Shown here in pieces: positions 1 through 46,225 of a stretch of 46,225 nucleotides of DNA. The notes under the pieces were generated by a model. It saw nothing but the letters and a program-made list of their open reading frames with translations, was not told the origin of the DNA and searched no databases. Made by a program: the position numbers and the translations under genes. Position 1 is the stretch's first letter, and the number at the start of each line of letters is the position of its first letter. Source of the DNA: Methanotrichaceae archaeon (GTDB lineage Archaea > Halobacteriota > Methanosarcinia > Methanotrichales > Methanotrichaceae); NCBI GenBank assembly GCA_963754945.1, contig CAVWIG010000030.1:1-46225 (forward strand), given 5' to 3'.

Positions 1-1
1 T

Positions 2-1285
2 TGGAGGAAGGACTTCAAGGGCTATCCCGATCTGACCACCGGCCAGAGGGCTGTCGAGCGGCCTACATCCAAGGGATGCCCTGAGTATTTCATACCGCCG
101 ACGCCTGCCGAGATTGAGGCGGGCACCATCCCGAAGGAGAAGCCAAAATATCCATCCTTCAGAGAGCGGGAGGAGAAGGAGATCAAGTCCGACTCAGAGA
201 TGATCATGCACATGGGCCCCCAGCATGCCATGCTTCCGGGACCTTTTCTCCTGGACATCCTGGTAGAGGGAGAAAGGGTTCACAAGGCCTTCCTCGATAT
301 GGGCTACATCCACAAAGGCATCGAGAAGATCATGGAGAACAGGACCTGGCTCCAGGGGTTGACATATACCGACAGAATGTGCTATGTGGCCTCCCTTTCC
401 AACAACGAGTGCTATTGCGGGGCTATTGAGAGGATCCTGGGCCTGGAGGTTCCACTGAGGGCACAGTACATCCGGGTCATCCTTGAGGAGCTCTCTAGGA
501 TTCAGAGCCACCTGATAGGAACAGGCGAGTTCATGACCCTGATTGCAGGTGTCGGTTATGCTCCGTGGAACTTCATGATCATCGACAGGGAGAGCATCAT
601 CTCTCTGATAGAGAGTGTCACAGGAGCAAGGCTGACCCACACTTTCGTGCGCTTCGGCGGGGTCCGAAACGACCTCCCAGAAGGTTTCAGCGATAAGTGC
701 AGGAGCGCCCTCAAGTACATCGAGTCCAGGACCAAGGAGTACATCGAGCTCTTCGATCAGGACCCAATCTACCACATGAGGATGGAGAATATAGGCGTCC
801 TTTCCCCCGATACTGCAAAGCGCGTTGGCATATCGGGGCCACCGCTTCGGGCCGCTGGCGTTGCCTACGACATGAGGAAGGAGGACCCCATACTGGTCTA
901 CCCCGATCTGGACTTCAAGGTAGTAACCGGTACGAGGGGTGACTCTGCAGACAGGATCGATGTAAGGCTTCGAGAGATTCTGGAGAGCATCCACATCATA
1001 GAGCAGTGTCTGGACAGGATACCTGCCGGACCGATCAAGACGGAGACGAAGGTGCCAAAGAAGATCCCGGCAGGAGAGGCCTACTACAGGGTTGAGGACC
1101 CCCGGGGAGAGATGGGCATGTACGTGATCAGCGACGGTGGCGACAAGCCCTACCGGGTGAAGGTCCGTGGACCTGTCTACGCCACACTGCAGACGCTGCC
1201 TCCGCTTCTCGAAGGTGTCTACATAGCGGATGCTGTTGCCATTGCGGGCAGCATGGACGGCTGTCCATCCGAGGCGGACAGATAG
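2..1285 (+). CDS. fpoD: F420H2:phenazine oxidoreductase-like complex subunit D, apparently the 3' part of a fused FpoC-D gene (5' end outside window)
   Basis: NuoD motifs (HMGPQH, GYIHKGIEK, EELSRIQSHL, EDPRGEMG). The frame is open from base 2 and reads WRKDFKGYP..., matching the C-terminal NuoC (P)LRKDF motif. The NiFe CxxC pairs are incomplete (DRMCYV, DGCPSEADR), so this is not a hydrogenase large subunit. Confidence 0.9.
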   Translation, partial: WRKDFKGYPDLTTGQRAVERPTSKGCPEYFIPPTPAEIEAGTIPKEKPKYPSFREREEKEIKSDSEMIMHMGPQHAMLPGPFLLDILVEGERVHKAFLDMGYIHKGIEKIMENRTWLQGLTYTDRMCYVASLSNNECYCGAIERILGLEVPLRAQYIRVILEELSRIQSHLIGTGEFMTLIAGVGYAPWNFMIIDRESIISLIESVTGARLTHTFVRFGGVRNDLPEGFSDKCRSALKYIESRTKEYIELFDQDPIYHMRMENIGVLSPDTAKRVGISGPPLRAAGVAYDMRKEDPILVYPDLDFKVVTGTRGDSADRIDVRLREILESIHIIEQCLDRIPAGPIKTETKVPKKIPAGEAYYRVEDPRGEMGMYVISDGGDKPYRVKVRGPVYATLQTLPPLLEGVYIADAVAIAGSMDGCPSEADR

Positions 1286-1297
1286 GAGGGAGAGGAT

Positions 1298-2351
1298 TTG
1301 GACGGAATAATTGAAGCTATCAGTTCGTTTGCGTCTGCGGAGCCCGCGATCTATTATCTGATCATAGGCATCATAGGCGCGGTTGTGCTCTCTGCCGTCG
1401 TCAACATAGGGGCCATGTACGTGATCTGGCTAGAGGTTAAGCTGTTAGGAGATTTCTCTGCCAGGTACGGCCCCAACCGTGTGGGCGGCAGATGGGGTCT
1501 GCTTCAGATAGTCGCAGATGCGATCAAGCTCTTCACAAAAGAGGACAGCATCCCTGCCAACGCTGATAAGCCGGTCTATGTTTGGGCGCCTATCGTTGCC
1601 TCCATGGCCACAATGCTTGTCGCTGCTGCAATACCCTTCGGCGCTCTGTATTTCAACGGAAAGTACTACCCGCTGGTTGTAGCCAACATGGACATAAGCG
1701 CCTTCTACGTCGAGGCGGCTCTAAGCCTACTGGTCATTGCTGCCTTCATGGCAGGCTACAGCTCCAACAACAAGTACTCGCTTTTAGGGGCTTTCCGAGG
1801 CATCGCCAGGATGATCAGCTACGAAGTGCCGATGGGCGTTTGCGTCATCTCTGTGGCAATTATGGCCCACAGCCTGAACCTGGCAGAGATAGCCCAGAAC
1901 CAGACACTGTGGTACGCCTTTGCCCAGCCTCTGGGATTCGGTATCTTCATTGTAGCCCTCATAACTGACTTGGGAAGAATCCCCTTCGACCAGAGCGAGG
2001 CTGAAGAGGAGATCATCTGCGGTTATACGACAGAGTACGGCGGTATCAGGTGGGGCCTGATCCTCTTCCAGGAGTACAACAACATGCTTCTGGGCTCCAT
2101 TCTGCTGACATTTGCTCTTCCTGGGCGGATGGGCCGGACCCATAATACCGGTACCTGGTCTGAGCATCATCTCGCCTCTGATCTGGATGTTCATGAAGGT
2201 TGTAATAGTGCTGTGGTTCCTGATCTGGACCAGGAGTGCTCTGCTGAGGCTGAGGATAGACCAGGTAACAGACCTGGGATGGAAGGTACTGCTGCCCTTG
2301 TCAATTGTCAACCTGGCGTGGGCTGTAGTTGTAGGATCATACTTCGCATGA
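1298..2351 (+). CDS. fpoH: Fpo subunit H (NuoH), with a +1 frameshift at about 2111-2113 (probable sequencing error)
   Basis: RYGPNRVG, ADAIKLFTKED and RIPFDQSEAEEE motifs. Removing one T from ACA-TTT-G restores LLTLLFLGGW and joins ORF 2112..2351, which carries RLRIDQ..LGWK. Confidence 0.9.
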
Positions 2352-2363
2352 GGTGGCATTGAG

Positions 2364-2993
2364 ATGTTGAAGAGAAAGATGTTGAAGAACTGGGGCTGGC
2401 CCTTGAAGGTCGCAACCCGAGGGACCGAGGTCACCAGGCTCTATCCAGAGGTGATGATGGAGCTGCCTGCGGCTGAGCGCGGCATTCACGAGCTGGATGC
2501 CACCACATGCATTGGGTGTGCGTCCTGTGCAAGGATATGTCCAAACACCTGCATAGAGATGGTCACCTACAAGTTCGGAAGCCCCCTGAAGAACAAGAAG
2601 ATGCAGTATCCCCAGATAGACTACGGCAGGTGCATGTTCTGCGGTCTGTGTGTCGATGAGTGTCCTGCGGAGTGCCTGAAGATGGGAAAGAAAGTGACCA
2701 TGGCAGGCTGGGAGAGAGAGGACATCGTTCGGGGACCGGATAAGCTGGCGATCAAGAAGTTCACAGCGAAAGAGGCTGCTGAGCTTGCGGCCGAGGCCAA
2801 GAGGATCGCTGCGGAGAAAGCAGCTGCAGCGGCGGCCAAGAAGAAGGCCGCCGCAAAGGAAGGCGCTCCTGCCGAGGGTGGCGCGAAGAAGGTAGCCAAG
2901 AATGAAGGGGCCGAGGGCAAGCCGCTCAAGAAGGCGGTAGCCAAAGAGGGAGAGAACAAAGAGGCAAAGCTCACTGAGGGAGGTGCTTCTTGA
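2364..2993 (+). CDS. fpoI: Fpo subunit I (2x[4Fe-4S]) with Lys/Ala-rich C-terminal extension
   Basis: CIGCASCARICP and CMFCGLCVDECP motifs; operon position. Confidence 0.93.
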   Translation: MLKRKMLKNWGWPLKVATRGTEVTRLYPEVMMELPAAERGIHELDATTCIGCASCARICPNTCIEMVTYKFGSPLKNKKMQYPQIDYGRCMFCGLCVDECPAECLKMGKKVTMAGWEREDIVRGPDKLAIKKFTAKEAAELAAEAKRIAAEKAAAAAAKKKAAAKEGAPAEGGAKKVAKNEGAEGKPLKKAVAKEGENKEAKLTEGGAS

Positions 2994-3418
2994 TGGCGGA
3001 ATCCGAAAAGAACGTCATAAAGACCATCTTCGAGCTGATAGTCCTTTTATTCGCACTCGGAGTGATCTTTGGCGGCCTGGCGGCAATCGTGTTCTTATCG
3101 CCCTGGTCAAGGACGATCCTGAGCAAGTTGCTCGCTTACGATATCAGGTTCTTCATAGAGCTGTTCGTCTACTTCGCCATTGCTGCGGTAATTGTGCTGC
3201 TATCGGTTCTTACAGTCTACTCCAAGAACATCGTTCACAGCGCTCTGTATCTTCTGGGAACCTTTGCAGGCGTGGCTGCGCTGTACATATCCTTGAACGC
3301 TCCATTCCTCGGAGTTGCCCAGATTCTTGTTTACATCGGAGCTGTAGGAGTACTGATCCTGTTCGCAGTGATGCTCACGAGGAGATCTATCATGGAGGAA
3401 TCCCGTGGTGAAATATAA
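2993..3418 (+). CDS. fpoJ: Fpo subunit J, N-terminal half (J1)
   Basis: NIVHSALYL...AQILVYIGAVGVLILFAVML NuoJ signature; the ATG overlaps the fpoI TGA. Confidence 0.88.
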   Translation: MAESEKNVIKTIFELIVLLFALGVIFGGLAAIVFLSPWSRTILSKLLAYDIRFFIELFVYFAIAAVIVLLSVLTVYSKNIVHSALYLLGTFAGVAALYISLNAPFLGVAQILVYIGAVGVLILFAVMLTRRSIMEESRGEI

Positions 3419-3686
3419 AGTTGTAATCTTAACCCTGGCCTTCCTGGCTGCACTCTTCGCATCGCTCTCTGTTACCAACTGGGAGCAAGGGCAGGGCGAA
3501 AAACAGCCTTATTCCTATCAGCCCAGGGAGGGGACTAGGATGGCGGAGAGCGGCATAGGCAACATAGGGTTGCAGATCTTCACCACCTACTTTTTCCCCT
3601 TTGAAGTCCTGGCCCTGGTGCTAACCGCAGCGCTGGTTGGAGCGGTGTACGTCGCCAGAAAAGAAGCTGTTTCGGGAGGGAGTTAA
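3408..3686 (+). CDS. fpoJ2: Fpo subunit J, C-terminal half (J2)
   Basis: [28 protein letters not shown] matches the NuoJ C-terminal motif. Confidence 0.85.
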
Positions 3687-3708
3687 AAATGAGGAGGGAG
3701 TTGCACTT

Positions 3709-4011
3709 ATGATACCGGTGGAGCTTTACATACTGCTTGCCTCCATCATGTTCACTATAGGCCTTTACGGCCTGGTGACCCAACGAAACGGTATCAAGCT
3801 GATGATGTGCATTGAGCTTCTGCTCAACAGCGCCAACATCAACCTGGTAGCCTTCTCCGCAAACCAGCCTAACGTTGACGGGCAGGTCTTTGCCCTGTTT
3901 TCCATTGCGCTGGCCGCTGCGGAGGCTGGAGTTGGGTTCGCCATACTGATCTCGCTGTACAGGCTGTATGGGACCATTGACCTTGACAACATAAACGCCC
4001 TGAGGTGGTGA
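3709..4011 (+). CDS. fpoK: Fpo subunit K
   Basis: IELLLNSAN...AAAEAGVG NuoK motifs; ATG at 3709 after GAGGAGG. Confidence 0.92.
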
Positions 4012-4013
4012 AG

Positions 4014-5975
4014 ATGTACGCCGATTATGCTTACCTGATTGTAGCAATGCCAGTTCTGGCATTCGTGCTGTGCATCTTCTTCGGATGGCACCTGCCCAAG
4101 GGCGGAGGATTCTTCACTGTCCTCGCCACCTTCGGCGGCCTGATACTGTCTCTCGGAATCTTCAAGGAGATCTACCCGGGCGAGATAGTACACCAGTCAA
4201 TGCCGTGGTTTGCCAATTTCAACGTGGGAATTCTGATAGATCCACTGGCAATAGTGATGCTTCTGATGGTCACTTTCGTGGTCACTCTGATCCACACCTA
4301 TGCCCTGGGGTACATGGACGGCGATCCAGGCGCAGCACGTTACTTCGCTGAGGCTGCCCTTTTCACGGCGGCCATGCTTGGGTTGATCTACTCAGACAAC
4401 CTGCTTCAGCTCTTCATATTCTGGGAGCTTGTAGGTCTATGCTCGTTCCTTCTCATCGGGTTCTGGTACAGGAAGCCCTCGGCTGCAGCAGCGGCCAAGA
4501 AGGCTTTCCTGACGACGCGTGTAGGAGACGTTCTGTTCCTGGCGGCATTAGTTCTGCTGTACAACAACCTGGCCAGCCTGAACCTGACATTGAAACCGGG
4601 CGAGTACCTGCTCCAGTTTCCAGTGATCTACGCACACATTGCCCAGATCCCGCCCACTCAGCTAACTTTCATAGCGTTGTGTCTGCTGGGTGGTGCCGTT
4701 GGTAAGTCAGGTCAGTTCCCCCTGCACGTCTGGCTTCCAGACGCCATGGAAGGGCCAACAACCGTCTCGGCCATGATCCATGCGGCGACGATGGTTACAG
4801 CAGGTGTCTACCTGGTTGCCAGAATGTTCCCGCTCTTCTATGCAGCCCCTAACGCACTGACGGTAGTGGCCCTCATAGGAGCTTTCACGGGACTGTTCGC
4901 AGCCACAATGGGACTGACAGCCTTCGATATCAAGAGGGTCCTGGCATTCTCGACAGTTTCTCAGCTCGGTTTCATGATGGCCGGACTGGGAGCCGGGGCG
5001 GCAGTAGGGGTCGCAGCCGTGGGAGTTTCAATCTTCCACCTGATAGGCCACTCATTCTTCAAGGCCCTGCTCTTCCTCTGCTGTGGATCGGTGATCCACG
5101 CAGTTGGGACGAACGATATGCGAGAGATGGGCGGCGTTGGCAAGTACATGAAGTGGACTGCCTACACGATGCTGATAGGCTCGCTCTCTCTGGCTGGGTT
5201 CCCCTTGTTCACTGGATTCTTCAGCAAGGACGAGATCATCAAGATAGCCTATGAGTACGGAGTCCAGATCAACTACCTGCCTTACCTCATGCTGATCTGT
5301 GCGGCCACACTGACCGCCATCTACACCTTCAGGCTATGGTTCGTCGCTTTCACTGGCGAGCCAAGATCCGACTACCATAAGCATGAGTCTCCGTGGATAA
5401 TGATCGGTCCGCTTGTGCTCCTAGCGGTGTTCGCCCTGGGGTTCGGATTCTTTGCCCAGAGCGGGTTCTACAGTTACCTGGACACTAACTTCGAGCACTA
5501 CGGTGTCGACTTCCACCAACTGGGTATCATAGGAGGCCACATATCAGAGGCCGGAGCAACCGAGGGAGAAGGCGCGGGCGAGCCGTTCATCGTCAAGATA
5601 CTGCCCTACATAATCGCTATAGGCGGAATACTTGTGGCGATGTTGTTCTACTATTGGCGTAAGCTCGACCCAGGCCTGGTGACATCGGAGAGGGATCCGA
5701 TACGAAGGCTCCTGCTGAAGGGTTACTATCAGCATGAGATCTTCACCGCCTGGTTCGCTGAAACGGTGGTCTACGGCGTTGCCATTCTCTTCAACTTGAT
5801 CGACATAAAGATCGTGGACGGCGTCTTGAACAAGATCAGCGAGGTAACCGTTGGATTCGGAGGAAACCTGAGAAAGGTCCAGACGGGAGTGGTACAGAAC
5901 TACATCACTGCCATAGTACTCGGAATAGTGGTACTCGTGATAGTGATTGAGATTGGGATGAAGGTGGGATTATGA
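4014..5975 (+). CDS. fpoL: Fpo subunit L (antiporter-like)
   Basis: FIFWELVGLCSFLLIGFW and GKSGQFPLHVWLPDAMEGPTTVSAMIHAATMV motifs. Confidence 0.95.
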   Translation: MYADYAYLIVAMPVLAFVLCIFFGWHLPKGGGFFTVLATFGGLILSLGIFKEIYPGEIVHQSMPWFANFNVGILIDPLAIVMLLMVTFVVTLIHTYALGYMDGDPGAARYFAEAALFTAAMLGLIYSDNLLQLFIFWELVGLCSFLLIGFWYRKPSAAAAAKKAFLTTRVGDVLFLAALVLLYNNLASLNLTLKPGEYLLQFPVIYAHIAQIPPTQLTFIALCLLGGAVGKSGQFPLHVWLPDAMEGPTTVSAMIHAATMVTAGVYLVARMFPLFYAAPNALTVVALIGAFTGLFAATMGLTAFDIKRVLAFSTVSQLGFMMAGLGAGAAVGVAAVGVSIFHLIGHSFFKALLFLCCGSVIHAVGTNDMREMGGVGKYMKWTAYTMLIGSLSLAGFPLFTGFFSKDEIIKIAYEYGVQINYLPYLMLICAATLTAIYTFRLWFVAFTGEPRSDYHKHESPWIMIGPLVLLAVFALGFGFFAQSGFYSYLDTNFEHYGVDFHQLGIIGGHISEAGATEGEGAGEPFIVKILPYIIAIGGILVAMLFYYWRKLDPGLVTSERDPIRRLLLKGYYQHEIFTAWFAETVVYGVAILFNLIDIKIVDGVLNKISEVTVGFGGNLRKVQTGVVQNYITAIVLGIVVLVIVIEIGMKVGL

Positions 5976-7474
5976 ACTACATATCTTTGATGATCGCCAT
6001 CCCACTGATCGGAGCGATTGTCTCGTTCTTTACAAGGTCTAGAGCCCAGGCGAGGATGGTTGCGCTGATCGCATCGCTGGTACCGCTGGCGATCTCTCTG
6101 CAGATGTACATGGGATTCGACAAGACATCCAAGTTTATGCAGTTCGTGGAGAGCTATACTTGGATTCCCTCCATCGGTGTGAAGTACACCGTCGGAGTGG
6201 ACGGCATTGGGCTTCCCCTGGTGCTGCTCTCAACAATAGTCTCCGTCCTGGTGATAATATACTCCTGGGGCGAGGACAAGAGACCCAACCAGTTCTTTGC
6301 ACTGCTCCTCTTGAACGAGGTCGGAGTGTTGGGGGTCTTTACAGCCCTGGACTTCTTCCTGTTCTACATCTTCTGGGAGATAGTGCTCATACCCATGTTC
6401 TTCCTGATCGGAGTGTGGGGGGGGCCTAGAAAGGACTATGCGGCCATAAAGTTCTTCATATACACCCACGTGGCGAGCCTTGTGATGCTCCTGGCGATCT
6501 TCGCCCTGTACTTCACATACAGGATGCCCGACGGGTCGAGGACCTTCGACATGCTGACTCTGTTGCAGGCAACAGCGGATCCGAAGATCTTCCCGCCTGG
6601 ACTCCTGAACATAATCTTTGCCGGGCTTCTGTTGGGGTTCCTTGTCAAGATGCCTGCGTTCCCCTTCCATACCTGGTTGCCTGACGCTCACGTCGAGGCG
6701 CCAACGGCAGGCTCGGTTGTTCTGGCAGCTCTGCTGCTGAAGATGGGCGGGTACGGTATATTCAGGGTGATTCTGCCCATCCTACCCCATGTGAACAAAA
6801 TCTTCGTGACAGTGATTGCCATAATAGCAGTCCTGAGCATAGTATACGGAGCGTTCTTGGCTCTCGCCCAAAAGGACCTCAAGAAGATGGTGGCTTACTC
6901 TTCAGTCAGCCACATGGGATTTGTGACTCTTGGGGCCGTGGCCTTCACCTGGATGTCCATCCAGGGCGCCATGTTCCAGCAGTTCTCTCACGGCCTGATA
7001 ACCTGTGTCCTGTTCATGTCAGCAGGAACCATCCAGCACACCGTGGGGACGCGGGTCATCGGCGACCTGGGTGGCTTGGCCGACAGGATGCCGAAGTTCG
7101 CCTTCCTGATGCTGGCCGGATTCCTGGCATCCCTGGGGTTGCCGGGAATGAGCGGTTTCGTGGCTGAGTTCATGGTGCTGACAGGATCCTACGCAACGCT
7201 GCCGGTATTCACCATGATAGTGGTGTTCACAAGCATTGCAGTCACTGCCGGTTACCACCTGTGGGCAACTCAGAAGGTCCTGTTTGGGCCCATCCTGAAG
7301 AAGTATATGCAGGTGCACGATGCCCATTCCTACGAGCTGTTCTCCATGAGCATGATAATACTGCTCGCAATACTCTTCGGAGTTCGGCCCAACCTCATAA
7401 CGGACATCATGGGAGTTGCCGCCTACCAGGTGATGGGTCCAGTTGTTACCCTGACCCAAATGGGGGTGATCTGA
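5972..7474 (+). CDS. fpoM: Fpo subunit M (antiporter-like)
   Basis: FYIFWE, PFHTWLPDAHVEAPTAGS and AYSSVSHMG motifs. Confidence 0.95.
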   Translation: MNYISLMIAIPLIGAIVSFFTRSRAQARMVALIASLVPLAISLQMYMGFDKTSKFMQFVESYTWIPSIGVKYTVGVDGIGLPLVLLSTIVSVLVIIYSWGEDKRPNQFFALLLLNEVGVLGVFTALDFFLFYIFWEIVLIPMFFLIGVWGGPRKDYAAIKFFIYTHVASLVMLLAIFALYFTYRMPDGSRTFDMLTLLQATADPKIFPPGLLNIIFAGLLLGFLVKMPAFPFHTWLPDAHVEAPTAGSVVLAALLLKMGGYGIFRVILPILPHVNKIFVTVIAIIAVLSIVYGAFLALAQKDLKKMVAYSSVSHMGFVTLGAVAFTWMSIQGAMFQQFSHGLITCVLFMSAGTIQHTVGTRVIGDLGGLADRMPKFAFLMLAGFLASLGLPGMSGFVAEFMVLTGSYATLPVFTMIVVFTSIAVTAGYHLWATQKVLFGPILKKYMQVHDAHSYELFSMSMIILLAILFGVRPNLITDIMGVAAYQVMGPVVTLTQMGVI

Positions 7475-8968
7475 GTGGATCTAGGATTCTATACACCATT
7501 AGGAGCCGAGGCTCTGCTTACGGCTCTGGCGGTGCTGGTTATTCTGCTCGGATCGCTCATGAAGAAGAGCGGCAACCTGATGGGTTACTTGAGCCTCGCG
7601 GGACTAGTGGTGTCTCTGGGATTGGTGGTAAGCACTGCGATGAGCACTAAGCTCGCACAGGTCTTCTTCTTCAACACCATATCTGTCGACGCCCTGTCCC
7701 AGTTCTTCAAGGCGGTCTTCCTCGTTGTCTCTGTACTGGTGGTGATCGCCTCTCTGTCCAGGTACAAGGATACCAAAGGAGCGGAAGAGTTCTATGCGCT
7801 GCTGCTTCTTGCAACCGTAGGAATGATGGTGGTTTCAAGCTCCATCGATCTGGTTACCCTGTTCGTCGGGTTCGAGCTGGCAAGCCTTTCCACTTATGCC
7901 CTGGCAGCGTTCGACAAGACGAAGAGGAACCTTGAGGCAGCCATGAAGTACTTCATCTTCGGGTCTGTCTCATCGGCTCTGATGCTCTTCGGCTTCTCGC
8001 TGCTCTACGGCATGACGGGAACAACGAAGATCGCAGGAATTGCATCCGCAGCCCTTGCCAACTTTGCGCCAGCAACTGTTGTGGCCCTGATCTTCGTGAT
8101 CGCAGGGTTTGCCTTCAAGATGGCATTGGTTCCCTTCCACATGTGGGCTCCCGACACCTACGAGGGCGCGCCCTCCCTGGTTTCAGGGATGCTTGCAGCA
8201 GGCTCCAAGAAGATGGGGTTTGCAGCAGCCTTCAGGGTGATATTCGTGGCCCTGATAGCCCTAAGACTGGAATGGTACCTGGCCTTTGCCATCCTGGCAG
8301 CTCTGACCATGACCCTGGGCAACGTTCTGGCCATCTGGCAGAACAACGTGCGGAGGATCTTCGCTTATTCAAGCGTTGCTCAGGCAGGATACATGGCCAT
8401 GACCTTTGTCGTCGTGGGTGCAGCGCTCGGTCAGCCTAACGGTGCGGTAATTGCTCAGAACAGCATAGCTGGAGGCTTGCTTCTGATCCTTGGTCATGCC
8501 CTGATGAAGATGGGAGCCTTCATTGCAGCCGCAGTCGTCGGCTACATGGTCTTAAAGGACGGAATGAAGGAGGGAACCGACCCGGACGACATATCGAACT
8601 ATGCCGGTTTAGGAAGACGAGCCCCTATAACGGCCTTCTGCCTGTTGATCTTCATGTTCGCCCTAGCCGGAATTCCGCCAACTGCAGGGTACATAGGCAA
8701 GTTCGTGCTCTTCGGCTCGGCCATCAACGCCGGGCTGGTCTGGCTTGCGGTACTGGCAATCCTCAACAGCGCTCTGTCGCTGTACTATTACCTGAGGATA
8801 ATCAGCTACATGTATCTGAAGGAGCCAGCGGGACCGAAGATCTCAGAGCCCAAGGGATACGCCGTTGCCCTGATCCTGACGTTGATCGGGGTCATCGGTA
8901 TTGGCGTCTACCCGCAGCCGTTCTATAACTGGGCTATGCAGGCAGCAGCAGTTCTGCTGCCTCACTAA
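7475..8968 (+). CDS. fpoN: Fpo subunit N (antiporter-like)
   Basis: EAAMKYF, FKMALVPFHMWAPDTYEGAP and AGIPPTAGYIGKF motifs; GTG start. Confidence 0.95.
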   Translation: MDLGFYTPLGAEALLTALAVLVILLGSLMKKSGNLMGYLSLAGLVVSLGLVVSTAMSTKLAQVFFFNTISVDALSQFFKAVFLVVSVLVVIASLSRYKDTKGAEEFYALLLLATVGMMVVSSSIDLVTLFVGFELASLSTYALAAFDKTKRNLEAAMKYFIFGSVSSALMLFGFSLLYGMTGTTKIAGIASAALANFAPATVVALIFVIAGFAFKMALVPFHMWAPDTYEGAPSLVSGMLAAGSKKMGFAAAFRVIFVALIALRLEWYLAFAILAALTMTLGNVLAIWQNNVRRIFAYSSVAQAGYMAMTFVVVGAALGQPNGAVIAQNSIAGGLLLILGHALMKMGAFIAAAVVGYMVLKDGMKEGTDPDDISNYAGLGRRAPITAFCLLIFMFALAGIPPTAGYIGKFVLFGSAINAGLVWLAVLAILNSALSLYYYLRIISYMYLKEPAGPKISEPKGYAVALILTLIGVIGIGVYPQPFYNWAMQAAAVLLPH

Positions 8969-8971
8969 ACC

Positions 8972-8978
8972 TTTTTTT
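8972..8978 (+). terminator. Oligo(T) archaeal terminator of the fpo operon
   Basis: T7 run 3 nt after the fpoN stop, followed by further T-rich tracts. Confidence 0.6.
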
Positions 8979-9439
8979 AGTTATGATCTTTTGATTGCTT
9001 TAAAAATTGAAGCCAAGCATTTCTTTTCTAGATTTCTCGTTCTATTGATTGATCTTGCTTTTCATGAAAGGTAACCCAGCTGCGCTAGGTTACAGATATC
9101 CAAAAAATTCTATGTCCGGCTGTCGTCCGCTTAACGTTTTTGTGGGGCTGCATAGTTTATTTATGGAGGATGTCTAATGAAGAATAGCCACACAGAGGGA
9201 AAATGGTATCCAAACATGCTTCGTTATAATGCCCATTGGAGATCAGGGCCCAACCGATCAAATCAGATATCTGCGATATTCTGGACTGACCTTGCTTCTC
9301 ATGAAGTTCTTCGGAGTGTCTAAGCGGTAAAAGAATCTATAACAATAAATAATATTAATATTATGTAGTAATTTTGATATCAAAATAGCTAGTTAGTTTA
9401 TTGGAATCCTCATCGTTAGACCCCTATGATTAACTTCCC

Positions 9440-9456
9440 AAAAGTTTTATATAAAA
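9440..9456 (+). promoter_or_regulatory. Putative BRE/TATA promoter of the 9488 gene
   Basis: AAAAGTTTTATATAAAA about 20 nt upstream of a GGAGGT SD-like motif (9476-9481). Confidence 0.5.
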
Positions 9457-9487
9457 TAAGAATTCTATTGGTTGTGGAGGTCTGGGC

Positions 9488-10138
9488 ATTAAAAGTAGAA
9501 TTGTATTTATTCTTGTTCTTTCGATTATTGTCTCAACTGTGGCTGCCCTTGAGCCGCAAGAGATAGGATGGGGGAGAAGTAGTGCGGTTGTAAACCTGGA
9601 TGCAGGACCAAATAACTCTGGTACAAAGCTGCACTTCGGAACAGAAGGATTTGCCGCTCCAGCCATTCCTCAGTTTGCTGAAGTATCTCCAGGAGCTATG
9701 GTTCATCAGTCGAAGATGTACAGGGACGAATCGAAGAAACTCTATAGCAATGCTCGTTCAATCCTGAACCAGACATCGGACCTGGAGAATTCTACAAGGC
9801 TGAGCTATGATAGAGTGGCCGCTCTATCGGCGATGGCTGAAGTGAGTGCCAACTCATCCATGAGCAATGTCTTGCAATGCAAAACTTACCTCAACAAGAC
9901 TGTGTCGGCATTGAATAAGACAATCGTGATGAACAACAGGACCGAAATGTTGGCAAGGGGATTAACCGAGATGGAGGCCGTTACCAGAGAATACGCCCAA
10001 GATGCGGCCAGGAGCGCTCGGGTCGCAAGAGTTCACCTCAATGATTCATGGTCCGAAAGAAACAATGTCTCAGTGCTTATGCATAGAGTAGACATCCTTG
10101 AAAAGAAAGTGGCCGAGCTAGAAGCACTGACACACTGA
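9488..10138 (+). CDS. Hypothetical secreted protein with helical/coiled-coil-like C-terminal half; possible ATT start
   Basis: ORF 9539..10138 extends in frame to ATT at 9488, adding a signal peptide (KSRIVFILVLSIIVSTVAA). Confidence 0.65.
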   Translation: MKSRIVFILVLSIIVSTVAALEPQEIGWGRSSAVVNLDAGPNNSGTKLHFGTEGFAAPAIPQFAEVSPGAMVHQSKMYRDESKKLYSNARSILNQTSDLENSTRLSYDRVAALSAMAEVSANSSMSNVLQCKTYLNKTVSALNKTIVMNNRTEMLARGLTEMEAVTREYAQDAARSARVARVHLNDSWSERNNVSVLMHRVDILEKKVAELEALTH

Positions 10139-10222
10139 ATAGACAGATGGCCCGGTAGGACGAGCCCCTTTGAGAGAGCTACGGGAGGAGCTATTGGTCC
10201 GCAGCTATTAACGTCTACAGCC

Positions 10223-10654
10223 TCATTTGATCCCGTAGAACACGTTAGGCGTAGAGGTGACGTTGTAGAAGGTTCTGGAAAGCCCTCCCGGGTATACGAC
10301 CGTGAACTTGGCCACTCTTCCTCCCAATGGCCGAGAATCGAACAGATAATAACCGCTACTATTTTTGCCTGCGCCTTTGACCAGCAAAGCAGCACTATCG
10401 GGATCTGCCCTTATAGTTTTCGCATCTCCGTAGCTTTTTAAAAAGGATTCTAGGTCAGGTTCTATGTATCCAGCACCCAAGGCCAAGACGTACAGCTTGG
10501 CGAATGAGTCAAGGGTGTAGTTGAGCTCGAAGAGGGCATCTCCACCGGTCAGGGTCATGGTGATGTCGTTCACCTCGAAATACACCTCCCCGGGCACACA
10601 GGAGACAAGCATAGCGATAGCCAGGATAGCCAAGATAGCAAGGGCAAGGCGCAT
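10223..10654 (-). CDS. Hypothetical exported protein (possible lipoprotein)
   Basis: Signal peptide MRLALAILAILAIAMLVSC; 4-nt gap to the upstream DUF2116 gene. Confidence 0.75.
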   Translation of the reverse strand: MRLALAILAILAIAMLVSCVPGEVYFEVNDITMTLTGGDALFELNYTLDSFAKLYVLALGAGYIEPDLESFLKSYGDAKTIRADPDSAALLVKGAGKNSSGYYLFDSRPLGGRVAKFTVVYPGGLSRTFYNVTSTPNVFYGIK

Positions 10655-10658
10655 AGTT

Positions 10659-10868
10659 TCACCACTTCATGTTCAGTAATGTGGGTAGAATTAGTATCCC
10701 CAAAAAAATGGCCACAAAGATTAAAAAAATAAGCTGCTGGCGCCTTTGGGCTGATTTGAACTTGGACTCGCACAGCTCATCGCAAAAGCTTTCCTCCCTG
10801 CTTACCGCATTGCTGCAGACAAGGCAGTGCTTATGAGGCGTCACATTGGCTGTTTTATCACCTATCAT
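10659..10868 (-). CDS. DUF2116-like Zn-ribbon membrane protein
   Basis: PHKHCLVC...FCDELC followed by a C-terminal TM helix. Confidence 0.8.
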   Translation of the reverse strand: MIGDKTANVTPHKHCLVCSNAVSREESFCDELCESKFKSAQRRQQLIFLIFVAIFLGILILPTLLNMKW

Positions 10869-11211
10869 TTTCCTAAGGATTAATGGGGCTTGCTATAATA
10901 AAGGTTTGCAGGCAGCAGGTTGCAGCTAAGACAGCTTTTGCATAGCCTTTGGTCACTTTGTCGTCGAGGCTAAGTAAGTGCATTGCTTACTGATTTGCGG
11001 CATCGTAAACCTTTGTGCAATTGTATCGAACTTCGAAGAAATTGTATTGACTTTTGAAGATCGAATACGGAATCATATTTGTTAGGGCTCTCAATCGACA
11101 TATACATGCAAAATTAGATTACTTCATAAATAATATTTTCTAGTTGATCTAACATATTGGGATATGTATAACCTAGACAGTTTCACAACGGTCAAATTTT
11201 GAGGTTTATTT

Positions 11212-11231
11212 TTCCACTGGAAATAAAGGGG
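11212..11231 (+). promoter_or_regulatory. ORB-like origin recognition box with G-string (candidate oriC element)
   Basis: TTCCACTGGAAATAAAGGGG fits the archaeal ORB pattern TTCCAxTGGAAA...GGGG. It lies in a 469-bp AT-rich intergenic region near cdc6. Confidence 0.55.
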
Positions 11232-11337
11232 TTCGATTAGATGAATCAAGGTCTAGGTTAACGGCAGCTTTCAGGCCTGGGCCAGACTTCGCGGGGATTG
11301 GATTAACTATAAAAAGGTGCCGTACTAGGGTAGGAGC

Positions 11338-13212
11338 ATGCCAAAATTGCCGATAGCCATCTGCATTATACTGGTTCTTTGCCTCTGGCCTGTTGGAGCA
11401 AGAACCTGGATAGTTGGAAACGATGCTTTAGCTACTCATAAAAGCATTGGAGAAGCCGTTTCCGCTGCTTCTGCAGGCGACACCGTCTACATGAAGTCCG
11501 GCGTTTACAACGAAGATGTAACAATAAACAAGAAGATTGCCATCAAGCCATTGACCGGGGAGAGGGGGACAATTCTACTCGATGGTAGCAACAAAGAGAC
11601 AGGAATTACATTAGCCGCTTCAGGCTGCTCCATTGAGGGGCTTACTTTTAAGAACTTCTCAAAAGCTGGGATCATGATTCAGTCAAACGACAATACAATC
11701 AAAAATAACCAATTCATCAGCGATAAACCAGGCTTAATGATTCAGGGCTCGTCCAATAACATTATAGAGGGAAACTCTATGAGGGACTGTGTAACTGGAG
11801 TTGTTCTATGGCGAGGTGCGAGCCACAATAAGATATCGAATAACAACATTGAAGGCGGCATAGCGTCGATTACCCTCAAGGGCGCTGGAGAGAACGTCGT
11901 GAACAACAACGCACTATCCAACAGTGGAGCTGGGGTGGCGCTGGAGAATTCATCTGCTGTTGCAGTATCTAGAAACATCATTAAAAGCGGCACAAATGGC
12001 ATTATTATTTACAACAGCAGCGATTGTAACCTATCAGATAACATCGAGTGGGGTAATAAGCGTGCTGTGTACGTCTTGAACACGACCAGAACAGAGCTTT
12101 ACAATGAAAGCATAAAAGACGGTATACTAGGCATAATGATTGAGAATTCAAACTATAATATCATCAGAGGATGTACTCTCGATAACACAACAGAGGCATT
12201 GAGCCTAGGAGCGAGCCTAAGGAATGCTGTCACCAACAACTCTATCCTAAACACAAAGGATTTGGCGATCGAGATCGTTTACTCAAGTGGAAACGCTCTG
12301 GCGGGAAATCGCATCAATCATGCGGATACGGGTATAAACATCACAGAATCGTCCGGCAACAGGCTGGAGAACAATAAACTTAACGATGTAAAGCTTGGTA
12401 TGATAGTCTTGGGTGGCGATAGGCAGAGCTTTGACAATGCTATAGACGAGTCTAACACCGAGGACGGCAAGCCCATAGCGTACTTCTTTGGCCAGTCGAA
12501 CAAGGTGGTCCGGGATAGAAAGCTATCTCATTTGACTCTGGCTTACTGCAACAACTTCACAGTGGAGAACAGCACAATCTCCAATGACGCCCTGCTCCTC
12601 TTTAGCTCGAAGTCGAGCAAGATCCTGGGGAACAACGTTTCGAAGTGTCACGGGATGGTTCTACAGGATTCGATCTCAAATGAGATTTCCAAAAATGTAG
12701 TGATCGGCAACAGTTTCAGCGGTATATTCCTCTTCGATTCTGGTTCCAATACCATCCGCGAGAACGTGATTTCTAAGAACCATCAGAATGGCATATCCCT
12801 GCGCAACTCCAGCAACAACACCGTTCGAGGCAACACCGTTGATCGGAATTCCCAGACGGGAATTTGGCTGAATGGATCAAACGAGAACGAGATCTTCGAG
12901 GATACAGTCTCGAACAATCCCACCGGTGTCCTCCTGGTCAACTCCAGGAACAATCAGGTCTATCACAACAACTTCCTGAACAACACCCAGCAGGCTGAGG
13001 ATAGGAACGGAATGAACAAATGGGACATGGGCAACAGAACTGGAGGGAACTACTGGTCAGACCTAAAGGTTGTGGGCAACCCGAGCAACGGAGCGGCTAA
13101 GGTGATCAAAGGCTCCAAGACCAACGACAACAGCCCTTACCAGAACGAAAACGGCTGGATCTCGTCAGGTTCAGCCGTTAAAGCTGCCACCGGGCAATCA
13201 AACAAGTCGTAG
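11338..13212 (+). CDS. Secreted NosD/CASH parallel beta-helix repeat cell-surface protein
   Basis: Signal peptide, many Asn-rich S.NN.I..N repeats, C-terminal GGNYWSD. Confidence 0.9.
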   Translation: MPKLPIAICIILVLCLWPVGARTWIVGNDALATHKSIGEAVSAASAGDTVYMKSGVYNEDVTINKKIAIKPLTGERGTILLDGSNKETGITLAASGCSIEGLTFKNFSKAGIMIQSNDNTIKNNQFISDKPGLMIQGSSNNIIEGNSMRDCVTGVVLWRGASHNKISNNNIEGGIASITLKGAGENVVNNNALSNSGAGVALENSSAVAVSRNIIKSGTNGIIIYNSSDCNLSDNIEWGNKRAVYVLNTTRTELYNESIKDGILGIMIENSNYNIIRGCTLDNTTEALSLGASLRNAVTNNSILNTKDLAIEIVYSSGNALAGNRINHADTGINITESSGNRLENNKLNDVKLGMIVLGGDRQSFDNAIDESNTEDGKPIAYFFGQSNKVVRDRKLSHLTLAYCNNFTVENSTISNDALLLFSSKSSKILGNNVSKCHGMVLQDSISNEISKNVVIGNSFSGIFLFDSGSNTIRENVISKNHQNGISLRNSSNNTVRGNTVDRNSQTGIWLNGSNENEIFEDTVSNNPTGVLLVNSRNNQVYHNNFLNNTQQAEDRNGMNKWDMGNRTGGNYWSDLKVVGNPSNGAAKVIKGSKTNDNSPYQNENGWISSGSAVKAATGQSNKS

Positions 13213-13364
13213 CCCGTGGTACGTTAACTTTTTTGGATCAATTAAACGGTCGTTTCGATACGCCAAGAAATCTTCTGACCGGGGCTGCTCATAGCCTGAT
13301 CGACCAAGAGATCAAGTCAATGATCAGAAGCGGACACCCACACGTACGTCGAAGACATCTTTGA

Positions 13365-15094
13365 CCTAACCTCCCGAAAAGTTCAAGCGCACAAGTTTAG
13401 CGCCTGAAGTATTTGTCTCTGTTTTTTTGTCATTTCGGTGACTAATATCTGTCCATCTGCCAAAGTAATTTTTCTTAATTTCTCCAATTGCAGAAGCATA
13501 AGTTCAACAGAATATTTATCTAGTATGCCTGCTTCCCTCATCATGTTCATCAACCTCGTCCTTATGACTAGACTCAGGAAAGCAATGAAAATGAATCCTC
13601 TTGTCGTATTTTCGCCGTGGGTATTCAATGGAAGGATGTCAATTTCATTTTTCAAAGCCTTGAAGCTCTGTTCAATTTCTTCGCGTTCCCGATAAAGGGA
13701 AAGGCATTTCATCCATTCGAAGTCCCCGGAGTAGAACAGTATGTACTTGCCCATTTTATTCATTCTTTGAGTGACTGCGTTTTGTTTAATCGCAACATCA
13801 AAGCGATTATCTGTTACATACCATTCAAAGAAGTTTCCAAATCCTTGCGCTTTCTCTTTGAAAACTACTTGTGGATTGCTATTCGCCTTAAGGCGCACCT
13901 TGAGCAACTCTTCGCGAACATCGTACAACCTGCTTAGAAGGGTCTGCTTCTCGGTTTGTTCGAGTTTGGGATCATAATACACATACCCGTGGACTTCAAT
14001 GGAGTCAATATTATATGTGATTGGTTTGGCAAAAATTGGGTCATTGTTAAACTTATGGAGATATTTTACGTCATCGATATCCTTTTGTGCTTCAGTCATC
14101 AGCTGCTTAAGATCATTTAACTGCAACTTAGCAGCCATGATAAACGAAATATTATCGCCCATCAACTCCCGGAGATTGCTCAGGCTGAAGAATCCTCGAT
14201 CCATTACTGCAATATAGTCCTGGATACCATGAGCTTTGATCTTTTTCAGAGTGCCGGATAGGGTACTGACATCAGAAATACTGCCCGGGAAGATGTCATA
14301 CATCACGGGGATCCCTCGGTCCTTATCCAGAATTAAGGATAGATTGATTTGAGGAAGCGATTCCCCATCACGATTATACCCATACTCGAGAAGATTGATG
14401 AGTTGTGAGTAGCTTGACAGGCTAGTAATATCGTAAATGAGGGCGTTTTTCGTGCCAGTTCCTTCGATAAGCCGGGACATGAACCGTTCCGGGATATTGC
14501 TTTCACCCAGTCGGCAGAGAAGCTCACTCACTCGCTGGCTGGCGAGATTGATTTGCGGAGATTCGAGAGCAAGAGATGTCCCTTCGTACCACGAATCGAC
14601 ATTCTTCATTGCCGTAGGTCGTATGATCCGGTTGAAGGCCAATGCTCGAACCATGGACGCCTCCGAAGGGGGCAACAAATCCTCAAGATAGCGATCTAGA
14701 TGGAGATCATCCGTAATCGACTGGAGAACGAATATAGAACCATAATCAAACGACGACTTGACTGTCGCCGTTTTCTTTTTCGTCTTCTCTTTGACCTCAC
14801 TAGGGGCTGAACGCATCCGGACTGGCTGGCCTTCTACATTTCTGCCTAAATATTTTGATTTGTGTCGGATCTGTTTCTTCTCCTTGTCATAATAAGGTGT
14901 CTCTTCGTACCAATATTCGATCCCATTTTTCACTTTGATTCTTCTAGTGGGTTTCATATGTGCCTCGATATAAGTAGGCGCATAAACTATAAAAACCTTT
15001 CGGCATGCAAGGCTAATCAGGGGTGTTTTCAAAAATAAAGGGCTTAAATTTGAGATCGACCAAGTAGTGCTCCTACTTGATCCGGGAGGTTAGG
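13365..15094 (-). mobile_element. IS1634-family insertion sequence
   Basis: 12-bp terminal inverted repeats CCTAACCTCCCG (13365-13376 / 15083-15094); 6-bp direct repeat CTTTGA at 13359-13364 and 15095-15100. Confidence 0.9.
13383..14957 (-). CDS. IS1634-family DDE transposase
   Basis: IYDITS, YGYNRD, VMDRGFFS and YREREEIEQSFKALK motifs; intact frame. Confidence 0.9.
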   Translation of the reverse strand: MKPTRRIKVKNGIEYWYEETPYYDKEKKQIRHKSKYLGRNVEGQPVRMRSAPSEVKEKTKKKTATVKSSFDYGSIFVLQSITDDLHLDRYLEDLLPPSEASMVRALAFNRIIRPTAMKNVDSWYEGTSLALESPQINLASQRVSELLCRLGESNIPERFMSRLIEGTGTKNALIYDITSLSSYSQLINLLEYGYNRDGESLPQINLSLILDKDRGIPVMYDIFPGSISDVSTLSGTLKKIKAHGIQDYIAVMDRGFFSLSNLRELMGDNISFIMAAKLQLNDLKQLMTEAQKDIDDVKYLHKFNNDPIFAKPITYNIDSIEVHGYVYYDPKLEQTEKQTLLSRLYDVREELLKVRLKANSNPQVVFKEKAQGFGNFFEWYVTDNRFDVAIKQNAVTQRMNKMGKYILFYSGDFEWMKCLSLYREREEIEQSFKALKNEIDILPLNTHGENTTRGFIFIAFLSLVIRTRLMNMMREAGILDKYSVELMLLQLEKLRKITLADGQILVTEMTKKQRQILQALNLCA

Positions 15095-15273
15095 CTTTGA
15101 GAGACTATTACGAAGTACCAGTCAAACGTTGCGTCGGCGGACCCCGCTGCAAGCTGCGGGGTATTCATCTTTAAAAAAATGGAAAGCAAAGGCTTTGGCA
15201 GTCTAGCTCTGCAAAATCCTATTTTGCTCCCTGAGTAACGGCCATCCATCGAATACTGAGAAAGCAGTACAGA

Positions 15274-16389
15274 TTAGCCGCCTATTCGCTTGAGGATCTC
15301 CTCAGGTTCGTAGCGGATCTTGATTACCCGGCTTCGTCCTCGAGTTCCGGAGCCGCTGAAGTCGGTGTTGATCAGCCTAACGGCGTCCAGCTTGTTTAGG
15401 ATCTCGTGGAACCGAGTGTAGCCGATCCCTGTTTCTTGCTGAAATTGCTCGTAAAGCTCTCCGGCCCGAGATGTCCCGCGCTCTGCAGCCAGCCGGAGGA
15501 CCTTCTGCTCGTCCTCCTTCAGGGACTTCAAGGCATAGGTGAGATGGACCAGCCTGGATTTCTCATAAGAGCTCTCCACGTCCTCTTTGGAGATGGACTT
15601 GGAGGCTCGCTTCTCTGCAGAAAGAGCGGCCCTCCGCAGCAGGTCTATGCCCACCCGCAGATCTCCGGACTTATCAGTGTAGTCCGCGATCATCTCCATT
15701 ACCGGGTCGGAGATCACTCCGGGATAAAAGCCGAGCTGTGCTCTGCGGTTCAGGATGTCCCCGATCTCCGCTCTGGTGTACAGCGGAAAGGCGATCTCCT
15801 CTGCCTGAAAGACTGAGGCAACTCGTGGATCGAATACGTAGTTTAGGGCAGGCTCGCTCAGGACTGCAATGACGCCCATCCTGGCACCCGGACAGGTCTC
15901 ATGAGCCCGGAGGATGGAGTAAAGGACGTGGTCCACCTCTTTCTCGTGGAACAAGTAGTTGAAATCGTCGAGGGCCACCACCAGGACGATGCCCTCGTCC
16001 GCTGAATGCCTTGCAACCTTCTCGAAGATCCGCTTGAAGGATATACCGCTCGAAGGAGGAGCATGCTCGAAGAGCTTCTTGTAGAGCTGATAGAACACAG
16101 CGTACTTTGTGTAGTCCATCTGGCAGTTGATGTGAACGGGAACGACCTTGGAAGAATGCGCTTCGATCTCCTCGAAGAGCTTGAGGATGGTCGTGGTCTT
16201 GCCGGTTCCTGGAGGCCCAAGGCATAGAGCATTCACTGGCCGAGCTCCCTGGAAAGCAGGTTTCACGCAGAACTTGAGGCTGTTCATCTGGGATTCCCGG
16301 TGATCGAAATGCTCCGGAACGTAGTCAAGCTCAAAGAGGTCCCTGTTCTTGAACAGCGTCTCCTCCCATAGGAGCATATCTGGCTTCAT
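15274..16389 (-). CDS. cdc6: Orc1/Cdc6 replication initiator
   Basis: Walker A GPPGTGKT, INC motif, GDLRVGIDLL sensor, C-terminal winged helix with GTRGRSR. Alternative GTG start at 16410. Confidence 0.92.
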   Translation of the reverse strand: MKPDMLLWEETLFKNRDLFELDYVPEHFDHRESQMNSLKFCVKPAFQGARPVNALCLGPPGTGKTTTILKLFEEIEAHSSKVVPVHINCQMDYTKYAVFYQLYKKLFEHAPPSSGISFKRIFEKVARHSADEGIVLVVALDDFNYLFHEKEVDHVLYSILRAHETCPGARMGVIAVLSEPALNYVFDPRVASVFQAEEIAFPLYTRAEIGDILNRRAQLGFYPGVISDPVMEMIADYTDKSGDLRVGIDLLRRAALSAEKRASKSISKEDVESSYEKSRLVHLTYALKSLKEDEQKVLRLAAERGTSRAGELYEQFQQETGIGYTRFHEILNKLDAVRLINTDFSGSGTRGRSRVIKIRYEPEEILKRIGG

Positions 16390-16406
16390 GCCAACTCCGA
16401 AATCTT

Positions 16407-18311
16407 TCACTGGTTCAGTATATTTTGTATTTCCTTCTTCAATATGGCGCTCACCAGCGCTCCATCTGCCTTTCCCCTCAGCTCTTTCATAACAAGGCCC
16501 ATCAGAGGGGCTATTGCTCGCTCGCCCTTCGATCTGACAAGGTCAGCCTTTCCGGAAACTACATTGTGGACAACATCTTCCACGCTCGATGTGCCCACGC
16601 CTGTGAGACCTGCACCTAAAGCGGCATCCGCTGCACGTAGCTCAGGGTGCTGGGCCAATGCCCGTAGAAGATCTATCAGGCCTTCCTTGGCCACTTTGCC
16701 CTCAGAGACCAGTGCAAAGCTGTCCAAGTAGTGCTGATCGGTCAGGTTGGCCACCGGCACACCCTCTCTGGAAAGCTCGATTGGAACAGTCTCAAGAGCC
16801 CTGACCACGATGGACGGAGCCAGATTATACTGCCTCTGAATCTCTTCGAAGAGCTGATAATTGGGGGACGAAGCCATCACCTTGGACAGCTCCTGGTTCA
16901 GCCCGTAATCGCGCTCGAACCGTGCGGCCCTTTCTGCGAATAACTCAGGCAGGACAAGCTTGTTCAGAATTTGATCATCAATAACGACAGAGGGTACGTC
17001 CGTTTCCGGGTACATTCTTGCAGATCCGGGCAGCGGCCTCATGTACTCCGAAGCTCCGTCCGGCAGCGCTCTGCGCGTCTCCTCCGGAACGCCAGCCAAT
17101 GCATCCCTGGCACGGGCCGCCACGCCTTGCAGGGCCTTCTGTGCCCGATCCATCGGGGCGGTCACCAAGACAACGCAGTCATCGTCCTCCGCGTTCAGCA
17201 GGCTGCGCACAGCCGCTACTTCCTCCGTGGTTATGCCGTAGGCAGGAAGCTCATCGGTGTGGAAGATGCCTCCAACACCAGCCCGCTTGGCCCTGTCCGA
17301 AAGCTCTGTGCCCAGACGCCTTCCCGGCTGGACCTCTTTTCCTACAAGACCGTCGAACCCCTTGAGCATGCAGGCCAGAACCACGCCGTCATTCTTCATC
17401 GAGCTCTTCACAACCTTTGATTCTGTGGAGCTAAAGAGCTGGGTGACGTCGGTTATCTGGCAGTTCGCGCTTGCCTTTCGGCGCTGCAGCTCATCCCTGA
17501 TATCCAGCAGCCTGACTTGCCTAAACACCTCTAGCTCGACGATCTTGTCTATGAGGTTCAGGTCCTGGACTCCTTTGACCTCAACCCTTGATCCGCCCTT
17601 TATTGAGACGTTTACGTCCTGGCGAATGGTGCCTAGACCCCTCTTTACCCGTCCTGTGGAGCGCAGGATCATTCCCAGGATCTGAGCCGACTCTCGGGCA
17701 TGGGCAGGAGAGACAATATCGGGGGCCGTGCCTATCTCCACCAGTGGTATGCCCAACCGGTCCAAGGAATAGACCAGTTCGTCTCCCCGATCCTCAATAA
17801 TACGCGCTGCCTCCTCCTCCAGGCACAAGACACCAATGCCTACCCTTCCGCTTGATGTCTCGATGTACCCGTCCGAGGCGACATAAGCCGTCCGCTGGAA
17901 CCCTGATGTGTTGGAGCCATCGATGACCGTCTTCCTCATGGTCTGGACTTCGTCCACAATCCTCATCTTCAGAAGCCTGGCTATGACCAGGGTGATCTCC
18001 AGGGCCTCGGGGTTTATCTCTCTAGGAGGTTCCTCATCCGCTTCAACCAGACATGTGGTATCGTAGGATTTGTAGAAGAACTTCCTCGTGACCAGAACCT
18101 CCTCCAGGGCTGCCCGGTCTATCTCGCCTAGCTCACTCCTTGACGGCCGGAGGTACCTGAAGAACTCGAAATCAGAGTCGTCCACCTCTCTGAGCTTGGT
18201 GGGGCATCCGCAAAAAAGCTTTGTTGCAGAGTCGAGCTGCTGATGAATCTCTATGCCGCACACAAGCCCGAGAGTTCGAAAATCAAACTCTTCACACTGA
18301 TTGGTTGGCAT
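16407..18311 (-). CDS. gatE: Glu-tRNA(Gln) amidotransferase subunit E
   Basis: GIEIHQQL, DGSNTSGFQRT, GLGTIRQDVNVSI and RMYPETD motifs. Confidence 0.97.
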   Translation of the reverse strand: MPTNQCEEFDFRTLGLVCGIEIHQQLDSATKLFCGCPTKLREVDDSDFEFFRYLRPSRSELGEIDRAALEEVLVTRKFFYKSYDTTCLVEADEEPPREINPEALEITLVIARLLKMRIVDEVQTMRKTVIDGSNTSGFQRTAYVASDGYIETSSGRVGIGVLCLEEEAARIIEDRGDELVYSLDRLGIPLVEIGTAPDIVSPAHARESAQILGMILRSTGRVKRGLGTIRQDVNVSIKGGSRVEVKGVQDLNLIDKIVELEVFRQVRLLDIRDELQRRKASANCQITDVTQLFSSTESKVVKSSMKNDGVVLACMLKGFDGLVGKEVQPGRRLGTELSDRAKRAGVGGIFHTDELPAYGITTEEVAAVRSLLNAEDDDCVVLVTAPMDRAQKALQGVAARARDALAGVPEETRRALPDGASEYMRPLPGSARMYPETDVPSVVIDDQILNKLVLPELFAERAARFERDYGLNQELSKVMASSPNYQLFEEIQRQYNLAPSIVVRALETVPIELSREGVPVANLTDQHYLDSFALVSEGKVAKEGLIDLLRALAQHPELRAADAALGAGLTGVGTSSVEDVVHNVVSGKADLVRSKGERAIAPLMGLVMKELRGKADGALVSAILKKEIQNILNQ

Positions 18312-18321
18312 CCCTTACCTA

Positions 18322-18543
18322 TCAGAGGCCGGGTGGTTTAACTCTTTTGACTGCCTCCTTGATGTCCTCTGCTTTGACGGTCTTTCTCTTTGCATGGTTG
18401 GCCCAGCCAACTGCCTCTTTGGCAACCTCTAGGCCGTAGCTCTCAAGGATCTCTGCAAGCGCATCCCTAGCGCCCTCACTAACCCGCTTGGCTCCAGCCT
18501 CACGAATGAGCCTGCTCACAGGGGCAACCGGAAGTATCGGCAT
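18322..18543 (-). CDS. Archaeal histone (HMf-like)
   Basis: LPVAPVSRLIREAGAKRVS...HAKRKTVKAEDI histone fold. Confidence 0.95.
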   Translation of the reverse strand: MPILPVAPVSRLIREAGAKRVSEGARDALAEILESYGLEVAKEAVGWANHAKRKTVKAEDIKEAVKRVKPPGL

Positions 18544-18876
18544 CTTATCTCACCTTATAAGCCGGATTTACAGCAGAAGAAGGATAGATAAAGACCTTCT
18601 CGATGTGCAAACCCAAATAACCAGTCTATCCTCCTATAATTCCATATATATATCTTTCGCAACGCATAAGCCTGAATTGTGACGACGATTACCTTGAAAC
18701 TACACAAATCAGCCATACCAATCCATAAGACGGTCCTATTCGGATATTTTCTGAATTTATCTCAGAAAATGGTCCAAACCCAGGTAGTCGCTCTTGCACT
18801 CGGGTCATCAATAGCAATAACCGATAGAGGAAACGTTATTAGGCTGCAGGAATACATAACGTGGAGAGGATCGACG

Positions 18877-19212
18877 ATGACGGAGTATAAATGCAAAGCG
18901 ATTATATACAAAGGACCGGAGGACGTCTATGGTCCGTGCGGGTGCGGCATGGACATGGCCATCCTCCCTGTGCTCCTGCCCAGCTCTTGGCTCATTGAGG
19001 AGAACCCGTGTGAAGTCGAAGAGCACGAGTTCGGAAAAGGTTTTGATTTCCGGCGAGTTTCGGGCATGAGCTGCAATCAGGTCTTTGAACACGAACAGAA
19101 CGGCACGAACTTCCTTGCTAACTTCTCGTGCTGTCGCGAGTGTGCCGAGCGTGCAGTAAAGCATGGATATGCAGTCTGGACCGAAAAAGAGTATCCCATG
19201 ACTCTGAGATGA
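18877..19212 (+). CDS. Hypothetical Cys-rich protein
   Basis: ATG after GGAGAGG; contains CGC and CCREC motifs. Confidence 0.7.
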   Translation: MTEYKCKAIIYKGPEDVYGPCGCGMDMAILPVLLPSSWLIEENPCEVEEHEFGKGFDFRRVSGMSCNQVFEHEQNGTNFLANFSCCRECAERAVKHGYAVWTEKEYPMTLR

Positions 19213-19292
19213 GTTGGATAGCGGGAAACGAATTAAGAATAACCGAAGGACTGCGCTGGTTAACGAGCTTTAAGAATCGGGAGGATCTGAAC

Positions 19293-19547
19293 TTGAAATG
19301 TGTAGTTTACTCTACCAAGACCTGCCCCAAGTGCGAACAACTAAAGAGAACACTGAAGGGATTAGGCATCGATTTTGAGACCCTGGACATGGCCACACCG
19401 GAGGCGTTGACGGAACTCCGGGTCAATGGAGTCTTCACTCTGGCCGCCCCGGTGTTGCAGGCCGACGATAAGTTCTACACCGTCGATGACCTATTCGATG
19501 GAGATAACATAAAGAACCTTCAAGCTCTGGGGCTGCAAGTCGCTTAG
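19293..19547 (+). CDS. Glutaredoxin/NrdH-like protein
   Basis: TTG start after GGAGG; VYSTKTCPKC active site and cis-Pro APV motif. Confidence 0.85.
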   Translation: MKCVVYSTKTCPKCEQLKRTLKGLGIDFETLDMATPEALTELRVNGVFTLAAPVLQADDKFYTVDDLFDGDNIKNLQALGLQVA

Positions 19548-20212
19548 AACTCCTTCCCTCGAACCCGGTTTATATCGAAGACCGCCGTGCTGGCCACGTG
19601 CATGACCGCAAAGGTCCCTGCCTGGATGGGGTCGGTCACCACCAGATCCGCTTGCTCGGGAACCGATCCCGCCATCTTCAGGGCGATGACCGGTATCCCC
19701 TCCTCCTGGAGCTTTTTGACTTCCTCAGTTATACGGCCACCCATTATGGCACCGGCGAGGACGAGGATGGATGCCCGATGAAGCCTGGCGACAGCGCTTA
19801 CGGCATCGGCTAGGGCAGATTCGCCTACCAGCGGAATGGTGTCGACGCTTATCCGCTCTCCTCGCAGGTTGTGGCGGTCGGCTTCGTTGACAGCGCCAAC
19901 GGCCACCTGGGCAACCTGGGCACCTCCGCCGATTATTATCACTCTCGACCCGTAGATCTTCTCGAAGGATGGGTGAACAGCGACCTCCAGGATTGATTCC
20001 ATTGCCTCGAGTTCCTCGACCATTCCAACCGGAGTTCCCTCCGCTGGTCCGTCTATCTCCATGTACACCGATGCCTTGCCATCGTTAACTCCTCGGTCCA
20101 GTACGAACTGCTGGGTGTAGACGATGTTGCCGCCCCTTGAGGCAACCACCCCGGCTATATCGCGCAGCATTCCAGGCCGATCTATGCAGATTATGTTCAA
20201 TGCAATGCTCAT
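19544..20212 (-). CDS. ACT-domain protein (DUF5612-like, methanogen-conserved)
   Basis: N-terminal DRPGMLRDIAG..GGNI ACT motif; C-terminal IIIGGGAQVAQVA..EADRHNLRGERISVDT. Confidence 0.8.
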   Translation of the reverse strand: MSIALNIICIDRPGMLRDIAGVVASRGGNIVYTQQFVLDRGVNDGKASVYMEIDGPAEGTPVGMVEELEAMESILEVAVHPSFEKIYGSRVIIIGGGAQVAQVAVGAVNEADRHNLRGERISVDTIPLVGESALADAVSAVARLHRASILVLAGAIMGGRITEEVKKLQEEGIPVIALKMAGSVPEQADLVVTDPIQAGTFAVMHVASTAVFDINRVRGKEF

Positions 20213-20301
20213 TTTTCCTCTTTTCTTATAGTTACGATGTTTCCAGGATAATCCTATGGCACTGGCAAACTTTAATATGACGAGTGATTACTTCCAGAAG
20301 G

Positions 20302-20616
20302 ATGGAATTTTGTCCTGATTGCAAGAGTATGATGATGCCCAATCCCAAATCGGGATTGATGATCTGCAGGAAGTGCGGCCGCAAGATAGAGATGACGGCC
20401 AGCGATAAGTTCGTGAGCAAAACAGAACAGCAGGACCGTATCGTTCCTGTCTTGGAGGGAGACATCCAGCTCCTTCCCACAACCAATGCCAGATGCCCTG
20501 AGTGCGGCAACAACGTCGCTTATGTGGAAATGAAACAAACCAGGGCAGCCGATGAAAGCCCCACGCGCTTCTTTACTTGCACAAAATGCAGAAATAGATG
20601 GAGAAGGTACGAGTAG
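20302..20616 (+). CDS. tfs: Transcription factor S (TFS)
   Basis: Two Zn ribbons (CPDC/CRKC, CPEC/CTKC) and catalytic QTRAADE. Confidence 0.93.
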   Translation: MEFCPDCKSMMMPNPKSGLMICRKCGRKIEMTASDKFVSKTEQQDRIVPVLEGDIQLLPTTNARCPECGNNVAYVEMKQTRAADESPTRFFTCTKCRNRWRRYE

Positions 20617-20677
20617 GGTAGCGTTACATCAGGGCAATCAATATCAGATAAAATCGCTCTCTGCAGGAGGCACTAGG

Positions 20678-21412
20678 ATGTTCAAGGCTGTAATCAACGC
20701 AGAAACTTTGCGCGACGCAATCGAAGCTGTTTCGTCTCTGGTAGACGAGGTGAAGTTCTCTATCTCAGAGAAAGGTATAGAGCTGAAGGCAGTAGACCCT
20801 GCCAATGTAGCCATGGTGTCCCTTAAAGTCGGAGCTGAGGCCTTTGAGTTCTTCAAGACCACCCCCGGAGAGATCGGAGTAGACCTGGTGCGTCTTACCG
20901 ATGTCCTGAGCATGGCTGACAAGGGAGAGAACGTTCAGCTTGAATTGGATGAAGAGAACCGAAAGCTGAAGATCGGTGTTGGATCTCTCTCCTACACGCT
21001 GAGCCTGATCGATCCTTCTGCCATAAGAAAAGAGCCCAAGATCCCAGAGCTTGATCTGCCAGCCCATGTAACCCTCCACGGATCTGAGCTGCGAAGAGCA
21101 GTCAAAGCCGCCGAGAAGGTAAGCGATCACGTAGTCTTAGGCGTCTCTGATGACGTCTTTTTCATGGAGGCGAAAGGAGACATTGATTCCCTGCGCCTGA
21201 ACATACCGAGCACCGAGCTTCTTGGCCTTAAACCAGGCGAGGCTAGGTCACTGTTCTCGCTGGACTACCTGGAGGACATGAGCAAGTCAATAGGCAAGGC
21301 CCAAGAGGTAACCCTTGAGATGGGGATGGATTATCCCCTTCGCGTCGGCTTCAAGATAGGCCAGGCCATAGAGGTCAACTATCTCCTTGCTCCCAGAATT
21401 GAGCAGGAGTGA
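20678..21412 (+). CDS. pcn: DNA polymerase sliding clamp PCNA
   Basis: MFKAVI, AVDPANVAMV, C-terminal YLLAPRIE. Confidence 0.97.
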   Translation: MFKAVINAETLRDAIEAVSSLVDEVKFSISEKGIELKAVDPANVAMVSLKVGAEAFEFFKTTPGEIGVDLVRLTDVLSMADKGENVQLELDEENRKLKIGVGSLSYTLSLIDPSAIRKEPKIPELDLPAHVTLHGSELRRAVKAAEKVSDHVVLGVSDDVFFMEAKGDIDSLRLNIPSTELLGLKPGEARSLFSLDYLEDMSKSIGKAQEVTLEMGMDYPLRVGFKIGQAIEVNYLLAPRIEQE

Positions 21413-21463
21413 TTTCCCGAGCGCGTCTCCCGCGCTCCCTTTGATTCTGTTTCTACCCATCCT

Positions 21464-22465
21464 ATGAAGATATCGGAATACCCTTTCTCCAAGGAGGCAG
21501 TAGAATACGTTAGGGGAGCTGGCCTCTCTTTGGAGAGCCTGCTGGAAAGCCCTTATCACCAGTCAGTAAGAATAAGGGCAGTTGAAAGGGTTCTAGGGGC
21601 TATTTGTGGTGATATCCCAGCCGGTCGCGTTAGTGGAGTTTCTGAGCGTTTAGCTGAGACGGCCGAGCTGTTTTCCTATCCACTGGCCAGGATTATATTA
21701 TCCTGCCTAGGTGACGACCTTCTAATTCGCAGGTATGCGATTGCTGAGGCAAGGCTTGCTCACAACAGGATGCAGCGTGATAAAGACGACATCCTGGCCC
21801 TGGCCGCGGACCTGGGATTCGATCCGCGAGGCTCAGAGCCGTGGAAGCTCCACTTCTCGGAGTACATCCGGGCTGCCCACAGGATGCGCTCGCCAAAGTG
21901 GAAGCTGGTAAACAGAGATCTCCTAGACGGCTATCTCACCGTTACCAAAGAGGAGCTGACGCGCCTCATGGAGGAGATGGTGAGGGATAGAGTGCTGAAA
22001 GGGCTCCCCCTGGATGTGGGCCTGGACACCTGCCAGAAGCTGGAGGGGTACATAATGCCCATAAGGTCGGAGCTGGAGGCGTTCAAGGCCAAAACCAGGG
22101 TGGATCTTGGCAAGGTCACCGAGTCGGCATTTCCACCCTGCATCAAGAAGATGCTTGAGCAAGTTGCCGCCAACGCCAACCTGGCCCACTCCGCCCGGTT
22201 CGCCCTCACAAGCTTCCTGCTGCAGATCAACATGCCTCCGGACCAGGTAACAGGACTGTTCAACACCAGCCCGGACTTCGACCAGGAGAGAACTAGATAT
22301 CAAGTGGAGCATATCGCCGGCTCAGGCGGAACCAAGTATAAGCCGCCCTCATGTTCGACTATGGCGACTTACGGTAACTGTCCTGGAGAGGATGAGCTGT
22401 GCAGACAGATTCGCCACCCCCTGAGCTATTATGAGCGAAGGATAAAGCAGACCGGAAAAGTTTGA
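21464..22465 (+). CDS. priL: DNA primase large subunit
   Basis: YPF N-terminus; FPPCI, YKPPSC and Fe-S cysteines; adjacent to PCNA. Confidence 0.93.
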   Translation: MKISEYPFSKEAVEYVRGAGLSLESLLESPYHQSVRIRAVERVLGAICGDIPAGRVSGVSERLAETAELFSYPLARIILSCLGDDLLIRRYAIAEARLAHNRMQRDKDDILALAADLGFDPRGSEPWKLHFSEYIRAAHRMRSPKWKLVNRDLLDGYLTVTKEELTRLMEEMVRDRVLKGLPLDVGLDTCQKLEGYIMPIRSELEAFKAKTRVDLGKVTESAFPPCIKKMLEQVAANANLAHSARFALTSFLLQINMPPDQVTGLFNTSPDFDQERTRYQVEHIAGSGGTKYKPPSCSTMATYGNCPGEDELCRQIRHPLSYYERRIKQTGKV

Positions 22466-22532
22466 TTTTAGGGTCTCCTTCGAAGATGTGAGGGAATGTG
22501 TGAGGTCTTGAATTATTATCCTGGCTTTTCTG

Positions 22533-24380
22533 TCAACCTATCGAGGCTGTCTGAAGACCAAAACCGGCATTTGAGTCCATAGATATTCCTGCCGGTAGCC
22601 CGTGGTTCAGATTCCAGGTCTTTAAAGCTGAGATTAATGCGTGCATTCCTTCTTTTTCCAGGTTCGAGGCCGCCGTCAAAAAATCTATTCTGTCTGACGT
22701 GAGCTTTTTGAAGTCGAGGCCTGTCAGCTCCGCGGCCACTCTGGATCCAAACCCGAATTGTGCCCTCCCAGAGGCGACTGCTGCGGCTACGGCAGAATGA
22801 GATCTCGCACGGCCTACATAGCGTATTTCTTCCAGATCGAGTCCCAGATCCTTCAGCTCCTTATCTGCTAGCGGTCTCATTCCTGAGTCTCCCGACCATC
22901 CCACTATGCTTAAGTCTCGTTGCCCTGACAGATCGCTGAAGTTCTTGCCCATCAACCCAAGCTCCCTCGTGTATCCTCGGATTAAGACATGCCCGTCCGG
23001 TATGCTGATCTTCTCCGCATCTGAGACGCAGGCCACATCCGCAAGCTTGTCCTCAACCGAGAAGATACCACGTTTGCCTTCGTGGGACGTGAACCTGATC
23101 TGCAGAGGCAACGACTCCGCGAGCATTTCCAGAAACGGGCAGTTCTCCCCGGCGACGATAAGATCGGGTTCGACATGCTCACCGAAGAGCTGAACATCCA
23201 CAGCCCGCCCTTGTTCCATGTACTCGACCGAAGATGGAATTTCGATGACTCCGTCCGCCTGGGACAGTGTAGTTATGGAGCCGCTTCCCTTGTCCACAGG
23301 ATATACCAGATCACCGTAGATGCCCACTGCCAGCAGCTGATGCCTACCTTCAGTCCTGATAGGTCTTGCCAGCCTTCCGGCGATTCTGTGACCAGTGATT
23401 TTCAGACCCAGGGCCTTCCTGATAGCTGGAGCGGCCAGTTGTCCAAAAACTGTCAGAGCGCTGGTAGGGTATCCCGGCAGTCCGAGAATAGGCTTGCCGG
23501 CGATGGTGCCGAAGATCGTAGGCTTTCCCGGCTTTAGATTTATGCCGTGAAAGAAGGTCTCTCCAATATCGTCCAAAACCAGGTAGACCATATCGCCAGC
23601 CCCGGCCGAGGTGGAGCCGCTTACTAGGGTCATGCCACACTCCTTCGAGATCCTCAGCAGTGCATCGGCCATTGTCTTATGATCGTCGGGCAGAATGCCG
23701 TACACGATCGGAGTTGCACCGCATTCCATTGCTGCTGCTGCGATGGAGTAGGAGTTTATGTCGTAAATCTGGCCGGGCCCAAGGGTTTTATCGGGCTCCA
23801 CCAGTTCGTTGCCTGTGGAGGCTATCCCCACCCGCAGACTCCTCACTCTGACCCGGCCTTTGCCTACGGCAGCCAGGACTCCCACCTCCCGAGCGCCTAG
23901 CCTAGTTCCCGGAAGGAGGACAACATCTCCGAACATAATGTCGCTGCCGGAGCCTATGACGTTCTCTCCTGTATGAACGGGCTTCATGATCCGAACTTGG
24001 TCTCCTTCGACCAATGCATGCTCGATCATGACAACGGCGTCGGCCCCCGAAGGCATCATCGACCCCGTGGAGACCTCCGCTGCCTGGCCTGAGGCGACCT
24101 CAACCTCGGACGCAGCCCCCATGGGAACGCTGCCCGCCAGACGAAGGGACACCGGTCGGTCTTCCCTGGCATCAAGGGAGGCCGACGCCCTGACGGCATA
24201 GCCGTCCATAGAGGCACGATCAAAACCAGGAACGTCGATATCAGAGACGATCCTTTCAGCCAACACTCTTCCGAGAGCAGAGTTCAATGGAACTGTCTCC
24301 TCCCCAACGACCGGAAGGTGACCGAGTACTATGGACCTGGCTATGTCCAGCGGCAGAAGGCTCCGGAACTCTTTGCGCAT
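22533..24380 (-). CDS. moeA: Molybdopterin molybdotransferase MoeA fused to a periplasmic-binding-like domain
   Basis: FDRASMDGYAV, STGNEL, KPGKP and GLPGYPTS motifs; C-terminal SHSAVAAAVASGRA PBP-like segment. Confidence 0.9.
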   Translation of the reverse strand: MRKEFRSLLPLDIARSIVLGHLPVVGEETVPLNSALGRVLAERIVSDIDVPGFDRASMDGYAVRASASLDAREDRPVSLRLAGSVPMGAASEVEVASGQAAEVSTGSMMPSGADAVVMIEHALVEGDQVRIMKPVHTGENVIGSGSDIMFGDVVLLPGTRLGAREVGVLAAVGKGRVRVRSLRVGIASTGNELVEPDKTLGPGQIYDINSYSIAAAAMECGATPIVYGILPDDHKTMADALLRISKECGMTLVSGSTSAGAGDMVYLVLDDIGETFFHGINLKPGKPTIFGTIAGKPILGLPGYPTSALTVFGQLAAPAIRKALGLKITGHRIAGRLARPIRTEGRHQLLAVGIYGDLVYPVDKGSGSITTLSQADGVIEIPSSVEYMEQGRAVDVQLFGEHVEPDLIVAGENCPFLEMLAESLPLQIRFTSHEGKRGIFSVEDKLADVACVSDAEKISIPDGHVLIRGYTRELGLMGKNFSDLSGQRDLSIVGWSGDSGMRPLADKELKDLGLDLEEIRYVGRARSHSAVAAAVASGRAQFGFGSRVAAELTGLDFKKLTSDRIDFLTAASNLEKEGMHALISALKTWNLNHGLPAGISMDSNAGFGLQTASIG

Positions 24381-24414
24381 GTACAAGAATTTGCATGAAG
24401 AAGATATAAAGGTG

Positions 24415-25503
24415 CTACAGCCTGGCCGATCGCGACCTCAAGACGTGGTCGGCAAGCACTATGGCGACCATTGCCTCAGCCACGGGAACAATGCGAGGCG
24501 GAATGGTCGGGTCGTGCCTGCCCTTGATCTCGATCTCAGCGTCCTTGTTGGCTACTAGATCCACAGTGCGCTGCTTCCTGGAGATGGATGGAGTCGGCTT
24601 CACAGCGATCCGACATAGGATGGGAGTACCCGTAGATACTCCTCCCAGGATTCCTCCGGCGTTGTTGGTCTCGAAATCGACTTTGCCTTCAAGGAAGATC
24701 AGAGGGTCGTTCATCTGACTCCCTCGAAGGCGAGCGCTCTCCATACCAGCACCGATCTCTACCGCCTTCACAGCGCCCAGGCTCATGAGCGCCTTGGCCA
24801 GATCTGCATCCAGCTTGTCGAAGACCGGCTCGCCAATGCCCGCTGGCACGCCCTTTGCCACGATATTCACCATCCCGCCCAGGCTGTCGCCCTCCTTTCT
24901 GACCTGGCCCAGTAGCTGGAGCATCCTTCCTGCAGCGTCCTGGTCAGGGCAGCGAATGGGATTGGATTCCACCTTAGCTCTCAGATCCGTGAGATCCGAA
25001 GAGCTGATGTCGGCCTTGATACCGCCCAGCTCGGCCACGTAACCCACGATCTCGATTCCTTCCTGGGCGAGGAACTTTTTGGCAACGGCTCCAGCGGCAA
25101 CGCGACCAACAGTCTCCCGGGCCGAGGCCCGGCCGCCACCGCGATGATCTCTGATGCCGTATTTGACCCCATAGGTGTAGTCGGCGTGTCCGGGACGGGG
25201 CTTGTTCCTGATGACGTCATAGGCGCTGGAGTCGGCATCCTTGTTCCGGACGATAATGGAGATTGGTGTGCCTGTCGTCTTGCCTTCGAAAAGGCCACTA
25301 TGGATCTCGGCACGGTCCTCTTCCTTTCGCTCTGTAGAAGCAATGCTCTGACCAGGTCGCCTGCGATCCAATTCTTTCTGGACATCCTTTGCAGAAAGGT
25401 CGAGGCCTGCAGGGCAGCCGTCCACAACCACGCCCACAGCGCTGCCATGAGACTCGCCCCAGGTGGTAATGCGAAATAGAGTGCCAAAGGTGTTGCCGGA
25501 CAT
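24415..25503 (-). CDS. aroC: Chorismate synthase
   Basis: [28 protein letters not shown] and GRHDP motifs. Confidence 0.97.
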
Positions 25504-25657
25504 ATGTGATCCTCCCTGGCTTAATAGCAGGAGACATAAAAAAGCCTTGCCAGTAGATTTTCTATAGGTTGCAGCCGGGGCTGCGAATATTTTCCTGAAT
25601 ATCCAAATCAATCTGGAGTGAGGAACTTTTATAGTGGGCTTGCCCTTGTTATCCAGG

Positions 25658-26491
25658 ATGAGCGAGCGACTATCCCACAGAGGAGACTATCTTAAGAGCC
25701 TCTGCGATTCTATAGCGGATGCCGTATCCGAATCCATAAAAGGGATGGTGGGCAATCCAGCCAGCGGTGTAATGGTCGAGATGGGAGCCGACGGCACCCC
25801 CACAAAGAGCATAGACAAAGTGGCCGAGAATGCCGTTTTATCCGAGCTCAGGCGTTCGGGCAGTGGTTTTCGGGTTCTGAGTGAGGAGATCGGCGAGGTT
25901 ATCATCGGCGAGAAGCCTGAGTACTTCATCCATCTGGACCCTCTGGACGGAACCTTCAATGCTGTGAAGGGAATTCCGTTCTACGCTGTCTCAATCTATC
26001 TCAGCAAAGAGGATTGTCACTTCGGCTACGTGTACGATCTGGCCAGGGGCGCGAAGTACTACGCAGAAGTGGGCAGAGGAGCTTATGCCGAACCGGGTGA
26101 ATGTGGCCTTGGAGTCTCCCGGACTTCAAACCTCAAGGACTTCAGCGTATCCGCTTATACCATACGGCCCAACACATCGAGAATCGTGAGCATGGGGGAT
26201 ACTGTCCGGCGGATCAGGACTTTGGGTTGCACCTCCATGGAGATGGTCATGGTGGCATCGGGGAAGCTGGACGCCTTTGTGGACCTGAGGGGCATGTTGC
26301 GCGTCGTTGATGTCGCAGCCGGCAGACTCATTTTGGAGGAAGCCGGAGGGCTCATAACAAATGTCGCAGGAGAAAAGCTTCATCTGGACGGCAGCATGAA
26401 CAGCAAAATGTGGCAGAGGACAGACCTGATAGGATCCAACGGCTTGCTCCATGATGATCTTCTCAATCTCATTCGGGGTGGTGCCAATTAA
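25658..26491 (+). CDS. suhB: Bifunctional inositol monophosphatase / fructose-1,6-bisphosphatase family protein
   Basis: [19 protein letters not shown] and DVAAG motifs. Confidence 0.88.
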
Positions 26492-27302
26492 GATCGGTTT
26501 TGTCTCCAGGCACAATGAGGAGTCTGTCCGCCTAGTAGAGATGCTGGCGGACCGATTCCGGTCCAAAGCCGACATCTTCGTCGAGCCAGAAGTTGCCCAA
26601 CAGCTAGGGATTAAAGGGATGCCTGTGGAGGAGATGGAGAGGCAAAGAGTTGATTTCATTGTCTCAGTAGGGGGAGATGGGACAATCCTCCGAACTATCC
26701 ACAGGATGAACGACCCGGTTCCAATCCTTGGAATCAACATGGGTACCCTGGGGTTCCTTGTTGATGTTGAGCCCAAGGAGTCGGAAAAGACCCTTGACAA
26801 ATTGATTCCTGAGTTCGATGTCGACGAGCGGTCCAGGCTTAAGGTCTTGCTGAACGGAAAGAGCCTACCTCCGGCCATCAACGAGGTGGCCCTGATCACG
26901 GCCAGCCCGGCCAAGATGATCGAGTTCGAGATAATCGTCGACGGTTCGCTGATGGAGGACTTCCGCGCAGACGGTGTGATAATAGCTACATCGACAGGGT
27001 CCACTGCCTACGCTATGTCTGCTGGAGGGCCAATAGTGGATCCAAGGGTGGATGCCATAGTTATGGTTCCAATGGCTCCCTTCAAACTCTCCTCCAGACC
27101 CTGGGTCATACCGGGGGACAGCATCATCGAGGTAAAGCTGAAGCTTCCTCTGAAGGATGCACTTGTTGTGATAGACGGCCAGAGCACGACCACTATCTCC
27201 ATGAGCGACTCCCTGGTCATTAGCAAGGCTGACACTCCAGCAAGGTTTGTTAAGGTGGGCAAGGACGGGTTCTTCGAGAAGGTCAAGAGCAAGCTGGCCT
27301 AA
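26481..27302 (+). CDS. nadK: NAD(+) kinase
   Basis: GGDGT, GINMGTLGFL, NE and ADG..TGSTAYAMSAGGP motifs. Start uncertain (GTG 26481 or ATT 26487). Confidence 0.93.
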   Translation: MPIKIGFVSRHNEESVRLVEMLADRFRSKADIFVEPEVAQQLGIKGMPVEEMERQRVDFIVSVGGDGTILRTIHRMNDPVPILGINMGTLGFLVDVEPKESEKTLDKLIPEFDVDERSRLKVLLNGKSLPPAINEVALITASPAKMIEFEIIVDGSLMEDFRADGVIIATSTGSTAYAMSAGGPIVDPRVDAIVMVPMAPFKLSSRPWVIPGDSIIEVKLKLPLKDALVVIDGQSTTTISMSDSLVISKADTPARFVKVGKDGFFEKVKSKLA

Positions 27303-27636
27303 TGCTTCTACGACTGCAAGCTGCAAACTGAAATGTCTTCAGCACGATATTGATGACATCGACGAATAATGCCTGCTTTCAAATATCTTGCCTTCCATTC
27401 GATCGAAGCCTTCGTTAAATGAAACTGTAGATTCGACGGCCGTCATTGTCCGGACAATTGTTCGCTGCGCTAGGTCGTGAACTACTTTCTAAGATGCCCA
27501 CGAGCAAGCTAAATATAATGACTAAAGAATGGCCCAGAAAATTGGAATGAAGATGGCCAGGGCCCGAGGTACAAAGCCCACGAGCACCTTACAACCTTCA
27601 ACTGACTATGGATTTACACAGTGTTGACGGCCGAAT

Positions 27637-28194
27637 CTAAGTCATGGCCATAAGCTCAAGCTTCAACCGGTCCCCATCATCTGCTGCCGGATCGGATTCG
27701 GCCATCTTTCTCTGGCCATCTTCCTCAGGTATATAAGTAAGGTAAAGCTTCCGTCTCTTGCCCTGGGTAAGCTTCACCCTCGGGTCAAGGTCCACGGCAC
27801 GCTTCATAACGTTTATGACCGTGGTCTTATTGAGTCCGAGCATGTCCACCAGTTCACTGGTAGTGTACCTTCCAGGTCTCTCGCTTATGATATCGACAAG
27901 GCTCTTGGCATGTCCATCAAGAGCTTTGCCCTCTGACGAACCCAGTTCTTGTACAGGGCTTTGTCGTCCCTGTTTTGCCTTTAGCTGGCTCTTCAGGTCG
28001 GCCACATCTTTTGAGAGACGATCAACTTGATCGATCAGCCTGCCCAGGAGATCAACGTCAGCCTGCCTTGCTTTCAGCTCGCTTGACATCTTTTCGATGG
28101 CTGAAACAAGAGTTATCATTGCCTGAGCTTCTTTTCTTTCCTTTTCTATCTCAACTGCTTTTGTTTTGTATAGCTCTAAAAGCTCTTCGAACAT
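27637..28194 (-). CDS. Hypothetical protein with N-terminal coiled coil and C-terminal wHTH-like segment
   Basis: Heptad-like N-terminal half; YTTSELVDMLGLNKTTV HTH-like motif. Confidence 0.7.
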   Translation of the reverse strand: MFEELLELYKTKAVEIEKERKEAQAMITLVSAIEKMSSELKARQADVDLLGRLIDQVDRLSKDVADLKSQLKAKQGRQSPVQELGSSEGKALDGHAKSLVDIISERPGRYTTSELVDMLGLNKTTVINVMKRAVDLDPRVKLTQGKRRKLYLTYIPEEDGQRKMAESDPAADDGDRLKLELMAMT

Positions 28195-28411
28195 CTTTAG
28201 GCTACTCCTATTATTTTCTATCTTGACCTCGTCTTAAATGATTCTAAAAGACTTATCGAATATCACAGAACGACCCTAGTATAAATACTTTTCTTAAAAT
28301 TCTTCGGATATGGCGGCTCAAAGATAGATGCATCAGACATGATTCCCATTTTCGCCGAAGGAATCGTGGAAGGGCTGATTTTGTGGACATATTGGACATA
28401 CATTACGAGGT

Positions 28412-29206
28412 TTACCTGAGGTTGCTTCTAAGAAGCTGTGGGAGCTCCTGGATATCCTCGATTACTACGTCGGCCGCTTGGAAGAGGCAGGGTAAGGGAT
28501 GGCTGTCTTGCTGAACCGTCAGCACGCCCAGGTCTGCTGCCTTGAGAGCATGCAGATCATTAAGGCCATCCCCTACCATCACTACCATTTCGTAACTCTG
28601 CTTCAGCTCCATTATGATGTTACGTTTGCGTCCTGGGCTTGACACCGAGCAAATGCGATCTAGTTGAAAGCCGTAGTTCGCCAGGCAGAGCAGGCTTCTC
28701 ATGCTGTCCCCCGATGCGATATACACATCCGCCTCGATCTTTTGAAGCTCGGAGAGTACCTCGGTTAGGCCCGAGAAAGGAATGCCTGATGTGCAGATGG
28801 TGTGAGAGACCTCCGAAAGATCGGCATCCACGATTACCCCAGTTGTCCGGTAATTACTTTGGCACTTGGCAACCACAGCCCTGTAGACCTCTTGGATATC
28901 GCCGATCGTTGCTCTGGATGCACGCACGATTTCAATGGCTTTCTCCCTAGAAACGGGAGTGCTGCAACAGCTTATCTCTATTAATGCTTCCAGGAAAATT
29001 GAGCTGAGGAGCTGATCAGGTGGATACGAGGTTACTTCCGTCGGGTCTAACTGGGGCACAACCAGCGCCCTTCCCGGTTTTTCCATAATCAGGTCCGAGG
29101 TTATAACCTTCTCTATCAGGCAGCCAGTTGAGATTTCTTTGGCCACCCGGTACATTCTGAGAATCGTGCCTGCCACATCGAAGACTACTGCAAGATCTCT
29201 GGGCAT
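28412..29206 (-). CDS. HAD-superfamily hydrolase (soluble P-type ATPase-like)
   Basis: VFDVAGT, IASGD and MVGDGLND motifs. Confidence 0.85.
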   Translation of the reverse strand: MPRDLAVVFDVAGTILRMYRVAKEISTGCLIEKVITSDLIMEKPGRALVVPQLDPTEVTSYPPDQLLSSIFLEALIEISCCSTPVSREKAIEIVRASRATIGDIQEVYRAVVAKCQSNYRTTGVIVDADLSEVSHTICTSGIPFSGLTEVLSELQKIEADVYIASGDSMRSLLCLANYGFQLDRICSVSSPGRKRNIIMELKQSYEMVVMVGDGLNDLHALKAADLGVLTVQQDSHPLPCLFQAADVVIEDIQELPQLLRSNLR

Positions 29207-29477
29207 CCGCCAGAAGTTCAATTCATGGAGAGATCAAGCTATCGGTATCTGTTGGTCTAGAAGCTTATCGATGAAAGCTAAATACGATGATATGCAGTGG
29301 TCATATCAGTCATTGATCATAACATCTAATCGATGTGGACTGACCCACTGGTCGGGAATTTTAGGCACATGCTGTTTTCTAAAACGTTCCTCATTAATAA
29401 GCCAGCGATTTACGACCAAGATCGCGCCATGTACAACTAACATAAAGTTTATGGCATCATAAACATTATGAGATATA

Positions 29478-30230
29478 ATGAATCCTTTCAGTATCGCAGC
29501 TGCTTATGTATTGATAGCAATTCTCGGATCTGCCTACGCCACAACCGTTTCTGTCTATCCAGACGGCAGTATCCAGGCAGCCATCTATACAGCCAAATCG
29601 GGGGATATCATAGAGGTTCACAGTGGGGTCTACTACGAACATGTCAATGTTAACAAGCGGATCACATTGAGAGGCATAAACATGCCGATTCTGGATGCCA
29701 CAGCAAGTGGCAGTGCCGTCACCCTTAAGACAGACGGAATCATCCTCCAGGGTTTCAGGACTATCAACTCTGGCCTATGGCCTGGAGACGGATCAAAAGA
29801 AGCAGGAATAAAGGTGCTCTCGAACAACAATATCATCGAAAATAACAACGCAAGTAACAACTCCAATGGCATATTCATCATTGGGGGCAACAACAATACC
29901 ATAACAGAAAACAATGCCAGCAACAATTTGGGATACGGGATTATGCTCTCCACCTCCGTCGGGAATATCATTTTTAAGAATAACTTCATTCGCAACTACA
30001 AACAAAACGCTTACGACAATGACGCGAACCGATGGGATGTTGGCAGCGTTGGGAACCACTACGGCAACTTTAGCTCCCTCGCAGAAGGTTGCCTGGACTT
30101 AGGCGGCAACGATGTGTGCGATTTCGGCTATCCTATACCTGGCGGATCGAGCATCGACCATTACCCATCATTGCAACCCTTTCAGGCATGCTTGAGTTAC
30201 GCCAGTGCCCCGATAACTATCCCGTTTTGA
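29478..30230 (+). CDS. Short NosD/CASH beta-helix cell-surface protein; last codons derive from a DUF433 fragment
   Basis: Signal peptide, SIQAAI...GD.I.V..G.Y.E, Asn repeats, GNHY...DHYP. Bases 30181-30210 are identical to 35945-35974. Confidence 0.85.
   Translation: MNPFSIAAAYVLIAILGSAYATTVSVYPDGSIQAAIYTAKSGDIIEVHSGVYYEHVNVNKRITLRGINMPILDATASGSAVTLKTDGIILQGFRTINSGLWPGDGSKEAGIKVLSNNNIIENNNASNNSNGIFIIGGNNNTITENNASNNLGYGIMLSTSVGNIIFKNNFIRNYKQNAYDNDANRWDVGSVGNHYGNFSSLAEGCLDLGGNDVCDFGYPIPGGSSIDHYPSLQPFQACLSYASAPITIPF
30181..30216 (+). repeat. 36-bp fragment of the DUF433 gene
   Basis: 35/36 match to 35945-35980. Confidence 0.85.
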
Positions 30231-30755
30231 TTTTGAGGTCTATCCTGGTGGCTGTTACTTCATTCCCTAAGTCATTGCATCCATTTAGATTCAGAAAATC
30301 AGGAGATAACTTTATTACATCTGTAAATTTCAGTAGTTTCCAATCCAAAATAAATACGCATTCATCGAAATCAGATTGCTTCCAGGTACCATTGTTAAAT
30401 TCGACTTTGTTCCTGATTGAATTGCACATTCCGGACCTATTTACGATAATTTTCTGACCATCGTCCCATAACCAACCACCTTCAATGGCGTCGATTGGTT
30501 TGGGTATAGAATCTAAATTTGTCCTTAATGAATTCCAATAAAGCCTAAATTTCTTATCGATTTCACGTTGTTGCTATCTCCATTGGTCTGCACATTTGTT
30601 GATTGTATTTACAAGCTTTTTTGTACCTTCTTCATCCGTTTTTGCCATTTGAAACTGAATTAAAGGACCTTCAATTTCATTTGGCTCAAGATCCAATAGA
30701 TATGGACATACATACGTACGTCTGTTCTGATAGGCTCTTAGACAAAGCCCCTGCC
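30217..30755 (-). pseudogene. 5'-truncated TIR-domain protein pseudogene
   Basis: Manual translation gives AGALSKSLSEQTYVCPYLLDLEPNEIEGPLIQFQ...KLVNTIN, the second half of a prokaryotic TIR domain. It carries a 4-bp duplication near 30710 and an in-frame TAG near 30575. Confidence 0.7.
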
Positions 30756-30756
30756 T

Positions 30757-30850
30757 ATCGCAGTGGTTTCCCTAGAAAATAATCCCTTCCTTGATAGATG
30801 TCAATGTCCACTCAACTAAGAGGGCGATTCGGTTCCAGAACGAGGGAGAG
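30757..30850 (+). repeat. Degenerate internal mutL fragment
   Basis: Aligns by eye to mutL 39409-39501 (region encoding IDVNVHPTKREIRFQNE). Confidence 0.85.
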
Positions 30851-31004
30851 ATTAGGACATAACCTCGTGCAATCAGGGGCTTGATAGGATAGTCACCCTG
30901 ACAGGATAGAGCGATATCTGTACATCAGTAACTCAAGTTCTTATCTTAGATCAGTATCTATATATACGACCTGTTACGATCTCCAGATCTTAAGGAGGAA
31001 GATA

Positions 31005-31430
31005 ATGAATCCTGCAAAAGAAATACCGACTGGTACCTTTGAAGCGCATAAGAACACAGAAGCACCGAAGATGGGTGCGGGAAAGTTCAAGATCAAGCTG
31101 TTCATAAACGGGATAGAGTTCGGATGGATGGGAAGAAATAACGACGGATGGTGTGTGCTAACAAATGAAAGCCCGCTCGTTTTAGAATACTATCCATACG
31201 GCGGGAAGATGTATTATAAGGTAAGTGAAGAGGATAAATATCTGTCTGTAAGCAATAGCGCTTATGTTGGGTGTTATGGCTGGTGGGGCGCAACAACCTT
31301 CCGGAAAGAGGGCAAATACTTGATATCAGACTATAACAACCAGTATCTATCACTGTATTCCGTTGATAACAAGTATCTGTATGCATGGGATGCATATACA
31401 AAGTTAGAAGTAGAATTTGTGAACGTGTAG
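31005..31430 (+). CDS. Hypothetical Tyr/Trp-rich beta-strand protein
   Basis: AGGAGG SD and upstream TATA-like element; repeated K/QYLS motifs. Confidence 0.75.
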   Translation: MNPAKEIPTGTFEAHKNTEAPKMGAGKFKIKLFINGIEFGWMGRNNDGWCVLTNESPLVLEYYPYGGKMYYKVSEEDKYLSVSNSAYVGCYGWWGATTFRKEGKYLISDYNNQYLSLYSVDNKYLYAWDAYTKLEVEFVNV

Positions 31431-31601
31431 CTCGTCCCAAAATCGCCGTAGCCGCTATAATCCGGAAGGTGGCAAAGCCTGGATATGAATAATCCAATCG
31501 TACATATCCCGACAAAAAATTTTTTTGATATCAATTCAAAATAAAACGATGAAAACTCCGAACATGGATCGTTTGAGTTGCCATCTAGACCGCTTCCTGC
31601 A

Positions 31602-32783
31602 TTATGCCGGCTTAGGCCAATCATCCAGTGGCATGCCGTCCATCATGAGGTACCTTTCGACGAAATCGTGGTGCTCGATCGCAGCTCTATTGAATTTATA
31701 ATAATCCATCTTCCGGATTGGCTCAGTCTTATATCCTTTTTTCACGATATCGAGCCATGCATCCGGATCATAATGCCCAGGTGGCGCGCTCAGGGTACCC
31801 AGCGATCCGTCACTCATCTCTTTTATCCATAACTCGCATCTGAATTGTACAGCTTTCTCATAATTGCAGCCGTACTTGTGCTTTGTGTTTAATATGCGTC
31901 GAATAACTTTCAGGAATTCCTCGCCTATGGGATCAGGCTTTAGAACATCGAATGTACTTCCATCTCTAATACACCTCAGGGCTGTAACCATCTCTTTAAA
32001 TGTCCTGAGATACTCATCAGGGTTGTTCTTAAGAATGGGCGTGGATGACCACTTAGGTGAGTATTCGTAAGCATCCCACGGATAATCCGGAACATGCCCC
32101 ATGCGGCCGTGTCCAAGATAATTCCAGACCTCGTACCTTATCGGGTCTGGTGGTGTGCACCATTCTCCAGTCAGATTGTAAGGGATCTTTTGCGGAGGCG
32201 TCACAGTTTGATCCCAGACATCGCCGGTTGCATCGTTCACATGCCATGCCGGAGTTCCGGCGAAGTCCATGTGAGCTCCGGAGTCCGCGAGCACATGCAT
32301 CCTGATACCGGCAAGGTGAAGTTTAAAAGGACCTGAAACATCGTTGATCATCTTTGTGATCAACGGGCTTTGAGGCCTGCAGAGGAGTTTGAACTGCCAG
32401 ATGGCACGGTCGTCGTACTTCCATCTAAGACCATTGCTCCTTGGACCAGTATACACTCGTTCCCTTGATTTCCAGTTGGGATCGGGCAGGACCGCAGATT
32501 CATAGTTTCCAGGCAAGAAGTGGAACGGCACCCATATATGGCGCATATACTTATGATCGTCAATTAGCATATTCGTCATAGGTTCACAAGTTGGTATCGG
32601 CTGAAAGTCAATGCCGTACTCTCCGTTTTTGATTATTCGGTTTGGGGAGAGTCCGAGACGATCTGCGGGGGCGGAATCGTCCACGTACTGAGCTGCGTGA
32701 GCTATCGTGATCGCATCACTGCGATCATAACCTGCCAGCATGGCGGCTGTGAATGTGCCGTAATAATGGAAATCCATATCCAT
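31602..32783 (-). CDS. DUF6765-like protein (putative metal-dependent hydrolase)
   Basis: MDMDFHYY...AQYVDD, WVPFHFLPGN, HVLADSGAH and LGHG motifs; GGAGG SD before the ATG at 32783. Confidence 0.75.
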   Translation of the reverse strand: MDMDFHYYGTFTAAMLAGYDRSDAITIAHAAQYVDDSAPADRLGLSPNRIIKNGEYGIDFQPIPTCEPMTNMLIDDHKYMRHIWVPFHFLPGNYESAVLPDPNWKSRERVYTGPRSNGLRWKYDDRAIWQFKLLCRPQSPLITKMINDVSGPFKLHLAGIRMHVLADSGAHMDFAGTPAWHVNDATGDVWDQTVTPPQKIPYNLTGEWCTPPDPIRYEVWNYLGHGRMGHVPDYPWDAYEYSPKWSSTPILKNNPDEYLRTFKEMVTALRCIRDGSTFDVLKPDPIGEEFLKVIRRILNTKHKYGCNYEKAVQFRCELWIKEMSDGSLGTLSAPPGHYDPDAWLDIVKKGYKTEPIRKMDYYKFNRAAIEHHDFVERYLMMDGMPLDDWPKPA

Positions 32784-33000
32784 TTTTGCCCTCCTATTTC
32801 TTTCAAATTGGTTCGAGTTACATCTCACATATATTTAGCAGTTTTGGAATTCATAATATTAATTAATTTTATTACTTGGCAGAGATGCGAGGATATGTTG
32901 TCAGGTCACCTTTCGAAAAGATAAAATCCAATCATAGGCTACATGACCTTCTCAGGCGTAAAAGGCCTACTTCAAGTCCAGCACCAGTACCTTCCGATAG

Positions 33001-33247
33001 AGAAATAAACGCTTTTGAAATCAAGAGATGCCGATGCCAAAATCAGACTCCTGGATGAGGACACCATAAACAAGATAGCAGCAGGCGAGGTAATCGAGAG
33101 GCCCGCCTCCATCGTCAGGAACTTGAGGAGAACTCCATCGACGCCGAGTGCACCAGGATACAAGATCGAGGTTATAGATGGCGGCAAGAGCATGGTAAAA
33201 GTGACCGCCGACGGTTGCGGCGTTGTTCAGGAAGACCAGGCCCTGGC
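33001..33247 (+). pseudogene. Degenerate copy of the mutL 5' end and leader
   Basis: Aligns to 38528-38774 with several indels; encodes IRLLDEDTINKIAAGEVIERPAS. Confidence 0.9.
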
Positions 33248-33419
33248 CGCACCAGCGGTCTTTTCTATCGACTATTGCATAGGCATTTTCAGTTAGGACT
33301 ATCCTCTGCGCTTTGTACCTGGCGCTCTTGACATTGATCACAGGATCGCTTACCTTTCCAGCCTCAGCTATGATCCTGTGACCACGTATCGAGCCGCCGA
33401 TCTCGTAGCCCTCCATTCA

Positions 33420-33603
33420 ATCGGCTCCATCTTGCCTTCCAACTCCAGGTCATCCATGATCTTGCATACCAGTTCGTAATCCAGTTGCAGATCGGTGCTG
33501 GGATCAGAGGCGAACGCCTCCCCTTTCATCTGGAAATACCCGACCACTTCTTTCTTGGCTGTCTCGTAATCTACATCCCTGCATTCGATGACTTGATTGC
33601 CAT
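33420..33603 (-). pseudogene. Frameshifted paralog of the small wHTH-like gene at 35537-35740
   Basis: After a 1-nt deletion near the start it reads IECRDVDYETAKKEVVGYFQMKGEA...LDYELVC. Confidence 0.75.
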
Positions 33604-33641
33604 CCCTTTGCCCCTAGGTTTTATAATGAAAAATCGAGTAT

Positions 33642-33875
33642 CTAAACTGAAAACCACTCCTCGCGGCTGATCTCTCCTTCTTTTAAGATCTGCGCTAGAA
33701 GCCCAACACTAAAATCCTGGCCATGATGAGGATTGGGAATGGTCACATATATACGCCCCTTGGCTAGCTCCTTAACCATATAGGCATGCCCTGATCCCGG
33801 ATAAGGTCCCTCGAATCCCAACTTTCCTAGCCGTCGGATAAGCTCTTGCCTAGAGACAGGAAGGAGCCTAGACAA
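33642..33875 (-). CDS. hicA: HicA-family toxin
   Basis: ELIRRLGKLGF...GSGHAYM...TIPNPH...GLLAQIL pattern. Confidence 0.85.
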   Translation of the reverse strand: MSRLLPVSRQELIRRLGKLGFEGPYPGSGHAYMVKELAKGRIYVTIPNPHHGQDFSVGLLAQILKEGEISREEWFSV

Positions 33876-34119
33876 CTGCTATCGGCTCCGCAGAGACATC
33901 AATGGTAACGCCATCTATGGAAGGAATTGTATCGCCCATCCTTAATCGTAGTGCTATCCATCCTTCGATAACTTCGATAAGATCTTGACGGCACTCTTCA
34001 ATGGTATCACCGATGGCAATCACGCCCTGCAAGCCCTCTACGGTGGACATGTATGTACCATCTTCAAGGATCTCGTATTTCGCATGTCTCAAACTGGCCT
34101 GAATGTACTCAGTAAACAT
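33868..34119 (-). CDS. hicB: HicB-family antitoxin (short, no DNA-binding domain)
   Basis: EDG.Y....L.GV.A.G.T.EE...L.E..EGW...G..IP pattern; overlaps hicA. Confidence 0.85.
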   Translation of the reverse strand: MFTEYIQASLRHAKYEILEDGTYMSTVEGLQGVIAIGDTIEECRQDLIEVIEGWIALRLRMGDTIPSIDGVTIDVSAEPIAVV

Positions 34120-34273
34120 ACCAATCTCCTATTCACGCCTGTTTAGATTTAACACTATCTTGTCCTAGCCTTATGTGGACTGAAATGAGGCATCTGTCTT
34201 ATGCACTTCAGAGATCCCAATTCTAGATCGATTTAAAGGCTCGATGCTGGAAAGATCTTTTACATGCATTGTT

Positions 34274-34490
34274 ATGAACTGGCAGGAGCATATTATTGCT
34301 GACCTGACCTAAAGTTTCTGGCCGGAAAACCTGTTATCAAGGGCACCCGCCTGGCGGTTGAGTTCGTCCTCGACCTACTGGCTGGAGGATGGTCGGAAGC
34401 TGAAGTATTGCAGAACTACCCGAGATTGACTCATGAGGATATTCAGGCATGTTTTGAGTTACGCCAGTGCCTTGATAAAATCTGAAAAGG
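34274..34490 (+). pseudogene. DUF433 antitoxin pseudogene
   Basis: Close copy of 35782-35992 with a 5-bp CTGAC duplication causing an early TAA; 3' end and toxin partner missing. Confidence 0.88.
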
Positions 34491-34622
34491 ACTTAACACC
34501 ATTATGATTATCATTACTATTCCGGCAATAAGGAACCAAAGAGGCACCCCATAACGCTCGGCCGCTGGCTCTGCAATCAGTAGGCCAATGTGCATTGTGA
34601 TTGACATCAGGCCTTCCATGAG
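34490..34622 (-). pseudogene. C-terminal fragment of an MFS transporter
   Basis: Translates as LMSITMHIGLLIAEPAAERYGVPLWFLIAGIVMII, resembling MFS TM11-12. Confidence 0.45.
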
Positions 34623-34731
34623 TGAGATGTGTGGCCTTTATTCTTCCGATTATGATTTAGAAACAAACTAAAAATCTTGATGATATGGTGCATTATGCTA
34701 GAAGCACCATACACCTATTGGAAACTGATAT

Positions 34732-35145
34732 CTATGCTTTTGCCCGGCTAAGCTTATCAATGCCCACCGACATTGCTTTTCCACTTGATAAGTATATCAG
34801 TTCGATCTCATCATTGGAAACGATCGACCCCAGAGCATAGCCCTCGGTAACTTCAGCGATATAGAGACTTTTACTATCCGAACCGATGGCGCCAGCAAAC
34901 CCTTCACTAGCGGCAGTTCCATTCTCGTGCTTATATGTTAGATTTCCAGAGAAGACGCGGCCCTCCTGCTCTGTAATAGCCATGACAAAGGGTTCATTTT
35001 GAGTCGCGTTAGAGTAACCGACCCCTGCATTATACCCACCCCACGAAACGGTCCAATTCCCTTTCAGATTCGGAACTTCTGCCATACAGACCCCTGTGGC
35101 AAAGAGGCTCAGTACCAACAGGGCCAAACACAAAAATTTTTTCAT
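34732..35145 (-). CDS. Hypothetical secreted protein
   Basis: Signal peptide MKKFLCLALLVLSLFATG; NLKGNW followed by beta-strand-like sequence. Confidence 0.8.
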   Translation of the reverse strand: MKKFLCLALLVLSLFATGVCMAEVPNLKGNWTVSWGGYNAGVGYSNATQNEPFVMAITEQEGRVFSGNLTYKHENGTAASEGFAGAIGSDSKSLYIAEVTEGYALGSIVSNDEIELIYLSSGKAMSVGIDKLSRAKA

Positions 35146-35198
35146 GTGTATTAAGTTACTGAAGATACCTATTTAGAGCTTACGATTTAGTAATAATT

Positions 35199-35479
35199 TT
35201 AGATAGTATCCCCATTACGACCAAGCTTATTTCCGGTTACCTTCCCTGCTGATCGAATAACCTGATCCTCCATGGGACGGGTCATCCGGTGAATTGCGAT
35301 AAGGTTGAGTTTTGACAGACGCTCTGCCGGACCAAGGTTGCCGCTGACGAAATGGGCGTTGAGATTTTCGAGATTCGAGAGGCAGACGAGCTGCGAGATG
35401 TCGGTATAATCCTGGTTATTGCCTTTCCGTTATGGGTTTTTCTTCCTCATTCTTTTGCGCTCATGCCGAACAACGCCAT
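35199..35479 (-). pseudogene. C-terminal fragment of a KilA-N-domain protein
   Basis: MALFGMSAKE* then, in another frame, KGNNQDYTDISQLVCLSNLENLNA...ERLSKLNLIAI. Confidence 0.6.
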
Positions 35480-35536
35480 TCGCCCAATCTTCCAGACTTA
35501 TGGCCCTGATTCTGTAGCTATGAGGTGTCTACGATA

Positions 35537-35740
35537 TCATAACATTCTATCAAGGGACCGCCAAGCGTCCTCTCGGTTCAGCTCGTTCACGTTCTGGCAT
35601 ATCAATTTATAATCAAGTTCAAGATTTTCCTCGATCTCGGAGGCATACGCTTCGCCTTTCATCTGGAAATACCCGGCTACTTCTTTCTTGGCCGTCTCGT
35701 AGTCAACATCACGACATTCGATGACCTTGATTGCCTTCAT
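35537..35740 (-). CDS. Small wHTH-like protein
   Basis: AYASEIEENLELDYKLIC HTH-like motif; a paralogous copy lies at 33420-33603. Confidence 0.65.
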   Translation of the reverse strand: MKAIKVIECRDVDYETAKKEVAGYFQMKGEAYASEIEENLELDYKLICQNVNELNREDAWRSLDRML

Positions 35741-35781
35741 CGCAGGTATCTTAAAGACATGAAGCATTATATAGCATTGTT

Positions 35782-36027
35782 ATGAACTGGCAGGAGCGAA
35801 TTATTGCCGACCCAAAGGTTCTGGCCGGAAAACCTGTTATCAAGGGCACCCGCCTGGCGGTTGAGTTCATCCTTGACCTACTGGCTGGAGGATGGTCGGA
35901 AGCTGAGGTATTGCAGAACTATCCGAGATTGACTCATGAAGATATTCAGGCATGCTTGAGTTACGCCAGTGCCCTGATAAAATCTGAAAAGGTCTTTCCG
36001 ATCAAGGTTTTACAGGAAGAACTCTGA
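35782..36027 (+). CDS. DUF433 antitoxin
   Basis: DPKVLAGKPVIKGTRL...YPRLT.EDIQACL.YA signature. Confidence 0.92.
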   Translation: MNWQERIIADPKVLAGKPVIKGTRLAVEFILDLLAGGWSEAEVLQNYPRLTHEDIQACLSYASALIKSEKVFPIKVLQEEL

Positions 36028-36377
36028 TGCGGCTGCTGGCGGATGAGAATATACCTCTCAATGCGGTCCAAATATTTCGGAAAAACGGGCACGATATCCT
36101 ATCTATATCCGAGTCTCGGCCTCAAACTCCCGATGAAGATATATTAGAGCTGGCGGAAAAAGATGAGCGCATAGTGCTGACATTCGATAAGGATTTCGGA
36201 GAGCTGGCCTTTTGTTTCGATCTTCCAGCTTCGTGTGGCATTGTTCTCTTTCGAATTCCTTTGTTATCGGTTGATTATGTTACTGACATTATTATCGAAG
36301 TTATAGAATCCAGATCTGATTGGGCGGGTCATTTTTCAGTTGTAGAACCCGGGCGGATTCGCATGAGGAAACTTTAG
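36027..36377 (+). CDS. DUF5615 PIN-like toxin
   Basis: LLADEN, DEDI and LTFDKDFGE motifs; TGATG coupling with DUF433. Confidence 0.9.
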   Translation: MRLLADENIPLNAVQIFRKNGHDILSISESRPQTPDEDILELAEKDERIVLTFDKDFGELAFCFDLPASCGIVLFRIPLLSVDYVTDIIIEVIESRSDWAGHFSVVEPGRIRMRKL

Positions 36378-36453
36378 GGGCGGATTGCTTCCAACATTAT
36401 CGATGTAATCTAGAATAATATGTGAATTTTTTTTGGTATTTGGCGATTGAACC

Positions 36454-37442
36454 TGCTGTGTCGATTAAGCTTAAATAGTTTAAATATAAATATTGTGTCA
36501 TGAACTATATTGATAATAGAGACTGGCCAGAATATAATGCCCAACTTGTTCGAAGAGGCGAATTCTATCTCGATTTGAGTTGTGTGAAGAACTGGAGTTG
36601 GGAATTAAGAGAAATGAATAGAAAGAAAACAGGCGCTCCATACAAAAACCCTAACACTTTTATAACTTTTGCATCAATAATATACTCTTTTTTCCGAATG
36701 CCATATCGTCAACTTGAAGGATTCTTTGGACGACTTTCGACCTATGAACCAGGATTGGTGGCGGCAGATTATACCACCCTCCATAAGCGAATCTCTAAGC
36801 AAGATCTTGGAATAGAGATACCATAGAACGACGCTGTTGTTGCAGTTGATTCAACTGGGATAAAGGTAACAAATAGAGGGGATTGGATGCGCGAGAAACA
36901 CGGAAAGCAGCGGCGAGGATGGCTTAAAGTTCATGTGGCAGTCGACGTTGAATCAAAGAGATTATTGTCTATGGAAGTTACAGAAGAAGACACCTCGGAT
37001 AGCGAGGTTTTGCGCCCTTTGTTGAAAGACGTCAATATTGAGGAGGGGTTGACGGATGGCGCATATGACACAAACGACGCATTTGAATTTATGAAATCGA
37101 AAGGTGTAGATTGTCCAGGGATTAAGATCAGAGAGAACGCGATAGTAGGCAAAGATGCATCAGCCAGGTCAACAGCTGTTCTGGAATTCAAAAAAATGGG
37201 CTACAAGGGTTGGAAGCAAATGCATCAGTACGGTAGAAGGTGGGCAGTTGAAGGCTTCTTCTCATCGATCAAGCGTATCTTTGGTGAGACGGTTCGGGCA
37301 TCTTCACCAGAAGGAATGGTCGCCGAGATTAAAAGAGCATTCATTTTGTATGATATACTTAGGAGCATATAAGTAATTAGTTAAAATAAATTATGAATTC
37401 TTGAATAACGAAATAATACTATAATAATCATGCGACACAGCA
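36454..37442 (+). mobile_element. IS5-family (ISH1-like) insertion sequence
   Basis: 10-bp TIRs TGCTGTGTCG (36454-36463 / 37433-37442); 8-bp target duplication ATTGAACC at 36446-36453 and 37443-37450. Confidence 0.9.
36500..37372 (+). pseudogene. IS5-family transposase interrupted by one in-frame TAG at 36824-36826
   Basis: Both halves are in the same frame; VDSTG, WLKVH, DGAYD and YGRRWAVE DDE motifs. Confidence 0.85.
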
Positions 37443-37497
37443 ATTGAACCTTATTTCTATAATATCAATATAAGCAAAATGACGTGGACAGATCAGA

Positions 37498-38382
37498 TTA
37501 CATAAAATCGATTGAAGAATTCAATTTGATTAATTCCTTTTCCATCAAAAAACAACAGTGGTAAAATTCATCCAATAAGTAAAAATAGAATTTAACGTTT
37601 GCTCCATTTAACCCAGCTCTCGATAATATCCATTGCATTTGGAGATCTTTCCAAGCGTTCAACCGCTTGCATTCTATGATATAAGTCTCTAGAGAATCAA
37701 TAAAATCGATAGGGAATAAATGTCCAACTTGAATAATTTGTAAAGCATAATCATAAGAAAATTGATCTGGATTTAATGAACCTTTATGTTCTAATTCATT
37801 TTTGCTCGCCACCAAATCCAATGCAATTGAGCAATTATTACTATTTTCGTTTATAAATCTTTTCAACTTTTGTTGTCTTTCTGTGGCTATAGGCCTCAAA
37901 ATAGTTTGTTTCTCCATTAAGAAAGATATTATACTATAAGTACAATCTTTGATATTGTAAGAATTATCATTCAGTTCTAGATCAATGAATTCCATATTTT
38001 GGGAAATAAAGCCATTTGATGTTATCCTATTGTACTCATCATAATCAATCCCTAAACTATGATTTGCATTTTTAGTACATTTTTCGGTGATATGCTGTAT
38101 TATTTGTATCTGACCTATCTCTTTCAATGCCTTTGCGTATCCCCATTCCTGGTTTACAAATTGATTCTTAATTGAATTTCTAGTCAACAATACTAGAAAT
38201 ACATTACATAACTTGAAATATTTTATTATTTTATCTGTAAATGTTGTGTCACCTTCTCGTCTGGATTCAACTAAGTGGCTAAAGAAATTAGCTCCTAATT
38301 TACTATTGATCTCATCTACCATATATTTGAGCTCCTCTCCAGCATAACTCAAAAATATCCCATTCATCATAATAAGATCCAC
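37498..38382 (-). CDS. TIR-domain protein with unrecognised C-terminal region
   Basis: IFLSYA...FLVLLTRNSIKNQFVNQEWGYA TIR motifs with the catalytic-position Glu; markedly AT-rich. Confidence 0.8.
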   Translation of the reverse strand: MDLIMMNGIFLSYAGEELKYMVDEINSKLGANFFSHLVESRREGDTTFTDKIIKYFKLCNVFLVLLTRNSIKNQFVNQEWGYAKALKEIGQIQIIQHITEKCTKNANHSLGIDYDEYNRITSNGFISQNMEFIDLELNDNSYNIKDCTYSIISFLMEKQTILRPIATERQQKLKRFINENSNNCSIALDLVASKNELEHKGSLNPDQFSYDYALQIIQVGHLFPIDFIDSLETYIIECKRLNAWKDLQMQWILSRAGLNGANVKFYFYLLDEFYHCCFLMEKELIKLNSSIDFM

Positions 38383-38553
38383 CCTACTTAATCATACTTT
38401 TACTATTTCGTGATCTATTTGCATCATATTTAAAGCAGTTCGCGGTTTTACGCCATCGATGTCTTCCTTGAAGAAGATATTTATATTTTCCAAGCCCCGC
38501 CTTCATCCTGATAACGTATTCAAGCATAGAAATAACCGCTTTGAAATCAAGAG

Positions 38554-40314
38554 ATGCCGATGCAAAAGATCAGACTCCTGGATGAGGACACCATAAACAA
38601 GATCGCAGCAGGCGAGGTAATCGAGAGGCCCGCCTCCGTCGTCAAGGAACTTGTGGAGAACTCCATCGATGCAGGTGCAACCAGGATACTCATCGAGGTG
38701 ACTGATGGCGGCAAGAGTCTGGTAAAAGTGACCGACGACGGCTGCGGCATCGGTCAGGAAGACCTGTCCCTGGCTTTCCAGAAACACGCCACATCCAAGA
38801 TCTCCAGTGCAGTTGATCTGAGCAGCATCTCTACCCTGGGTTTTCGCGGCGAGGCCCTTTCGAGCATTGCCAGCGTTGCCGGATCGGTGGAGGTCCATAC
38901 AAAGCCCCGGTCGGCCCTTTCCGGGTCCTACATGAAAATAGTCGATGGCAGTGTATCCGCGATCAAGGACATCGGCTGTCCTGCCGGGACCAGCATTGTT
39001 GTGCGGGATCTGTTCCACAACGTTCCTGCAAGGCTGAAGTATCTGAAGAGCGCCAGCGCCGAGCTGGTGCGAGTGACTGAGCTGGTGACAGAGATGGCCA
39101 TCATCAACTACAACATCTCTTTTGAGCTTTTCACCGGCAATCGCACTATCTTCAAGTCCAGCCGATCGGAGGACTGGAACGACGTCCTCCTGAAGGTCTT
39201 TGGCCTTGAAACCGTCAAGAGGCTCATTCCCTTTCGGGCCGAATCGCGGAGTTTCAGCCTGACGGGCGTCGTTGGTGGCCCACTATGCACCCGGTCCAGC
39301 CCCGACTGGATCTATGTCTTCGTCAACGGCAGGCCGGTGTCGTCCCGTGCCTTAACCTCAGGGCTGCGTGAAGCCTACAGAACCATCATACCTCTGGGGA
39401 AGAGCCCAATCGCAGTGGTAACGCTAGAGATCAATCCATCATTGATAGATGTCAATGTCCACCCAACCAAAAGGGAGATCCGGTTCCAGAATGAGGAAGA
39501 GGTTGCAAAAGCCCTGATCGAGGCTGTCACGGAGGCCCTGAAGGTGAAGGCAGGATCTGAGACGGGGGTAGGCCAGGGCCAGGCAACAGCAGAACAGCCC
39601 AGAGGGAGAATTCTCGGTCCTGGGGAGATCGCCGACCTGACAGTCGCCGGTGTTGCGGAGCAGAGCACCTTTCCTCTTGAAATTGCGGGATGTCAGGTTA
39701 AAGTGGACCTTGAGAATCCCGAAGGAGTCGAGGTCGGGCCCTCCAGGCTTAGGGTTCTCGGCCAAGTGCTCACGCTGTATATCGTAGCTGAGAGCGAGCA
39801 GGGCCTCATGCTAATCGACCAGCACGCAGCAGCAGAGCGGATAAGGTTCGAGCGCCTCCGGGAGAGGTACGGCCAGAAAAAGATCTCCCAGGAGCTGGTC
39901 GAGGCCGTTACCATCGAGCTCTCGCCAAAAGAGCAGCAGATTCTCGAATCCTGGAAGGAGGTGCTAGCGGACATCGGCTTCGATATCGATCACTTTGGAG
40001 GCAGTACCTACAACATCCGGGCAGTTCCGTCAACTGGCTACAGGCTGGAGAGCCCGGAGGCCATTCACGACATCCTGAGCGACTTCTTTTCCCAGGGGCG
40101 CATCAGCCCGGACTCCACGAACATAGAGGAGGTCCTGAAGATCCTGGCCTGCAGGGGCTCGATAAAGTCCGGCCATGAGATGACCAACAGCGAGATGAGG
40201 ACGCTATTGAAGGACCTTTACACCTGCCAGAACCCTCAAACTTGCCCTCATGGAAGGCCCGTCGCAGTCTTATTTGACGAGGCCCAACTCGAGCGGATCT
40301 TCGGGAGAAGGTGA
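38554..40314 (+). CDS. mutL: DNA mismatch repair protein MutL
   Basis: NKIAAGEVIERPASVVKELVENSIDAGA, GFRGEAL, DVNVHPTK, DQHAAAER, ACR and CPHGRP motifs. Confidence 0.98.
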   Translation: MPMQKIRLLDEDTINKIAAGEVIERPASVVKELVENSIDAGATRILIEVTDGGKSLVKVTDDGCGIGQEDLSLAFQKHATSKISSAVDLSSISTLGFRGEALSSIASVAGSVEVHTKPRSALSGSYMKIVDGSVSAIKDIGCPAGTSIVVRDLFHNVPARLKYLKSASAELVRVTELVTEMAIINYNISFELFTGNRTIFKSSRSEDWNDVLLKVFGLETVKRLIPFRAESRSFSLTGVVGGPLCTRSSPDWIYVFVNGRPVSSRALTSGLREAYRTIIPLGKSPIAVVTLEINPSLIDVNVHPTKREIRFQNEEEVAKALIEAVTEALKVKAGSETGVGQGQATAEQPRGRILGPGEIADLTVAGVAEQSTFPLEIAGCQVKVDLENPEGVEVGPSRLRVLGQVLTLYIVAESEQGLMLIDQHAAAERIRFERLRERYGQKKISQELVEAVTIELSPKEQQILESWKEVLADIGFDIDHFGGSTYNIRAVPSTGYRLESPEAIHDILSDFFSQGRISPDSTNIEEVLKILACRGSIKSGHEMTNSEMRTLLKDLYTCQNPQTCPHGRPVAVLFDEAQLERIFGRR

Positions 40315-40484
40315 CCGCGAAGGCAGGGGACCGGGAGATTGCAGAGGATTAGAGAAGGAATGGTAAGGGAAGTGCAAAAGAAATTGTTAAACTGATATTG
40401 TCGAACTGCAACCGACGTGATATTCATCCTTAAGACCTTCAATAGAATAGTCAGCCTTTTTTATCTCTAGATCAATTGCCAGCC

Positions 40485-41795
40485 ATGGATCTTGAAGGTT
40501 TTGCGAAGAGGGGGCTACGTAGACACGACCCTGAAGTTGCTTCTAAGCTTGCAGCCATGATCATGGAGGTTAAGGATATCCCCAAAGATCAGGCGGACAA
40601 ATTGGCTCAAGCAGTGATGGAAGAAGCCCGGGCCACTCTGAACCCAAGAGGAGAGGTCTTTTCCCTGCAGAACTCCGGCGTGACAATGGGGGACTTCGGA
40701 GTGGGCTCACGAGGCTCCGGAGACTTTTACACTCACACCAAGATAGCCGAGGTCATAGGCAGGACTGGTGCCGTTGTGGACTCGACCGAGCTGGACGACT
40801 CCGGAGTTGTCAAAGCGGGTGGGAGTTACGTTGTCGTAACAGTGGACGGGATGCACTCCAGGTTGAGCGACTATCCATTTCTTGCGGGCTTTCACGTTAC
40901 AAGGGCTGCTCTGCGCGACATCTACGTGATGGGAGCTAAACCCGTAGCCCTTCTCTCCGACATTCATTTGGCGGACGATGGCGATGTTGCCAAGCTCTTC
41001 GACCACATCGCCGGCATTTCTACTGTCTCTGAGTTGATTGGGGTTCCCCTGATCACAGGAAGCACTCTACGCATAGGCGGCGATATGGTGATCGGAGATC
41101 GGCTGACGGGTTGCGTTGGTGCAGTTGGCATCGCCGACAAGCTGACACCGCGTAAAGACGCTAAACCTGGAGATGTCATCATGATGACGGAAGGAGCCGG
41201 TGGTGGCACCATCTGCGCTGCTGCCCTCTACTACGACTGGCACGAAGTAGTCGACGAGACCCTGAACATCAAGTTCCTTCAGGCAAGTGAGGCCCTGCTC
41301 AAGAAAGACACTACCATTCACGCCATGACCGATGTCACCAACGGAGGCATTCGCGGAGACGCCAAGGAGATCTCCTACACGGCTGGGGTCAAGCTGGTCT
41401 TCGAGGAGGAGAAGATGCGTGACTTGGTCAACCCAAGAGTGAGGACTATGCTTGACGCCCTGGAGATAGACTATTTGGGTGTATCCATCGACGCGCTGTT
41501 GATAATCGCCCCGGAGGACCAGTCGCGAGAGATAGCAAGGACAGTAATGGCTGCTGGAGTTGCCATAGACGTCATCGGCACTGTGGAAAAAGGCAGTGGC
41601 GCAGAGCTGCATATCGATGGAGTGGCAACGGACTTCTCTCCACGGTTCAGGGAGTCCGCCTATACACCGATTAAGAAAGCCATTGGCCAGGAGGCCCGTC
41701 GGGATGTCTCGGAGATGCAGAGCCGAATAGACGAGGCTGCTTGCTTGGGAATAGCAAAGAAAAGACGGTTTGTGGAGAAAATAAGAAGAAGTTAA
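40485..41795 (+). CDS. AIR synthase-related (PurM/HypE/ThiL superfamily) protein
   Basis: DDSGV, DGMHSRLSDYP and AMTDVTNGG motifs. Confidence 0.82.
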   Translation: MDLEGFAKRGLRRHDPEVASKLAAMIMEVKDIPKDQADKLAQAVMEEARATLNPRGEVFSLQNSGVTMGDFGVGSRGSGDFYTHTKIAEVIGRTGAVVDSTELDDSGVVKAGGSYVVVTVDGMHSRLSDYPFLAGFHVTRAALRDIYVMGAKPVALLSDIHLADDGDVAKLFDHIAGISTVSELIGVPLITGSTLRIGGDMVIGDRLTGCVGAVGIADKLTPRKDAKPGDVIMMTEGAGGGTICAAALYYDWHEVVDETLNIKFLQASEALLKKDTTIHAMTDVTNGGIRGDAKEISYTAGVKLVFEEEKMRDLVNPRVRTMLDALEIDYLGVSIDALLIIAPEDQSREIARTVMAAGVAIDVIGTVEKGSGAELHIDGVATDFSPRFRESAYTPIKKAIGQEARRDVSEMQSRIDEAACLGIAKKRRFVEKIRRS

Positions 41796-41941
41796 TTCAA
41801 ATTTTTACAAAGTGATTAATTATATCATAGCTTTCCGACGCTCATAATAATAGTATTCAATTGTTTAACATAAATAAACTATTTATATCATAAGGTACAT
41901 CTCTCTCTATTAACGGGAGCAAATAGAGGGAGTAGATATCC

Positions 41942-42331
41942 ATGAAAGAATCTTTCGTACTGAGGTTTGACGAGAAGGACATCGAGGTAGTTGAGACATT
42001 GAGGAGTCTGGGAGTTCCCAGAAAGGTCTCCAATATGCTCGCCTACCTGGCCAACGTAGATGAGGCAACATCGAGGGAGATCGAAAGGGGATCAGACCTT
42101 AGGCAGCCAGAGGTTAGTATAGCTTTACGCACGCTGCGTAAGAACAATTGGATAGAGGAAAGGATAAGCAAAAGCGACGGAACGGGCAGGCCCATGAAAG
42201 TGTACAGGCTGAGCACATCCATTGGGGAGATCTTGCTGCACTATGAGCAGGAGAAGATGAGCGAAGCAAACAAAGCCATGCAGTCCATTCAAAGGCTTAA
42301 GAGCCTTCTATCTGAGGCTGGTTCCACCTGA
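41942..42331 (+). CDS. wHTH transcriptional regulator
   Basis: ATSREIE...LRQPEVSIAL...GRPMKVYRL motif. Confidence 0.85.
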   Translation: MKESFVLRFDEKDIEVVETLRSLGVPRKVSNMLAYLANVDEATSREIERGSDLRQPEVSIALRTLRKNNWIEERISKSDGTGRPMKVYRLSTSIGEILLHYEQEKMSEANKAMQSIQRLKSLLSEAGST

Positions 42332-42688
42332 TGGTTTGCCTCTCCATTCTTTTATTTTTTGGCCTTAATATATTTTATATCTAGCAATCAAGATTGAAAT
42401 AACTACTAATTTTACAATGCATGAGATCATAATCTCATGATTAAATACCAGAATTAGACCCACATCTTCTGAAATTTTTTTACCACGATGATGCTATATA
42501 GAAGAAACGAGAAATAATAAGTAAGAGCATATGAAGAACTATGGAGTTCGTCCTATGTCGGGCATATCGATAACCCCTTGTGATCAGGATACACGCATGC
42601 CAACTCATGAATATGGACCTATCAGAGGATAACATCTGGGGAACTTGGCTAAACCGGGAATCTTGACAGAACTGTTGGTGGTGACCTT

Positions 42689-43186
42689 TTGACTATTGTT
42701 GAGGAAACGATTCATAAAGCGTATATTATGAAGCTTGTCGGAGATGAAGGAGTTCGTATAGTAGAAAATATACCAGAAGATGAGATCACTGATGAACACC
42801 TTGCAGAGTTGACAGGGATAAGCTTGAACACAGTTAGACGCACACTATATCTGCTCTACGAGCACAGGTTAGCCATATACAGACGCAAAAGGGACCCGGA
42901 CTCCGGATGGCTTACTTATCTATGGCAGTTATGTCCTGAGAATTTCGACAAGGCACTAGAATCTGAGGCCAAGAGGCTTCTACGGAATCTTGAAGAACGA
43001 CTGGCTTACGAGAAGAACAATATCTTTTATGCGTGCACAGAAGGATGTGCTAGGTTCATATTCGATGAAGCGAGCGAGGCAAACTTCATATGTCCGTTCT
43101 GCCAGAGCAGCCTTGAGTATATGGAGAATGCGAAGGTTCTTGAAGCCATAGAAAAGCAAAAAAAAGAACTGACTGGTAGCTTATAG
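42689..43186 (+). CDS. tfe: Transcription initiation factor E alpha (TFE)
   Basis: TDEHLAE...NTVRRTLY.L...GWLTYLW winged helix and Zn ribbon C..C/CPFC. Confidence 0.93.
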   Translation: MTIVEETIHKAYIMKLVGDEGVRIVENIPEDEITDEHLAELTGISLNTVRRTLYLLYEHRLAIYRRKRDPDSGWLTYLWQLCPENFDKALESEAKRLLRNLEERLAYEKNNIFYACTEGCARFIFDEASEANFICPFCQSSLEYMENAKVLEAIEKQKKELTGSL

Positions 43187-43221
43187 GGGCATTTTCAAGA
43201 GAAAAGTAACAAAAAAACAGC

Positions 43222-43623
43222 CTATAGGTTATCCAGATTGTTGTTAAGAACCGCTGTCCACCACCATCTGGCCATGTCCATTAAGTCGCGGCTGAACATT
43301 CCGGACAACCGGTATTCGCCGCCTTTATTTGTTATCAGGCCGGCTCCAAGGAGCTTATTTCTCATGGCATAGAATGCCGATCTGCTGACGTTTAGTTCTT
43401 CCAATAGCTGTTTCCAATCTCTGGTCCTGATGGGGTTTCCTATTTTTTGCCTTTCCTCGACCAACGTGAGGAACTTATGGCCCCGAATGGCTGTTGATTC
43501 GTCCTGGAAAAGCCTGAGCATCAGCTCCATGTAGGGATCTTTAGAATGGCTGATGGCGTACTCGGACTTGGATCTGACCTTTATCGTCGTAGCTGTTCGC
43601 GGCGCCTTTTTGACATAAGTCAT
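43222..43623 (-). CDS. Conserved-looking hypothetical protein (HTH-like)
   Basis: Intact ORF overlapping the upstream gene (ATGA); [18 protein letters not shown]. Confidence 0.75.
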
Positions 43624-43928
43624 ATGGTATCTAAGAGCACTGATTTGGCAATGTCCGCATACTCATCTCTTAAAATGTAGGTTTTGGGAGATCTATAAGA
43701 TGCTTTATTGACTCTAAGAATGCCAAGCCTCGAACAGATATAGCCTATCATGGAGGCAACTACTTTTCTAGACACCTCGAATTTCTGGCTCACTGCTTTA
43801 TGAAGAGAACTCACTGTAAACTGGCGAGTTTCAACTATGGTCATAAGAATGAACTTTCTCAGCCCATGGTTATCCATATCTACAAACCTGGACAGACGGC
43901 TTAATACCTCAGACCGCTGTGTTCTCAT
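43620..43928 (-). CDS. DUF2551-like protein
   Basis: D..GLRK...FT...[15 protein letters not shown] pattern. Confidence 0.75.
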
Positions 43929-44097
43929 GCCATCCCCCTTGGACTACACCCTCGACAATTGCATATAGTTAGTAATAAGTATATTATATACTTTACTATA
44001 TTAACTTTACCTCACCATATTAACTTTTGCTAATTTACCCCACCCTATAAATCCCATTTCTGCCAAATCACCGCCACAAGTATAAATCAACGATCAA

Positions 44098-44888
44098 ATG
44101 ACCTTGAACATAAAGCCCTTTCGCCGAAAGTCAAGCTGGCAGGAGTCAAATGTGTCAGGAGAATGGATCAACAAAGGTGCATATCTGCTGGATCTGGGAG
44201 ACTTCGAGAAAGCAGTAGAGTGTTTTGAGAAGGCCACCCTTGAAGAGCCCTTGAATGCGCATGCATGGTATCAAAGAGGCATCGCCTCAAGAAAGCTAGG
44301 GAATTATGAAGATGCTATCCAATCCTTCGATAAATCCGTTGAGCTGGAGCAAGCTAACGCCGACGCCTGGAGGAACCGAGGAGCAGTCCAAAACGACCTG
44401 GGCAGGTACTCTGAAGCTTTGGAGTCCTCAGAGAAGTCCATAGCGATAGATCCAACAGCCGCCAGGGCCTGGATAGTTAGGGGCTTTGCCCTACACAACT
44501 TGAGCAGGTACGAGGATGCCGTTGCCAGCTATGCAAGAGCAATCGAATTGAATCCCTTTGGTGCGGAAGGAAGGAGAGCCTGGAACAACCGTGGTGCATC
44601 TCTGGACAACCTAGAAGGCATGAAGATGCCATCGATAGCTACGAAGAGGCGATAATGATAGATCCCTTTGACGCTTATGCCTGGAACAACAAAGGCGTGG
44701 CCCTCAGCGCCCTCGGCAGGCATGAAGAGGCGATCAGGTGCTTCGACAAGGCTATTGAGATCCAGCCAGAGTACACAACGGCTTGGAAGAACAAGGGCGT
44801 AGCCCTACAAGCCCTGGGTCGTGAAACTGAAGCAAAGGAGGTTATGAGCTTGGCCAGAAAGCTAGGGCCTTCAGTAGGACTATTCTAG
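44098..44888 (+). CDS. TPR-repeat protein with a 1-nt deletion frameshift at about 44614
   Basis: Consecutive AW.N.G..L..LG..EEA repeats. Adding one base in CTA-GAAGG-CAT restores LDNL.RHEDAIDSYEEAI and joins ORF 44655..44888. Confidence 0.82.
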
Positions 44889-44933
44889 ATAGATTGATAG
44901 AGTGGCAATGGAAGTAGAAGTAAAGGAGGGATT

Positions 44934-46224
44934 TGGACTGCACCCCTGATTGTAGACAATTAGTTAAGCAACAGTATTTAAGGCAACCTCCATTTCGAAC
45001 TGCTCAGGAGACTTATAACCAAGTGATGAATGCAGCCTCTTCCAGTTGTACACTTTCTCAATAAAACGCCATATGTTTCTATAGGCATCTTCAAATGTCC
45101 CGTATTCATTCAGATATACCTCCTCGACCTTTAGAGTTTTGATAAAGCTCTCTGCAAATGCATTGTCGTATGGATTTCCTTTTCTTGACATGCTAATCAG
45201 GATGCTATGCTTTTCAAGACAATCCACATAATCTTTTGATGCATATTGAACTCCCTGATCAGAATGATGAACGAGTCCTTGAGTAGATTCTGACCAGCGG
45301 TTTTCTAATGCCTTGTCCAGGGCATTCATGGCTAGCTGGCCGTCGATGTTTCTGCTCAGCTCCCAGCCGATGCATTTTCTGCTGTATAGATCCAGTATCA
45401 CGGCGAGATAGATGTGCTCATGTGACAACTGAACATATGTGATATCTGAAGCCCAAACTTGGTTCAGTCCAGTGATCTCGGCGTTTTTCAGAAGGTTTGG
45501 ATATACAGGCAATCCATGACTGGAATCGGTTGTTATTGGCTTGAATCTCTTCTTCAGGCACAGAAGGTTATCTTGTCGCATCAGTCTCAGAACGCGCTTG
45601 CGGTTAACCTCAAAGCCGCGGTTTTGGAGTTCTGCAGTCATCCTCCTATAACCGTAGCCAGTAAATTCCAGAGCGATCTCTTGAATCTGATTTCTTAGAT
45701 CCATATTCGCCGATGAGACAATTTCCGGCTGTGTCCGAAACCATCTGTAGTAGCCGCTGCGACTTACTTCAAGTGCCTTGCAGGATTGGGATATTGACAA
45801 CGCAAGGCCGTCTGAAAGGACGTCATGGATAGTCATATACCGTCCCTCAGCGTCGGTTTTATTCTCTCCCTCTCGAACCTTCTTCTGGGTCATGGCAAAG
45901 GCTTTTTTTAAAAGCTCGATCTCGGCATGAGCCTGGCCGAGCAGCCTCTCAAGTTCTGCAATCCTTGCCTGGTCCTTGTACTTGTTTCCATTACCGCTAA
46001 ACGCTTTTTGGGGATTCTCGGCTAACTCTTCTCTCCACCGAGAGGGCAGGCCAGGATGGATACTATGCTCGCGGGCGATCTGAGCGAGTGGTTTGCCACT
46101 CTCAAGTTCTGCTACTACTGATATCTTGAATGCTCGGTCGTAGCGTCGCCTCGTCTTTTTCATGTACTTCCCTCCATGAGTTGATGTTGCTTAACTCATT
46201 GTCCACTCGGAGGGGTTCACTCCA
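44934..46224 (-). mobile_element. IS3-family insertion sequence
   Basis: TG...CA ends; imperfect 27-bp TIRs (TGGACTGCACCCCTGATTGTAGACAAT vs TGGAGTGAACCCCTCCGAGTGGACAAT, 20/27). Target duplication cannot be assessed at the window edge. Confidence 0.88.
44964..46163 (-). CDS. IS3-family transposase, OrfA and OrfB in one frame
   Basis: N-terminal HTH, then WASDITY, HHSDQGVQY and DNAFAESF DDE motifs. Confidence 0.9.
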   Translation of the reverse strand: MKKTRRRYDRAFKISVVAELESGKPLAQIAREHSIHPGLPSRWREELAENPQKAFSGNGNKYKDQARIAELERLLGQAHAEIELLKKAFAMTQKKVREGENKTDAEGRYMTIHDVLSDGLALSISQSCKALEVSRSGYYRWFRTQPEIVSSANMDLRNQIQEIALEFTGYGYRRMTAELQNRGFEVNRKRVLRLMRQDNLLCLKKRFKPITTDSSHGLPVYPNLLKNAEITGLNQVWASDITYVQLSHEHIYLAVILDLYSRKCIGWELSRNIDGQLAMNALDKALENRWSESTQGLVHHSDQGVQYASKDYVDCLEKHSILISMSRKGNPYDNAFAESFIKTLKVEEVYLNEYGTFEDAYRNIWRFIEKVYNWKRLHSSLGYKSPEQFEMEVALNTVA

Positions 46225-46225
46225 C

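Follow-up and report, generated by a model that had tools for sequence, protein, structure and literature searches.

The window, a contig of 46,225 nucleotides from a Methanotrichaceae archaeon (genome G000), carries an 8.4-kb island next to the mismatch-repair gene mutL; a variable island occupies the mutS|mutL junction, and the window has the half of it that lies nearer to mutL (Table 1). GC content is 0.31–0.50 inside the island and 0.54–0.59 in its flanks, the lowest-GC part (0.31–0.34) being the gene of the intact TIR-domain protein. An earlier sequence-only reading had recognized DUF433, DUF5615, HicA, HicB, DUF6765, a complete MutL, and an intact TIR protein (TIR_2) here, and Pfam agrees with each of these assignments.

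Table 1. Features of the island and its borders in the window
Feature	Position	Strand	Evidence or remark
NosD-like beta-helix gene	29478..30230	+	Pfam NosD E 2e-11
DUF433 3' scrap, 36 nt	30181..30216	+	35/36 identical to 35945-35980
TIR-TM-family defence pseudogene fragment	30220..30738	-	PADLOC TIR-TM E 2.2e-17, profile 87-159 of 293
mutL internal scrap, codons ~285-317	30754..30853	+	82.8% to resident 39406-39504, 87.9% to G001 mutL
141-aa ORF, cargo	31005..31430	+	family search negative
DUF6765 protein, cargo	31602..32828	-	Pfam E 4e-62
Displaced mutL 5' copy, about -33 to +221 from ATG	32996..33247	+	89% to 38528-38774
Second wHTH-like gene copy, 59-aa ORF at 33368-33547	33313..33604	-	78% to 35579-35738
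HicA toxin and HicB antitoxin pair	33642..34119	-	Pfam HicA_toxin E 1e-8, UPF0150/HicB E 7e-26
DUF433 pseudogene, frameshifts	34266..34494	+	91.7% to intact copy; register shifts of 5 nt and 1 nt
MFS transporter C-terminal scrap	34443..34619	-	NCBIfam Mef(A)/Mef(B) positions 353-399, E 2e-6
137-aa ORF, cargo, no assigned family	34732..35145	-	Pfam negative
Small wHTH-like protein, 76 aa	35537..35767	-	divergent from DUF433
Intact DUF433 and DUF5615 (PIN-like) toxin-antitoxin-type pair	35782..36377	+	Pfam E 8e-25, 2e-24
IS5-family insertion sequence	36454..37442	+	NCBIfam IS5 E 1e-43
TIR-domain protein, 294 aa	37498..38382	-	Pfam TIR_2 E 2e-8; PADLOC ThsB-like E 8e-5
Upstream module with TATA-like box GAAGATATTTATATTTTCCAA, ~85 nt	38463..38553	+	aligned across six genomes
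Resident intact mutL	38554..40314	+	four MutL Pfam domains

The left junction (30176/30181) coincides with the NosD-like gene's stop codon: homology to the relatives G001 and G002 ends at 30176 and 30182, where their NosD-like genes have TAG and TAA, and because this stop codon has been replaced in the window, the reading frame runs on into the DUF433 scrap. Microhomology at the junction amounts to about 2 nt, and the scrap itself is identical at 28 of 28 positions to the mutL-proximal DUF433 of G019. The pseudogene that follows has one in-frame TAG and has lost its N-terminal part; the sequence-only reading called it a TIR pseudogene, which fits the PADLOC TIR-TM match but finds no counterpart in Pfam, where no TIR match was obtained, and the likeness of the fragment to the C-terminal part of the 294-residue TIR protein is weak (E 0.048). 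The same reading was correct in deriving the next scrap from mutL, although the scrap is internal to the gene and includes no 5′ end; it may be the oldest displaced mutL remnant of the island. The 141-residue ORF beyond it had no match in Pfam, PADLOC, or NCBIfam.

In the middle of the island, the displaced mutL 5′ copy contains internal frameshifts and lacks the TATA module, and the second wHTH copy is 81% identical to the wHTH gene adjoining mutL in G001. The Mef(A)/Mef(B) score of the transporter scrap is far under the family cut-off, and a 75%-identical relative of the 137-residue ORF adjoins a mutS 3′ scrap in G059. Towards the right end, the wHTH-like protein has 247 relatives, mostly in Methanothrix, and PF17723, a ribbon-helix-helix domain, stands at the N-terminus of the longer ones. 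In 79 DUF433 loci taken from other genomes, 75 matches to DUF5615 were obtained; the DUF433 protein is 60–75% identical even to bacterial homologues, and its identity across genera is therefore weak evidence of transfer. The IS5 element, overlooked in the sequence-only reading, is a recent simple insertion with 10-nt inverted ends (TGCTGTGTCG) and an 8-nt target duplication (ATTGAACC); it is 98.8% identical to a copy on another contig of the same genome (C17), and its transposase ORF has roughly 20 matches genome-wide.

Self-blastn over 27000–42500, with which a separate repeat search agreed, recovered the repeated DUF433, mutL, and wHTH copies that had been read from the sequence, at E values of 1e-6 to 1e-90 and with every copy direct. 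The pairs are 34266–34494 with 35774–35996 for DUF433 (91.7% of 229, E 7e-90), 33001–33247 with 38528–38774 for the mutL 5′ end (89.2% of 250, E 5e-85), 33446–33604 with 35579–35738 for wHTH (77.6%, E 5e-28), and 30754–30853 with 39406–39504 for internal mutL (about 82–82.8%, E 2e-21), while the DUF433 scrap (30181–30216) pairs with both 35945–35980 (35/36, E 1e-10) and 34442–34478 (E 3e-6). The repeat search gave no recurring short site other than these gene copies; an integron-type cassette array was rejected, as no recombinase was found in the window and no attC-like recurring short site appeared in that search. The displaced mutL remnants share one orientation, with orphan DUF433 copies among them, and the remnant at 30754 is 82.8% identical to resident mutL, that at 33028 88.6%; remnants farther from resident mutL are probably the older ones, with the proviso that pseudogenes decay faster.

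Such an arrangement might also arise in silico, if an assembler had chained the alleles of co-existing strains via shared DUF433 or mutL words. The window is one entire contig out of the 54 in a metagenome-assembled genome of 87.7% completeness, no single public run contains over 0.38 of the words sampled, strains that are related but have other alleles are found in similar samples (with loose ends at 30182, 33672, 34235, and 34660), and junction 30753/30754 is bridged by none of the listed pieces, one X2 contig departing from the window there. However, the repeat copies are inexact (78–97% identical), which makes them poor assembler paths, and contigs assembled per run cross other joins: X2 spans 30069–30756 (two junctions), X2 and X3 cross 30853/30854, X5 crosses 33000/33001, and X1, which matches the window exactly and could be the sample it came from, crosses 33247/33248 and 34494. 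With five junctions bridged in this way and the same architecture present within a 2.2-Mb contig of another genus (G019), we regard a chimeric assembly as very improbable.

Insertions at the mutS|mutL junction

Among 105 family genomes that were gone through, 97 were informative and 90 had both gene ends on one contig. The mutS stop abuts the mutL start in 82 of these 90, which is best read as the ancestral arrangement in the family; the other eight have a gap of 0.34–4.9 kb between the two genes. In seven further genomes, including that of the window, the junction is divided between contigs and other DNA is found there, for a total of 15 insertions in the 97 informative genomes, distributed over four genera, and 82 genomes without any. 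The mutS|mutL junction is thus a recurrent, integrase-free insertion hotspot in this family. The sequence-only reading had proposed such a hotspot, with cargo changing between constant anchors, and the family genomes bear this out, the content upstream of mutL being variable among relatives rather than invariant; of the anchors, mutL was recognized, whereas mutS, the second one, was overlooked.

Both flanking genes have left fragments at the junction. In the window's genome, mutS is located on C17 and is followed directly after its stop by a mutL start of 47–51 nt, as is also the case in G001, and shorter or longer mutL scraps lie past mutS in G019, G065, G076, and G093. Duplicated mutS 3′ fragments of 260–350 codons occur in G019, G041, G059, and G075, and in G005, as in G000, mutS and mutL are now on different contigs. 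The defence and toxin-antitoxin cargo at these junctions (TIR, TIR-TM, GmrSD twice, SoFic/Fic, Abi_alpha/PDC-S47, CARF+mCpol, MazF, HicAB, and DUF433/DUF5615) differs from genome to genome, and several ORFs belong to no family. G019 has resident mutL with two large scraps, three copies of DUF433, and two of mutS, and G041 has two of DUF433. The absence of an integrase, already asserted from the sequence, extends beyond the window: Pfam found no tyrosine or serine recombinase there or in eight islands scanned, including those of G001, G019, G041, G060, G075, G076, and G082, the only enzymes of this kind being transposases (IS5, which the window has, IS630, IS1-like, and other DDE).

The start of mutL and the proposed growth of the island

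The module with the TATA-like box is common to the island-bearing genomes G000, G001, G019, G005, G041, and G016 and is absent, by alignment, from genomes where mutS abuts mutL; presumably, it is a promoter and makes mutL independent of the mutS operon. Over nt 1–223 of mutL, identity to G000 is 89.7% in G019, 84.8% in G005 and G041, and 84.3% in G059, all of which belong to two genera other than that of G000, compared with 67–75% in 12 uninterrupted genomes; over nt 224–940, it is 58–68% in all genomes compared. Part of the raised 5′ identity is conservation, since the N-terminus is the most conserved part of mutL even in uninterrupted genomes (1.5–15 points above nt 224–940). Among island-bearing genomes, the upstream module and nt 1–223 together reach 84–95% identity, and the drop at about nt 223 coincides with the end of the window's own 5′ copy (33247). 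These alignments show the first ~223 nt of resident mutL (38554–38776) to be a mosaic segment, apparently one that is shared horizontally. They also back the homologous anchor that had been postulated in mutL; anchoring on the toxin-antitoxin gene, the other half of that postulate, is a weak suggestion whose sole basis is the clustering of break points at the DUF433 3′ end.

We favour, as the probable explanation, an integrase-free serial displacement that builds the island at the mutS|mutL junction, in which the path of recombination, the sequence of events, and the role of the module as a promoter are inferred. Incoming island alleles would be DNA from related lineages, each bringing defence or toxin-antitoxin cargo, the TATA-type promoter module, and the first ~220–250 nt of mutL. 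The right end would be formed by homologous recombination within the conserved mutL 5′ region, and the left end by an illegitimate join or by a circle entering through a single crossover. The earlier mutL 5′ end and some of the earlier cargo would be kept, shoved leftwards, and left to decay to scraps, so that repeated rounds could yield an internal mutL scrap, a mutL 5′ copy, and resident mutL, with orphan DUF433 remnants and varied cargo between them. We know of no DNA-uptake route for these archaea. The wHTH/DUF433 duplication has no mutL scrap between its copies, which means that at least one step needs a different route, and junctions other than the left one may be later deletions. With one metagenome-assembled genome per species, the events are not datable.

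Three mutL break points lie close together (nt 221 in the copy, at least nt 246 in the G019 scrap, and ~223 in the mosaic), which speaks against serial displacement, as a site-specific crossover could account for them too. It could be imagined that a site-specific integrative element, with its integrase lost or acting in trans, inserted at the mutL 5′ end several times over in tandem, with a replacement promoter and mutL 5′ end serving for attachment. Integrase-borne islands are classically recognized by tandem inserts between which ends of the target gene recur, and the right end found here, conserved in more than one genus, restores the gene it targets. Against such an element stand the lack of any recombinase in the window and the islands scanned, where only IS transposases occur; the variable length of the mutS-side scraps (about 27 to about 120 nt), which leaves no constant core; repeats of about 27 to 254 nt across genomes; duplicated mutS fragments that far exceed any attachment site; and the fact that, beyond the right end, the cargo of these genomes has nothing in common. 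We consider this origin quite unlikely.

Rather unlikely, too, is an origin without repeated import, in which unequal crossing-over long ago duplicated a wHTH-DUF433-cargo-mutL unit in place and in tandem, once or twice, and decay, deletion, and independent insertion of cargo followed. The passage from mutL nt 221 to the 3′ flank of the wHTH copy (33247/33313) fits a duplicated wHTH-promoter-mutL 5′ unit like that of G001, and all copies are direct. However, the anchors enclose unrelated cargo (TIR-TM remnant, DUF6765, HicAB, TIR), island content varies in relatives, and the mosaic mutL segment is common to two other genera. The displaced 5′ copy is, moreover, sister to the G001 allele and not to the resident gene (98/94 support), in a 223-nt mutL tree that is mostly unresolved (12 of 24 forks open).

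Serial displacement might be extended further if the island were a self-perpetuating, integrase-free mobile unit with the portable promoter and mutL 5′ end as its handle, which we think unlikely. Host recombination between two flanking mutL 5′ copies would loop out a circle, and this circle would enter the mutL of another genome by a single homologous crossover, the split repair operon staying functional by virtue of the island's own promoter. Mismatch repair is a barrier to recombination between diverged DNA, and a break in the mutS-mutL operon may transiently lower it, favouring the next acquisition.

Comparison with known hotspots and displacement arrays

For the globally important acetate-using methanogens, in which our literature searches found no paper on a defence or toxin-antitoxin hotspot, the junction provides a defined one. 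The scars described here bear on the way in which integrase-free defence hotspots acquire their content: serial mutL and mutS scraps, together with a gene start that is mosaic across genera, make the route readable from sequence and testable. The island also suggests that a portable promoter lets mutL part from mutS.

Integrase-borne islands at the ends of tRNA or protein genes likewise have copies of the target end separating their inserts, with the newest insert restoring the gene. Unlike these tandem islands, the archaeal island has no integrase, its repeats vary in length, and the genes on both sides of it show duplication. Denamur et al. are said to have described, in 2000, that horizontal transfer of mismatch-repair genes is frequent and that these genes are mosaic. 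The mutS-rpoS polymorphic region of Escherichia coli and Salmonella is described as variable, horizontally acquired, and adjoining a mismatch-repair gene (PMC4209514). The archaeal island resembles it as a variable mosaic segment beside such a gene, whereas the bacterial region lies between mutS and rpoS and is not known to involve mutL. To our knowledge, serial gene-start scraps have not been described in the mutS-rpoS region.

In Pseudomonas aeruginosa, the hotspots cDHS1 and cDHS2 are described as fixed sites between conserved genes with varied anti-virus cargo and lower GC, flanked by non-coding RNA genes and with no mobile-element hallmark; the authors call integrase-free hotspots enigmatic and propose transfer via homologous recombination through the conserved flanks, leaving no scars (PMC10250203). 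The window's island shares the fixed core-gene site, the varied defence cargo, the lack of an integrase, and the lower GC, but it splits a two-gene repair operon, its flank genes are partly duplicated and thus form scars, and a promoter and gene-start module travels with it.

In the T6SS effector-immunity arrays of Vibrio cholerae and in Rhs C-terminal displacement, incoming modules displace old ones next to a conserved upstream anchor, leaving orphan protective genes and remnants in series and in one orientation, for which homology-facilitated illegitimate recombination without an integrase has been proposed (PMC5361080). The archaeal island likewise has a conserved anchor, serial same-orientation remnants, orphan protective genes, and no integrase; in contrast, it is anchored on a housekeeping repair gene outside the toxin system, its displaced material is found upstream of this gene, its orphans comprise DUF433 genes of antitoxin type and scraps of the flank genes, and it carries unrelated defence genes instead of a single class of effectors. 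To speak of an undescribed system, as the sequence-only reading did, was an overstatement: the island is no new defence system or machine but a new locus-level variation on core-gene defence hotspots and, probably, on sequential displacement arrays, both of them familiar kinds.

Interruption of the mutS-mutL pair across the Methanotrichaceae

Among the first 16 family loci fetched, 13 have a full mutS whose end lies at most a few bases from the start of mutL; in the genus of the window genome (G000), 2 nt separate the mutS stop from the mutL ATG. When 105 family genomes were searched with MutL and MutS and the rows tallied by hand, both gene ends lay on one contig in 90, with mutS abutting mutL in 82. 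The two genes are separated on one contig in eight genomes, by 3939 nt in G001, 4880 in G019, 4228 in G076, ~3960 in G075, 2105 in G060, 1189 in G082, 636 in G110 and 339 in G016. A further seven (G000, G005, G041, G059, G065, G087, and G093) have them on different contigs, with other DNA after mutS or before mutL. Insertions thus occur in 15 of 97 informative genomes, from four genera; the eight that could not be judged comprise five with no mutL match, one with a C-terminal piece only and two with a contig end at the junction.

The content of these islands differs among relatives: GmrSD and Fic/SoFic in G075, GmrSD and an IS in G076, Abi_alpha in G082, CARF plus mCpol in G041, and three unknown ORFs in G060. 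The mutS|mutL junction is therefore a hotspot of defence and toxin-antitoxin genes whose content turns over, with the variable cargo between constant anchors that the sequence-only reading had proposed to look for. The same serial pattern as in the window is found in G019, a member of another genus, within a 2.2-Mb contig. Starting from mutS, that locus opens with a mutL scrap of ~27 nt and a MazF-like gene, after which codons 541-800 of mutS, a 3' fragment, are fused with a DUF433 scrap. Next come a second DUF433, paired with DUF5615, and two mutL scraps, one from the 5' end that covers codons 1-82 and contains stops and another that covers codons 116-176. HicAB and a 3'-truncated DUF433 then precede an upstream module (described below) and mutL. 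In G041, DUF433 occurs twice upstream of mutL, and two mutS 3' fragments and MazF lie downstream of mutS. Its mutS-side and mutL-side contigs carry the same IS630-type element with identical Pfam scores and probably join through it, which would make this island ~13 kb long.

The window is the whole of contig C30 of the 54-contig genome G000, whose mutS lies on C17, followed by 47-51 nt of mutL start and an erythromycin-esterase-like gene exactly as in G001. Synteny with G001 past that gene breaks off at an IS. The G001 DNA after the NosD-like gene has no match in G000; a simple inversion separating mutS from mutL is thus unsupported. A 550-aa DDE transposase gene stands right after the esterase-like gene, near the end of synteny with the G001 island, and a 549-aa one is present in the window; the separation of mutS from mutL in G000 may be due to IS activity. 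In G002, of the same genus as G000 and 93% complete, the mutS alignment breaks into two parts, codons 6-776 and 818-891, that are in different frames, and mutL has no match; this may be a lineage lacking working mismatch repair. Elsewhere, mutL aligns in five pieces in G103 (C17) and in two in G076 (C58), and has an in-frame TAG in G010 (C20), which reflects either broken repair genes or indels in the assemblies.

Gene content and repeats of the window island

The repeat pairs picked out by eye were matched to the base by self-BLAST of 27000-42500 and repeat finding, with every copy in the island in direct orientation; with E-values between 3e-6 and 7e-90 for a search space of 15.5 kb, chance is ruled out.

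Features of the island and of related loci (window coordinates unless a contig is named; paired copies and identities from self-BLAST)
Feature	Position	Paired copy	Orientation	Identity
DUF433 pair	34266-34494	35774-35996	direct	91.7%
mutL 5' pair	33001-33247	38528-38774	direct	89.2%
wHTH pair	33446-33604	35579-35738	direct	77.6%
mutL internal pair	30754-30853	39406-39504	direct	82%
DUF433 scrap	30181-30216	35945-35980	direct	35/36
NosD-like ORF	29478-30230			
MFS transporter scrap (C-terminus)	34443-34619		(-)	
IS5-family element	36454-37442			
Resident mutL	38554-40314		(+)	
Cdc6/Orc1, PCNA, primase large subunit	15274-22465			
549-aa DDE transposase	13383-15032			
550-aa DDE transposase	G000 C17:72887-74539 (L050:6888-8540)			
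G000 mutS	C17:68316-70994			
wHTH, HicB, HicA, IS5 copy	G000 C28:228067-230129 (L052)			
IS630-type element, mutS side	G041 C30 (L058:7462-8467)			
IS630-type element, mutL side	G041 C15 (L059:7749-8754)			
G002 mutS	C64:141-2619			

Pfam agreed with the earlier naming of DUF433, DUF5615, TIR (as TIR_2), HicA, HicB, DUF6765 and mutL, and the resident MutL is intact at 586 aa. Two assignments at the left end needed amendment: the scrap there is indeed mutL, but internal (codons ~285-317), and the TIR pseudogene has no Pfam TIR match but fits the PADLOC TIR-TM profile (E 2e-17), with one in-frame TAG and its N-terminal part missing. The wHTH genes and two ORFs of 141 and 137 aa matched no family in Pfam, NCBIfam or PADLOC; homologues of wHTH form only a small, Methanothrix-rich family, at times fused to a ribbon-helix-helix domain. 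Another wHTH (77% identical) sits at a contig end of G000 with HicB, HicA and an IS5 copy, and the family seems to move together with toxin-antitoxin pairs.

GC content is lower in the island (0.31-0.50) than in the flanks (0.54-0.59). Neither a tyrosine nor a serine recombinase occurs in the window, in keeping with the reported lack of an integrase. The IS5-family element, missed previously, carries inverted ends of 10 nt, is flanked by a target duplication of 8 nt and is therefore a simple, recent insertion, which rules it out as the agent of the island. Replication genes lie 8-15 kb left of the island, so an origin may be nearby.

DUF433 copies of three genomes lose homology at nearly one place, three of seven ending in the same GATAA and two more 12-17 nt beyond it, and the 36-nt window scrap is identical to the truncated G019 copy at 28 of 28 positions. 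This clustering may reflect selection (toxin lost, antitoxin kept) or a second recombination anchor. DUF433 was dropped as a transfer marker because even its bacterial homologues show 60-75% identity. Of the 79 loci kept, those of G019 and G041 are the only ones in the Methanotrichaceae with mutL next to DUF433; DUF433/DUF5615 is thus a toxin-antitoxin pair of the ordinary sort that came to lie at this site and is not specific to mutL. In two Nostoc genomes (L094 and L102), mutL lies ~1.5 kb upstream of such a pair, which may be coincidence or a wider link.

Junctions and assembly

The island half carrying mutL meets the NosD-like gene at the stop codon of the latter, with ~2 nt of microhomology; the stop is lost, and the ORF gains 17 codons from the DUF433 scrap and with them a chimeric C-terminus. 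Public runs supplied per-run contigs only, none with more than a 0.38 share of the sampled window words and none with a long read across the island; stretches left uncovered are uninformative. Junctions 30176/30181 and 30216/30217 are bridged by a contig of run X2 (687 aligned nt, 5 differences), 30853/30854 by X2 and X3 contigs, 33000/33001 by an X5 contig, and 33247/33248 and 34494 by an X1 contig free of differences; X1 may be the source sample. For 30753/30754, where one X2 contig diverges from the window, no bridge was found among the pieces listed. At 30182, contigs of X3 and X5 switch to a NosD-like gene end of the G002 type; an allele of that site free of the island therefore coexists in nature. 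Given these contigs and the long G019 contig with the same serial pattern, it is very improbable that the island is an artefact of chimeric assembly. A contig of X2 lacks the 424 nt of 33673-34096, which cover most of hicA-hicB, and may be a deletion variant, but its joint has a mere 24 nt on one side. The listed pieces contain no excision or circle joint between the two mutL 5' copies.

A mosaic mutL start and a proposed build-up of the island

In island-bearing genomes (G000, G001, G019, G005, G041, and G016), mutL is preceded by a common module of ~85 nt that includes GAAGATATTTATATTTTCCAA and is missing where mutS abuts mutL. By its likeness to the archaeal consensus it is a putative BRE/TATA promoter, which would become necessary after the separation of mutL from mutS; its TTTATAT box lies at 38470-38490 in the window. 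Identity to the G000 mutL over nt 1-223 and nt 224-940, respectively, is 89.7% and 67.9% in G019, 84.8% and 66.1% in G005, 84.8% and 66.7% in G041, 84.3% and 63.5% in G059, and 67-75% and 58-68% in 12 uninterrupted genomes. The sliding profile falls at ~nt 223; the window 5' copy ends at mutL nt 221, and the G019 scrap within ~25 nt of the drop. The mosaic cannot be squared with vertical descent and shows exchange of module plus mutL start between genera, with recombination presumably resolved inside the conserved N-terminal block.

The island was probably built by sequential displacement, the best fit. Incoming DNA would pair with the 5' region of the resident mutL and join illegitimately at the other end (or enter as a circle via a single crossover), and the older gene start and cargo would stay upstream and decay. 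Counter to this, the mutL N-terminus is intrinsically conserved, and no mutL scrap separates the two copies of the internal wHTH/DUF433 duplication. Tandem duplication of a unit like that of G001 would likewise join nt 221 of mutL to the 3' flank of wHTH. In the 5' tree, the window copy is sister to the G001 allele and not to the resident (support 98/94), which argues against recent duplication in place; at 223 nt the alignment behind this tree is too short, 12 of its 24 forks are open, and only the two well-supported forks were used. A site-specific core within mutL would also suit the closely spaced break points there. Sequential displacement has a precedent in T6SS effector-immunity arrays and Rhs loci, for which the same scheme is proposed (PMC5361080).

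Our search of literature open without subscription returned no paper on a mutS-mutL hotspot in Methanothrix/Methanosaeta. What is new is the archaeal setting, the split mismatch-repair operon and the portable module of putative promoter and gene start. The locus had been put forward as a candidate for an undescribed system, but it is not a new defence system. In Pseudomonas core defence hotspots, flank-mediated filling is expected to leave no scars (PMC10250203), whereas the mutS|mutL island does show them; it combines two known kinds, an integrase-free core hotspot and a displacement array.
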